Under the pieces are notes generated by a model. The model had not been told where the DNA came from, searched no databases, and saw nothing but the letters and a program-made list of their open reading frames with translations. Position numbers and translations under genes: made by a program. A stretch of DNA of 45,086 nucleotides. It comes from Patescibacteria group bacterium. GTDB lineage: Bacteria; Patescibacteriota; Microgenomatia; Levybacterales; UBA12049. The stretch lies in NCBI GenBank assembly GCA_035646815.1, contig DASRON010000025.1:1-45086 (forward strand), in the 5' to 3' direction. Positions 1 through 45,086 of the stretch are shown here, piece after piece; the first letter of the stretch is position 1; every line of letters begins with the position of its first letter.

Positions 1-2
1 CA

Positions 3-425
3 ATAAATGAGATTATTACAGAGGCAATTTTTTCGTTTAAAAAAGGGATGAGTGATGAAATTAAAAAGAAAATTGAAGAAAAAATAAAATATAGAAAAGA
101 AAAAAATCCTTGGGAATACCCAAGTATAGGAAGTACATTTAAAAATATATCCATTGATAAAGTACCAGAAGAACTTAAAAATCAATTTAAAGAAAAAATT
201 AAAACTGATCCAATTCCTGTGCTTTCTGCTGCAAGATTTATTAATCTTGCAGGATTAAAAGGTATAAAAATTGGTAATGCACAGTTTTCAGAAAAACACC
301 CAAACTTTATAGTTAATCTAGGAAATGCAAAAGCAAAAGACGTTAGAGCGCTAATTGATCTTGCAAAAGTAAAAGTTAAAGAAAAATTTAATATTGATCT
401 TGAAGAAGAAGTAAGTTATCTTTAA
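3..425 (+). CDS. murB: UDP-N-acetylenolpyruvoylglucosamine reductase MurB, C-terminal part (5' end lies outside the window)
   Basis: The frame is open from base 3 with no upstream stop. YPSIGSTFKN and HPNFIVNLGNAKAKDV resemble MurB C-terminal domain motifs. Confidence 0.8.
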   Translation: MNEIITEAIFSFKKGMSDEIKKKIEEKIKYRKEKNPWEYPSIGSTFKNISIDKVPEELKNQFKEKIKTDPIPVLSAARFINLAGLKGIKIGNAQFSEKHPNFIVNLGNAKAKDVRALIDLAKVKVKEKFNIDLEEEVSYL

Positions 426-461
426 AACTTCAAGGATTTAAAATGAAAGGTGGTGATAAAT

Positions 462-728
462 ATGGCAGAGGATAAAACTAAGAATCAGGAAATGGCAGTA
501 AATATAAATCTAGATAATACTCCTATATACTACACAGATAGTGTTTATATAACTGCAAATCCTGATGGAGTTGTTTTTGATGTATTACAAAAACTAGGGA
601 ATACGAATCAGGCAAGAATTGTTTCAAGATTTGGTATGAGTAGAGAGCATGCAAAGAAATTTGCAGCAGAACTATCAAAACTATTAGCAATTACAGAAGG
701 GCATACGAAGACGGGAAGCAAGAACTAA
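462..728 (+). CDS. small DUF3467-like protein
   Basis: ATG 462 lies 6 nt after AGGTGGTG (448-455); the track's GTG 450 falls inside that SD. The pattern VNINLDNTPIYYTDSVYITANPDGVVFDV...SREHAKKFAAEL fits my memory of DUF3467. Confidence 0.5.
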   Translation: MAEDKTKNQEMAVNINLDNTPIYYTDSVYITANPDGVVFDVLQKLGNTNQARIVSRFGMSREHAKKFAAELSKLLAITEGHTKTGSKN

Positions 729-731
729 CCG

Positions 732-761
732 TTGACTGACAGTTTTAGTAAATAGTATAAA
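732..761 (+). promoter_or_regulatory. sigma70-like promoter of the antiporter gene
   Basis: TTGACT (732-737), 18-nt spacer, TATAAA (756-761). The ATG at 768 is only 6 nt downstream. Confidence 0.5.
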
Positions 762-767
762 TAACTA

Positions 768-2459
768 ATGGGTAATGTTTTCCTCGAGTTCACAATTATA
801 ATTTGTTTTGCTGCATTAATATCACTTGTTTTTAGGTTGTTAAAGCAACCTGAAATTCTTGCTTACATTTTAACCGGAATAATTATTGGTCCCTTAGGCC
901 TATTTCATTTAGCAAATGTTGAATTCTTTTCTGCGCTTGCAGAAGTTGGAATAACGCTACTTTTGTTTATGATCGGTCTTGAAATTAGAATTGCCGATCT
1001 TTCCTCAGTAGGGAAGATGACTCTAATAGTTGGGCCTGCGCAAATTATATTTTCATTTATTATTGCTTATATTATTTCTCTTTTATTTGGTTTTCCTTTT
1101 TTAAGCGCGCTATACATTGCATTAGCAGTTACCTTTTCAAGCACAATTATTATTGTTAAACTTTTTTCAGATAAACGAGAGCTTCATGCGCTTTACGCAA
1201 AAATGTCTTTAGGAATATTACTTATTCAAGACTTTTTAGCAATAATGTTTTTAATCTTTTTGTCAGGATTTTCTTTAAAAACTGGGAGCTTTGCACCTCT
1301 AAATCAATTTGGACTAATTCTTCTAAAAGCAGGAATCTTATTTGGAGCAATAATTTATTTAAGTCAAAGAATATTTCCTAAGATAACAGAGTTTTTAGCA
1401 AAATCTCAAGAAACATTATTTTTAGCAAGTATTGCTTGGGTTTTTGGACTTGCTGCACTAGTTTCTTCTCCTTCTATCGGTTTTTCAATAGAAATTGGTG
1501 GATTCTTAGCAGGTCTTGCTTTGGCAAACTCTATTGCTAGTTATCAAATTATTGCTAGAGTAAAAATCTTACGTGATTTTTTTATTGTTATCTTTTTTGT
1601 TCTTCTGGGAATGCAAATGCAATTCTCACATGTAGAAAAAATCATAGTTCCTGCATTAGTTCTATCTTTTTTTGCATTAGTTATTAAGCCTTTTATTACT
1701 ATGCTTTTGATGGGGGACTTGGGATACCGTAAAAGAACTTCATTTTTAACTGGACTCTCGCTAGGTCAGATTTCTGAATTTTCACTTATTATGATTTTCT
1801 TAGGGTATAAGCTTGGTCATATCTCAGAAGATGTAGTATCTCTTATAACTCTTGTGGGAATTATAACTTTTGTTTTATCAACCTATGGGATTTCTTACAG
1901 TAAAAAGCTTTATTCAAAAACAAACGGATTTTTGAATTTTTTGGAAAATAAAAATGATAAAAGAATTGAAGTTATTTCATCTACAGACAGCTTGGAGCAT
2001 TTAAGGAATCATGTTGTTATTATTGGTGGAGATCAAATGGGGCAGAGTATATTAGAGGCTTTTGACGATATGGAAATTGACGTTGTTGTTATTGATTTTG
2101 ATCCTGGAATTTATAAAAAACTTGAAAGTAAGAAAATACATAGGCTTTTTGGTGATATCGCAGATCTAGATATTCAAACAAGAGCAAATCTAGATAGTGC
2201 AAAGCTAGTTATTTCAACAATTCCTGATCTTGAAGACAATCTTTTACTCTTACAAGAGCTTCGTCATGAAAATAGAAAAGCAAAAATTGTTACAATGGCA
2301 ATGGAAGGACATGAAGCAAAAACATTGTATAAAGCGGGATCAGATTATGTTGTTCTTCCATACCTTGCAGGAGGAAGGCAAATTGCAAAAATATTAGATG
2401 AGAATAATTTGAATAAGATTAAAAGCCTAAAGGAAAAAGATAAAGCTTATCTTAAGTAG
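768..2459 (+). CDS. Kef-type cation:proton antiporter (CPA2) with C-terminal TrkA-N/RCK domain
   Basis: About 380 aa of multi-TM region typical of Na_H_Exchanger proteins, followed by a Rossmann-like [17 protein letters not shown] segment. Confidence 0.8.
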
Positions 2460-3375
2460 TTTTATTTTCTTCTGATTCATTTTCTCTAAGAAGTTTTTCA
2501 GTGTCTTTTTCTATTTCATCTAAGTTACCTTCTAAGATGCTAGGTAAATTATGCCAGGATTTGCTTATTCTATGATCAGTCATTCTGTCTTGAGGAAAAT
2601 TATACGTTCTTATTTTCTCAGCTCTCATTCCTCTGCCTACCTGAGTAGATTTTATAGAAGAAATTTCACCATGTCTTTTTTCAATTTCAATTTCCCATAT
2701 CTTTGCTCTAAGAAGTTTTTCAGCGTTTTCTCTATTTTGAATTTGTTGTCTTTCTGTTTGACATGTAACAACAATTCCTGTGGGTTTATGTTTAAGTCTC
2801 ACTGCAGTTGAAACTTTGTTTACGTTTTGTCCTCCATGACCTCCTGATCTAAAAGCATCAAATTCAATATCATCTGGGTTTATATGAAGATCAATATCTT
2901 CTAGTTCAGGAAGAATAGAAACAGTTGCAGTTGAAGTATGAATTCTTCCTCTTTTCTCAGTTTCAGGAGTTCTTTGTACTCTATGAACACCTGCTTCATA
3001 TTTTAAAAGTCCGAATGCACCCTTGCCGCTTATTTTTATAACTCCATCATCTAAGTTTTCTGTTTTATATCCTTTAATCTGAGCAAAGCGATTGTACATT
3101 CTTAATAATTCTTCTGCCCAAATTTTTGCCTCATCTCCTCCTGTAGCCCCCTTTACTTCAAGGATTGCATTTTTTTTATTTAACGAATCATCCTTATTAT
3201 TGTCACTAGGGTCGTTTCCTCCATTAAGTGAATCTTCAAGAGCAGTTTTTTGAATTTCTAAAGAATTAATTTCCTGTCTGGCAAGTTCTGCCATTTCAGG
3301 TTCTTTTAATAATTGCTTTACTTCTTCTATTTTTTGCTCAATTTCCTTGAGCTGAATTAATCTGTAGTCTTGCAT
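2452..3375 (-). CDS. prfA: peptide chain release factor 1 (short form)
   Basis: GGQ motif ([18 protein letters not shown]). [17 protein letters not shown] aligns with the RF1 PxT region, and [13 protein letters not shown] is present. 307 aa. Confidence 0.85.
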
Positions 3376-3384
3376 GGGGAATAT

Positions 3385-3684
3385 TTATTTAACATCTAAT
3401 AGCATCTCACGAAGTGTTCTTGGTGAATTATCTCTTTTCTTCTGTTTTTCAATTTTTTCAACAACCTTTGCTTTATAAACTTCTGCAACTTTTTTCTTTT
3501 TTTCAAACTTATCTATTCTTGATGCGCTATCAACAAAGCGTTGTTCACCTGTATAAAAAGGATGACATTTATCGCAAAGCTCTACGTGAATTAATTCTTG
3601 TGTTGATCCAATATTAAAACGGTTTCCGCAAACACAAATAACTTGTGTTTTTTCAAAATATTGTGGGTGAATTGTCTGTTTCAT
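3385..3684 (-). CDS. rpmE: 50S ribosomal protein L31
   Basis: MKQTIHPQYF...CxC...CDKCHPFYTG is the L31 signature. ATG 3684 is preferred over the track's TTG 3693, which abuts the -10 box TATAAT (3699-3694). Confidence 0.85.
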   Translation of the reverse strand: MKQTIHPQYFEKTQVICVCGNRFNIGSTQELIHVELCDKCHPFYTGEQRFVDSASRIDKFEKKKKVAEVYKAKVVEKIEKQKKRDNSPRTLREMLLDVK

Positions 3685-3763
3685 AACCCCCAAATTATAC
3701 CTTATATTAGGAGTTAATACAAGCTTTATTTATTTATAAAATAATTTGCTATAATCATTGATA

Positions 3764-4204
3764 ATGAAAAAGATAATTACTCTTTGTTCAAGCGCTTCTC
3801 ATTACAAAGACGTTTTAGATATTGAGAAAGAATTAAAAAAACTTGGATTTAAAACAAGAGTTCCGAAAACCGCAAAAGTTATGAAAAAAACAAATAATTT
3901 TGATGTTAATTTTTATAAAACTTGGTACAAAAATAAAAAAGATTATATAAAAAAAACTAAATTCATACTAGATCATTTTAAAAAAATAATTAACGCAGAC
4001 TCAATATTAGTTGTAAATATGGAAAAAAATGGAGTAGAAGGATACATTGGAGGAAATGTGTTAATGGAGATGACAATTGCTTTTCATTATAAAAAAAAGA
4101 TTTTTATCTATAATGAAATTTCTGAGGATTTACAAATTAAAGAAGAGATTTATGGATTAAAACCAATATTTATTAATAGAGATTTAAGAAAGATTATAGG
4201 ATAG
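3764..4204 (+). CDS. hypothetical protein, possibly nucleoside 2-deoxyribosyltransferase-like fold
   Basis: ADSILVVNMEKNGVEGYIGGNVLMEMTIAFHYKKKIFIY resembles the C-terminal motif of that superfamily (weak, from memory). ATG 3764 lies 8 nt after TGcTATAAT (3747-3755). Confidence 0.3.
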   Translation: MKKIITLCSSASHYKDVLDIEKELKKLGFKTRVPKTAKVMKKTNNFDVNFYKTWYKNKKDYIKKTKFILDHFKKIINADSILVVNMEKNGVEGYIGGNVLMEMTIAFHYKKKIFIYNEISEDLQIKEEIYGLKPIFINRDLRKIIG

Positions 4205-4226
4205 AGAAAAAATAAAATATCTTTTA

Positions 4227-4255
4227 TTGACACGCTATGTTGATAGGAATAATAT
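4227..4255 (+). promoter_or_regulatory. consensus sigma70-like promoter with a ~260-nt untranslated region before the next long ORF
   Basis: TTGACA (4227-4232), 17-nt spacer, TAATAT (4250-4255). Confidence 0.5.
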
Positions 4256-4518
4256 ATAGCTATAAGGTAATTATGTATGGAAAGAGATCGATTTTTTAAC
4301 GCAACACAAAAAATCCCTCAGGTTTCTACGACAATAATGTTTCAACAAGAGATTCAGGGCTTGTAAGAGAACAAACAACCTCTTTCTTACATGGTGCTGC
4401 TAGAAGAATAGGGATAAGCTAAAAGAAAGAAAAAAAGAAAAAACGGTTATGGAAGTTATGCGATTTTTGTGTGAGGTTCCTTTAAAAAAAGGAGAAGAAT
4501 TTTGTAATTTAAGAAAAT

Positions 4519-4866
4519 ATGAAACTTTCACTAAAAGATATTATTAGTACAATTTTAATAGTCATTGTTGGAGTAATAGTATATCTTGATTCAACAGGAA
4601 TAGAATTCCCGTTTAGTCGTAACTATAGAGCTGGAATAATTATGCTATTTGTTTTAGGACTTTCAATTTGTGCATTTGGTTCAAGAGCAACATGGCCTAT
4701 TAAATCATCAAACTTAGCACTTATGTTTTCAGCTTTATTTGGAGTTCTAGTTTTAATATTTGCGATAATAGGCATTATTGTGGGTGGACAATTCTTTTTT
4801 TATCTGCTTGCTTGTATGATTGTTTTATTGTGGACTATAACTACTTTGCGTCATATTGTAAGTTAG
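4519..4866 (+). CDS. small integral membrane protein (hypothetical)
   Basis: 115 aa with four hydrophobic segments; no recognisable family. Confidence 0.5.
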   Translation: MKLSLKDIISTILIVIVGVIVYLDSTGIEFPFSRNYRAGIIMLFVLGLSICAFGSRATWPIKSSNLALMFSALFGVLVLIFAIIGIIVGGQFFFYLLACMIVLLWTITTLRHIVS

Positions 4867-4901
4867 TTTTATAAAACAAAATAACTTACTTAATTTTTTT
4901 T
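4858..4901. terminator. AT-rich hairpin plus T-run between convergent genes
   Basis: GTAAGTTAgTTTT / AAAATAACTTAC stem with a 7-nt loop, followed by TTAATTTTTTTT. It overlaps the stop codons of both flanking genes. Confidence 0.3.
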
Positions 4902-6046
4902 ATAATCTCTTCAATAGATAAAACTTCTTGAGTTCTTTTTTGCATATTTTTAAGAATAGTTTTGTCTTTGTCAAAAATTATCACAAAGGGAATATTTTTT
5001 CGGTCAGCATATTTTAACTGTTTTTCTAAATCCTTTTCTTCTAGAAATATTTCCGTTGCTATATTTTTATCTCTTAATTTATTAGCAATTCCAATAGAAT
5101 TTTTATTATAAGTAACTAAAACTTTGGTGCCGCTTAAGGATTTTGGAAAAAGCATAAGATCCTCCATGGCATCAATTATTCTGTCAAATCCAAATGAAAA
5201 TCCGGATGCTGCAAATGAATTTCCTGTAAAAAGAGAAATAAGATTATTATACCTTCCTCCGCCACCTAATGATCCTCCTTTGTATTCACTATCTTCTGCT
5301 TCAATTATTACACCTGTGTAATAATCAAGTCCTCTGGCAAGAGTAGGGTCGAATGCAATTTTTTTATCAAGAGAGAGTTCATTTGCTAAGTTTAAGATTT
5401 TTATAATTCGCTCACTTGGTTTATTTGTAGTAAGCTTTTCTAGGAGATTTTTATCAAGATTATTTTCTTCCAATTCATTTTTAACTTTTTCTGCTCCAAT
5501 CTTTTTAAGTTTATCAATAATAGTAATTGCTTTTTTAGGAATATCTCTTAGTAACCCTCGATCATTAATGAAAATCTTAACTTTTTTAAACCCTAATTTT
5601 TCAAAACCTTTTATTGCAATTTCTATAAGTTCGAAATCAGATAGAAGAGAATCTGTGCCGACAATATCAATGTCACACTGCATAAATTCTCTATATCTTC
5701 CTTTTTGTGGGTTTTCAGCTCTAAAAGCAGGTTGTATTTGGTACCGTTTAAATGGAAAAACTAAATTATTTTGATTTTGAGCAATAACTCTTGCCAAAGG
5801 AACTGTCTGATCGTATTTTAAAGCAACTTTTCTTCCTCCATTATCAGTAAACTTATACATTAATTTGTCACCCTCTTTGCCATATTTTCCTGTTAATACT
5901 TCTTCATATTCAAGAGTTGGTGTTTCTAAAGGTTCAAATCCATAAACCTCAAACACCTCTTTTAAGGTGCTTATTACATATTGTCTTTTTTTGGCATTAA
6001 CGGGTAAAAAATCCCTAAAGCCTTTAAGTGTTTGTGCTTTTATCAT
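4886..6046 (-). CDS. hisS: histidine--tRNA ligase
   Basis: N-terminal TLKGFRDFLP, the GGGGRYNNL motif, and a C-terminal anticodon-binding-like segment. 386 aa. Confidence 0.85.
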   Translation of the reverse strand: MIKAQTLKGFRDFLPVNAKKRQYVISTLKEVFEVYGFEPLETPTLEYEEVLTGKYGKEGDKLMYKFTDNGGRKVALKYDQTVPLARVIAQNQNNLVFPFKRYQIQPAFRAENPQKGRYREFMQCDIDIVGTDSLLSDFELIEIAIKGFEKLGFKKVKIFINDRGLLRDIPKKAITIIDKLKKIGAEKVKNELEENNLDKNLLEKLTTNKPSERIIKILNLANELSLDKKIAFDPTLARGLDYYTGVIIEAEDSEYKGGSLGGGGRYNNLISLFTGNSFAASGFSFGFDRIIDAMEDLMLFPKSLSGTKVLVTYNKNSIGIANKLRDKNIATEIFLEEKDLEKQLKYADRKNIPFVIIFDKDKTILKNMQKRTQEVLSIEEIIKKIK

Positions 6047-6068
6047 AATATCCTATATTATATCATTT

Positions 6069-7073
6069 TTAAGCTTCTTTTGGGGAAATAAAGTAGTGAC
6101 CTAGATCATGAATAATCAAAATTATTATACTTATTACGGGAATTGCGAAAATTGCACCCATTGCACCAGCTATTTTTATACCTACAAAAAACGATAAAAG
6201 AACAATAATAGGGTGAATCTTAAATGCTCTTCCTATAAATTTTGGTCCCCATATGTTAAATAAAAATTGTTGAAAGATTAGAAGGAGAAGGAAAACAATA
6301 AGTGCTTTTGCAGGATCTAATACAAACGCAAAGAAAACAGGAGGGATAATTCCCAAAATTGGTCCAATCATAGGAATAATTGTTAAAATGCCTGAGATAA
6401 CACCAGTTGATGCTGCAAAATCAACTCCTAAAAGTCTTAATACTGCCCAAGTTGCTACTCCGTTAATAATCGCAAAAGTTAGCTGAACTCTTATAAAAGA
6501 AGCAAAAGTCATGTTAATAATATTTTCAACAGTATTAAAACCTTTATGCCACTTTCTAGGTATGAGATCATATGCTTCATTATTTATTCTTTCTTTATCT
6601 ACGATAAGGTAAAAAGAGATAATTAAGATTATAAGAGCAGAAAATAAAAAGTTTGCAACAGATGGAATTAAAGACGCATAATTATCCAGAGATAAAATAA
6701 AGCTTTCAATCCATTTTTGAATAACTTTTGGCGTTGTATTAAGATAAGCAGGAAGAGCTTTTGATAAAGCATTTAATTGGTAGCTTATAGCAGGAATAAA
6801 TAGCAGTACTATAGCAGTAATAATAATTGCTAAAAGAAGATAGACCAAAATTGCAGATATAGTCTTAGAAGTTTTAAGAACTTTTGAAAAAAAGTCCACA
6901 ATTGGTTCAAGAATAAAACTTAAAAGCCAGGAAAGAATTAAAATTGCTATTACATCTGAAAAATTACCTAGGAATTGCCATGTGCTCTGAAGAAGATAAA
7001 AAGCAACAGTAATTGTAAGTAAAACAGATAAAAGTTTAAGTGATGAAAGTTCTTTTTTTATTTCTTCAAACAT
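6069..7073 (-). CDS. AI-2E family transporter (PerM/UPF0118-like permease)
   Basis: 334 aa with about 8 TM segments and an overall pattern typical of the family. Confidence 0.7.
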   Translation of the reverse strand: MFEEIKKELSSLKLLSVLLTITVAFYLLQSTWQFLGNFSDVIAILILSWLLSFILEPIVDFFSKVLKTSKTISAILVYLLLAIIITAIVLLFIPAISYQLNALSKALPAYLNTTPKVIQKWIESFILSLDNYASLIPSVANFLFSALIILIISFYLIVDKERINNEAYDLIPRKWHKGFNTVENIINMTFASFIRVQLTFAIINGVATWAVLRLLGVDFAASTGVISGILTIIPMIGPILGIIPPVFFAFVLDPAKALIVFLLLLIFQQFLFNIWGPKFIGRAFKIHPIIVLLSFFVGIKIAGAMGAIFAIPVISIIILIIHDLGHYFISPKEA

Positions 7074-7123
7074 ACTTCTATCGTAGCGGGATTTTCCAAA
7101 TAATTCAATAGGGATTAAATTTT

Positions 7124-7834
7124 TTAAAGAATAATAATATTTTTAGGAGAATTAGTTAGTATCTTAATTTTAGTTTCAGTTAATAAAATTAAATCTTCAA
7201 TTCTTACACCGCCAAACCCTTTTATATAAATAGCTGGTTCAATTGAAAAAATCATTCCTGGTTTTAAATACGTTTTTGATTTTGGTGACAATCTTAATCC
7301 AGAATGTACTTTTTTACCTATTCCATGACCAAGCGAGTGGGGCATTGGTTCAAATTTTTTTGAAACAATAAATTCTCTTGCTATCCTATCTACATCAAAT
7401 GTTTTTATAGAGCGTTGTTTCTTTGCAAATGATTCTAATAAATCAATTGCTTTTTTTTGAGCTTCTAAAACAGTTTTATAAAGATCAACTTGCTTATTAG
7501 TAGCTTTTTTAAAAAAAAGAGTTCTTGTCATGTCAGAAGGATAACCGTTTATTCTTGCTCCAAAGTCAAGCATTATAAAATCTCCTTTTTTTAGCTTGCG
7601 ATTGGTTGGATTTTGATGATGAATCTCAGCTGAATTTTCTCCAAATGCCACAATTGTTTTAAAAGCAATTCCTTCTGATTTCTTTTTTAAAAAAACATTT
7701 ATTAATTTTACAATTTCTATTTCTGTTACATCTTCTTCAAGAAAAGGAAGAATAAAATTAAAACATTTATCACCAATGCGACATGCTTTTTTAATAGAAT
7801 AAATTTTATCTTTTCTTCTTGCGAGTCTTGCCAT
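7124..7834 (-). CDS. M24-family metallopeptidase (Xaa-Pro aminopeptidase-like catalytic domain only)
   Basis: DFGARINGYPSDMTRT, HSLGHGIGKKVH and GGVRIEDLILLT are pita-bread fold metal-ligand motifs. Confidence 0.7.
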   Translation of the reverse strand: MARLARRKDKIYSIKKACRIGDKCFNFILPFLEEDVTEIEIVKLINVFLKKKSEGIAFKTIVAFGENSAEIHHQNPTNRKLKKGDFIMLDFGARINGYPSDMTRTLFFKKATNKQVDLYKTVLEAQKKAIDLLESFAKKQRSIKTFDVDRIAREFIVSKKFEPMPHSLGHGIGKKVHSGLRLSPKSKTYLKPGMIFSIEPAIYIKGFGGVRIEDLILLTETKIKILTNSPKNIIIL

Positions 7835-8610
7835 TAGTTATTTATAGGAGTTAATTTTTTACCGCTTCCTGTAGAGGGGATAATAGTTGTTTCAGGATTA
7901 AGCGCTTCAGGAACAATATTTATTTTAGGATTTTTTGGAATTTCTGAAAATATAATTATTTTTGAAGCAAGCAAAGTATTCTTATCATTTTTATCTAAAT
8001 ATCCAAAAACTAAAACGTTTTGATTTTCAGAAAGTTTGGAAAAGCCTGACGAGGCAATATCTTTTTTCTTGGTATATTCAAATGTTTTAGTAATGGTTGC
8101 AACATCAACAGTTATTTTTTCTTTCTCGCTTATTAATCTAAAAGTATTCTTTTTATTATCAACTGAAAAAACTGCTCCTTGAATTATTTTAGGAAGAGTA
8201 ATCACATCAATTTCTCTTGCCATGATTCTTTTTGACTGCTTATTATAAAGACCGATTATGCCAAGAGTATTTCCTTTTGTAATATCAGAAATTCCAAATG
8301 ATTTTGAATCTGGTGAGTAAAATCTTGTTAATTCGTCAACGTCTATATATCTTTTATCTCCCTTAATATCGATTAAAACTATCTGTGTTCCCGAAGCTTC
8401 TTCTACGGTTCCAGTAATTCCTCTTTTTTCGACAAGATTTAATTCAGCAACTCTTGATGCAATTTTACTTTTTAAATTATCAAGTTGCTTGGCTTCGGTA
8501 TTTTCTTGAGAAATTATGGTAGGTGTTTTAGTTGGAGTTGCTGCAAACGAACCCTTTGTAATAAAAACAGTAGTGATTAAAATAACAATAATAATTATTA
8601 ATTTCTTCAT
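7834..8610 (-). CDS. exported hypothetical protein
   Basis: N-terminal signal peptide (MKKLIIIIVILITTVFITKGSFA). The stop overlaps the start of the next gene by 1 nt. Confidence 0.55.
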   Translation of the reverse strand: MKKLIIIIVILITTVFITKGSFAATPTKTPTIISQENTEAKQLDNLKSKIASRVAELNLVEKRGITGTVEEASGTQIVLIDIKGDKRYIDVDELTRFYSPDSKSFGISDITKGNTLGIIGLYNKQSKRIMAREIDVITLPKIIQGAVFSVDNKKNTFRLISEKEKITVDVATITKTFEYTKKKDIASSGFSKLSENQNVLVFGYLDKNDKNTLLASKIIIFSEIPKNPKINIVPEALNPETTIIPSTGSGKKLTPINN

Positions 8611-8611
8611 T

Positions 8612-9037
8612 TTAAAATTCCTCAGTTGTGAAAGATACAGTTCTTTCTATTGTTTTTTCTTCTCCATTTGGTGCAATAGCAGTTATTCTTATAATATTTA
8701 CTCCGTCTGAAATATTTACAGTTGTCGAAAAGTCTCCTGCTAAGCTCGGTTTTAATATATCAAAATCTGATTTAGTAAAAATAGCAATAATTGCATCAGG
8801 ATTTGTTTTTCCTGACACAGTAACGATCTTTTTATCAGAAAGTTTTTCATCAGATGGATTATTTATAGAAAGAAAAATTGTAGATTCTGGGGTTGGAGAA
8901 GGGGCTTTTACTAAAATAGGATTAGCCTTGAACTGAGGGAGTATTTTTGTGTATTGATAAAAGTAAAAGGCAATTCCTGCAAAAACCAAACCAATTACAA
9001 TTGCTAAGAGTGCCAAAACTGTTTTTTCTTTTTTCAT
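8612..9037 (-). CDS. membrane-anchored hypothetical protein
   Basis: One N-terminal TM segment followed by a beta-rich ~100-aa domain. Confidence 0.55.
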   Translation of the reverse strand: MKKEKTVLALLAIVIGLVFAGIAFYFYQYTKILPQFKANPILVKAPSPTPESTIFLSINNPSDEKLSDKKIVTVSGKTNPDAIIAIFTKSDFDILKPSLAGDFSTTVNISDGVNIIRITAIAPNGEEKTIERTVSFTTEEF

Positions 9038-9053
9038 ATCATTAGAGCATTTT

Positions 9054-9082
9054 ATATTACGAAAAAAAGGTTATCTTGTCAA
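9054..9082 (-). promoter_or_regulatory. promoter of the 9037-7124 minus-strand operon
   Basis: On the minus strand: TTGACA (9082-9077), 17-nt spacer, TAATAT (9059-9054). Confidence 0.5.
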
Positions 9083-9104
9083 GAAAAATTAGATATGATA
9101 GGAT
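9076..9104 (+). promoter_or_regulatory. promoter of the plus-strand block starting at 9111
   Basis: TTGTCA (9076-9081), 17-nt spacer, TGaTAGGAT (-10 at 9099-9104). ATG 9111 is 6 nt downstream. Confidence 0.5.
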
Positions 9105-9110
9105 TGAAAA

Positions 9111-9638
9111 ATGGAAATTGTTTACGTTGATAATAAATGTTTAAAAATCCGAAGTAAGAAAACATCCTTTGTTGTAGACCCAAATTCTAGTATGACAAAA
9201 ACTTCTGCAGATTTTATATTACTCTTAAAAGATGAAAAATATAATCTTCAAAAAATTAGTGATTATAGATTGATTATTTCAGGTTCAGGAGAATATGAGC
9301 TTGGAGGAATTAAAGTTTCTGGAGTAAGAACAGGAGCAGATTTTGTTTACAGTATCAGAATTGACAATACAGAGCTTATTATAGGAAAAGCAGATGCCAT
9401 TTCTAAAATGCCAGATAAAGCAAGGGAGCATGAACTGGCAATTTTAAATACAGATACAGTTTTATCAGAATCAATAATAACTATAATTGAACCTCGTATG
9501 GTCGTTCTTTACGGAGATAAAATAGAGGAATCTATAAAAGCATTAGGAAAAGATTTAGCAATGGTTCAAAAGACAAAAAAACTATCCATAAAAGAAGGTA
9601 AGCTTCCTGAAGAAATGGAAGTAGTTGTATTAGAATAG
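9111..9638 (+). CDS. hypothetical protein (possibly a degenerate MBL-fold-like protein)
   Basis: 175 aa with no HxHxDH motif; family assignment is not supported. Confidence 0.45.
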   Translation: MEIVYVDNKCLKIRSKKTSFVVDPNSSMTKTSADFILLLKDEKYNLQKISDYRLIISGSGEYELGGIKVSGVRTGADFVYSIRIDNTELIIGKADAISKMPDKAREHELAILNTDTVLSESIITIIEPRMVVLYGDKIEESIKALGKDLAMVQKTKKLSIKEGKLPEEMEVVVLE

Positions 9639-9662
9639 TTTTGGAGTTAGAATATATGTCTT

Positions 9663-10994
9663 ATGGCAGTAGCAGCAAAAACTCTCCCTCATAACGAAGA
9701 TGCAGAAGAAAGTGTATTGGGCGCAATTCTTATTGATAAAGATGCAGTAGGAACAGTTTCGGAAATAATATCTTCTCGTGATTTTTATAACGGTGTAAAC
9801 AGCATTATTTATGATGCAATGCTTTCTTTATATGAACAGAGTAAACCAATAGACGTAGTTACTCTAACTTCTCAACTTAAAAAAAATAAAACTTATGAAA
9901 AAGTAAAATCAGCTTATTTAGCAGAGTTAATTGAATCTGTTCCTACTGCAGCAAATGTTGCGCATTATGCAAACATTATTAAAGAAACTTCAATAAAAAG
10001 ATCGTTAATTAGAATGGGGGGAGACATTGCAGAGCTTGCATTTTCAGACGATAAAGAAATAAGTGAAATTATAGATAAAGCAGAGGCATCTGTTTTTTCT
10101 GTATCTCAAGGGCAGAATTTAAAAACATTTATTCCAATAAAGGAAGCGTTAGCAGGGAGCTTTGATCGAATTGATGAACTTCATAAAAAGGGTCAGGGGT
10201 TAAGAGGTGTAAAAACTGGATTTACAGATCTTGACAATCTTTTATCAGGATTTCAGGCTTCAAATTTAGTTATTCTTGCTGCAAGACCTGGTCAGGGAAA
10301 AACAGCAATGGTTGTAAATATGGCACAAAATATTGCGGTTACTGAAAAAAAACCAGTTGGAATTTTTTCTTTGGAAATGAGCCAAGAAGAACTCGTTGAC
10401 AGACTTTTAGTAGGTCAAGCTGACGTTGATGCCTGGAGACTTAAAACTGGTAAGCTTTCTGAAACTGATTTTACAAAGCTTTCTAACGCAATGGGAGTTC
10501 TTGCAGATGCTCCAATATTTATTGATGATACTCCGGGTATAACAATATCTGAAATGCGAACAAAAGCAAGAAGGCTTCAGCTTGAACATAATGTGTCTCT
10601 TTTAATTGTTGATTATCTTCAGCTTGCAGACCCAGGAAGACACTATGATAGTCGTGTTCAGGAAGTTTCTATGATTTCTCAATCTTTAAAAAAGCTTGCA
10701 AGAGAATTAAAAATTCCTATACTTGCAGTTTCTCAGTTGTCTCGTGCAGTTGAGCATAGAGGAGAAAAAAAACCTCAACTTGCTGACTTAAGAGAATCTG
10801 GAGCAATAGAACAAGATGCAGATGTAGTTATGTTTTTATATAGACCTGATTCGGAAACTTTTTCAAATGTTATGCAAACAAAATTACTTGTTGCAAAGCA
10901 CAGAAATGGACCTGTTGGGGAAATTGATTTACTTTTCCGTGGAGATAGGATAAAATTTTATAATGCGGAAACTAAAAGAGAAGGAGGTGATTAA
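9663..10994 (+). CDS. dnaB: replicative DNA helicase DnaB
   Basis: N-terminal PHNEDAEESVLGAIL, Walker A ARPGQGKT, and QLSRAVE / RESGAIEQDAD motifs. Confidence 0.92.
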   Translation: MAVAAKTLPHNEDAEESVLGAILIDKDAVGTVSEIISSRDFYNGVNSIIYDAMLSLYEQSKPIDVVTLTSQLKKNKTYEKVKSAYLAELIESVPTAANVAHYANIIKETSIKRSLIRMGGDIAELAFSDDKEISEIIDKAEASVFSVSQGQNLKTFIPIKEALAGSFDRIDELHKKGQGLRGVKTGFTDLDNLLSGFQASNLVILAARPGQGKTAMVVNMAQNIAVTEKKPVGIFSLEMSQEELVDRLLVGQADVDAWRLKTGKLSETDFTKLSNAMGVLADAPIFIDDTPGITISEMRTKARRLQLEHNVSLLIVDYLQLADPGRHYDSRVQEVSMISQSLKKLARELKIPILAVSQLSRAVEHRGEKKPQLADLRESGAIEQDADVVMFLYRPDSETFSNVMQTKLLVAKHRNGPVGEIDLLFRGDRIKFYNAETKREGGD

Positions 10995-10999
10995 GCGTA

Positions 11000-11164
11000 A
11001 TGGATAATAATTTCAACAATGATGGAGCAAATACTAATACAGTTCCTCAGCCATCTGATCCGGTACAAGGAGCACCTACGGGAGCACCTGAGCCTACACC
11101 AACACCTGGTGAAGTAGCTCAAGGACCTGTGGCAACAGATGATTCTGCCAATGGAAATGCTTAA
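11000..11164 (+). CDS. small acidic Pro/Ala/Thr-rich protein (54 aa, not in the ORF track)
   Basis: ATG 11000 lies 9 nt after AAGGAGGTGA (10981-10990). It translates to MDNNFNNDGANTNTVPQPSDPVQGAPTGAPEPTPTPGEVAQGPVATDDSANGNA. Confidence 0.3.
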   Translation: MDNNFNNDGANTNTVPQPSDPVQGAPTGAPEPTPTPGEVAQGPVATDDSANGNA

Positions 11165-11243
11165 TTAAAATTTGGAGTTAATTAAATTAATCTTTTAAGT
11201 TAAAGAAATAATTTAATAGATATAAATATTTGATAGGTTAATT

Positions 11244-11912
11244 TTGTCTAAATATAATCGAATTAATCTATTTGATATTTCAATGATGATATTTTCCCTA
11301 GATCAAGTTATACAGTGGATATTAGTATATAGGTATTTTATATTATTTCCGGTAATGGTTATTGAAGGACCAATTATAACTATTATTGCCGGATTTCTTT
11401 CTTCTCTAAAAATTTTAAATCCTATTATTGTCTATATTGTCATAGTTGCAGCAGACATAACTGGAGATTTTATTTATTATGCAATTGGCAGATGGGGAAG
11501 GGAAAGATTTATTGACAGGTGGGGAAAATATATTGGCTTAAATACGAGTAACATAGAAAAACTTGAAGGTTATTTTGAAAAACATACAAAGAAAACTCTA
11601 ATTTTTGGGAAAATTTCTCATGCAGTTGGTGCTCCAATTCTAGTTGCTGCAGGGATAGTAAGGCTTCCTCTTTGGGAATTTATTTGGTTTAATTTTTGGG
11701 CAACTCTTCCTAAGTCCTTTATATTTCTTATGATAGGTTTTTATTTTGGACAGGCGTATGTAAAACTTTCTAAATACCTAGATTATTTTACTATTGGAGT
11801 TTTAATCTTGGTATTTATCATTATTTTGTCGTACTATTGTTATAGTAAATTAAGGTTTAGATTTGAAAAGTTTATCTTAAGATTAAAATTAAAAAATATA
11901 TTTAAAATTTAA
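11244..11912 (+). CDS. DedA-family membrane protein
   Basis: VMVIEGPIITIIAGFLSS and DFIYYAIGRWGRE resemble the DedA/SNARE-associated core. The start (TTG 11244 versus the internal ATG about 40 nt downstream, MMIFSL) is uncertain. Confidence 0.65.
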   Translation: MSKYNRINLFDISMMIFSLDQVIQWILVYRYFILFPVMVIEGPIITIIAGFLSSLKILNPIIVYIVIVAADITGDFIYYAIGRWGRERFIDRWGKYIGLNTSNIEKLEGYFEKHTKKTLIFGKISHAVGAPILVAAGIVRLPLWEFIWFNFWATLPKSFIFLMIGFYFGQAYVKLSKYLDYFTIGVLILVFIIILSYYCYSKLRFRFEKFILRLKLKNIFKI

Positions 11913-11914
11913 AG

Positions 11915-13117
11915 ATGAGAATTGCTATTTATTCGGATAATTTTTATCCAGAGTTAAGTGGAATAACAGATACAATATTAACAACTGCAAAAGAATTGGC
12001 TAAATTAGGACATTTTATTAACTTCTTTGTTCCGTATTACAGTAAAAAAGATTATAAACAGGTAAATCTTTCTTTTGAAAAAGAAGTTTTTTTACATGAA
12101 AATATTAAAATAACTAGATTCTTTTCTTTTTCTTATCCAACTGGAACAAGACAAGGTAGACTGGTTGTTCCTACAGGACTTCGTTTTCTGAAAGTAAAAT
12201 TTTTTAATCCAGATATAATTCATACAAATCATATCGCAGGAGTGGGCATTGAGGGATTAATTGATGCAAAAATATTAAAAAAACCTTTGATTGGAACAAA
12301 TCACACACCAATAGTAGAGTTTATTAAATACAGTCCTATAAAAGCAAAATGGTTTAAGCGTGCAATGTCAAAATATGACGCTTGGTATTTTAATAAGTGC
12401 GATTTTGTCTCATCTCCTTCATGGGCTGTTTTACATGAAATGCAAAAATATGGATTTAATAGACCTTGTAAGCCAGTGTCAAACCCGGTTAATATTGAAA
12501 CATTCAAAAGTGTATCTGAAAAAGAGAGAAATACTCTTAAGAAAAAATATGGATTTTCTGATTTTGTACTTTATTACTGTGGGAGACTTGCTCAAGAAAA
12601 GCATATTGATTTAATGGTAAAGGCAGTTTCTGATCTTAAGGGTAAAATTCCTAGTATTAATTTAGTTATTGCTGGAAAAGGGTCAGAAGAAGAGAATTTA
12701 AAAAAACTAGTTAAAGAGCTTAATGTAGAAGATAGAGTAAAATTCTTTGGGTTTTTAAAGGAAACAAAAGATTTTGTAGAACTTTATAATGCAACTGATC
12801 TTTTTTTAATGCTGGGAACAGCTGAAACGCAAAGTATTGTTATGATGCAAGCAATGGCCACTCAAAATCCTGTTATAGGTGTAAATTCGTGGGGAATCGT
12901 TGACTACGTTAATGAAAAAAATGGTTTTTTGATAGAACCAAATGATCAAAAAGCCTTAAATGAAAAAATTCTTTATTTTTATAAAAATCCTGATCAAAAA
13001 AAACTGCTTGGAGAAGGGGGTAGGGAATTTGCGGAACAATTTTCAAGACAAAATATTGCAAAAATCTGGGAAGGAATCTATACGGATGTTATTAAAAAGC
13101 ATGGAAACAAAAGATAA
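11915..13117 (+). CDS. glycosyltransferase family 4 (GT-B)
   Basis: MRIAIYSDNFYPELSGI N-terminus and a C-terminal Glycos_transf_1-like segment (GRLAQEKHIDL...ETQSIVMMQAMA). Confidence 0.8.
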   Translation: MRIAIYSDNFYPELSGITDTILTTAKELAKLGHFINFFVPYYSKKDYKQVNLSFEKEVFLHENIKITRFFSFSYPTGTRQGRLVVPTGLRFLKVKFFNPDIIHTNHIAGVGIEGLIDAKILKKPLIGTNHTPIVEFIKYSPIKAKWFKRAMSKYDAWYFNKCDFVSSPSWAVLHEMQKYGFNRPCKPVSNPVNIETFKSVSEKERNTLKKKYGFSDFVLYYCGRLAQEKHIDLMVKAVSDLKGKIPSINLVIAGKGSEEENLKKLVKELNVEDRVKFFGFLKETKDFVELYNATDLFLMLGTAETQSIVMMQAMATQNPVIGVNSWGIVDYVNEKNGFLIEPNDQKALNEKILYFYKNPDQKKLLGEGGREFAEQFSRQNIAKIWEGIYTDVIKKHGNKR

Positions 13118-13138
13118 AACACGTTATAATAGGGCTTA

Positions 13139-14041
13139 ATGAAAATAAGCTTTGTTATTCCGGCTTATAACGAAGAAGAATATCTTGGGGATTGTATTGA
13201 GTCTATTTTTAAAGAAGCAGAAGGAAAGAGTTACAATCTCGAAGTTATTGTTGTCAACAATGCTTCAACAGATAAGACTAGAAAAGTAGCAACCTCTTAT
13301 AAAAACGTAAAAGTTATTGACGAGCCTAAGAAAGGTTTGGTTTTTGCAAGAAAAAAAGGATGTTTTGCATCATCAGGCGATCTTATTGCAAATATTGATG
13401 CAGATACAAGACTTACACCAGGATGGATAGATAGAGTTTTAAGTGAATTTTCTAATCCTAAAATTGTTGCCTTAAGTGGTCCGTTTATTTATTATGATTT
13501 ATCTGAAAAAATGAAGCTTATGGTTAAGCTTTTTTATTATTATGCATTTTCTCTTTATCTTTTAAGCACTCATATTTTTAATACTGGTTCAATGCTTCAA
13601 GGAGGAAATTTTGTTTTAAGAAAATCGGCATTTGAAAAATCAGGAGGTTATGATACTAAGCATTACAGTTTTTATGGTGAAGATGCATATATTGCAAAGC
13701 AAATGCATAGTCAGGGAATAGTTAGATGGACTTTTAGATTTCCTATTTACTCTTCTGGGCGAAGAATAGCTGCAGAAGGTCCTTTTACAATGATGGTTCG
13801 CTACACAATGAATTACTGCTGGGTTCTTTTATTTGGTAAACCTTTTACAAAAGATGTAGTGAATTTTAGATTTAAAAAAAAGAGAAAGCTCTTCATAAGA
13901 CCTAAGGATATAAGACAAGAATGGATAAGCGGAGCATTTACAATTGCAACCTTAATTATCTTGCCAATTGTTTTAATAATTTTATTAATCTATTCTCTTT
14001 ATGTGCTCCAAATTTACATACGTTTTTACGCTTCAAAATAA
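13139..14041 (+). CDS. glycosyltransferase family 2 with C-terminal TM tail
   Basis: ISFVIPAYNEEEYLGDCIESI and NIDADT (DxD-type) motifs. Confidence 0.8.
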   Translation: MKISFVIPAYNEEEYLGDCIESIFKEAEGKSYNLEVIVVNNASTDKTRKVATSYKNVKVIDEPKKGLVFARKKGCFASSGDLIANIDADTRLTPGWIDRVLSEFSNPKIVALSGPFIYYDLSEKMKLMVKLFYYYAFSLYLLSTHIFNTGSMLQGGNFVLRKSAFEKSGGYDTKHYSFYGEDAYIAKQMHSQGIVRWTFRFPIYSSGRRIAAEGPFTMMVRYTMNYCWVLLFGKPFTKDVVNFRFKKKRKLFIRPKDIRQEWISGAFTIATLIILPIVLIILLIYSLYVLQIYIRFYASK

Positions 14042-14046
14042 TACAT

Positions 14047-14075
14047 TTGACAGAAGTATCCTATAATAGTAAAAT
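14047..14075 (+). promoter_or_regulatory. consensus promoter directly after the GT2 stop
   Basis: TTGACA (14047-14052), 17-nt spacer, TAAAAT (14070-14075). An ATG at 14084 lies 8 nt downstream. Confidence 0.45.
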
Positions 14076-14087
14076 CACATCTTATGA

Positions 14088-14323
14088 GTAGAGAAAGAGA
14101 AAATAACGCAACAGTTATCAAAATTAGATCCCAATGGTTCTAAATGGGTAGAGATTGCCGAAGACAGTTTTAATTTCTCAATAAAGGCAGCAAGAAAATT
14201 TAAAGACAAAAATACGGTCACTGAAGACAAGAAATTGATTTTTAAGGTGGTTCGCTCGTACCTAAACCTAAAAACGGCTTGTCAGATCAATCTAATCTCG
14301 ATTTTTATCAAAAAAGTTCTCTA
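14088..14323 (+). pseudogene. ATG-less reading frame resembling the C-terminal tail of a large serine recombinase (decayed remnant)
   Basis: The 96-codon frame (14088-14378) has no start codon and runs into the tRNA on the other strand. WVEIAEDSFNFSIKAARKF...DKKLIFKVVRSYLNLK resembles the F-x-F-A...A...F...K+.IL..LGSNL.LKD tail I recall from CPR recombinases. Confidence 0.3.
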
Positions 14324-14410
14324 TGGTGCCGAGGGAGGGATTCGAACCCTCACGAGTTTAAAGCTCACGGGTTTTTGAGACCCGCGTGTCTACCATTCCA
14401 CCACCTCGGC
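14324..14410 (-). tRNA. tRNA-Leu (anticodon CAA), type II with long variable arm, CCA encoded
   Basis: The reverse complement reads GCCGAGG TG GTGG...CGGGT CTCAAAA ACCCG, then an 18-nt variable arm, then GGGTTCGAATCCC TCCCTCGGC ACCA. Length is 87 nt. Confidence 0.9.
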
Positions 14411-14418
14411 TCAATCTC

Positions 14419-14427
14419 ATTATACCA
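14419..14427 (-). promoter_or_regulatory. extended -10 promoter of tRNA-Leu
   Basis: The minus strand reads TGgTATAAT, with only 8 nt (gagattga) before the mature tRNA 5' end at 14410. Confidence 0.5.
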
Positions 14428-14456
14428 GAGTTAGGCTTTATTTTTTAGCTCTCAGG

Positions 14457-14465
14457 TGTTAAAAT
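14457..14465 (+). promoter_or_regulatory. extended -10 promoter of the NIF3-efp block
   Basis: TGtTAAAAT; ATG 14473 is 7 nt downstream. Confidence 0.45.
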
Positions 14466-14472
14466 ACTCTTT

Positions 14473-15432
14473 ATGATGACACTAAGTGAGATATATGAGC
14501 TGGCAATTGAGATGGGATCAAAAGCAGATCCTAGGGGAACTGCGGGTGTAAAAGCTGCTCTTGTGCGGGTAAAAAAAAATTACGAAGAACTTTCTGATAA
14601 AAAAAAGAGCTTTTTTGATAAAGAATCTCTTAAAAATCCCTATGCTGATTCAAGAATTCTTTTTGGTGATTTAAAAACAAAGATTGGGAAAATAATTACA
14701 GGAATTGATATTACAACAGGAGAAGTTGTTTTGGTAGATAGACTAAATCAAAAAGGAGAGAAAATTGACCTTGTAATAGGACATCACCCAGAAGGACAAG
14801 CATTAGTTGCTTTAGATGAAGTAATGGATCTACAAGTAGATGTGCTGTCTCAGCTTGGTGTTCCTGTTAACATTGCAGAGTCACTTCTTAGCGAAAGAAT
14901 AAGTCAAGTGAAAAGAGGACTTGGCCCTGCTAACCATTTTCAAAGTGTTGACGCTGCAAGACTTTTAAATATTCCTTTTATGGTAATTCATACAATTTGG
15001 GATAATCTTGGCTATGATTTTCTCTTAAAGCATTTAGCAAAGAAGAAATTAGAAACAGTAGGAGAAGTTATAGATGCAATTGAAGAAATACCTGAATTTG
15101 CTGAGGCAAAAAAATACAATACTGGTCCAAAGATTACTTCAGGTTCAAGAAAAAACAGAGCAGGAAAAGTTGCTGTAACAGGCTTTACTGGTGGAACATC
15201 AGGTTCAAAGTTAATTTATGAAAAAATGGCTCATGCAGGACTTGGGACAATTGTTGAAATGCACATGAATGAATCTCATCATGAAGAAGCAAAAAAGCAT
15301 CATTTAAATACAATTGTTTCAGGGCATATGGCTTCGGATTCATTGGGAGCAAATTTGTTTCTCGATCAACTTGAAAAAAGAGGAGTAAAAGTAATTCCTT
15401 TCTCCGGATTAATAAGAGTTAAAAGAAAATAA
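14473..15432 (+). CDS. NIF3 (DUF34) family dinuclear-metal protein
   Basis: IDLVIGHHPEG and the C-terminal SGHMASDSLG parallel the HH...GHHATE motifs of YbgI/NIF3. Confidence 0.55.
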   Translation: MMTLSEIYELAIEMGSKADPRGTAGVKAALVRVKKNYEELSDKKKSFFDKESLKNPYADSRILFGDLKTKIGKIITGIDITTGEVVLVDRLNQKGEKIDLVIGHHPEGQALVALDEVMDLQVDVLSQLGVPVNIAESLLSERISQVKRGLGPANHFQSVDAARLLNIPFMVIHTIWDNLGYDFLLKHLAKKKLETVGEVIDAIEEIPEFAEAKKYNTGPKITSGSRKNRAGKVAVTGFTGGTSGSKLIYEKMAHAGLGTIVEMHMNESHHEEAKKHHLNTIVSGHMASDSLGANLFLDQLEKRGVKVIPFSGLIRVKRK

Positions 15433-15438
15433 TAAGAT

Positions 15439-15993
15439 ATGATTTCAGTTACAGATCTTCGAGCAGGAATCGTTTTTGAAGACCAAGGAAGTATTTTCCA
15501 GGTAATTTCATATGAACATGTTAAAATGGGTAGGGGGAGCGCTAATATCAAGGTTAAAGTTAAAAATCTTAGAACAGGGTCAACAACAGAAAAAAGCTTT
15601 ACGAATGGTGCAAAAGTAAAACCAGTATCAGTTTTTAAAAGAGATCTTCAGTACTTATACAAAGATAGTGATTTTGCTTATTTTATGAATCCTAAGACGT
15701 TTGAGCAGGTGAATATGCAGCTTGATATTGCAGACGGGCATAACTTCTTAAAGGAAGGGGATAATTTTTCAATATCTTTTTTAGACGATGAACCTCTTTC
15801 TTTAAATCTTCCTTCAAAAATGGAATTATTAGTTTCAGAAACAGGCCCTGCATTTAAAGGAAATTCTGCTACAAATGTTTTTAAAGATGCAATTTTGGAA
15901 AATGGAGTGAAAACAAAAGTTCCACCTTTTATTAAAATAGGAGATAAAATCAGAGTTGACACCAGAACTGGTGAATATACTGAAAAAGCTTAA
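15439..15993 (+). CDS. efp: elongation factor P
   Basis: MISVTDLRAGIVFE...HVKMGRGSANIKVKVKNLRTG aligns position for position with B. subtilis EF-P ([21 protein letters not shown]). Confidence 0.9.
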   Translation: MISVTDLRAGIVFEDQGSIFQVISYEHVKMGRGSANIKVKVKNLRTGSTTEKSFTNGAKVKPVSVFKRDLQYLYKDSDFAYFMNPKTFEQVNMQLDIADGHNFLKEGDNFSISFLDDEPLSLNLPSKMELLVSETGPAFKGNSATNVFKDAILENGVKTKVPPFIKIGDKIRVDTRTGEYTEKA

Positions 15994-15998
15994 AAACT

Positions 15999-16679
15999 AT
16001 GCAGTTTTTTATATTAGTCCTTTTAATTTGTCTTTTTGTTTTCCTATACGTTGTTTATAGTTTGTCTAAGGATGACTTAGTTATTTTAAGAAAAAACGTT
16101 TCTATAGAATCTCTTTTTAACACGATTTTTTTAATGGCGTTTTTTTCTCTTTTTTTTAGTAGACTACTATTTGTTTTAAATAATCCCAGGCCTGTTCTCC
16201 ATACTATTTTAGGATTTGTGCTTTTTCCATATTTTCCAGGACTTTCTCTTTCAGGTGGTCTTATAGGAGGATTATTATTTTCTTATTTTTATTTAAAGAA
16301 TAGGAAAATGCCGCTTGGAAGAATTTTGGACTTTTTTTCTTTAGGAATGCTTACAATTCTTCCTATTGGATATTTGGGAGAAATTATTTTAACTGGTTTT
16401 TCCTTAAGACCCTTAGTGTTGTTTTTATTATATTTTATTGGGTCAGTATTAATGCTTAGATTGCTTTTTCCACTATTTTTAAGAGGAAGAATAAAAGATG
16501 GTTCGCTTTCTTTAATTTTAATAACTTTAGTTTCTTTTTTTACATTAGGAGGTTGGTTTTTAGATAATAATAACTTTTCGAAATTTATTGGAACAGAAAA
16601 TATCTCTTTTATCATTATTATTTGTTTTACTTTAGGTTTGTTTATATTTAAAGAATTTATCTCTTTACCTAAGAAATGA
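15999..16679 (+). CDS. polytopic membrane protein, weakly Lgt-like
   Basis: GLSLSGGLIGGLLFSYFYLKNRKMPLGRILDFFSLGM resembles the Lgt central region. The GRLGNF-type motif is not clear. Confidence 0.35.
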   Translation: MQFFILVLLICLFVFLYVVYSLSKDDLVILRKNVSIESLFNTIFLMAFFSLFFSRLLFVLNNPRPVLHTILGFVLFPYFPGLSLSGGLIGGLLFSYFYLKNRKMPLGRILDFFSLGMLTILPIGYLGEIILTGFSLRPLVLFLLYFIGSVLMLRLLFPLFLRGRIKDGSLSLILITLVSFFTLGGWFLDNNNFSKFIGTENISFIIIICFTLGLFIFKEFISLPKK

Positions 16680-17410
16680 ACATACACATCCTTTATGAAG
16701 ACGAAGATATTTTAGTTTTAGATAAACCTGCAGGAATTACGGTAAATAAATCACAAACTACAAAAGACGAAATAACAGTTCAAGATTTTTTAGAAAAAAA
16801 ACTTAATATAAACTCTGAAAAATATTTGGACAAAGATGTTTCGGATTTTTATAAAAGAGCAGGAATTGTTCATAGACTTGATAAAGAAACATCAGGGGCG
16901 TTAATTGTAGCAAAGAATCAAGAATCTTTTGAAAATCTTCAGGCTCAATTTAAAGCAAGAGAGGTAAAAAAGACATACCTCGCCCTTGCACATGGAACAA
17001 TATTTCCAGAAAAAGGGGAGATTAAAGCTCCTGTTGGGAGACTTCCTTGGAATAGAAAACGTTTTGGAATTTTAGCAGGAGGAAGAGACTCTATAACAAA
17101 GTATCAAGTTATTTCAGTTTTCAAGTCAAAAAGATTAAAAAGTAATGAAAGCTTAACTCTTGTAGAGCTATATCCTGAAACAGGTAGAACACATCAAATA
17201 AGAGTTCATCTAAAATACATTAATAATCCTATTTTTTCTGATTATTTATACGCAGGAAGAAAGACATCAAGAGAAGACAGAAAATATCTAGCAAGAGTTT
17301 TTTTGCATGCATTAAGAATATCTTTTCATCATCCGATAAGTAATAAAGTCCTTACTATAGAGAGTCCTTTATCGATTGAGCTTCAAAAAACATTGGATGA
17401 TCTCAAATAG
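16676..17410 (+). CDS. RluA-family pseudouridine synthase (no S4 domain)
   Basis: HRLDKETSGALIVAKN catalytic motif. The start is ATGA-coupled to the upstream stop. Confidence 0.85.
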   Translation: MNIHILYEDEDILVLDKPAGITVNKSQTTKDEITVQDFLEKKLNINSEKYLDKDVSDFYKRAGIVHRLDKETSGALIVAKNQESFENLQAQFKAREVKKTYLALAHGTIFPEKGEIKAPVGRLPWNRKRFGILAGGRDSITKYQVISVFKSKRLKSNESLTLVELYPETGRTHQIRVHLKYINNPIFSDYLYAGRKTSREDRKYLARVFLHALRISFHHPISNKVLTIESPLSIELQKTLDDLK

Positions 17411-17459
17411 AATTGTAAAACTTCTTTTTTTCCACTACCATATTAAATAAGGGGATTTT

Positions 17460-18260
17460 ATGAAACAAAGAGGGAAGCCAAAGAAAAACAATTTTAAAAT
17501 AGCTATCATTTTTATAACTATCATTTTTTTTCTTATTTTTATTTCTCTTCTGCTGAAATTAATAGTTCTTTTTAAAGATAGTAAGTTTGATGGCAATCAT
17601 CGTTTTACAGTTGCAGTTGTTAAAGATGATAAAACAGATATCATATCGCTTTCTCCTGAGAATAAGACAATATCTCTTTTATTAATAGATGGGAAAGTAG
17701 ATAACATAAATAGTTTTTTAAAGATTCCGATAGATGCATTTATTTATTCTTCGAATTTAAATATTTCCCGAAGTAATATTCCATCAAGTTTTTTTAAAGA
17801 GATGTTTGATCTAAACAGAAATTATTCAGGAATAACCGTAATCGATCTTCTTAGGCTTTCGTATTTTGCTAATTCATTGCCGTCAACATCAATATATGAG
17901 AAAAATGCTTCAAAAGAGGATGATGAGCCTAGGATAAGCTCTTTAATTGATTCATTCTTTACTGATCAGAGGATTCTTTCAGAGAAAAAAAGAGTACAGA
18001 TTGTAAATGGAACAGATGTTTCAGGGATTGGAAATAGATTGGCAAACGTAATCAATAATATGGGAGGAGATGTAATTCTTGTTTTAAATTCTGAAAAAGA
18101 AGAGAGTAAATCAAAAATCATTTATTTTGGCGATAAGACCTATACTGTTAATAAGTATGCTTCGTTTTTAGGGTATCAGACTGAAGAAGGTAGAGAGCGA
18201 TCTATTGCAGATGTTATAATTATAATAGGAGAAGACAAAATTTCTGAATTTAAGTACTAA
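17460..18260 (+). CDS. membrane-anchored LytR_C domain protein
   Basis: N-terminal TM segment. The C-terminal RVQIVNGTDVSGIGNRLANVINNMGGDVI fits LytR_C. Confidence 0.6.
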   Translation: MKQRGKPKKNNFKIAIIFITIIFFLIFISLLLKLIVLFKDSKFDGNHRFTVAVVKDDKTDIISLSPENKTISLLLIDGKVDNINSFLKIPIDAFIYSSNLNISRSNIPSSFFKEMFDLNRNYSGITVIDLLRLSYFANSLPSTSIYEKNASKEDDEPRISSLIDSFFTDQRILSEKKRVQIVNGTDVSGIGNRLANVINNMGGDVILVLNSEKEESKSKIIYFGDKTYTVNKYASFLGYQTEEGRERSIADVIIIIGEDKISEFKY

Positions 18261-18262
18261 AT

Positions 18263-18409
18263 ATGTTTATAAAACTTACAATATTAATTGCTATAGTTTC
18301 TTTATTAATGTCTTTAAATTCATTAAGAAAGGAAAGTTCTAAATCAGAACTAAAAAAAGCAAAACATAAGCTTTCTAAAGGAAGAGTAATATTTCAAAGC
18401 AAAAATTAG
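18263..18409 (+). CDS. possible 48-aa single-TM protein (not in the track)
   Basis: The ATG lies 2 nt after the upstream stop. It translates to MFIKLTILIAIVSLLMSLNSL followed by a basic tail. Confidence 0.25.
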   Translation: MFIKLTILIAIVSLLMSLNSLRKESSKSELKKAKHKLSKGRVIFQSKN

Positions 18410-18414
18410 CTACT

Positions 18415-19077
18415 TTAATCGTTTTTCTTAATTTTTTTTAAACTCAATCCTTGGTTTTCAGATGTGGTAAAGGAGGGATTATTTTTAAACTTTGCAACTC
18501 TTTTTACTTCTTTTATAAAGATAAATACCTTACTATCTGTTGTGGATTTTATAAATGCTTCATATTTATTACCGTTTTTTATAAACTTAATTAATCTAAT
18601 TCCGATATCATCTGGTAAAACTCCGATATACTGCTTGGCTCCTTCGAGAACAAATATGCGAGATCTTTTGATGGAAAGATTAACGCACTGTCCAATTCTT
18701 AATGTTTGAATAATGTTTGATTGGGCAACGTTTACCAATTCTACAATTTTTGTTTTTCCGGTTTCTTCCAAAAAGTTACAGTTTATTTGAAGCATGTTGC
18801 CTATTTGCGGATTATTAATTTTATCATTTAATCTTTTAAGATTTCTTTGTGCAATTGAATTAAGCGGATCAAGTTCAAAGACCTTTTGATAGGTTTTTTT
18901 TGCATTTATTATATTCCCCGTAATAGTATAGGCGAGTGCAAGACGATTAAGAGTATCAATATCATCAGGAATATCTGAGAGGATTTTTTTGTTTAACTCA
19001 ATAGCTGCTTGCCAGTCTCCTGTAAGTGCAGTCTTTATCGCCCTATTTTTTATATTTGCATTTTGGAGATCAGTCAT
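18415..19077 (-). CDS. TPR-repeat protein
   Basis: The N-terminal ~90 aa show TPR-like A/Y/L periodicity (LALAYTITGNIINAKKTYQKVFELDP). Confidence 0.55.
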   Translation of the reverse strand: MTDLQNANIKNRAIKTALTGDWQAAIELNKKILSDIPDDIDTLNRLALAYTITGNIINAKKTYQKVFELDPLNSIAQRNLKRLNDKINNPQIGNMLQINCNFLEETGKTKIVELVNVAQSNIIQTLRIGQCVNLSIKRSRIFVLEGAKQYIGVLPDDIGIRLIKFIKNGNKYEAFIKSTTDSKVFIFIKEVKRVAKFKNNPSFTTSENQGLSLKKIKKND

Positions 19078-19101
19078 TTTTATGGAGTCAAATATTGAGA
19101 A

Positions 19102-19130
19102 ATTTTACTATGATTCGTTGCAAAAGTCAA
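19102..19130 (-). promoter_or_regulatory. promoter of the TPR gene
   Basis: On the minus strand: TTGACT (19130-19125), 17-nt spacer, TAAAAT (19107-19102). Confidence 0.5.
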
Positions 19131-19147
19131 TACGGAAAGAGTATAAT
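19118..19147 (+). promoter_or_regulatory. promoter of yebC
   Basis: TTGCAA (19118-19123), 18-nt spacer, TATAAT (19142-19147). Confidence 0.5.
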
Positions 19148-19174
19148 TACAGAGAATTTTTTTAATTCTTAGCT

Positions 19175-19897
19175 ATGAGTGGACATTCAAAATGGTCTCA
19201 AATTAAAAGGCAAAAAGGAGTTGCAGATGTAAAAAGGGGCTTAACTTTTACAAAGTTATCAAACGCAATTACAATTGCTGTTAAGCAGGGTGAGGGAATA
19301 GGTGATCCTGATCAAAACTTCAGATTAAGGCTTTCAATAGATGCTGCTAAGGTTGCTAATATGCCTAAAGACAATATAGAAAGAGCAATAAAAAGAGCAC
19401 TGGGTAAAGAGGCAGGGCAACTTGAAGAAGTTGTTTATGAAGGTTTTTATCCCGGAGGAGTGACATTGATTGTAGAGGCTGCTACAGATAATTCCCAAAG
19501 AACAACATCTTTTATAAAAAGTCTTTTTAATAAATCAGGAGCTAGTTTTGGACAACCTGGATCTGTGTCTTATCAATTTAATCAAAGTGGAGAAATTGTA
19601 ATAAAGAAAAACAATATGAGCTTTGATGATATTTTTGCTGCAGCTGTTGAATTCGGAGCAGAAGATGTAGAAGAAGTTCTAGATGAAGTTTTGGTATTTA
19701 CTTCTGTTTCAGAACTTGCCAAAATAAGAGAGTTATTAGAAAAAAAAGGTTTTGAAATTATATACTCTGATATTATTAGAAAACCAATTACGCCTTTAAC
19801 AATTAAAGATGAGGAGGAGTTGGGCAAGATAGAAAGATTCATATCGGCAATAGAAGAATTAGATGATGTTCAAAAAGTGTACTCAAATATTGCTTAA
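19175..19897 (+). CDS. yebC: YebC/PmpR-family transcriptional regulator
   Basis: MSGHSKWSQIKRQKG N-terminus and full-length family pattern. Confidence 0.9.
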   Translation: MSGHSKWSQIKRQKGVADVKRGLTFTKLSNAITIAVKQGEGIGDPDQNFRLRLSIDAAKVANMPKDNIERAIKRALGKEAGQLEEVVYEGFYPGGVTLIVEAATDNSQRTTSFIKSLFNKSGASFGQPGSVSYQFNQSGEIVIKKNNMSFDDIFAAAVEFGAEDVEEVLDEVLVFTSVSELAKIRELLEKKGFEIIYSDIIRKPITPLTIKDEEELGKIERFISAIEELDDVQKVYSNIA

Positions 19898-19906
19898 AGC
19901 ACATTA

Positions 19907-20743
19907 ATGATGAGAAATAAAAGACTACCCATGATCGGTTCATTTTTTTTAAGTGTTCTTTCACTTGAGAGATTCTTATTAAGTAAAAGACAAAAGCTAG
20001 TCTTATCAGTAATACTTCTTTCCATAGGACTTTTTACTTCGGAATATTTTTTGGGAAAATCTGGAATTTATATTATTTTTATTATTTCATTACTAACTGA
20101 TCTTTTCTTGTACTTTTCCTTAAGAGGTGATTTAAAGAATAATTTTAGACCGCAAATTTTTATTCTCCCTTTTTTCTACAGTCTTGCTTTTGGATTGTTT
20201 TATTTTTTAGTACCAGTAAGAATGCTAACAAGAATTATTATGACAAGTCTTTACATGATTGGCTTATATTCGCTTTTTTTAAGTGAAAATATTTTTACAG
20301 TTTCTTCTATGAGAACAATAGCACTTTTATCTGGAGCAAGAACAGTTGCTCTTACAATAACTCTTATTTCTTTTTTCTTTCTCTCAAACGTTGTATTTAC
20401 GTTGCATTTAAACGTTTTTATAACTCTTATAATTATTTTTACCTACACACTTCCGCTTGTTTTGCATTCCTTATGGAGTCATACTCTTGAAAAAAGTTTA
20501 TTATCTGAGATGATTTGGTCACTCTTTTTAACAGTTTGTCTTTTTGAACTTTCAATTATGCTTTGGTTCTGGCCAAGCACACCAACTTTGATTGCGCTAT
20601 TTCTAACTGGTGTTTTCTACAGTTTAATCGGACTTTCTCAAGCTTGGTTTGATAAGAAATTATTCAAGGCTGTAATTTGGGAGTATTTATTAGTTTCAAT
20701 TATAGTATTTATTGCATTAGTTATTTACACATCATGGGTTTAA
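19907..20743 (+). CDS. polytopic membrane protein (hypothetical)
   Basis: 278 aa with about 8 hydrophobic segments. Confidence 0.55.
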   Translation: MMRNKRLPMIGSFFLSVLSLERFLLSKRQKLVLSVILLSIGLFTSEYFLGKSGIYIIFIISLLTDLFLYFSLRGDLKNNFRPQIFILPFFYSLAFGLFYFLVPVRMLTRIIMTSLYMIGLYSLFLSENIFTVSSMRTIALLSGARTVALTITLISFFFLSNVVFTLHLNVFITLIIIFTYTLPLVLHSLWSHTLEKSLLSEMIWSLFLTVCLFELSIMLWFWPSTPTLIALFLTGVFYSLIGLSQAWFDKKLFKAVIWEYLLVSIIVFIALVIYTSWV

Positions 20744-20819
20744 TAAAATAGACTAGGGAAGTGACGGCACTACAAAAGGATACCTCAGAAAATAATTAAA
20801 TATAATAAATTGTAAAATT

Positions 20820-20831
20820 TAGCCTCAAATT
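20820..20831. repeat. left copy of a 12-bp long-range inverted repeat (TAGCCTCAAATT)
   Basis: Exact reverse complement of 21591-21602 (AATTTGAGGCTA). Confidence 0.7.
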
Positions 20832-20929
20832 AATAAGTTTTAAACAAGCAAAGCCTAAAAAAAACAAAGGATAAGAGAAGAGGGAAGAGAAGAGGGGAAA
20901 GAAAAAAACATAAGGAGCACCGAAATAGG

Positions 20930-20948
20930 TGATATAGTTTGATATAGT
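20930..20948. repeat. direct repeat TGATATAGT x2 with 10-bp phasing
   Basis: Copies at 20930-20938 and 20940-20948. Confidence 0.6.
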
Positions 20949-21171
20949 AATAGAAATGATTATTATAGGACATTATTACTAATATTTTTATTGTGGATAA
21001 CTTGTTTTCACGACATTCTATGAAGTATTTTCACAGATAAGAACAAGCAATGCTTCTTCCTATCGGGAATAGCGACGTATATTACTTAGCTTGGGAACAT
21101 ATCTCTGTCGAAAAAAATACGAATGCTCTTTTCCGGGGATAGTAGCAATAAAAACAGAATACTTTTGAGGC

Positions 21172-21213
21172 TAAAAACACTAGTTTAGATTGTTAAATCA
21201 ATCTAAACTAGTG
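21172..21213 (-). terminator. Rho-independent terminator (minus strand)
   Basis: Perfect 14-bp stem CACTAGTTTAGATT (21178-21191) / AATCTAAACTAGTG (21200-21213) with an 8-nt loop. On the minus strand it is followed by TTTTT (21177-21173). There is no T-run on the plus side. Confidence 0.6.
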
Positions 21214-21405
21214 CATTGTAAAGATCTAGGAGAAGAAGGTATACATGCACGTCTAAAGATGTAAAAACTTATTCTAGATCAAATAGAAGAGGACAAAGCT
21301 TCTTTACTTAGTTTATATATTTTAGTTGTTATTATCCTCCAAGAGGAACTAAGTAAAAAATCATACATTTTAGCAATGGGAAGCTTTAAGTGGTTATGTC
21401 GCACA

Positions 21406-21426
21406 ATAATACTTTTACGACGTCAG
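21406..21426. repeat. left copy of the ~20-bp inverted repeat paired with 24794-24813
   Basis: The reverse complement CTGACGTCGTAAAAGTATTAT matches CTGACGTCGCAAAATATTAT at 19 positions, with 1 mismatch and a 1-nt indel. Confidence 0.65.
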
Positions 21427-21590
21427 TCAGGCTCGGTTCCGGGAGAAGTGGTTGTTTTGTATGTGTCTAAAAATTAAAATATTAATACTTTTTTACTGTA
21501 TACATTCTCTCTTTTGTTAATTTCCCTTTGTTTTATCCTCCTGTATTTTTATATTACCTCCCCTACTATGGGTTTGATTAATTTTGTAAA

Positions 21591-21612
21591 AATTTGAGGC
21601 TATCTGAGGCTA
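21591..21612. repeat. right copy of the 12-bp inverted repeat plus tandem TGAGGCTA x2 (10-bp phasing)
   Basis: AATTTGAGGCTA (21591-21602); TGAGGCTA at 21595-21602 and 21605-21612. A further TTGAGGCTA lies at 21165-21173. Confidence 0.65.
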
Positions 21613-21616
21613 ATAT

Positions 21617-22348
21617 TTATATAATTATTGGTCTTCTCCGAGGCTGGAGCGAAGGCTTGTCTCTTATTGTTCCTTTAGATACTATAGATGCTTGAAGTGT
21701 TTCCGTGAATTCAGTTTTAGTTACTGGAATTGTTACCATAACTCCTCCTTTGTTGGTAAATTCTTCTTGAGATTTGCTTGATCGATTAAGTGAGTCTTTT
21801 GGAGTGATTACAACATAGCCTAGTGCTGAGTCATGATAATGCTGAATTAAAGGTTTGGAAATATTACTTATTCTTGTAGTTTTGAGAGCTTCTACAAATG
21901 AATGTCCTAATTTTACCTCCCAAATTACAGGGAGACCACAAACTAGAGTGAGAGCATCATATTCTATATGCGCAGCACCAGTTCTTTTATTATGCGCAAT
22001 GTAATTGTGACCATATTGTCTAAAAACATAATCTTCTGTTTCAGTGCCGCTTGGGATAGGATTAACTATTAGATCGGGATGTTCTAAGGAGAGCATTTTT
22101 AATGTTAATGAAACATGCGTTTCAGCAAGCTGTCCTAGCGTGTCACCATTTTTACTTCCATTTGTTTTGTTTTCCTTCATTCTTGTAAGTTGTTTTCCAC
22201 TAAGTGTTTTTAAAAGTGCATTCCAGTTAGGAGTTGTACTACTGAGTCCTTTGATGATGGTAGCTAATCGTGGATTTGTAGTAAGTACAACTTCAGGAGA
22301 TCCTTTTTCAATTTTTCTATGTCGTCCAGGTGCGTGTGATTCATGCAT
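21617..22348 (-). CDS. hypothetical protein with PD-(D/E)xK nuclease-like motif
   Basis: 243 aa with no TM or signal peptide. E76 (GQLAETHV), D131 (IEYDALTLV) and E144-V-K146 (VIWEVKLG) have the order and spacing of restriction-endonuclease-like folds. Confidence 0.45.
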   Translation of the reverse strand: MHESHAPGRHRKIEKGSPEVVLTTNPRLATIIKGLSSTTPNWNALLKTLSGKQLTRMKENKTNGSKNGDTLGQLAETHVSLTLKMLSLEHPDLIVNPIPSGTETEDYVFRQYGHNYIAHNKRTGAAHIEYDALTLVCGLPVIWEVKLGHSFVEALKTTRISNISKPLIQHYHDSALGYVVITPKDSLNRSSKSQEEFTNKGGVMVTIPVTKTEFTETLQASIVSKGTIRDKPSLQPRRRPIII

Positions 22349-22393
22349 AAATTCTTAAAGAAATTTGGGGCAGAAAATATTTACTTATGTTAA

Positions 22394-22423
22394 GTTATAA
22401 CATTAAAACTTTATAAGCGTCAA
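22394..22423 (-). promoter_or_regulatory. own promoter of the nuclease-like gene
   Basis: On the minus strand: TTGACG (22423-22418), 18-nt spacer, TGtTATAAC (-10 at 22399-22394). Confidence 0.5.
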
Positions 22424-22443
22424 TAAGAAACTATAGATTGAAA

Positions 22444-23133
22444 TTACCCGCTAGGTTTTTTACCCGCTTCATTTTTGCAATCATTTGCTTTAATATCGCA
22501 TTTATTCTGACAGGTTGGATCGTCTCTAAAGATTATTGGGCATTCACTTATTCCAGGATCTGTATACTCTATACATTTTTTACTTGGTGTACAAGCAAAA
22601 AGGCTATATTGTGGGCAGCTGTCGTTTATTGGCATATTAGTACTTGAAATGCCAAAGTTATAGTTACAACTTTTTCCGCATCCTTTTCTACAGCCAATAA
22701 AATCTATGTTCTTGTCATTAGTGTTTTGTAAATCAACTAATACCTTATACCAGCTTGGACATTCTACGATTCCATTTTTTTCCTTATTTCTACTGTCATG
22801 AGGATCTTTACTGATTAATTCATATCCATAGGGTTTATTGCCATCAAGGCAAGGAAATTTTTGAATATACGTAACATTGCCTTTTTTAAGTGGCATTCCG
22901 CATTCAGGAAATTCCTTGGGGTAGCATTTCATGTCATCATAATACTGATCAAAGGCATTTCTTATTTCAATTAGATTGCTTTTAATTTTTGCGTCATTTG
23001 CTTTTGTTATTTGAGAACTTATTCCAATATATCCTGCAGTGCTAAGAATTGCTAAAATAGAGATAGAGATAAGCATCTCTATAAGAAGTGAACCCCTCCT
23101 TAATCCTTTAACAAGCTTTTTATTCCTTGCCAT
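22444..23133 (-). CDS. orphan type IV pilin-like protein with Cys-rich C-terminal extension
   Basis: Prepilin-like leader MARNKKLVKGLRRG|SLLIEMLISISILAIL with Glu at +5. ANDAKIKSNLIEIRNAFDQYYDD and CNYNFGISS parallel the pilin-like gene at 44272. It has 14 Cys. Confidence 0.65.
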   Translation of the reverse strand: MARNKKLVKGLRRGSLLIEMLISISILAILSTAGYIGISSQITKANDAKIKSNLIEIRNAFDQYYDDMKCYPKEFPECGMPLKKGNVTYIQKFPCLDGNKPYGYELISKDPHDSRNKEKNGIVECPSWYKVLVDLQNTNDKNIDFIGCRKGCGKSCNYNFGISSTNMPINDSCPQYSLFACTPSKKCIEYTDPGISECPIIFRDDPTCQNKCDIKANDCKNEAGKKPSG

Positions 23134-23178
23134 ATACCTATTATGCTCTCATATCTTTAAGAGTAAGGTCAAATCTTA

Positions 23179-23207
23179 TTGACATAGCATAAATTTTAGT
23201 TTAAATT
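23179..23207 (+). promoter_or_regulatory. promoter of the CAP-domain gene
   Basis: TTGACA (23179-23184), 17-nt spacer, TAAATT (23202-23207). ATG 23214 is 6 nt downstream. Confidence 0.5.
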
Positions 23208-23213
23208 TGTGCT

Positions 23214-23888
23214 ATGGCTAGCATAATTGTTTTATTTTTGCTTTTGTTTTTTCCTAGCTTAGAAACTCAAGTAAATAAATTGTTTACTGAGGTTAAAATT
23301 CCAGAAAATAAAGTAGTAGTATATAATCTTAGTCCAACTCCACTGCCAACTCCAATAAAGCCAACGATAGTAGTTAAGAAAAATATAAAAAAGATAAATG
23401 ATGTAAATAAGGATCCTGCTGTAAGTAATAAAAAAGATCAAGAAGATTCTTGGGGTGTGTCAAAGCAAATATCAGAGCACACTTGGACTATGAAGGTTGG
23501 AAATGATCAGGAAATGGCGGGATCTCAAGAAATAATGAATGCGTTAAACAATTACAGAAACGTACATGGTAAGGGTATACTTTCCTGGAATGATGGTCTT
23601 GCAAGTTTTGCTAAAAGTAGAGCTGAACAATTTAATAAAGATGGAAAGCTAGATGAACATGCAGGTTTTAACAGTTATTTTGGAGATCCTGAAAATATTC
23701 GCAAAACAGGATTTATGAAAGTAGGAGAAAATTCCTCTGTTGGATATAAGATGGATGGAGTTCATATAATTGAATGGGTATTTGCAGGAGATGCTCCTCA
23801 TGATAATAATCAACTTGATTTATCTTGGAGTGCTGTTGGCATAGGAGTAAGTGGAGCAGCTGTAGATATTATATTTGGTGGTAATTAA
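23214..23888 (+). CDS. secreted/anchored CAP (SCP/PR-1, YkwD-like) domain protein
   Basis: N-terminal hydrophobic segment, Pro-rich linker, then NALNNYRNVHGKGILSWNDGLASFAKSRAEQ...GENSS...IEWVFAGDAPHDNN, typical of CAP domains. Confidence 0.65.
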   Translation: MASIIVLFLLLFFPSLETQVNKLFTEVKIPENKVVVYNLSPTPLPTPIKPTIVVKKNIKKINDVNKDPAVSNKKDQEDSWGVSKQISEHTWTMKVGNDQEMAGSQEIMNALNNYRNVHGKGILSWNDGLASFAKSRAEQFNKDGKLDEHAGFNSYFGDPENIRKTGFMKVGENSSVGYKMDGVHIIEWVFAGDAPHDNNQLDLSWSAVGIGVSGAAVDIIFGGN

Positions 23889-23922
23889 TATAGGGTTGTA
23901 ATCTGTTCTGTGAAAAGAATTA

Positions 23923-24717
23923 CTATGGGGTAACTAAATTTATTGGTACAGAATTATCTCCGTTAGGGTCTGATAATAATCCTTCAGTTTTAATATGGTT
24001 TTCTGTAAATTTACTTCTGCTTAAAAAGACATTTTGTTCTGTTCCATCTTTCATAACTGCAATTAGTCTGAACCAAGATCCTCCTGGGAAATTTTTGGAA
24101 ACTGGATCAAATCCGTCTACTAATTTGAAAGTTCCTGATATTTGAAATGAATTCATGTTATGGATATATGTTTCAGGAGATTTACTATCTGGTTTTAAAG
24201 CCATGATATTGTCCCAATCTACTTCGGTAGATTCTCTTTTAGACTTTTCTGGAATATCAGGTTTAAATCTTACAGCCAGCTTAACTCCATTCTCAGTCTT
24301 GATAGTTATTCCTAATGTTCCGTTAAAGATTTTATTTGCCCTGACATTCTCTGCTTGAGTAGCGACTACTTGCTCTACTGTGGTTGTAGTCTTATCTGGA
24401 GCATATTTTCCAAGATTATACTCAGCATCAATTGCTTGCCCAATTTCATGAACTCCTAGTGTTGCAGCAGCTGCGACAGCAATAGTTCCTATTGCTGTCT
24501 TCTTTAAAGCTTTTGGATGCTGTAAAGTTTTTTCAATTATTCTATGAGAAAGAGGTCTTCTGCTAACTGTAGAGTTTGTACCTTTGGTATCTCTTTCTCT
24601 TCTTCGTTTTTGCCATCTTGCATGTCTTTCAATTCCATCTTTATCAATTTCTTTTTTTGATTCAATACTACGTACTGATGCAGATGGTCCTTCGGGAGGA
24701 ATATTTGATTCAGGCAT
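23923..24717 (-). CDS. type II membrane protein of unknown function
   Basis: Strongly basic N-terminal ~85 aa, one TM (TAIGTIAVAAAATLGV), then a ~170-aa external domain. ATG 24717 is preferred over the track's TTG 24735. Confidence 0.5.
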   Translation of the reverse strand: MPESNIPPEGPSASVRSIESKKEIDKDGIERHARWQKRRRERDTKGTNSTVSRRPLSHRIIEKTLQHPKALKKTAIGTIAVAAAATLGVHEIGQAIDAEYNLGKYAPDKTTTTVEQVVATQAENVRANKIFNGTLGITIKTENGVKLAVRFKPDIPEKSKRESTEVDWDNIMALKPDSKSPETYIHNMNSFQISGTFKLVDGFDPVSKNFPGGSWFRLIAVMKDGTEQNVFLSRSKFTENHIKTEGLLSDPNGDNSVPINLVTP

Positions 24718-24726
24718 AATAATTAT

Positions 24727-24756
24727 AGTATGCAATGTTTAGCCTTATTTTGTCAA
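24727..24756 (-). promoter_or_regulatory. promoter of the 24717 gene
   Basis: On the minus strand: TTGACA (24756-24751), 18-nt spacer, CATACT (24732-24727). Confidence 0.4.
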
Positions 24757-24760
24757 GAGT

Positions 24761-24789
24761 TTGACAACTCTGACTAATTTGTCTACTAT
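24761..24789 (+). promoter_or_regulatory. consensus promoter of the tyrosine recombinase gene
   Basis: TTGACA (24761-24766), 17-nt spacer, TACTAT (24784-24789). The track's TTG start at 24761 is actually the -35 box. Confidence 0.55.
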
Positions 24790-24793
24790 TATT

Positions 24794-24813
24794 CTGACGT
24801 CGCAAAATATTAT
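24794..24813. repeat. right copy of the ~20-bp inverted repeat; candidate recombinase core site
   Basis: CTGACGTCGCAAAATATTAT lies between the promoter and the ATG (24812) of the recombinase gene. Arms TACTATTATTC and GCAAAATATTA are 8/11 complementary around TGACGTC. Confidence 0.55.
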
Positions 24814-25753
24814 GAAAGGAACACTGCCCGAATTAATTAATCAATTCCTAGAGTATCTTGAAATTGAAAAGAATTGTTCTAAATTAACAATTCGTGATTA
24901 TAGGCATTATCTTGAAGTGTTTGATAAATGGCTTACCACTACCCTACCGGATAAGAATATTAAAGATTTAGATTTACAAATTGTTAGAAAATACCGCGTT
25001 TTTTTGGCAAATAGAGAAAATGATAAGGGAATGACTCTAAAAAGAGTTACACAAAATTACTATGTTATTGCCTTAAGATCATTTCTTAGGTTTTTAATTA
25101 AAAATGATTATGATACTCTGGAGCCTTCAAAGATTGATCTTCCCAAAACAGAAAGCAGATCTTTAAAGTTTTTAGAAAGAGAACAGGTTGATCGTTTGGT
25201 AACCGCAACAGATACTTCAAAAGAAGAAGGATTAAGAGACAGAGCAATGCTAGAATTACTTTTTTCTACTGGTCTTCGTGTTTCAGAGTTGGTTAGTTTA
25301 AATAAGGATAGGATAAATTTAGAAAGAAAAGAATTTGGAATAATTGGAAAAGGAGGAAAATCAAGAATAGTTTTTGTTTCAGAAAGAGCAGCAGAATGGA
25401 TAAAAAGATATCTTAATAAAAGAGAAGATATTTTTAAACCTTTATTTATTAGGTATTCAGGAAAGGTAATTGAAGACAATGGTGGTGAGAAAATGAGGCT
25501 TACAGCAAGAAGCGTTGAGAGAATGGTTAAGAAATATGTAAGAGCAGCAAGGATTCCTGTTGATGCAACGGTTCATACCTTAAGACATTCATTTGCAACA
25601 GATTTACTTACAAACGGAGCTGATATAAGGTCTGTTCAGGATATGCTGGGACATAAAAATATTGCAACAACTCAGATCTATACCCATGTAACAAATAAAC
25701 AATTAAGAGAAGTTCATAAGAATTTTCATAGTGGAAATAAAAGTAAGAATTAA
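24812..25753 (+). CDS. XerC/XerD-family tyrosine recombinase
   Basis: N-terminal SAM-like domain (LINQFLEYLEIEKNCSKLTIRDY). Catalytic motifs LFSTGLRVSEL, HTLRHSFATDLL and GHKNIATTQIYTHV. Confidence 0.85.
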   Translation: MKGTLPELINQFLEYLEIEKNCSKLTIRDYRHYLEVFDKWLTTTLPDKNIKDLDLQIVRKYRVFLANRENDKGMTLKRVTQNYYVIALRSFLRFLIKNDYDTLEPSKIDLPKTESRSLKFLEREQVDRLVTATDTSKEEGLRDRAMLELLFSTGLRVSELVSLNKDRINLERKEFGIIGKGGKSRIVFVSERAAEWIKRYLNKREDIFKPLFIRYSGKVIEDNGGEKMRLTARSVERMVKKYVRAARIPVDATVHTLRHSFATDLLTNGADIRSVQDMLGHKNIATTQIYTHVTNKQLREVHKNFHSGNKSKN

Positions 25754-26496
25754 TTAATTTCGTAAGAAAGTGAAATGCTTACAGAAATTGTGTTTTCTCC
25801 AGGTGTAATATCTGTTGGTTCTTGTTTATCCGTTGCCTCAATAGCTCCTCCCCTTCTAAGTGGTACTATGTATCCTGGAGTGCTATTTTGCTCTGTAATG
25901 TCAACTATTTTTCCAAGCCTAATTCCTGCAGCCTTAGCAAGTCCTTCTGCTTTTTTCTTAGCCATCTTAACAGCTTCTTCCCGTGCTTTTTTTTCAAGCT
26001 CCTCTTTTAAATTATCACTAAATGAAAATTGAGCCCCGTTTGTGATATTTGCTCCATTTGCAGTTGCAAGATCAATAACTTTATTTATTTTTTCAATTGG
26101 TTTTACTTTAATTTCTAAAGTCTGTGTAACATTATATCTCGATATGCTTCTTGTTAAATTATTATCGTATTCAGGATATACGGAATAATTAGTTGTTCTA
26201 ATATTTTTTTCTTCAATCCCTTCTTTTTTAAGAGAATCTATTATTGAAGCTGTTATTTTATTTACTTTATTCTGAGCATCTGCTACAGAAAATGAATTTT
26301 GAGTCACTCCAATACTTACAGTTGCAATATCAGGCGCACTAGTTGCTTTTCCTGTTCCTTCTGCAGTAAAAAAACTATTTTTTGTTGTTTGAGTGCTATT
26401 TACTGAAAATGGAATTGGTCCTGCAACCTGGGTATAAAGAATAAAACCAAGGAAGATAAAGATCACAGTATATAGCGGAGTCTTTAGTTCTTTCAC
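25750..26496 (-). CDS. SIMPL/DUF541 family protein
   Basis: N-terminal TM/signal segment and family-like FTAEGTGKATSAPDIATVSIGV...YSVYPEYD. GTG start at 26496. Confidence 0.65.
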   Translation of the reverse strand: MKELKTPLYTVIFIFLGFILYTQVAGPIPFSVNSTQTTKNSFFTAEGTGKATSAPDIATVSIGVTQNSFSVADAQNKVNKITASIIDSLKKEGIEEKNIRTTNYSVYPEYDNNLTRSISRYNVTQTLEIKVKPIEKINKVIDLATANGANITNGAQFSFSDNLKEELEKKAREEAVKMAKKKAEGLAKAAGIRLGKIVDITEQNSTPGYIVPLRRGGAIEATDKQEPTDITPGENTISVSISLSYEIN

Positions 26497-26503
26497 AATC
26501 TAA

Positions 26504-26533
26504 ATATTAGAACTTTTAACGCTTGCTTGTCAA
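26504..26533 (-). promoter_or_regulatory. promoter of the SIMPL gene
   Basis: On the minus strand: TTGACA (26533-26528), 18-nt spacer, TAATAT (26509-26504). GTG 26496 is 7 nt downstream. Confidence 0.5.
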
Positions 26534-26547
26534 CTAATTGCTTTTTC

Positions 26548-26625
26548 CTATTCCTTATAAGTAAGTCCGGGATCTCTTAGGTGAACATGTGGGTCTATAA
26601 GACCAGGTAAAATAATTTGCTTCAT
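26548..26625 (-). pseudogene. pyrC: dihydroorotase (pyrC) remnant: first 25 codons, then a stop
   Basis: The ATG overlaps the carB stop (ATGA). MKQIILPGLIDPHVHLRDPGLTYKE* carries the DHOase signature D-x-H-V-H-x-R-x-P-G. Only about 50 nt remain before the next promoter. Confidence 0.75.
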
Positions 26626-29600
26626 GATAAGTATTCTTCCCAGGATTTTATAGGTAAATCTTTTATCTTTTTTCTTGTAATTGCTTTAATGAATAAAGCT
26701 GCTTTTCTAAAGTTTGTCAAAAGAGGAACGTTGTTGTCAACTGCTGCTCTTCTGATTAAATAATCATCATCTATATCTTTTTTAAAATGAGAATCAACTA
26801 TGTTTATAGCCAAATCAATTTTTCCTTTTTGCAAGAAATCAAGAAGTGTTGGCGACTTATTATCATGGAGTTTGTATAAAACACTGACATTTATTTTATT
26901 TCTTCTCAAAAATTCAGCAGTTTTTTCTGTTGCAAAAAATGGCAGCTTTAATTTTGTGAGTCTTTTTACATTGCTTAAAAATCTTATTTTATTTTCATCT
27001 CCTCCCAGGCTTATAAAAATACCTTTTTTGGGAATTTTTCCACCAACAGCGAGTTCTCCTTTTAAGAATGCTTCTTCAAGATCTTCTCCAAAGCAGGCTA
27101 CTTCACCTGTTGAAGACATTTCAACATGCAGCATGGGATCTGCTCCTGTAAGCCTTGCAAAAGAAAATTGAGCAACTTTAACTGCAACAAAGTCTTTTAC
27201 ATCAGGAATAATTTTTTCATTCCTCTTATTAAAAAAAGCATCAACACAAAGACTGGTAAAATCAATATCAGTTACTTTTGAGATGAAAGGAAGAGTTCTT
27301 GATGCTCTTAAGTTTATTTCAATTACTTGCACGTCATTATTCTTTGCTAAGAATTGAATATTAAATGGTCCTGTGATAGTTAATGCTTTTGCTAATTTTT
27401 CTGCAATCTGTTCAATTTTTCTTTGTGTTTCCATGTAAATTCTTTGTGGAGGAAGGACTATGGTTGCATCTCCTGAATGAACACCTGCGTTTTCCACATG
27501 ATCTGAAATAACTGAGGTTACAATTTCACCTTTGTATGAAACAGCGTCAAATTCTATTTCTTTTGCTTCGTTTATGAATTTTGAAATTGTAATAGGATAT
27601 TCTCTTGAAACTTTAGTTGCATCACTTAAAAATCCTAAGAGTTCATCTTCTGTGTAGCAAATTCTCATAAGAGTTCCTGATAAAACAAAGGAGGGTCTAA
27701 TTAAAACAGGAAAACCTACTTTTCTGGCAAAATTTAATGCTCCTTGTTCTGTTACAAAACTATCCCAGGGAGGCTGAATTACTTCAATGTCATCTAAGAG
27801 TTTTGAGAATATTCCTCGGTCTTCTGCTCTATTAATATCCTTTGGATCAGTTCCCAAAATATTTACTCCGTATGTTTTTAAAGAAGTTGCTCTATTATTT
27901 GGTGTTTGTCCGCCGACTGAAATAATTATTCCAAACGAACCTTCAAAATCATAAATGTCGGCAATTCTTTCAAAAGTTAATTCTTCAAAATACAATCTAT
28001 CAGATATATCATAATCTGTTGAAACAGTTTCGGGATTACAGTTTATAATAATAGATTTTTTGTTATGTCTTTTAAGGCTTAAGGCGGTATTTACACATGT
28101 CCAGTCAAACTCAACTGAAGAACCTATTCTATAAGGACCAGATCCTAAAACTATAACTCCACTTTTTTTAGCTGGTTTGATATCATCGTGGTTTCCGTTA
28201 TATGTTAGATATAGATAGTTTGTTTTTGCTGGAAATTCTCCTGCTAAGGTATCTATTTGAAAAACAGAAGGAAGTACTTTTAATTTTTTCCTTAGCTTTC
28301 TAATATTTAACCCTGATGTTTTTGTCAGCTTCCCTATTCTTTTATCAGATAATCCAATTTTTTTTAAAAGCAATAACTTTTCTTTCTTTAAGTTTCCTAC
28401 GTTTTTAGGTGTTGTCTTTTCGTTATCTACGATAAATTTTATGCGTTCCAAAAACCAAGGATTTATTCCAGTTAACTCATAGATTTTCTTAACTGACATT
28501 TTTTCCTTTAAAGCTCTTGCTATTGCAAAGATCCTTTTAGGAGTTGGGGTTTTAAGATAATCTTCCAAAACTTCTTCATTTTTATACAAAAATTCTGCAG
28601 TTGCTCCTTCAAGTTCTAAATCAAGCATTCTAATTGCTTTTTGATAGGCTTCTTCAAATCTTCTGCCAATACCCATTACTTCACCAACTGATTTCATAGA
28701 GCTACCAATTTTCTCATCAGCTTTTTTAAACTTATTAATATCCCAGCGAGGTATTTTTACAACCATATAATCAAGAGCTGGTTCAAAGCAGGAATATGTA
28801 ACTCCGGTTACTTTATTTTTAATTTCAGTTAAGCTTTTTCCAAGCGCAAGTTTTGCAGCAATATATGCAAGAGGATAGCCTGTTGCTTTTGAAGCAAGAG
28901 CAGAGCTTCTTGAAAGTCTTGCGTTTACTTCAATTACATAATATTCAAGCTCGCATTCAGAGTTTTTGTTATTTGTTTCTTTTTCAACAGGTTTTGGATT
29001 TAGGGCAAATTGTACATTACACTCTCCTATGATATTTAAGCTGCGAACAATTTTAATTGAGGCTTCTCTTAATTTATGATATTCAAAGTTATTTAAAGTT
29101 TGACTTGGAGCAACAACAATTGATTCTCCAGTATGAATTCCCAATGGATCCATGTTTTCCATATTGCAAACTGTTACACAATTATCAAATTTGTCGCGAA
29201 TAACTTCGTATTCGACTTCTTTATAGTGGTAAAGATATTTTTCAACTAAGATTTGTTTTACAAAAGAAAATGTAGTTTGAGCAATTTCTTTTAACTCTTT
29301 CTTATTTGTAGCAATTCCAGATCCTTGTCCTCCCAAAGAAAAGCCGGAGCGAAGCATAACTGGATAACTAATTTTTTCTGCTGTCTTAAGAGCATTTTCA
29401 ACAGATTTTACAGCGTAACTTTCAGGGGTTGGAATATTAATTTTATTAAGGTGAGCGGAAAATTTTTTTCGATCTTCAGTAAGTTCGATTCCTGAAATGG
29501 GGGTTCCTAAGATCTCAACATTTTCTCTTCTAAGAACCCCTTTTTTATGTAGAATAAGACCACAATTTAAAGCAGTCTGTCCGCCAAAAGAGAGAACTAT

Positions 29601-29849
29601 TCCATCTGGTTTTTCCTTTTTAATTATCTTTTCTACAAAAAAATCCGTTACTGGCAGAAAATATACTGTGTCTGCTAAGAATTTGGATGTTTGAATGGTT
29701 GCAATATTCGGGTTTACAAGAATTGTTTTAATTCCTTCTTCTTTAAAAGCTTTAATTGCCTGAGAGCCTGAATAGTCAAATTCTCCTGCCTCTCCTATTT
29801 TTAAAGCACCTGACCCCAAAACTAAAACTTTCTTTATTTTTTTATTCAT
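26622..29849 (-). CDS. carB: carbamoyl-phosphate synthase large subunit
   Basis: 1075 aa with duplicated ATP-grasp halves and a typical N-terminus (KVLVLGSGALKIGEAGEFDYSGSQA). Confidence 0.95.
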   Translation of the reverse strand: MNKKIKKVLVLGSGALKIGEAGEFDYSGSQAIKAFKEEGIKTILVNPNIATIQTSKFLADTVYFLPVTDFFVEKIIKKEKPDGIVLSFGGQTALNCGLILHKKGVLRRENVEILGTPISGIELTEDRKKFSAHLNKINIPTPESYAVKSVENALKTAEKISYPVMLRSGFSLGGQGSGIATNKKELKEIAQTTFSFVKQILVEKYLYHYKEVEYEVIRDKFDNCVTVCNMENMDPLGIHTGESIVVAPSQTLNNFEYHKLREASIKIVRSLNIIGECNVQFALNPKPVEKETNNKNSECELEYYVIEVNARLSRSSALASKATGYPLAYIAAKLALGKSLTEIKNKVTGVTYSCFEPALDYMVVKIPRWDINKFKKADEKIGSSMKSVGEVMGIGRRFEEAYQKAIRMLDLELEGATAEFLYKNEEVLEDYLKTPTPKRIFAIARALKEKMSVKKIYELTGINPWFLERIKFIVDNEKTTPKNVGNLKKEKLLLLKKIGLSDKRIGKLTKTSGLNIRKLRKKLKVLPSVFQIDTLAGEFPAKTNYLYLTYNGNHDDIKPAKKSGVIVLGSGPYRIGSSVEFDWTCVNTALSLKRHNKKSIIINCNPETVSTDYDISDRLYFEELTFERIADIYDFEGSFGIIISVGGQTPNNRATSLKTYGVNILGTDPKDINRAEDRGIFSKLLDDIEVIQPPWDSFVTEQGALNFARKVGFPVLIRPSFVLSGTLMRICYTEDELLGFLSDATKVSREYPITISKFINEAKEIEFDAVSYKGEIVTSVISDHVENAGVHSGDATIVLPPQRIYMETQRKIEQIAEKLAKALTITGPFNIQFLAKNNDVQVIEINLRASRTLPFISKVTDIDFTSLCVDAFFNKRNEKIIPDVKDFVAVKVAQFSFARLTGADPMLHVEMSSTGEVACFGEDLEEAFLKGELAVGGKIPKKGIFISLGGDENKIRFLSNVKRLTKLKLPFFATEKTAEFLRRNKINVSVLYKLHDNKSPTLLDFLQKGKIDLAINIVDSHFKKDIDDDYLIRRAAVDNNVPLLTNFRKAALFIKAITRKKIKDLPIKSWEEYLS

Positions 29850-30877
29850 ATTTTTTTTAAAAAATAATCAAAAATCCATTCAGTATCTGTTGGTCCAGCT
29901 GCTGCTTCTGGGTGAAATTGGATTGACATAAAAGGAAGGGTTTTATGAATAATTCCCTCATTTGAATTATCATTTGCATTTATAAACCAGGTTTCAAAGC
30001 CAGGTGGCACTTTACTTACTTCAAACCCGTGGTTTTGGGTAGTGATATAACATCTATTAGTATTTTTTAAAATACAGGGTTGGTTTTGAGATCTATGTCC
30101 ATACTTGAGTTTTTTTGTATTTCCTCCTGCAGCAAGAGCTAGGAGTTGATTACCAAGACATATTCCAAATATGGGAATTTTTTTATTTAGTGCTTTTTTA
30201 ATAATTTCAATTGTCCTAATTACTTTTTTAGGATTTCCTGGCCCGTTTGAAATAAAGAGTCCGTCAAATTTCAAGCCATTTTTAAAAGGGTCAAAATTCC
30301 AGGGAAGAATAATTAGTTTTACTCCCCTTTTTAAAAAACAACGTTCAATGTTTTTCTTTGCTCCGCAATCAAGCATGGCAATTGTTTTTATGCCACTACC
30401 TTTAGTGATTGGTTTTTGAATTGATACTTTTGAAACTAAATTATCAAGATCGGGGTTATAAAAAGGAATATCGTTATTAAAAATAATTTTTCCCAAGACT
30501 GTTCCCTTTTCCCTAATTTTTTTTGCTAAAAACCTAGTGTCTGATATTTCTAGTGCAGGAATTTTTTCTTCCTTAAGTAAGTTAGAAAGTGTTTGTTTAC
30601 TTTTAAAATGTGAAGGAGTATCAATGTAATTTGAGACAATAAGTCCTGATATTTTTAAAGAATCTGATTCCCAATATTTTTTATCTGGTACACCATAATT
30701 TCCAATTAATGGATAAGTAAAAATTAATATTTGTCCTTTGTATGAGGGGTCGGTTAAGCTTTCCGGATATCCAACCATTCCTGTTGAAAAAACAACTTCA
30801 CCAGCAGTTGAATTTTCAGAACCAAAACTTTCTCCTTTTAAAATTGTTCCATCTTCAAGAATTAATTTTCCAGTCAT
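29846..30877 (-). CDS. carA: carbamoyl-phosphate synthase small (glutaminase) subunit
   Basis: GICLGNQLL active-site Cys and QFHPEA. Overlaps carB by 4 nt. Confidence 0.9.
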   Translation of the reverse strand: MTGKLILEDGTILKGESFGSENSTAGEVVFSTGMVGYPESLTDPSYKGQILIFTYPLIGNYGVPDKKYWESDSLKISGLIVSNYIDTPSHFKSKQTLSNLLKEEKIPALEISDTRFLAKKIREKGTVLGKIIFNNDIPFYNPDLDNLVSKVSIQKPITKGSGIKTIAMLDCGAKKNIERCFLKRGVKLIILPWNFDPFKNGLKFDGLFISNGPGNPKKVIRTIEIIKKALNKKIPIFGICLGNQLLALAAGGNTKKLKYGHRSQNQPCILKNTNRCYITTQNHGFEVSKVPPGFETWFINANDNSNEGIIHKTLPFMSIQFHPEAAAGPTDTEWIFDYFLKKI

Positions 30878-30879
30878 CT

Positions 30880-31857
30880 TTAACCTATTTTCTTTCCTAG
30901 AATTAATGTTAAGAGTGCCATCCTGGTATACATTCCGTTTTCCATTTGATTAGTAAGGTATAATGCGCGTGGATCTAAGTCCACTTCAGTAAGTATTTCG
31001 CCAACTCTTGGTAAAGGATGCATAAGAATAGTATTCTTTGAGGCAAAATCATTTATTAATTTATTATTTAAAACAAAACTGTTCTTAACTTTTTCATATT
31101 CTTTTGCGTTTTTAAATCTTTCTTTTTGTACTCTTGTCCAATACCAAAAGTTTGTATTTTTTGGCATTTCTTTTTCACTATTTATTTCAATTAATTTTAT
31201 TCCTTCTTTTTTAAACTCTAAAAAATCCGACTTTTTTAGTCGGAGTTTATCAGGAGAGAGAAGATAAAGTGTATTCTTCTTAAACTTTGAAAGTCCTTTA
31301 ATTAAAGAATGAATAGTTCTACCGTTTAAAATATCACCAGCAACAACTCCTGTTAGATTATCAAGTTTTCCAAATTTTTCATAAATTGTATATAGGTCTA
31401 AGAATGCCTGAGTAGGATGCTCTCCTACTCCATCACCTGCGTTAATAAGAGGTGAGCTTAGTGCGTTTGCAGCTTCTCTTGCTGCCCCTTTTTGCGGATG
31501 GCGTATGATAATTGCATCTGAATAAGTTTCAAAAACCCGAACAGTGTCTTCAAGGGTTTCTCCTTTTGAAACTGATGAAAAAGTTGTGGGGTCAAGTATC
31601 TCAATTGTTTGTCCTCCTAGTCTTTTAACAGCAGCAGCGAAAGATCCAAAGGTTCTACTTGATGGTTCATAAAATAAAAGAGTAATAATAGAACCTTTTA
31701 AAAGATTTGATATTTTTGTTTTATTTTTTGAAGATTTAATTTTTTTAGTAGTTTTAAATAGAAGTTCTAAATCTTTTCTTAGAAACTGATCTAAGGAAAG
31801 AATATGTTTGTTTTTAAATCTTCCGTTTATTCTTTCCAATGCGTCGATTTTACCCAT
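30880..31857 (-). CDS. pyrB: aspartate carbamoyltransferase catalytic chain
   Basis: HPTQAFLDLYTI and HPLPRVGEI motifs. The carbamoyl-phosphate motif reads SSRTF rather than STRTR. Confidence 0.8.
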   Translation of the reverse strand: MGKIDALERINGRFKNKHILSLDQFLRKDLELLFKTTKKIKSSKNKTKISNLLKGSIITLLFYEPSSRTFGSFAAAVKRLGGQTIEILDPTTFSSVSKGETLEDTVRVFETYSDAIIIRHPQKGAAREAANALSSPLINAGDGVGEHPTQAFLDLYTIYEKFGKLDNLTGVVAGDILNGRTIHSLIKGLSKFKKNTLYLLSPDKLRLKKSDFLEFKKEGIKLIEINSEKEMPKNTNFWYWTRVQKERFKNAKEYEKVKNSFVLNNKLINDFASKNTILMHPLPRVGEILTEVDLDPRALYLTNQMENGMYTRMALLTLILGKKIG

Positions 31858-31886
31858 AAAAAACCAGAGACAGTTGATTGCTCTGG
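31858..31886 (-). promoter_or_regulatory. leader hairpin plus U6 immediately upstream of the pyrB AUG (possible attenuator)
   Basis: On the minus strand: CCAGAG (31886-31881), 11-nt loop, CTCTGG (31869-31864), TTTTTT (31863-31858), ATG 31857. Confidence 0.4.
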
Positions 31887-31892
31887 GATTAA

Positions 31893-31921
31893 ACTTTAGC
31901 AGAAAAAATTTAGTGAGTCAA
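31893..31921 (-). promoter_or_regulatory. promoter of the pyrB-carA-carB operon
   Basis: On the minus strand: TTGACT (31921-31916), 17-nt spacer, TAAAGT (31898-31893). Confidence 0.5.
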
Positions 31922-31932
31922 CGGGGAAATTA

Positions 31933-32787
31933 TTAAATAGAATAAACTAAATTTCTTAAAAGCATTACTACATTTACTGGTCCGACTCCACCAGGAACAG
32001 GAGTGTAGTAAGAAGCTATTTTTGCAATCTCTTCTTGATTATAATCAGGAGTGAGTTTTCCGTTTTTCTCTTTTCTCATGCCAATTCCAATTACTATTGC
32101 TCCTTTTTTTACTTCATTTGAAAAAATAACAGGTTTCCCAACAGTTGAGATTAGTATATCTGCAGACTTTACAATTTTTTCAGGATTTTTAGTTTTGCTG
32201 TCAATAACTTCTGCTTTGATTCTCATGTTATTAAATAAATTTATAACTGGTCTTCCTCCAGTGTCTCCTTTTCCAACAACTACAATTTTTTTAAGTTTTA
32301 ACCACTCGTAAGTATTAGTGCAAGAAAGCCCTTCTTCCTGAGATTTGTTTATTTGAATGTCTGAAAAAATAGTTTTCAAAATTTCTAAAACTGCTTCTGC
32401 AATCGGTTCTTTAAATTTTGAATTTTTTAAAAATCCGTCTACATCTTTTTCTGGTGTTACCATTTCTCTTGTTTTAATTTCATTTATTTGAGGAGGAAGT
32501 GGCCTTTGAATAATTACTCCGTGAACGTTTGAATCTTTATTTAGTTTTTCGACAAATTTTTCAAGTTTATCCTGAGAAAGAGTGTCTTCAAAATTATAAA
32601 TAGAAATTTTTGCCCCAATTACTTTTCCTTTTAATTTTTTTTGATTAACGTAAGCCTTTGAAGGATGGTCACTGCCTATTAAAATAATTGTTAAATGAGG
32701 AATTATTCCTTTCTTTTTTAAGTCTTTTACTTTTTCTTTAAGTTCCTTGAGGACATTTTCTGCTATTTTATTTCCATCAATCTTCAT
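31933..32787 (-). CDS. folD: bifunctional methylenetetrahydrofolate dehydrogenase/cyclohydrolase
   Basis: [15 protein letters not shown]..., VIIQRPLP and [19 protein letters not shown] 32787 (MKIDGNK) is preferred; the track start 32811 extends further into gyrA. Confidence 0.85.
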
Positions 32788-35281
32788 TTTCAAGATAAGT
32801 TGCTGCTGCAATATTATCGTTTTCTTTTGAAAAACGCATTAAGATTACTCCTTGAGTATCTCTTGAAAGTTTTGGAACAGAGCTTGTATTAAGTTTTACA
32901 ATTTGTCCTTTTTCAGAAGTGATAATTATTTCCTTGCAACTATCTGGAACTACTTGGGAAAAAGCTACTTTTCCAGTTTTCTCAGTTACTTTTGCAACTT
33001 TTGCTCCTTGCCCTCCCCTGCCTTGCCCTCTAAAGAGTTTTGATGAAGTTTTTTTGCCTAGTCCGTTTTTCATTATTGTCATAAGCTCAACTTCTTTTTT
33101 CGCTTCAATTACATCCATGCCTATTACAATATCATCATCATTTAATTTTATACCTCTAACTCCCATGGTTGCTCTTCCCATTGATCTTACCGAATTTCCT
33201 GAAAATCTAATTGCTTTCCCGTTTTTCGTAGTAAGAATAATGTCGTTATCTCCAGCTGTAAGCTTACTCCAGGCAAGTTCATCTCCTTTGTTTAATTTTA
33301 TTGCTAAAATTCCCGTTTTTCTAATATTTGCAAATTCAGAGAGTTTAGTTTTTTTAACAGTTCCTTTTATTGTTGTTAAAAACACATAAATTCCTTTTTC
33401 ATCTTTTCTATATGTTATGAAAGATTCAACTTTTTCATCAGACTCAATATTTAAAAGATTAACAATTGCAGTTCCTTTTGATGTTCTTTGAGATTCATTT
33501 ATTTCAAAAGCTCTTAACTGATAAACTTTTCCTTTATTGGTAAAGAATAATAAATTGTCATGAGTTTGTGCAGAACGAATAAGAGCAATGCTATCTTCGT
33601 CTTTTGTTGTCATTCCCTTAATTCCCTTTCCTCCTCTATGCTGAGTTTTAAAGCTAGCTATGCTTTGTCTCTTAATATAACCTGTGGTGGTAAGAGTTAT
33701 AACTGTTGGTTCATTTTGAATAAGATCTTCTTCAGAAAATTCATCAACTTTGCTTTTATAAACTTTAGTTCTTCTTTCGTCGCCATACTTTTTTCTTAAA
33801 GAAGTTAATTCCTCCTTTATGATAACAAGAATTTTTTCAGGATGTGCTAAAAGATCTTCAAGATAAGCAATTGTTTCTTTAACCATTTGATATTCATCTT
33901 CAATTTTTTGTCTTTCTAAAGCTGCAAGCCTTCTTAGTTGCATGTCTAAAATTGCAGTTGCCTGAAGTTCTGAGAGCTTGAATTTAGCGATTAAATTCTT
34001 CTTTGCGTCATCTTGAGTTTTAGAAGCTCTTATTGTTTTGATTACAGCATCAATATTATCAACGGCAATTTTTAAACCTTCTAAAATATGAAGTCTTGCT
34101 TTTGCCTGTCTTAATTCAAACTCAGATCTTCTTTTAACAACTAAATAACGGTGTTTTAAAAATTCTTCTAAAATTGTTTTAAGGTTTAAAGTTTGAGGTG
34201 TGCCGTCAACAAGGGCTACGATATTTGCTGAAAAAGTTGTTTGAAGTGCTGTATATTTAAATAGATTATTTAAGATTTTTTTAGGCGAACTATCTCTTTT
34301 TAGCTCAACTACAACTCTTGTTCCTTGTCTATCAGATTCATCTCTTAAATCAGAAATTCCTTCAATTTTTTTATCCTTTGCAAGTCCTGCAATTCTTGCA
34401 ACTAGAAGCGCTTTATTCACTTGATAAGGAAGCTCAGTAATAATAATTGCTGATTTGCCTTGTCCTATTTCTTCAATTTCAGCTTTTCCACGAATTAAAA
34501 TTCTTCCTCTTCCAGTTGTGTATACATTTTTTATTTCTTCAAAATCATAAATTGCTCCCGCAGTTGGGAAATCTGGTCCTTTAATATATTTTAAAAGTTC
34601 GTCAATTCCTACTTCTGAAATAATTTCTGGAACATCAGAAGTCTTACTTACTTCAAATTTAGTTTTTTGAATAACAAAGGTGAGGGCATCAATAACCTCA
34701 GTTAGATTATGTGGAGGTATTTTTGTAGCCATTCCAACAGCTATTCCCTCAGACCCCATAAGTAGTAGATTCGGCAAAAGACTTGGCAAAAAGACTGGTT
34801 CTTTTAAAGTAGCATCAAAATTATCTAAGTAGTCTACAGTTTCTTTATCAAGATCTAAAAGCATTTCATTTGAGATTGATGCCATTCTTGCTTCGGTATA
34901 ACGCATGTGTGCAGGTGGATCACCATCCATTGAACCAAAATTACCTTGACCATCTATTAATGGGTAGCGCATGGAAAAATGTTGTGCCATTCTAACAAGT
35001 GAGTCATAAATAGGAATATCTCCATGAGGATGATACTTACCCATAACTTCTCCGACAATTTTTGCAGATTTTGAGAATTTTGCTTGATGCGTGAGATTTA
35101 ATTCATGCATCGCATAAAGAATTCTTCTATGAACTGGTTTTAGTCCGTCTCTTACATCAGGGAGCGCACGAGAGACTATAACAGACATTGCGTAATCAAG
35201 ATACGCTTTTTTCATCTCTGTTGTTATCTCGGTTTGTTCGAGTCTCCCTATTTTATTTTTTTCTGATTTATCTTCAACCAT
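32777..35281 (-). CDS. gyrA: DNA gyrase subunit A
   Basis: [24 protein letters not shown], the active-site region HPHGD and a C-terminal beta-pinwheel. 834 aa. Confidence 0.95.
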
Positions 35282-35359
35282 AATTTATAAATTCAAGTTT
35301 ATTAAAAAACAAAAAATATATATTACCTTTACTGCTTAATACTTAAGTAGGGGCAGGTA

Positions 35360-35872
35360 TTATTTAATTGCTTTTTCAACTTCTACCAATGCTTCTTTTT
35401 TCCCTTTCCAATTTTTAATCTTAACCCACTTATCTTTTTCAAGAGTTTTATAATTTTCAAAAAAATGTTTAATTTTATTTTTTGTAGCCTCTGGAACGTC
35501 AGAGATATCACTATATTCTCCAAAGAGTGGGTCTATTTTCTTATCTGGTACTGCAACTATCTTAGTATCATTACCAGCTTCATCCTCCATTTCTAGAAAT
35601 CCAATAACCCTAGAAGGTATTACAGTTCCAGGAGCAACACTTTGATCTCCAAGCACTATGACATCAAGTGGATCTCCATCGTCTGCAAGTGTATTTGCTA
35701 TAAAGCCGTAATTAAAAGGGAAATTCATAGCAGTATGTAAGAACCTATCAACAAAAATTATGCCAGTGTCTTTATCGAGTTCGTATTTAATATTACTGTC
35801 TTTAGGAATCTCTATAAAAACATTTACTTCTTCAGGTGGGTTTTTTCCTACTGCGAGTTTTTTAATATCCAC
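35360..35872 (-). CDS. ppa: inorganic pyrophosphatase (family I)
   Basis: IEIPKDSNIKYELDKDTG and DGDPLDVIVL motifs. 170 aa. Confidence 0.9.
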   Translation of the reverse strand: MDIKKLAVGKNPPEEVNVFIEIPKDSNIKYELDKDTGIIFVDRFLHTAMNFPFNYGFIANTLADDGDPLDVIVLGDQSVAPGTVIPSRVIGFLEMEDEAGNDTKIVAVPDKKIDPLFGEYSDISDVPEATKNKIKHFFENYKTLEKDKWVKIKNWKGKKEALVEVEKAIK

Positions 35873-35917
35873 TATTTCTTCACCTCCATTTTTTTATAAT
35901 TATTCTTATTCATAATT

Positions 35918-37873
<1,956 letters not shown>

Positions 37874-37951
37874 TTATCTATATTAACAGAAAACAAATTA
37901 TTTTTAAAGTCTTGACATTTGGAGAAATGCTATCTAATTATTCCCCTTTTT

Positions 37952-38062
37952 TTATAAATATTTGTATTTTTTACTTATTTTATTGTTATGCATAAGCAGT
38001 AAGCCAAAGAGTATCATCGAACCTGAAAGAACAAAGAAAATAATAAAAGGAGTTTTTTCCAT
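37952..38062 (-). CDS. possible 36-aa single-TM peptide downstream of holB (not in the track)
   Basis: MEKTPFIIFFVLSGSMILFGLLLMHNNKISKKYKYL. TGaTATAAT lies 6 nt upstream of the ATG. Confidence 0.25.
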   Translation of the reverse strand: MEKTPFIIFFVLSGSMILFGLLLMHNNKISKKYKYL

Positions 38063-38083
38063 TATGAGATTATATCAAGCTTT

Positions 38084-38731
38084 TTATATTGAAATAAAGA
38101 GGCTTTCAAGCCCTAGACGAAGATTTGCATTGCTGTTTTTAAGTTCAATATATCGTTTTTGAATAAGCTTAATTGATTTTTGACTATTTAAATCCTTTTC
38201 TTTTAACATTATTTCTCTTGCACCTAAGATTATTTTTTGAAGATATAAAAGTGCTTGCTCTTTATCTTTTGCAAGACTTTCTGCAAGTTTCAGTTTTTCT
38301 CCCTGAGAAAATTTTATAAACTTATTAAATTCTTTTTCATAATCTTCATGCTCTTTTATTGAAATTGAAACTTTATGATTTAATTCAATAATTTTACATC
38401 TTGAAAGAACAGTTGGAAGAACAAGTTCTTTACTTGGGATAATAAGCGCAATAATAGTATTTGCAGGAGGTTCTTCAAGAATTTTTAAAAGAGCATTTTG
38501 TGCTTCAGCAGTAATTCCTTTTTCTGCATTAAGTATGGTTATTTTCTGTTTACCCTTAAAAGGTTTTAAAAGTGTTTTTTCCTGAAGAATTCGAATATCT
38601 TTTATTCCTATTTGTTTTTCACTTTCAATAATTAATGTGTCAAACTCCCCTATTTTCTCATTAAGACTGAGTTTTTTTACATAATCCAAAGCGTCTTGGT
38701 TTTTATTTGAAGAAATTAATATTGATTGCAT
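38084..38731 (-). CDS. holB: DNA polymerase III delta' subunit (short form)
   Basis: ITILNAEKGITAEAQNALLKILEEPPANTIIALI and TVLSRC motifs. ATG 38731 is preferred; the track's 38860 start would run through the pilB promoter. Confidence 0.75.
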   Translation of the reverse strand: MQSILISSNKNQDALDYVKKLSLNEKIGEFDTLIIESEKQIGIKDIRILQEKTLLKPFKGKQKITILNAEKGITAEAQNALLKILEEPPANTIIALIIPSKELVLPTVLSRCKIIELNHKVSISIKEHEDYEKEFNKFIKFSQGEKLKLAESLAKDKEQALLYLQKIILGAREIMLKEKDLNSQKSIKLIQKRYIELKNSNANLRLGLESLFISI

Positions 38732-38765
38732 GAGTTGAAAGTTAAATTTTACTAACTTTGCCTGA

Positions 38766-38774
38766 AGTATAGCA
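38766..38774 (-). promoter_or_regulatory. extended -10 promoter of holB
   Basis: The minus strand reads TGCTATACT, 34 nt upstream of ATG 38731. Confidence 0.4.
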
Positions 38775-38802
38775 CAAAGAGAATATTTTAAGGCTATACT
38801 TG

Positions 38803-38832
38803 TTGACATTTTAGCTTGTTTACACGTACTAT
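38803..38832 (+). promoter_or_regulatory. promoter of the type IV pilus operon
   Basis: TTGACA (38803-38808), 18-nt spacer, TACTAT (38827-38832). ATG 38840 is 7 nt downstream. Confidence 0.55.
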
Positions 38833-38839
38833 TATAGTA

Positions 38840-40567
38840 ATGCCCAATGATACCAAACAACAGTCAAAAGAGGACCAATCAGTTGCTGATATTCTTTTAG
38901 GTCAGCATTTAATTACTCCGGAGCAAAATCAAGAAATTAAGGTTAAAAGTGCAAGTCAAGGCATAAATGATGTAGCTGCGATTGAGCAAATGAATATCGT
39001 AGGAGAGGAAAAGCTTGCAGAAGCAAAAGCGCTTCGAATGGGTATTCCTTTTATTTCACTTGAAAATACTTCTTTTTCTCCACAAGCATTAGGTTTTATC
39101 CCAAGAGCAGTAGTTGAGAGATTTCAATTAATTCCTTTTGGATATGATGAAAAAAGCAAGGTTATTTCCGTTGCCATGAGTAATCCTGTTGATCTTGAAG
39201 CGATTTCATTTGTTCAGCAAAAAACTGGACTTAATGTTAAAACTTTTGCAGCATCTGCAGCTGATGTTAAAAGAGCAATCCAGCTTCAATATAGGCAGGA
39301 AATTGTTGGTCAGGTTGGCGAAGCGTTAAAAGAAACAGAAGAGTTTAATAAAGCACGTACTATAGATAGTAGTGATATTGGAAAAATTATAAAAGAAGCT
39401 CCAATTGCAAAAATTGTTTCAACTATTCTTGAGTACGCAGTAACAAGTAGAGCTTCAGATGTTCATATTGAACCCCAGGAAGACAGAGTTAGAGTAAGGT
39501 ATAGAATTGATGGAATTCTTTATGACCGTCTTAGTCTTCCCAAGTCAGTTCAGGAAGCAGTTATTTCAAGAATTAAGATTTTATCTGAAATGAAAATAGA
39601 TGAACATAGGTCTCCTCAGGATGGAAGATTTAATTTTAAAGTTGAAAATAAAGAAGTTGATCTTCGTATCTCAGTGCTTCCTACAGTTTTTGGAGAAAAA
39701 ATAGTAATGAGACTTTTAAGAAAATCAGGAGGCCTCCCTACTTTAAATGAGTTAGGGCTTACTGGAAATTCATTAAGAAACTTAGAAGCATCTATTTTAA
39801 GACCGCACGGAATAATTACTGTTTGTGGTCCGACAGGATCAGGAAAAACAACAACTTTGTATTCAATTTTGGCAAAATTAAATACAACAAGAGTTAATAT
39901 AATGACTTTAGAAGATCCAGTTGAGTATCAAATTCCCGGTATTAATCAGGTTCAAATTAATCCTGCTGTAGGCCTTACATTTGCAACAGGACTTAGATCA
40001 TTTCTAAGGCAAGACCCAAACATTATATTAGTAGGAGAAATTAGAGATGAAGAGACAACAGATCTTGCAATTCAAGCAGCTTTAACAGGACATTTAGTTT
40101 TTTCAACACTTCATACATCAAGTGCTTCTGGTGCGCTACCCCGTTTAACTGACTTAGGAGCAGAAACATTTTTGCTTGCTTCAACAATGACAGCAATACT
40201 TGCTCAAAGAATTGTTAGAAAAATATGTGAGCATTGTAAGGTTTCATATAATCCCCAACCCCAGATATTAGAAGAGATTAAAAATGCATTAGGAAATCTT
40301 TTTCAAGAAAGTAAACAAGCACTTCTTTACAAGGGAAAGGGATGTACTGAATGTGGAGGAACAGGCTATATGGGAAGAGTTGGTATTTTTGAAACTTTGC
40401 CTATTTCTGAAAAAATATCATCTTTGATACTGCAAAACGCTGATAGTAATACAATTGAAAAAGAGGCTATTTTAGAAGGTATGATTACCATGAAAAGAGA
40501 CGGTTATTTAAAAGCATTAGAAGGGTTAACGACAATAGAGGAAGTTATTAGAGTTGCCCAGGACTAA
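38840..40567 (+). CDS. pilB: type IV pilus assembly ATPase PilB (GspE family)
   Basis: N-terminal GSPII_E_N-like domain, Walker A GPTGSGKTTT, and a tetracysteine motif CEHC...CTECGGTGY. Confidence 0.9.
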   Translation: MPNDTKQQSKEDQSVADILLGQHLITPEQNQEIKVKSASQGINDVAAIEQMNIVGEEKLAEAKALRMGIPFISLENTSFSPQALGFIPRAVVERFQLIPFGYDEKSKVISVAMSNPVDLEAISFVQQKTGLNVKTFAASAADVKRAIQLQYRQEIVGQVGEALKETEEFNKARTIDSSDIGKIIKEAPIAKIVSTILEYAVTSRASDVHIEPQEDRVRVRYRIDGILYDRLSLPKSVQEAVISRIKILSEMKIDEHRSPQDGRFNFKVENKEVDLRISVLPTVFGEKIVMRLLRKSGGLPTLNELGLTGNSLRNLEASILRPHGIITVCGPTGSGKTTTLYSILAKLNTTRVNIMTLEDPVEYQIPGINQVQINPAVGLTFATGLRSFLRQDPNIILVGEIRDEETTDLAIQAALTGHLVFSTLHTSSASGALPRLTDLGAETFLLASTMTAILAQRIVRKICEHCKVSYNPQPQILEEIKNALGNLFQESKQALLYKGKGCTECGGTGYMGRVGIFETLPISEKISSLILQNADSNTIEKEAILEGMITMKRDGYLKALEGLTTIEEVIRVAQD

Positions 40568-40570
40568 ATT

Positions 40571-41638
40571 ATGAATATACAAGAACTATTAGAAGTAACA
40601 ATTAAAAACAAAGCTTCGGATTTGCACTTACTAGTTGGTCTCCCACCTGCTATTAGAATTGATGGAACTCTAAACTATTTAAATAGCTACGGACAAATTT
40701 CTCCACAAGATATTGAAACAATGATTTCGTCTATTTTAAAGCCTGAACAAAAAGAATTATTAGATGCTAACAAAGAAATTGATTTTTCCTTGGGATTTGG
40801 CGGAGGTGCTTATGGTGATCTTGGAAGATTTAGAATAAATGCATATTATCAAAGAGGATATTTAAGTGCTGCTTTTAGATTTTTAGAACCTAAAATAAAA
40901 ACAATTGAAGAACTTAAACTTCCTAAGATTTGTCATACCTTTGCTGACTTAAGACAAGGGTTTGTTTTGGTTACTGGTCCAACCGGTCATGGAAAATCAA
41001 CAACGATTGCAGCAATTATAAATGAAATAAACATTAAAAGAGCAGCTCACATATTAACCATAGAAGACCCAATAGAATATGTTTATCCTATTGAAAAAAG
41101 TATTGTTTCCCAAAGAGAAATAGATATTGATACTCATTCTTGGGCAAACGCCTTAAGATCTGCTCTGAGAGAAGATCCAGATGTTGTTTTAGTAGGAGAA
41201 ATGAGAGATCCTGAAACAGTTTCTGCAGCTATTACAATTGCTGAAACTGGGCATTTGGTTTTTTCAACACTTCACACAAATTCTGCATCACAAACAATTG
41301 ATAGAATAATTGATGTATTTCCAGCAAATCAACAAGCTCAGATTAAAACACAATTAGCTTCTTCTTTAAAAGGAATTATTTCTCAGCGTTTACTTCCGCA
41401 AATAAGCGGAGGAAGAGTGCCCGCAGTAGAAGTGCTTGTAGGAAATTCTGCTGTTGCAAGTAATATTCGTGAAGGAAAAACACATTTAATTGATTCTGTT
41501 ATTCAAACATCTCAAGAGTCTGGAATGATTACGCTTGAATCATCACTTGCATCTCTTGTTTTATCAGGAACAATTAGCTTAGATATAGCAAAAGGTTACT
41601 CCTTAAGACCAAATGAATTAATGCGATTACTCGGATAA
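40571..41638 (+). CDS. pilT: twitching-motility retraction ATPase PilT
   Basis: ASDLHLLVGLPPAIRIDG, GPTGHGKST and AHLVFSTLHTN-type motifs. 355 aa. Confidence 0.9.
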   Translation: MNIQELLEVTIKNKASDLHLLVGLPPAIRIDGTLNYLNSYGQISPQDIETMISSILKPEQKELLDANKEIDFSLGFGGGAYGDLGRFRINAYYQRGYLSAAFRFLEPKIKTIEELKLPKICHTFADLRQGFVLVTGPTGHGKSTTIAAIINEINIKRAAHILTIEDPIEYVYPIEKSIVSQREIDIDTHSWANALRSALREDPDVVLVGEMRDPETVSAAITIAETGHLVFSTLHTNSASQTIDRIIDVFPANQQAQIKTQLASSLKGIISQRLLPQISGGRVPAVEVLVGNSAVASNIREGKTHLIDSVIQTSQESGMITLESSLASLVLSGTISLDIAKGYSLRPNELMRLLG

Positions 41639-41642
41639 ATAA

Positions 41643-42848
41643 ATGAGACTTAGATATAAAGCAGCAACAAAAGAAGGAAAAATAATTCAAGGTTTAATTG
41701 ACGCAAAAGATGTAAATGAAGCAGCTGGTTACCTTCGTAATAAGGAATTTATGGTTATAAGAATAGATGCAGTAACTTCTGATTCTTTTCAAGCTCTTCT
41801 TGCAAAATTAAATAAAGTAAAATCAGCAGATGTAGTTTTATTTACAAGACAATTATCCTCAATGCTTGAATCAGGGCTTACATTAATGCGCGCACTTGAA
41901 ATATTTAGAGATCAAGTTCAAAGCAAAGCAATGATTGAAGTTGTTAGTAGTCTTATAACCGATGTTGAAGGAGGAAGACCTTTATCTTCTGCTCTTGCCA
42001 AATTTCCAGATGTTTTTTCCCCAATTTACATATCTTTAGTAAGAGCAGGAGAATCTTCAGGTCTTTTGGATAAAGTTCTTTTACGACTTGCTGATAATTT
42101 AGAAAAACAGCAAAAACTTAAAAGCACAATTAAGGCAGCACTTATGTACCCTATGGTAGTTGTTACCTTGATGATCGTTGTTGTTTTTGTTATGATGATT
42201 TTTGTAATTCCACAACTTTCTGTTTTGTATAAAAACTTAAATATTCCCCTTCCTTTACCGACTCAGATAATTGTTGGAATGTCTAATTTTGTAATTATAT
42301 TTTGGCCAATTATCATTATTGCCTCTGTTTTTTTGTTTGTGTTTTTAAAAAGATGGAAAAAAACAGAGCAAGGACAGCTTATTTTAGATAACATAGTTTT
42401 AAAAACGCCTGTATTTGGCCTTTTAATAAAACAAACGATCCTAACAGAGTTTTCAAGAACATTTGGACTCTTAGTTGGAACAGGAACATTAGTTGTTGAT
42501 GCACTTTTAGAGACAGGAGATACAATGGGAAATATATATTATAAGAATGCCGTTAAAGATGTTTCAAAACAAGTTGAAAAAGGAATTTCTGTTGGGGATG
42601 CTATGCAGGCAAATCCTTTGTTTCCTGCTATGATTGTCCAGCTTGTAAAAGTCGGAGAGCAAACCGGAAAAGTTGATGATAACCTTCTAAAAGCATCTGA
42701 ATATTATGAACGTGAAGTAAATCAAACTGTAAAAACCCTAACAACAGCAATGGAGCCTTTTATTATGGTTATTTTAGGTGTAGGCGTAGGGTTTTTAATT
42801 ATTTCTGTAATTACTCCAATTTATAGTTTAATTTCAACAATTCAATAG
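41643..42848 (+). CDS. pilC: type IV pilus platform protein PilC (GspF family)
   Basis: Two T2SSF repeats and three TM segments. 401 aa. Confidence 0.9.
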   Translation: MRLRYKAATKEGKIIQGLIDAKDVNEAAGYLRNKEFMVIRIDAVTSDSFQALLAKLNKVKSADVVLFTRQLSSMLESGLTLMRALEIFRDQVQSKAMIEVVSSLITDVEGGRPLSSALAKFPDVFSPIYISLVRAGESSGLLDKVLLRLADNLEKQQKLKSTIKAALMYPMVVVTLMIVVVFVMMIFVIPQLSVLYKNLNIPLPLPTQIIVGMSNFVIIFWPIIIIASVFLFVFLKRWKKTEQGQLILDNIVLKTPVFGLLIKQTILTEFSRTFGLLVGTGTLVVDALLETGDTMGNIYYKNAVKDVSKQVEKGISVGDAMQANPLFPAMIVQLVKVGEQTGKVDDNLLKASEYYEREVNQTVKTLTTAMEPFIMVILGVGVGFLIISVITPIYSLISTIQ

Positions 42849-42883
42849 AGATGGTAAAGTTACGATAGCTTTAGATTAGGGGC

Positions 42884-42913
42884 TTGACAAGATATTTTGA
42901 ATATGGTTATTAT
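42884..42913 (+). promoter_or_regulatory. internal strong promoter in front of the major pilin gene
   Basis: TTGACA (42884-42889), 18-nt spacer, TATTAT (42908-42913). ATG 42924 is 10 nt downstream. Confidence 0.5.
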
Positions 42914-42923
42914 AAATACATAC

Positions 42924-43505
42924 ATGAAAAAACTCACTGCCCTATTTAAAAACAACAGAGGTTTTACATTAATAGAACTTTTAGTCGTTATAGGAATCCT
43001 CGGAATTTTAGCAGCAGCACTTATCGCAACAATTGATCCATTTGAACAGCTTAAAAAAGCAGATGATGCAAAAATTAAAAATATTTCTGTAGAATTTCAA
43101 ACAGCAAATGTAAGATATTACACAAGTCATGGTGCATTTCCATGGAATGATACAGATGTGTCAAATTCAAATGTTAATTGTCAGGGGGTAGCGGGATCAG
43201 CATTTCCTCTACAATTAGGTTCAGGAGCATTATTAACTGACTGTATAGGAACTTCACTTATTTCTAATAGTTTAATTGGAGATGGAGAACTTAAAGGGTC
43301 TTTTTCAAGCAACACAGTTGATCTAGACAAGATATGGTTAAATTGGAGCAGTAGTGATGCAACCAATCTGATTGTTTGTTTCAGTCCAACCTCTAAGTCT
43401 CAAAAAGCAGCTTCTGATACAAAATACGATAACAAAGGAACAGCAATTACTGGTTGTCCTTCTGCATTAGCATTAGATGGAGTTTGCTTTTGGTGCACAA
43501 GATAG
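42924..43505 (+). CDS. type IV pilin (probable major pilin)
   Basis: MKKLTALFKNNRG|FTLIELLVVIGILGILAA is a class III signal. The track's TTG 42897 lies between the -35 and -10 boxes. Confidence 0.85.
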   Translation: MKKLTALFKNNRGFTLIELLVVIGILGILAAALIATIDPFEQLKKADDAKIKNISVEFQTANVRYYTSHGAFPWNDTDVSNSNVNCQGVAGSAFPLQLGSGALLTDCIGTSLISNSLIGDGELKGSFSSNTVDLDKIWLNWSSSDATNLIVCFSPTSKSQKAASDTKYDNKGTAITGCPSALALDGVCFWCTR

Positions 43506-43516
43506 TTAGTTAATAA

Positions 43517-44305
43517 ATGCCTCTTTTTTATTCAATAATAATTTTCTCAATAGGATTATGTATTGGTTCATTTATAAATGTTGTAATAGATAGACTTCCT
43601 AAAAAAGAATCAGTAATTTCTGGAAGATCATATTGCGATAATTGTCGTAAAAAGCTTAGTTGGTACGAGCTTATTCCCATCATCTCGTTTTTTATCTTAA
43701 AAAGAAAGTGTAAGGTTTGCAAAACATCTCTTAGCTTTCAATATCCAGCGATAGAGATTATTACAGGAATTTTAGTTTTGTTTTCTTTTCTGTTCTTAAT
43801 TTCAGATAAAAGTTTAAATCTATTTACTTATATTTTACTTTTTTATTACATTTCGATTATTTCTTCTTTTATTGCTATTTTTGTAATAGATATTAAGTAC
43901 GGAATAATTCCAGACAAAATAATAGTTTTTCTGCTTTTTGTAGTACTCCCCTATTCTTTTATTTTTCAAAAACCATTCATTTTTGATTCCTTTATTTCGG
44001 CAATTTCTGCTTTTATATTCTTTCTAATATTAGTATTAGTTACTAAGGGCAAAGGTATGGGTTTTGGAGATGCTAAACTTGCCTTTGTAATGGGTATTAT
44101 TCTCTCTTTTCCTGCGATAGTTGTATCTTTGTATGTGGCTTTCTTGACAGGTGCTTTTGTTTCAATCATACTCGTTATATGGGGCAAAAAACACTTCAAA
44201 AAGAGCACAATTCCTTTTGCACCGTTTTTAGCATTTGGAACAATACTCTCTCTTTTTTTAGGAAGTCAAATTTGGCAGTTCGCAAAACAAATTCTTCAAT
44301 TCTAG
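43517..44305 (+). CDS. pilD: prepilin peptidase / N-methyltransferase PilD (A24 family)
   Basis: CDNC...CKVC zinc motif and the GFGDAKL active-site Asp motif. Polytopic. Confidence 0.9.
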   Translation: MPLFYSIIIFSIGLCIGSFINVVIDRLPKKESVISGRSYCDNCRKKLSWYELIPIISFFILKRKCKVCKTSLSFQYPAIEIITGILVLFSFLFLISDKSLNLFTYILLFYYISIISSFIAIFVIDIKYGIIPDKIIVFLLFVVLPYSFIFQKPFIFDSFISAISAFIFFLILVLVTKGKGMGFGDAKLAFVMGIILSFPAIVVSLYVAFLTGAFVSIILVIWGKKHFKKSTIPFAPFLAFGTILSLFLGSQIWQFAKQILQF

Positions 44306-44784
44306 GCTTTACTTTAATTGAGCTTATTACCTCAGTTGCAGTACTTGCAATTATTGCAACTATTAGCGTTGTTGCCCTAGATCCTTTTACGCAATTTCAA
44401 AAAGCAGGTGATGCAAGAATCAAATCAGATCTTTCACAGATTGAAAAATCATTTGAGCTGTATTATGAAGACAATGGCAAATATCCGGATGCAACTGCCT
44501 CCTATAAAATTAACTCATTAGGTGGAGAGATTGATTGGGGTACTGCTTGGCAGCCATATATGAATATCCTTCCTAAAGACCCAAGGTCTAATCGAAATTA
44601 TGTTTATTACTCCCCTTCTGATGGACAGTCATATTATATATATGCTAATCTAAATAGAGAGGAGGATACGGCTCTTTGCAATTCAGATGGATCTGCTTGT
44701 AGTTCTTTAAGTCAGAATGGCGTAACTGAAGATTGCGGAGCAGTGTGTAATTTTGGAGTTTCTAGTCAAAATGTAAGCCCATGA
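44272..44784 (+). CDS. pilin-like protein (minor pilin/pseudopilin)
   Basis: The GFTLIELITSVAVLAII signal has no in-frame ATG upstream. TTG 44272 lies 6 nt after AGGAAG (44260-44265) and gives the leader MAVRKTNSSILG|F. It overlaps the pilD 3' end by 34 nt. Confidence 0.65.
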   Translation: MAVRKTNSSILGFTLIELITSVAVLAIIATISVVALDPFTQFQKAGDARIKSDLSQIEKSFELYYEDNGKYPDATASYKINSLGGEIDWGTAWQPYMNILPKDPRSNRNYVYYSPSDGQSYYIYANLNREEDTALCNSDGSACSSLSQNGVTEDCGAVCNFGVSSQNVSP

Positions 44785-45086
44785 AAAAAGGATTTACTTT
44801 AATTGAACTTTTGATAGTAGTAGCTATAATAGGAGTCTTAGCAACGCTTCTTATGTCAAATTTTGTGGGAGTAAGACAAAGAGGAAGAGATGCAGAAAGA
44901 AAGTCAGATTTAAGACAAATGCAATCTGCTTTAGAAATGTATAGAGCAGATAACGGTTTATATCCTCTTACAGCAGCATTTCCTGCTTGTGGGACTTCTT
45001 TTACATACGATGATGGAGGAAATGTAACTACCTATATGCAAAAAGTTCCTTGTGATCCTGTAAATAGTGGTTCTCTTGTTCTTACT
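44781..45086 (+). CDS. GspG-like pilin/pseudopilin, 5' part (runs off the window)
   Basis: ATGA-coupled start. MKKG|FTLIELLIVVAIIGVLATLL...RDAERKSDLRQMQSALEMYRADNGLYP. Not in the ORF track because no stop falls in the window. Confidence 0.8.
   Translation, partial: MKKGFTLIELLIVVAIIGVLATLLMSNFVGVRQRGRDAERKSDLRQMQSALEMYRADNGLYPLTAAFPACGTSFTYDDGGNVTTYMQKVPCDPVNSGSLVLT

Follow-up and report, generated by a model that had tools for sequence, protein, structure and literature searches.

In streptococci and lactococci (XerS/difSL) and in Helicobacter (XerH/difH), the recombinase gene adjoins its own conserved site, which is formed by two imperfect inverted arms and is inherited with the chromosome. 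Bacterial dif sites are normally located at the replication terminus. In the case of plasmid cer/psi sites and lambda attP, accessory sequences around the core build a defined synapse. Bacterial and archaeal dif sites have been defined as imperfect inverted repeats of 11 bp separated by a 6-bp spacer, which are conserved, intergenic and unique, and the conserved flanks of dif in Thermococcales have been proposed as partner-binding sites (PMC2958812).

We describe here a locus found in a 45,086-nucleotide stretch of Patescibacteria (CPR) DNA, hereafter the window, which is best read as a new variant of the single-recombinase Xer/dif modules, probably devoted to Xer recombination and its regulation at the DNA level. 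As in XerS/difSL and XerH/difH, an Xer-family gene lies next to what appears to be its own short two-arm site, and the pair is inherited chromosomally. In contrast to these systems, the site lies 0.3-5.5 kb upstream of the gene instead of being immediately adjacent to it, it is placed inside 0.6-2 kb of conserved non-coding DNA containing DnaA boxes and phased arrays, one of its arms is reused in the recombinase promoter, and the locus is without a skew switch. The 28-bp site has the 11-6-11 layout of XerCD/dif and archaeal XerA/dif, and in reverse orientation it matches at 19 of 28 positions what we take to be the proteobacterial dif consensus. One core arm is better conserved than the other, like the XerD arm, and the site is surrounded by conserved flanks, like dif of Thermococcales. 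However, a terminus position is unsupported here and the protein scores below the NCBIfam equivalog cut-offs for both XerC and XerD. With cer/psi and lambda attP the locus shares a short core with oriented, helically phased words (putative protein-binding sites) on both sides, but, at about 800 bp, the region greatly exceeds them in length; it is a chromosomal, apparently single-copy and non-mobile locus, and the words GARGCTA, TATAGG and TTTTCAC are new. Finally, like E. coli datA/DARS and the B. subtilis DBCs, it is intergenic and combines a consensus box with weaker ones on a single helical face, outside any skew switch; unlike them, it has three putative boxes only, which are linked with a recombinase site and with a promoter-like element.

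The spacer is non-coding and conserved

The region and its two neighbours are arranged as follows.

19907-20743, plus strand: DUF5656 membrane-protein gene, left neighbour of the spacer
20744-21616, no strand assigned: conserved non-coding region (the spacer), between the DUF5656 gene and the first cargo gene
21617-22348, minus strand: first cargo gene, right neighbour of the spacer

With 873 bp, the spacer is the largest gap of the window, as compared with 342 bp for the next one and a median of 22 bp. The ORFs listed inside it encode 47 and 41 aa, with no others. The six frames contain 15-30 stops each, and since all three stop types are present in every frame, no frame is rescued by an alternative genetic code, which was thus ruled out. 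A Pfam scan of the six frames gave no match. A sequence-only reading of this DNA had described the interval as free of ORFs, and this was borne out; the recognisable decayed gene which would have spoken against that reading was not found, the empty six-frame scan and the three stop types of each frame ruling it out. The same reading had proposed a search for conservation in relatives, which proved positive: blocks of the spacer are kept in relatives whose flanking protein is just 30-85% identical, and a 22-mer at 21399-21420 recurs in at least 119 contigs.

The DUF5656 gene (plus strand) was found upstream of this conserved sequence in 64 of the 65 loci with enough sequence, and the recombinase gene downstream of it, on the same strand, in 24 of the 25 loci for which 6 kb or more was available. 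The synteny is also kept in more distant CPR genomes. The identities of the DUF5656 protein and of the recombinase correlate (r = 0.92), indicating co-inheritance of both flanking proteins. A non-autonomous, MITE-like mobile element was rejected on the basis of one copy per contig, one syntenic position and the lack of a second spacer copy within the window. The decayed mobile element suggested earlier falls for the same reasons, its place being fixed in more than 100 genomes.

A dif-like site within the spacer

21396-21423, plus strand: 28-bp dif-like core, made of the ATGTCGCACAA arm, a TAATAC centre and the TTTTACGACGT arm (11+6+11 layout)

The two arms form an imperfect inverted repeat with 8 of 11 positions complementary, and the conserved 22-mer is the centre of the 28-bp site. 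Its exact matches in the metagenome contigs occur once each and are intergenic every time; none was found in viral contigs. The full core is present as a single copy in the 45-kb window, with one match per retrieved stretch. The site hardly varies in more than 100 genomes; among the loci compared, arm variation is concentrated at the outer arm positions. The diverged forms in loci L126 and L130 retain the 11-6-11 layout. In L126 the left arm is identical, while the centre and the right arm have changed independently; one of these changes disrupts a would-be hairpin pair without a compensating change. In layout, conservation and intergenic position, and by the presence of an Xer-family gene, the site can thus be regarded as a candidate dif. 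A position at the replication terminus was not found for the core, on flanks of 7-24 kb.

Other assignments of the core were considered. A small ORF starting at its ATG was rejected, because ACG or TTG replaces this codon in many relatives and third positions are invariant. A sigma-70 promoter was dropped by eye, the upstream -35 element being absent, and parS was dropped because the resemblance, judged by eye, was to a half-site only. A literature search for the sequence and for Xer/dif in CPR returned nothing relevant.

The recombinase and its promoter

24750-24811, plus strand: predicted recombinase promoter, consisting of the palindrome TTGTCAAgagTTTGACAA, TTGACA (24761-24766), 17 bp, TACTAT (24784-24789) and the half-site ACGTCGCAAAA (24797-24807), before the ATG at 24812
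24812-25753, plus strand: Xer-family tyrosine recombinase, 313 aa, with Pfam domains Phage_integrase and SAM_1

The recombinase scored 262 bits against NCBIfam XerD (cut-off 330) and reached the cut-off of XerA_Arch (222.8 bits; cut-off 220). Its scores were far under the NCBIfam integron-integrase cut-offs. The closest relatives in the PDB are XerD (1A0P) and XerA, and the best 120 database matches are all at least 81% identical. The recombinase is under strong purifying selection. In one lineage, an intein is located within the catalytic motif; inteins are found mostly in essential housekeeping genes.

One arm of the core is found again, by itself, as a half-site in the promoter of the recombinase gene, over its -10/start region. 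Outside the core, the arm motif is nearly always located 0-125 bp upstream of the recombinase start, and all 33 matches are in forward orientation. In many loci the promoter half-site overlaps the -10 hexamer. An inverted-repeat cassette spanning 21406-24813 had been proposed; its second copy turned out to be this single promoter arm (24797-24807), and neither inversions nor breakpoints were detected.

The interval from the conserved region to the recombinase gene contains 0-5 kb of genes that vary among relatives; their products are a pilin-like protein, one with a CAP domain and unknown proteins. The cargo of the window differs from that of L004 by simple indels. Gene order and strand are alike across loci; we saw no breakpoints at the core in close locus pairs, no inverted variants of the site or the cargo among the loci, and no repeated sites between cargo genes. 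An invertible cassette or shufflon was rejected, as the second element is a single promoter arm, order and strand are constant and close pairs are without breakpoints. An integron was rejected on account of the missing repeats between cargo genes, the indel differences and the low integron-integrase scores of the protein, and inversion or integration at the core on account of the intact flanks and the same indels.

Conserved words around the core

The core is accompanied by a series of conserved words on both sides.

20818-20829, minus strand: inverted GARGCTA copy TTTAGCCTCAAA
20874-20899, plus strand: purine-rich block GAGAAGAGGGAAGAGAAGAGGGG, 70-90% conserved in 37 relatives
20930-20948, plus strand: two tandem TGATATAGT words, 10 bp apart, 90-100% conserved
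20962-20971, plus strand: ATTATAGGAC word of the TATAGG family (TATAAT on the minus strand), conserved in relatives
20992-21000, minus strand: consensus DnaA box TTATCCACA (TGTGGATAA on the plus strand), by sequence match
21004-21035, plus strand: two TTTTCAC boxes, GTTTTCACG and ATTTTCACA, 23 bp apart
21110-21126, plus strand: GAAAAAAATACGAATGC block, about 99% conserved in the main group
21163-21213, plus strand: direct GARGCTA copy TTTTGAGGCTAAAA, then the inverted repeat TTTAGATTGATTT...CTAAA, which in this genome forms a 15-bp stem without mismatch
21441-21460, plus strand: GGGAGAAGTGG block followed by a U-rich run, a terminator-like hairpin and T-run in part of the relatives
21557-21572, plus strand: CCTCCCCTACTATGGG block, at a fixed distance from the core (+152 to +168)
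21593-21612, plus strand: two direct GARGCTA copies, TTTGAGGCTA and TCTGAGGCTA, 10 bp apart, at the right edge of the conserved region

The GARGCTA family is about 70-fold enriched and is fixed in position and orientation. In relatives, the inverted copies are concentrated at 450-700 bp on the upstream side of the core, frequently as tandems spaced 10/11 or 20/21 bp apart, and the direct copies are found at +150 to +250 from the core (52 copies, 72 loci). There are two copies of the unit formed by GARGCTA and TTTAGATTGATTT...CTAAA in L033 and L081, and in L126 this unit is found on the downstream side of the core. The distant loci L126 and L130 contain the purine-rich block too, and tandem TGATATAGT-type words occur in distant lineages as well; each of these words may be read as an extended -10 promoter element, TGnTATAGT. 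In several loci the ATTATAGGAC word occurs again, about 160 bp past the core. The order of the conserved modules changes from lineage to lineage.

The consensus DnaA box was found in 63 of 80 loci and is about 100-fold enriched relative to the flanking genome; at the position of TTATCCACA, L126 carries the accepted DnaA-box variant TTTTCCACA. The TTTTCAC boxes agree with the DnaA-box consensus TTWTNCACA at 7 and 8 of the 9 positions. Of 80 loci, 72 have the pair at a spacing of 22-23 bp; it is 32-fold enriched and orientation-specific. The consensus box and the two near-consensus boxes lie on one helical face, beside the TGnTATAGT element. The oriented and phased arrays, the enriched DnaA box with its functional variant in L126 and the changing module order argue that these flanks probably act as DNA.

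Several repeats of the spacer had been pointed out from its sequence. The 12-bp inverted repeat 20820-20831/21591-21602 is real and is a member of the GARGCTA family. The phased 8-9-mers were also recovered, as the two TGATATAGT words (20930-20948) and as two GAGGCTA copies 10 bp apart (21596-21612). The 10-bp inverted repeat 20861-20870/21525-21534 lies at the coordinates given for it, but it is at chance level (about 1.6 expected by our estimate) and its sequence is poorly conserved. The stem at 21178-21213 is indeed perfect, with 15 bp instead of 14, but only its outer TTTAG...CTAAA is kept in relatives. The stems formed by 21300-21313/21347-21360 and by the 7-bp GATCTAG are present but lineage-specific. 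The direct segments of about 28 nt recur in the closest relative, L004; the first of them, however, lacks wider conservation.

Position relative to replication

Pooled over about 120 loci, GC3 skew (plus-strand coordinates) was +0.139 to the left and +0.102 to the right of the site, on flanks of about 7 kb; in the window it was +0.153 and +0.131, on flanks of 21 and 24 kb. AT3 skew also has the same sign left and right, and because both skews do so the core is not located at a detectable replication terminus, on flanks that span only 7-24 kb and would leave a farther switch unseen. Extension of the contig to the right in search of a skew switch gained about 670 bp. As GC3 skew does not switch at the site, the latter is probably neither a canonical terminus dif nor oriC. 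The skew minimum and diverging genes of an oriC were not observed, the skew being of the same sign and the genes convergent. No conserved DnaA-trio array was seen at the spacer, where AT-rich repeats are present.

Tests for RNA structure

The tests for RNA structure of the spacer were weak or negative. At gathering thresholds, Rfam gave no match in the spacer and only tRNAs in the window; at E up to 10, the window gave chance-level matches only, and the spacers of 12 homologous loci gave nothing; the spacer thus matched no curated model of a large structured RNA, among them OLE, GOLLD, ROOL, HEARO, tmRNA, RNase P and 6S. RNAalifold returned no consensus structure. A long helix that would close the spacer by pairing its purine-rich left end with its pyrimidine-rich right end was rejected, being neither conserved nor strand-specific: the closing-arm duplex had a z of about -1.2 to -1.5, equal on both strands, and is absent in many relatives. 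The helix around the core had a covariation score of 0.170, as compared with 0.128 for shuffles, and its outer helix is paired in just 58% of cells. A hairpin after block C was discarded for its weak potential. The large structured RNA closed by nested helices, which had been put forward from the sequence alone, thus finds no support in the Rfam and RNAalifold results, in the weak complementarity of the arms or in the variable module order.

Measured against shuffles, the minimum free energy of the spacer had a z of -6.4 on the plus strand versus -3.8 on the minus strand. A plus-strand terminator-like site follows the core in 42 of 101 loci, about 25 of them at +53 to +82. The GGGAGAAGTGG hairpin is weak in the window (-8.4 kcal/mol) and was missed by a stricter terminator scan. 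A plus-strand transcript may overlap the spacer.

Alternative explanations

The difference in z between strands would fit a plus-strand non-coding RNA of about 0.25-0.55 kb, running from TGnTATAGT (about 20946) to the hairpin and U-run (about 21460), whose 22-mer would be an exposed loop or seed regulating or guiding the recombinase. Some of the terminator-like hairpins at +53 to +82 pair with the right-arm flank; in L050, L059, L070 and L108 a nearby inverted copy forms a hairpin with the right arm, and covariation is seen in the distal stem; at the second arm position, fewer (C,A) combinations occur than expected (2, against about 7); and the 5' region of the recombinase in the window is complementary to the loop and 3' stem with one mismatch and one bulge. 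We nevertheless consider such an RNA rather unlikely. No Rfam family and no RNAalifold consensus was obtained, the outer core helix is paired in a little over half of the cells, the hairpin potential after block C is weak, the L126 stem pair is broken without compensation and the modules change order. Furthermore, the promoter half-site is mostly upstream of the transcription start and has the same sense as the core arm, so that pairing between RNAs cannot be the general rule. The plus-strand z, the terminator-like hairpins and the covarying hairpin of one clade still make transcription through the site, or some role of RNA, conceivable. In a combined scheme, a promoter under DnaA control would fire across the chromosome's only Xer site, so that the site is transcribed or a functional RNA of about 0.5 kb is made. 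Recombination or recombinase expression would then depend on the replication state or be guided by the 22-mer RNA. This appears quite unlikely to us; we know of no Xer system with such a coupling of DnaA, transcription and Xer site.

The spacer might also serve chiefly in replication control, as a chromosomal origin or as a DnaA-titrating cluster of the datA/DBC type, with the Xer site merely neighbouring. Such a role would account for one consensus and two near-consensus DnaA boxes that are strongly enriched and conserved, including the swap from TTATCCACA to TTTTCCACA, for the AT-rich phased repeats that adjoin them and for a neighbourhood rich in dnaB, gyrA, gyrB and holB. It is very unlikely, however, in view of GC3 skew that is positive on both sides and therefore without an origin-type switch, of genes that converge on the spacer and do not diverge from it, of just one perfect DnaA box, and of the absence from the window of any unaccounted ORF of dnaA size (judged by ORF lengths and Pfam, with part of the short ORFs scanned); moreover, it leaves the invariant 28-bp site and the promoter half-site unexplained. 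Highly improbable, in our opinion, is an integron-like or IMEX-like attachment or integration platform for the variable genes, or one end of an invertible cassette, even though relative-specific genes (0-5 kb) separate the region from the recombinase and the far end of the cargo is marked by an arm-like repeat. This repeat is a single arm that is present in the promoter even without cargo, the cargo begins about 200 bp past the core and not at its centre, and no repeated sites separate its genes. In addition, the window and L004 are related by plain indels, close pairs lack core breakpoints and the recombinase strand is constant across loci.

A model for the locus

We consider it moderately probable that the spacer is a DNA-level control region, vertically inherited in Levybacteria/Microgenomates-type CPR and built around the putative site of the downstream recombinase. 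The sequence-only reading is partly supported: of its three explanations, the fixed arm of a recombination system comes closest, since the spacer does contain a full 28-bp core, but the inverted-repeat cassette attached to it found no support.

In the proposed mechanism, the recombinase would bind both arms and swap strands across TAATAC. As each chromosome presumably carries a single full site, the most plausible outcome would be the resolution of sister-chromosome dimers or other multimers. Since the site is not at a skew switch, recombination may work without FtsK, perhaps as with XerA. The recombinase would repress its own promoter via the half-site. The flanking words (GARGCTA arrays on both sides, TATAGG words, purine blocks, the DnaA box with its two near-consensus boxes, and TGnTATAGT) would serve as promoters or as binding sites for proteins; they would build the complex or control it and link it with the state of replication. 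Gain and loss at an ordinary hotspot would explain the variable genes found between the region and the recombinase, and these would not be cassettes moved by the site.

CPR/Patescibacteria represent a large uncultivated share of bacterial diversity, with tiny genomes and a chromosome maintenance that is barely known. The locus provides a concrete candidate for a CPR Xer site: its 28-bp sequence is invariant, a cognate recombinase and an operator that is likely autoregulatory go with it, and it is accompanied by unusually many conserved accessory words and by DnaA boxes. The 22-mer could be used as a metagenome marker for the clade, and recombination assays could start from the site and recombinase as a compact candidate pair. 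Should the DnaA boxes cooperate with the site, replication control would be tied to site-specific recombination in a manner undescribed elsewhere.

Conservation of the locus

We lean towards reading the 873-bp gap between two converging genes (the spacer) as a conserved locus, present in single copy and acting at the DNA level, whose centrepiece is a dif-like site (the core) for the adjacent Xer-family recombinase. Such a locus would combine an operator half-site in the promoter of the recombinase gene, a cluster of DnaA boxes adjoining a promoter-like element in the spacer, and lineage-specific arrays of further binding words around the core. The features concerned are as follows.

19907-20743, plus strand: DUF5656 membrane protein gene, left flank of the spacer
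20744-21616: spacer, between converging genes
21396-21423: core, ATGTCGCACAA-TAATAC-TTTTACGACGT, with an invariant 22-mer as its middle part
21617-22348, minus strand: unknown 243-aa ORF, right flank of the spacer
22444-23133: type IV pilin-like protein gene, cargo
23214-23888: CAP-domain secreted protein gene, cargo
24797-24807: single arm ACGTCGCAAAA, just before the recombinase ATG
24812-25753, plus strand: Xer-family recombinase gene, Phage_integrase and SAM_1 domains

The spacer is the largest intergenic gap of the window, the runner-up measuring 342 bp and the median 22 bp. Its description as free of ORFs was borne out: the only ORFs inside are of 47 and 41 aa, each of the six frames contains 15-30 stops of all three kinds, and a six-frame scan revealed no Pfam domain. 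The repeats previously listed within it were also recovered in place. Elsewhere, a minus-strand tRNA gene (14327-14410) explains part of a 432-bp gap between the protein-coding ORFs at 14041 and 14473, leaving 285 bp before the tRNA gene.

A search with the DUF5656 protein retrieved a Candidatus Levyibacteriota genome (L004, 85% identity) and a second genome (L005, 66%), each of which has a comparably sized gap at this position. Alignment of the three spacers displayed long perfectly conserved blocks with indels between them, and three-base periodicity was not seen in this three-way comparison. The best conserved block is the 22-mer TCGCACAATAATACTTTTACGA (21399-21420). An exact-pattern search with it returned at least 119 metagenome stretches, with one match in each, and no viral contig carrying it was found. 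Loci were oriented on the 22-mer and their neighbours mapped by tblastn, which gave a fixed order: RluA, LytR_C protein, TPR protein (minus strand), YebC, DUF5656, spacer, 0-5 kb of variable genes, tyrosine recombinase (plus strand) and SIMPL (minus strand). DUF5656 lies upstream of the core in 64 of the 65 loci with enough sequence, and the recombinase follows the core, encoded on the same strand, in 24 of 25. The identities of these two proteins to their window counterparts are correlated (r = 0.92), matching the expectation for vertical co-inheritance. More distant CPR genomes, reached via a second protein search, keep TPR, YebC, DUF5656, a spacer of 1.4-2.1 kb and the recombinase, then gyrA, ppa, gyrB and holB.

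L072 is the sole locus with more than 6 kb downstream yet without a recombinase; its 22-mer has no proper arm flanks (AACT-TCGCAC...ACGA-TGC) and may be an unrelated or degenerate occurrence. The L005 contig (CAYIOB010000008.1) is labelled 'uncultured Gammaproteobacteria'; in gene order and proteins it matches the Levybacteria-type loci, and the bin is probably misassigned.

The core site and the recombinase

In the core, a 6-bp centre is flanked by two 11-bp arms that form an inverted repeat matching at 8 of 11 positions, the same layout as that which defines dif. Archaeal dif sites were searched for with this same set of features: imperfect inverted repeats of 11 bp separated by 6 bp, in a unique, conserved and intergenic sequence (PMC2958812). 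Among 113 distinct sequences, the core varies at the outermost arm positions. Two relatives carry diverged cores: in L126 the left arm is identical, two centre bases and two right-arm bases are changed, and one of these changes breaks a G-C pair of the would-be hairpin without compensation; in L130 one base is changed per arm. These diverged cores favour a predicted protein-binding site over an RNA stem.

The recombinase scores 262 bits against XerD and 254 bits against XerC, each under its equivalog cut-off, and 222.8 bits against the archaeal XerA model (cut-off 220); the nearest solved structures are XerD and XerA. Identity is 81% or higher throughout its 120 best database relatives, and the neighbouring gene diverges much faster. 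In the L018 locus the recombinase gene encodes 739 aa (+1060 to +3277 from the core, oriented coordinates), and an insertion of ~430 aa, starting with CLHPETRIF and ending with VSHN, splits the catalytic motif HVLRH / SFAT (H-x-L-R-H / S-F-A-T). This insertion resembles an intein that carries a homing-endonuclease domain; inteins occur mostly in essential, conserved genes.

The recombinase promoter

From the similarity of 21406-21428 to 24794-24813, the sequence-only reading had proposed an inverted-repeat cassette (21406-24813). The second 'repeat' proved to be a single arm in the recombinase promoter region, where a TTGTCAA...TTGACAA palindrome and the promoter hexamers TTGACA-17-TACTAT precede it. 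Copies of the arm motif other than those in the core lie almost solely 0-125 bp upstream of the recombinase start, there always forward (33 matches). Many genomes have the motif across the -10 hexamer of a TTGACA-17-CACAAT promoter, whose mRNA would be leaderless or have a short leader. All loci share one gene order and strand arrangement, close pairs of loci present no one-sided identity drop at the core, and the cargo of the window differs from that of L004 by two plain indels. In line with these observations, the promoter arm looks like an autoregulatory operator and not like a partner site for inversion, and the cassette was abandoned.

The palindrome TTGTCAAgagTTTGACAA (24750-24767), with a similar TTGTCAAtTTGACAA in L005, overlaps the -35 element of the window promoter and may be a second operator. 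Between spacer and recombinase, the window holds four cargo genes of variable presence (21617-24735), two of them unknowns besides the pilin-like and CAP-domain genes. L004 is without the 243-aa gene, 46 bp of its 3' end being kept, and L005 carries instead an HD-domain protein and another pilin-like gene.

Conserved words around the core

A conservation profile over 37 relatives, together with word counts over 72-80 loci, delimited the following modules.

Purine-rich block
TGATATAGT: two copies 10 bp apart, each reading as an extended -10 element
ATTATAGGAC
TGTGGATAA: consensus DnaA box, 63 of 80 loci, ~100-fold enriched
TTTTCAC box pair: 22-23 bp apart, single orientation, 72 of 80 loci, 32-fold enriched
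GAAAAAAATACGAATGC
GARGCTAAAA word, then TTTAGATTGATTT...CTAAA inverted repeat
GGGAGAAGTGG: downstream of the core
CCTCCCCTACTATGGG: downstream of the core, fixed at +152 to +168
GARGCTA pair: downstream of the core, 10 bp apart

The TTTTCAC boxes agree with 7-8 of the 9 bases in the DnaA consensus, and in L126 the DnaA box is swapped for the accepted variant TTTTCCACA. GARGCTA is ~70-fold enriched and follows a strict positional pattern, with inverted copies 450-700 bp upstream of the core (in some loci also one at +247) and direct copies 230-350 bp upstream as well as at +196 and +206. Tandem copies lie whole helical turns apart, at spacings of 10/11 or 20/21 bp. Module order differs by lineage: a divergent group has the TTTTCAC pair first and TTATAGG between both boxes, L126 has the GARGCTA-plus-hairpin unit downstream of the core, and L130 lacks GARGCTA altogether but retains the core, the boxes, the promoter arm and the TGATATAGT word. 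Words that are shuffled, oriented and helically phased bear the signature of candidate protein-binding DNA rather than of one folded RNA.

Transcripts and RNA structure

A large RNA closed by long helices, one of the suggestions for the spacer, was not supported. For the proposed closing helix the duplex z averages -1.2 (plus strand) and -1.5 (minus strand), and many relatives lack the helix. A transcript overlapping the spacer is kept as a live rival, if an unlikely one, and three observations speak for some transcription or structure. The window spacer folds with z = -6.4 on the plus strand and -3.8 on the minus strand; a plus-strand hairpin with a T-run follows the core in 42 of 101 loci, roughly 25 of which have it at +53 to +82; and in one clade (L050, L059, L070, L108; region +14 to +110 from the core) an inverted copy of the right arm comes 6-20 bp after it, forming a hairpin of 18-20 bp whose distal stem varies in sequence yet stays paired, with a further GC-rich hairpin and U-run in L050 and L059. 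Against this, the recommended Rfam comparison matched no family in this spacer or in those of 12 homologous loci, and RNAalifold on 110 sequences gave no plus-strand consensus structure. The hairpin surrounding the core has invariant inner pairs and an outer helix with 58% of cells paired; its covariation score is 0.170 versus 0.128 in shuffles (7 of 500 reach 0.170), a level often scored by unconstrained related sequences.

Replication context

Raw skew and the converging genes gave an initial hint of a terminus. We used third-codon-position skew, which separates gene strand from replication strand. For genes of either strand on either side of the locus, the plus strand is G-rich and T-rich, with a GC3 skew of +0.139 (left) and +0.102 (right) in pooled loci and +0.153 and +0.131 in the window. 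No switch was detected within ~7 kb (pooled loci) or ~20 kb (window), values merely weakening beyond 38 kb. With skew of the same sign on both sides, the locus is neither a detectable terminus nor an origin over the flanks covered, and the core was not classed as a canonical dif.

In the window, dnaB (9663-10994, plus strand) and gyrA, ppa, gyrB and holB (32777-38860, minus strand) all point toward the spacer; in L130 the gyrA-ppa-gyrB-holB block directly follows the recombinase. Judged by GC3 skew, replication would run head-on into transcription of the minus-strand gyrA/gyrB/holB block. A type IV pilus cluster (38816-44784) comprises two T2SSE ATPases, T2SSF, an N_methyl pilin, a T2SSG-like gene and a prepilin peptidase, the last identified through the near-identical contig L125. 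Two of the ORF calls, 38084-38860 and 38816-40567, share 45 bp.

The dnaB/gyrA/gyrB/holB neighbourhood and the DnaA boxes suggest a tie to replication control. The spacer locus would work in the manner of a single-recombinase Xer module to which accessory sequences have been added; lying away from any skew switch, and with such a size and DnaA boxes of its own, it would be a new variant.

Follow-up and report, generated by a model that had tools for sequence, protein, structure and literature searches.

The window, a 45,086-nt stretch of a Candidatus Levybacteria (CPR/Microgenomates) chromosome, contains a gene, xer (24812–25753, + strand), for a Xer-family tyrosine recombinase of 313 amino acids, whose ATG at 24812 was also chosen by gene callers. 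Judged by its sequence, in which the catalytic R, K, HxxR, H and Y motifs are readable, the product is a complete Xer-family enzyme. It matched PF00589 (2e-45) and PF02899 in Pfam and scored 262 bits with the XerD and 254 bits with the XerC model of NCBIfam, both under the equivalog cutoffs, while its best PDB match was E. coli XerD (1a0p, 1.5e-40), followed by XerA (4a8e and 5hxy). Across 80 species, xer is the most conserved gene of its neighbourhood, at 75–93% identity compared with 46–77% for YebC and 60–80% for CarB. It is preceded by a predicted sigma-70-like promoter (24761–24789, + strand; TTGACA, 17 nt, TACTAT), the layout of which is the same in loci L012 and L013.

Four genes lie upstream of this promoter. 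The first (21617–22348, − strand, 243 amino acids), called nuclease-like in the first-pass annotation, found no match in Pfam, NCBIfam or PHROG searches and has homologues only in L013, L022 and L117. The second (22444–23133, − strand) encodes a Cys-rich protein with a prepilin-type N-terminal motif (TIGR02532, 17.7 bits, above the cutoff of 16.3; PF07963, 17.2 bits, below cutoff) and has homologues only in L012, L037 and L200. A CAP-domain gene follows (23214–23888, + strand; PF00188, 23.3 bits against a cutoff of 21.1; homologues in L012, L013 and L117), and the fourth gene (23923–24735, − strand), divergent from xer, encodes a protein of 264–270 amino acids with no family match.

On the far side of these genes, an 870-nt ORF-free spacer with multiple conserved blocks contains a 28-bp imperfect palindrome, ATGTCGCACAA-TAATAC-TTTTACGACGT (site A; 21396–21423, + strand), which is a candidate dif-type core site of the neighbouring Xer. 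Site A has the 11-6-11 geometry described for dif sites (PMC5357621), and its symmetry reaches 21394–21425. The two arms have the consensus sequences AYGTCGYACAA and RYGTCGYAAAA, which share 9–10 of 11 positions; in the window copy, the arms share 8 of the 11. A logo built from 58 sites shows almost no variation between T(−4) and Y(+25), with the asymmetric 6-bp spacer and the arm asymmetry conserved as strongly as the arms. About 20–30 nt past the site, a purine-rich box, GGGAGAAGTGG (21441–21451, + strand), is semi-conserved in alignments that include distant relatives and is seen in most compact relatives; it is possibly an accessory sequence, and no conserved RNA structure was found there. 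A further block, CTCCCCTACTATGGG (21558–21572, + strand), lies about 160 nt past site A. In an alignment of 57 loci its columns are at least 90% conserved, and the minimal loci L035, L061 and L031 have it too; it is followed by TTTGAGGCTA repeats (21593–21613).

Across about 175 Levybacteria/Microgenomates loci, the 24-nt core of site A hardly varies. A single + oriented copy lies upstream of xer in 57 of the 80 genome loci with xer that we compared, or, when position weight matrix (PWM) variants are included, in 53 of the 57 loci having at least 3 kb of upstream sequence. In separate metagenome loci, the exact core was found on at least 119 contigs, one copy apiece. Site A is the sole PWM match in the window and is single-copy on six contigs of 0.5–1.2 Mb. 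Its polarity relative to xer is constant across the 57 genome and 119 metagenome loci, and it is invariably upstream, at a distance of 0.25–5.8 kb. Where Xer is only 45–60% identical, the 24-nt core is still exact, 255–1200 nt from the gene.

The second element, site B (24797–24808, + strand; ACGTCGCAAAAT), is a single half-site that we propose to be an Xer-binding operator. It fits the arm consensus of site A without mismatch (11 of 11 positions) and covers roughly +1 to +12 of the predicted transcript, ending 3 nt short of the ATG. In 68 of the 80 genome loci, the 300 nt before xer contain at least one such half-site (GTCGYANAAT), with a modal distance to the ATG of 6–7 nt, and half-sites were likewise found upstream of xer in 51 of 70 loci in the independent metagenome set. 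There, half-site density was 39 per 10 kb at xer promoters against 0.48 elsewhere (about 80-fold), and orientation at the promoters was 55:1. Because the half-site changes place with respect to the −35 and −10 elements from lineage to lineage, it is more than a −10 box; nor is it a general promoter element, given that the window has only two copies in its 45 kb and that the density elsewhere is 0.48 per 10 kb.

We consider it probable, from these patterns of sequence conservation, that site A is a gene-adjacent dif-type site and site B an Xer-binding half-site that may autoregulate xer. In its favour, both outer arms of site A are altered symmetrically in the variant locus L080 (GTCG..CGAC to TTCG..CGAA). 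Against it, this change in L080 has no counterpart at site B, an exact half-site near xer is absent from 12 of the 80 genome and 19 of the 70 metagenome loci, and the GC skew does not shift at site A (see below).

Palindromes with conserved half-sites are typical operators, and site B is located in a promoter. Site A could be the operator, and site B a related site, of some regulator that is not Xer, an SOS-type repressor for instance, in which case the link to xer would be regulatory only. However, one copy per approximately 1-Mb contig implies that there is no regulon, and conservation of the spacer and arm asymmetry to the same degree as the arms is expected of a strand-exchange region and unusual in an operator. 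In addition, a lone half-site of strict polarity suits a monomer-binding recombinase rather than a dimeric repressor, and the linkage of site A to xer survives deep divergence. We therefore regard a non-Xer regulator as unlikely.

It is more doubtful still that site A belongs to a non-coding RNA gene or its promoter, with a UUUUACGACGUCAG transcript pairing with the xer leader, CUGACGUCGCAAAA, in antisense control of translation. The long spacer with its several conserved blocks, a terminator-like hairpin on the minus strand (21178–21213), a −10-like hexamer inside the half-site and the position of site B in the window, in the predicted 5′ leader and abutting the ATG, would all suit such an arrangement. 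Yet the region around site A gave no Rfam match, no conserved RNA fold, no RNAalifold consensus structure (−4.9 kcal/mol) and a mean folding z-score of +0.17, and no −35 element was found upstream of the site. In most relatives, moreover, site B lies at or upstream of the −10 element and would be outside the mRNA.

The palindromic nature of site A makes site B a direct repeat of the left arm as well, and in this register the spacers agree at 4 of 6 positions. Xer might then capture or excise genes between directly oriented sites in an integron-like or IMEX-like manner, which would explain the hypervariable content of the interval, where clustering of 204 ORFs gave 95 groups, of which 62 had a single member. 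The two or three half-sites found before xer in some relatives are also reminiscent of attI, which has multiple integrase-binding sites. Against this, variable DNA begins not at the core but about 230–260 nt to its right, beyond block CTCCCCTACTATGGG, and is present on the other side of xer too. A second two-armed site was found in no locus searched, no attC-like elements were found, nor any mobile-element genes in the interval, no viral contig was found to carry the exact site A, and the integron-integrase model gave 118 bits (cutoff 265). We hold gene capture at this locus to be very unlikely.

The first-pass annotation had described the two places as inverted repeats tied to a tyrosine recombinase, and in this it was right. 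The reverse complement of 21406–21426 is CTGACGTCGTAAAAGTATTAT and 24794–24813 reads CTGACGTCGCAAAATATTAT, with one mismatch and one 1-nt indel between them; the right copy, whose core is site B, lies between the promoter-like site and the xer ATG. The repeat was visible because the right arm of site A resembles the half-site. The left copy (21406–21426, read on the minus strand), described as a core plus one arm, is in fact the right arm and spacer of the two-armed palindrome, whose left arm (21396–21406) had been overlooked, and the core-site layout ascribed to the right copy around TGACGTC is not kept in relatives. The alternative that the annotation had offered, a dif-like site beside its recombinase gene, came close, but with the roles swapped: the left copy belongs to the complete dif-like site, and the right copy, beside the gene, is the partial one.

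Pair statistics alone do not by themselves place this repeat beyond chance. When the inverted pairs in the window with a separation of up to 5 kb are ranked, its ungapped core (14 nt; 24.6 bits in a first-order model) comes 12th, and Markov-1 simulated windows hold 5.35 ± 2.06 pairs equal or better; the expectation is thus about 5 equally informative pairs per window, against 12 observed. GACGTC, of which the annotation had noticed no further copies, does occur exactly twice (21419 and 24796), but shuffled windows contain 1.1 copies on average, and at least two turn up in 34 of 100. The repeat counts as real because the exact motif GTCGYANAAT is limited to two places in the window (21398–21407 and 24799–24808; 0.29 expected), both kept in relatives. 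A chance match between unrelated copies is hardly credible, as well over 100 species keep the same 10-nt motif at the two places, and it is rare elsewhere.

Least credible is the main proposal of the annotation, that Xer recombines the inverted copies at 21.4 and 24.8 kb, flipping the 3.4-kb segment and swapping promoters as a phase-variable cassette. A recombinase gene does adjoin short inverted repeats here, and the bracketed genes code for surface or secreted-type proteins, as in the Mycoplasma vsp, vpma and vlp loci; mycoplasmas have Xer-like invertases (Ureaplasma is named in one abstract). Those loci, however, occur in both orientations, with recombination sites before each switched gene, whereas here the interval content is unrelated between species and a comparison of orthologous loci found a single orientation throughout. 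All seven near-identical assemblies, from different samples and 99.8–100% identical to the window, are collinear with it; site A keeps its polarity to xer in all relatives, and island genes common to six relatives keep the window orientation. Conserved sequence is contiguous on both sides of site A in 57 species, so the site was never a rearrangement junction. Site B is one-armed, the 6-bp spacers agree at only 1 of 6 positions in inverted register, and in many relatives housekeeping genes, such as those for a MurI-like racemase and transaldolase, fill the interval. The bracketed genes are accessory, as claimed, in the sense of being variable: the four in the window are lineage-specific fill of a rearrangement-prone interval, neither a recombination cassette nor inverted.

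Considered as a dif-type site with its Xer, the locus most resembles known systems in different respects. For xerS/difSL of streptococci and lactococci, a dif site adjacent to the gene, in or near the xer promoter, has been proposed, together with autoregulation (PMC1914069). Physical linkage of recombination site and recombinase gene, conserved clade-wide, is common to both systems, and the near-symmetric arms of site A suggest a single recombinase, as in xerS/difSL. In contrast, difSL is 31 bp long with an 11-bp spacer and lies directly upstream of xerS at a skew-defined terminus, whereas site A is shorter, is set further from its gene and shows no skew shift nearby; a separate half-site copy stands in the promoter here, and the protein scored merely 138.6 bits with the XerS model (cutoff 267). 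The classical 28-bp XerCD/dif system of E. coli and B. subtilis shares the 11-6-11 layout with partial dyad symmetry, one copy per chromosome, strong phylum-wide site conservation and, in the PDB, a nearest match to XerD. It differs in site sequence (unrelated save ..CGCA.AA in one arm) and in using two recombinases where there is probably one here; the present site is gene-linked, its position at the terminus is unproven, and the protein falls under the XerC and XerD cutoffs. Archaeal XerA/dif is a single-recombinase system, and the protein passes the XerA_Arch cutoff (222.8 bits against 220) as well as matching the two XerA structures. The host here, however, is a bacterium of the CPR, and to our knowledge neither gene–site linkage nor a promoter half-site is a described feature of XerA.

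Placement of site A at the replication terminus is unproven because no GC-skew shift occurs within −10/+13 kb. When third-codon-position GC skew is projected onto the + strand, all 2-kb bins between −10 and +10 kb have positive values, for genes of either orientation; several relatives keep a positive skew as far as +13 kb, and the window does so to about 31 kb. Sulfolobus dif lies outside the termination zones, which would fit the missing shift at site A. Classical dif sites lie near the skew shift point, although the tolerance in published work is wide, with 5% of genome length taken as ‘near’ (PMC3025954).

In the explanation that we favour, site A would be the cognate two-armed core site at which the adjacent Xer-type tyrosine recombinase binds and recombines, most likely in chromosome dimer resolution, and site A and xer would together form a gene-linked module like xerS/difSL. 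Site B carries the same arm once, in the xer promoter or leader. A single Xer monomer bound to it would obstruct RNA polymerase, and the enzyme may in this way limit its own synthesis.

We confirmed the inverted repeat from which the first-pass annotation had proposed an invertible 3.4-kb cassette: the reverse complement of 21406–21426 is CTGACGTCGTAAAAGTATTAT, and 24794–24813 reads CTGACGTCGCAAAATATTAT. As had also been noted, only these two copies contain GACGTC in a scan of the window; about one occurrence per window is expected by chance, and at least two were present in 34% of shuffles. With information content computed from a first-order model, the ungapped core of the repeat (14 nt, 24.6 bits) took rank 12 among the window's inverted pairs ≤5 kb apart, while simulated windows contained 5.35 ± 2.06 pairs scoring at least as high. 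The repeat by itself therefore proves nothing. The surroundings of the right copy had been described correctly, with a promoter-like TTGACA-17-TACTAT site at 24761–24789 before it and, at 24812, the ATG that gene callers also choose as the start of the recombinase gene, xer.

Most relatives have the motif GTCG[CT]ANAAT upstream of xer. Its exact form occurs at two places in the window (0.29 expected), one falling inside the right copy (24799–24808) and the other directly abutting the left copy (21398–21407, plus strand); the left locus thus consists of two arms. This site, hereafter site A (21396–21423, plus strand), comprises the arms ATGTCGCACAA and TTTTACGACGT around the spacer TAATAC and has the geometry of a dif site (~28–31 bp, two ~11-bp inverted arms, 6–11-bp spacer). 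The annotation's alternative, a dif-like site at the right copy with a pseudo-site on the left, was thus right in kind but had the roles of the two copies swapped, since the left copy is part of the full site, being its right arm in minus-strand reading.

Scanning one genome per species, we identified 80 loci with recombinases 75–93% identical to that of the window, nearly all labelled Candidatus Levybacteria/Levyibacteriota or Patescibacteria. Site A was found in 57 of the 80, one per locus, always in plus orientation and 0.75–5.2 kb upstream of xer; among the 57 loci whose upstream sequence spans ≥3 kb it was present in 53, two variants counted. In a logo of 58 sites, all positions from −4 to +25 were near-invariant, including the asymmetric 6-bp spacer, and the consensus arms were alike at 9–10 of 11 positions. 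One variant locus, L080, has both outer arms altered symmetrically, to TTCG...CGAA. No locus contained a second match, and the window has a single one. An exact-pattern scan of metagenome contigs recovered site A in at least 119 contigs, with one copy each among the matches listed; among the same matches, six contigs with a single site A measure 0.5–1.19 Mb. Judged per locus and per contig (up to 1.19 Mb), site A is conserved and single-copy, as in an Xer/dif system. The order TPR (minus strand), YebC, DUF5656, site A, xer was kept in metagenome contigs even at 45–60% Xer identity, and in the contigs with these more divergent recombinases xer frequently starts just 255–1200 nt past site A.

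The xer gene (24812–25753, plus strand) encodes the Xer-family tyrosine recombinase that an Xer/dif dimer resolution system calls for, with matches to PF00589 (Phage_integrase; 2e-45) and the SAM-like N-domain PF02899. Against NCBIfam the product scored 262 bits for XerD and 254 bits for XerC, both under the equivalog cutoffs, and 222.8 bits for XerA_Arch (cutoff 220). Its closest PDB structure is E. coli XerD 1a0p (1.5e-40), followed by XerA 4a8e and 5hxy, and reading of the sequence revealed the complete set of catalytic motifs (R-K-H-R-H-Y) in LRVSE, GKGGKSR, HTLRHSFAT and LGHKNIATTQIYTHV. Across species (loci L012–L091), Xer identity (75–93%) exceeds that of YebC (46–77%), DUF5656 (36–85%), SIMPL (35–73%) and CarB (60–80%), a constraint unusually strong for a recombinase. 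Xer residues 5–306 also match chain 14 of PDB 9i5v (401 residues, E = 4e-28), which is named ‘Ribosome-associated translation inhibitor RaiA’, a label that probably reflects a naming problem.

At xer itself, a single half-site recurs. At least one lies ≤300 nt from the start of xer in 68 of the 80 genome loci, with a modal distance to the ATG of 6–7 nt, and in 25 of these 68 TTGACA stands 16–19 nt upstream of it. In an independently chosen metagenome set the half-site was present in 51 of 70 loci, at a density of 39 per 10 kb at xer versus 0.48 elsewhere in the same loci, and 55 half-sites pointed toward xer and 1 in the opposite direction. Its placement varies by lineage: at the −10 position in many Levybacteria, in the leader just past the −10 in the window and two relatives (L012, L013), and directly upstream of the −35 in distant relatives. 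Because promoter position differs among lineages in this way, the half-site is conserved in its own right; we rejected the readings as an ordinary −10 box and as a generic promoter element, given also its rarity elsewhere. Co-variation between site A and the half-site was likewise discarded, as L080, the sole informative variant, displayed none. In one clade (L031, L046–L048, L056, L058, L064, L067, L070, L072 and L083), the region about 120–240 nt upstream of xer shows a long leader, headed by a promoter with a half-site as its −10, TTGAC[TA]-17/18-GTCGTATAAT. Next in order is a pair of half-sites facing outward, ATTTTACGAC-N6-8-GTCGCAAAAT; their outer flanks co-vary (tcca...tgga, tca...tga), suggestive of a hairpin or of another type of binding site.

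We also weighed recombination at site A of kinds other than dimer resolution. The interval between site A and xer encodes, in the window, a 243-aa protein without family match (21617–22348, minus strand), a Cys-rich prepilin-type protein (22444–23133, minus strand), a CAP-domain protein (23214–23888, plus strand) and a protein without family (23923–24735, minus strand). Synteny is conserved to the left (PsiU, LytR, TPR, YebC, DUF5656) and right (SIMPL, CarB), and gene content from site A to xer is not conserved among relatives: 204 interval ORFs from 128 loci formed 95 clusters, 62 of them singletons. The most frequent clusters were trehalase, transaldolase, GH18, a MurI-like racemase and OmpR-type regulators, with no mobile-element genes among the commonest. 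Both flanks of site A are conserved, including a purine-rich box at 21441–21451 (GGGAGAAGTGG) and a block at 21558–21572 (CTCCCCTACTATGGG) followed by GAGGCTA repeats; small ORFs after the GGAG box were dismissed, not being conserved in relatives' sequences. Variable DNA begins only past these blocks, at a distance of over 230 nt, and site A is therefore never a junction.

For the cassette to invert, both orientations and two complete inverted sites would be expected, and our assembly-level comparison recovered neither. Seven of seven assemblies 99.8–100% identical to the window, from other samples, were collinear with it. The polarity of site A was the same in the 57 genome loci and in the at least 119 metagenome loci, and the window's four interval genes recur just in its closest relatives, six of which share island genes in unchanged orientation. 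The right copy is single-armed, and the would-be crossover spacers (GTATTA and TATTAT, inverted register) match at 1 of 6 positions. Together, the interval, flank and collinearity results argue against inversion, and against excision or integration at site A, leaving this region without evidence for a phase-variable surface-protein cassette and removing a false lead. An integrative element of the IMEX type would place foreign DNA at the dif core next to a second dif-like site; here the flanks are conserved and no second two-armed site was found. An integron would require an integron integrase and attC-like repeats, and the recombinase scored 118 bits against TIGR02249 (cutoff 265), with no attC-like repeated palindrome after the interval genes, where a motif search at ≤1 mismatch gave chance-level matches. 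Carriage by phage or IMEX was also rejected, as viral contigs held no exact match to site A. A structured RNA around site A was likewise rejected, with no Rfam match in the spacer at gathering or E-value thresholds, no consensus fold from RNAalifold, and a mean z-score of +0.17 for 57 individually folded downstream sequences, no better than shuffled.

The spacer has further features. At 21178–21213, two 15-bp segments, CACTAGTTTAGATTG and CAATCTAAACTAGTG, form a perfect inverted repeat around the 6-nt loop TTAAAT, with TTTTT next on the minus strand; many Levybacteria conserve its sequence as well as its pairing (blastn identity of up to 100% across 23 nt), which makes it more than a generic terminator. 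Four copies of the motif TTTGAGGCTAA are present in the 870-nt spacer, which is free of ORFs (20817–20828, minus strand; 21165–21176, 21593–21603 and 21603–21613, plus strand), and relatives conserve the motif beside the hairpin and also past site A. This spacer is also where same-strain contigs of five independent assemblies end (at 21360 in three cases, at 21358 and 21344 in one each), and one begins at 21189, within the hairpin. This assembly break recurs ~50 nt to the left of site A and may be due to strain heterogeneity or to the hairpin. Elsewhere, contig ERZ27294418 k141_254576, which is 99.9% identical, has an additional ~85–95-nt copy just after dnaB (window ~11052–11136 versus 1134–1146 in locus L002), a strain-level duplication; Tandem Repeats Finder reported no array in the window itself.

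Raw skew and convergent gene orientation pointed to a replication terminus near 21–26 kb. We rejected this as support for a terminus at site A, as GC3 skew shows no switch. On the coding strand, plus-strand genes are positive (PsiU 0.31, YebC 0.19, DUF5656 0.15, xer 0.09) and minus-strand genes on both sides negative (TPR −0.19, SIMPL −0.21, CarB −0.19). Projected onto the plus strand, pooled loci gave +0.08 to +0.2 in each 2-kb bin between −10 and +10 kb, whichever way the genes are oriented; the skew was still positive at +13 kb in three loci (L140, L141, L197), and in the window it is positive to ~31 kb and near zero beyond. Without a sign change, no shift point coincides with site A, which weakens the dif reading of site A but does not refute it. 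In published surveys, dif lies near the skew shift point, where ‘near’ extends to 5% of genome length; their conclusion is that termination need not happen at dif itself (PMC3025954). The same strain's contigs from other assemblies, like the window, stop near 45.0 kb. Window positions 38816–45000 carry a type IV pilus cluster encoding a PilB-like T2SSE, a second T2SSE ATPase, T2SSF, a pilin, an A24 prepilin peptidase and a T2SSG-like pseudopilin. No dnaA was found in the 10 kb left of the window, which holds plus-strand housekeeping genes alone. Between DUF5656 and site A, a conserved non-coding block (20922–21035) contains tandem TGATATAGT repeats, ATTATAGGAC, two TTTTCAC motifs and the window's sole perfect DnaA box (20992–21000, minus strand, TTATCCACA), which is conserved. 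The block is confined to Levybacteria proper, the spacer being shorter in distant relatives. An origin at this DnaA box was rejected on the same absence of a GC3 switch.

On the basis of its geometry, uniqueness, conservation and linkage, we propose that Xer would bind both arms of site A and that strand exchange between sister copies would take place over the 6-bp spacer, resolving chromosome dimers. Xer probably acts alone, because the arms are near-symmetric. The enrichment, polarity and promoter position of the half-site suggest that an Xer monomer bound to it, in the promoter or leader of its own gene, would lower xer transcription. On plasmids, psi and cer derive their selectivity from accessory sequences. 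A broader and rather improbable extension is that Microgenomates resolve chromosome dimers by one Xer that regulates itself and acts at a dif-type site free of the terminus, with psi/cer-like selectivity from flanking accessory sequences (the purine-rich box and downstream blocks) and not from FtsK/KOPS positioning.

The nearest likeness is to XerS/difSL, as a gene-linked single-recombinase module for which autoregulation has been suggested (PMC1914069), while site geometry resembles the classical 28-bp dif (PMC5357621). The system described here differs from both in site sequence, in its separate promoter half-site, in its conserved flanking boxes and in having no nearby skew shift. The literature searched yielded no account of a dif site or of an Xer module in CPR bacteria. 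The 24-nt core of site A is a sharp single-copy genomic landmark, usable for assembly checks and synteny anchoring. The recurrent half-site at xer offers a direct test of autoregulation by a recombinase through its recombination arm, an idea that for XerS is speculation only. Overall, these findings would put forward a candidate dif site, and a candidate Xer module, for a large group of CPR bacteria that are uncultured and have small genomes; there, the site A core could help test whether dimer resolution needs terminus position and FtsK.
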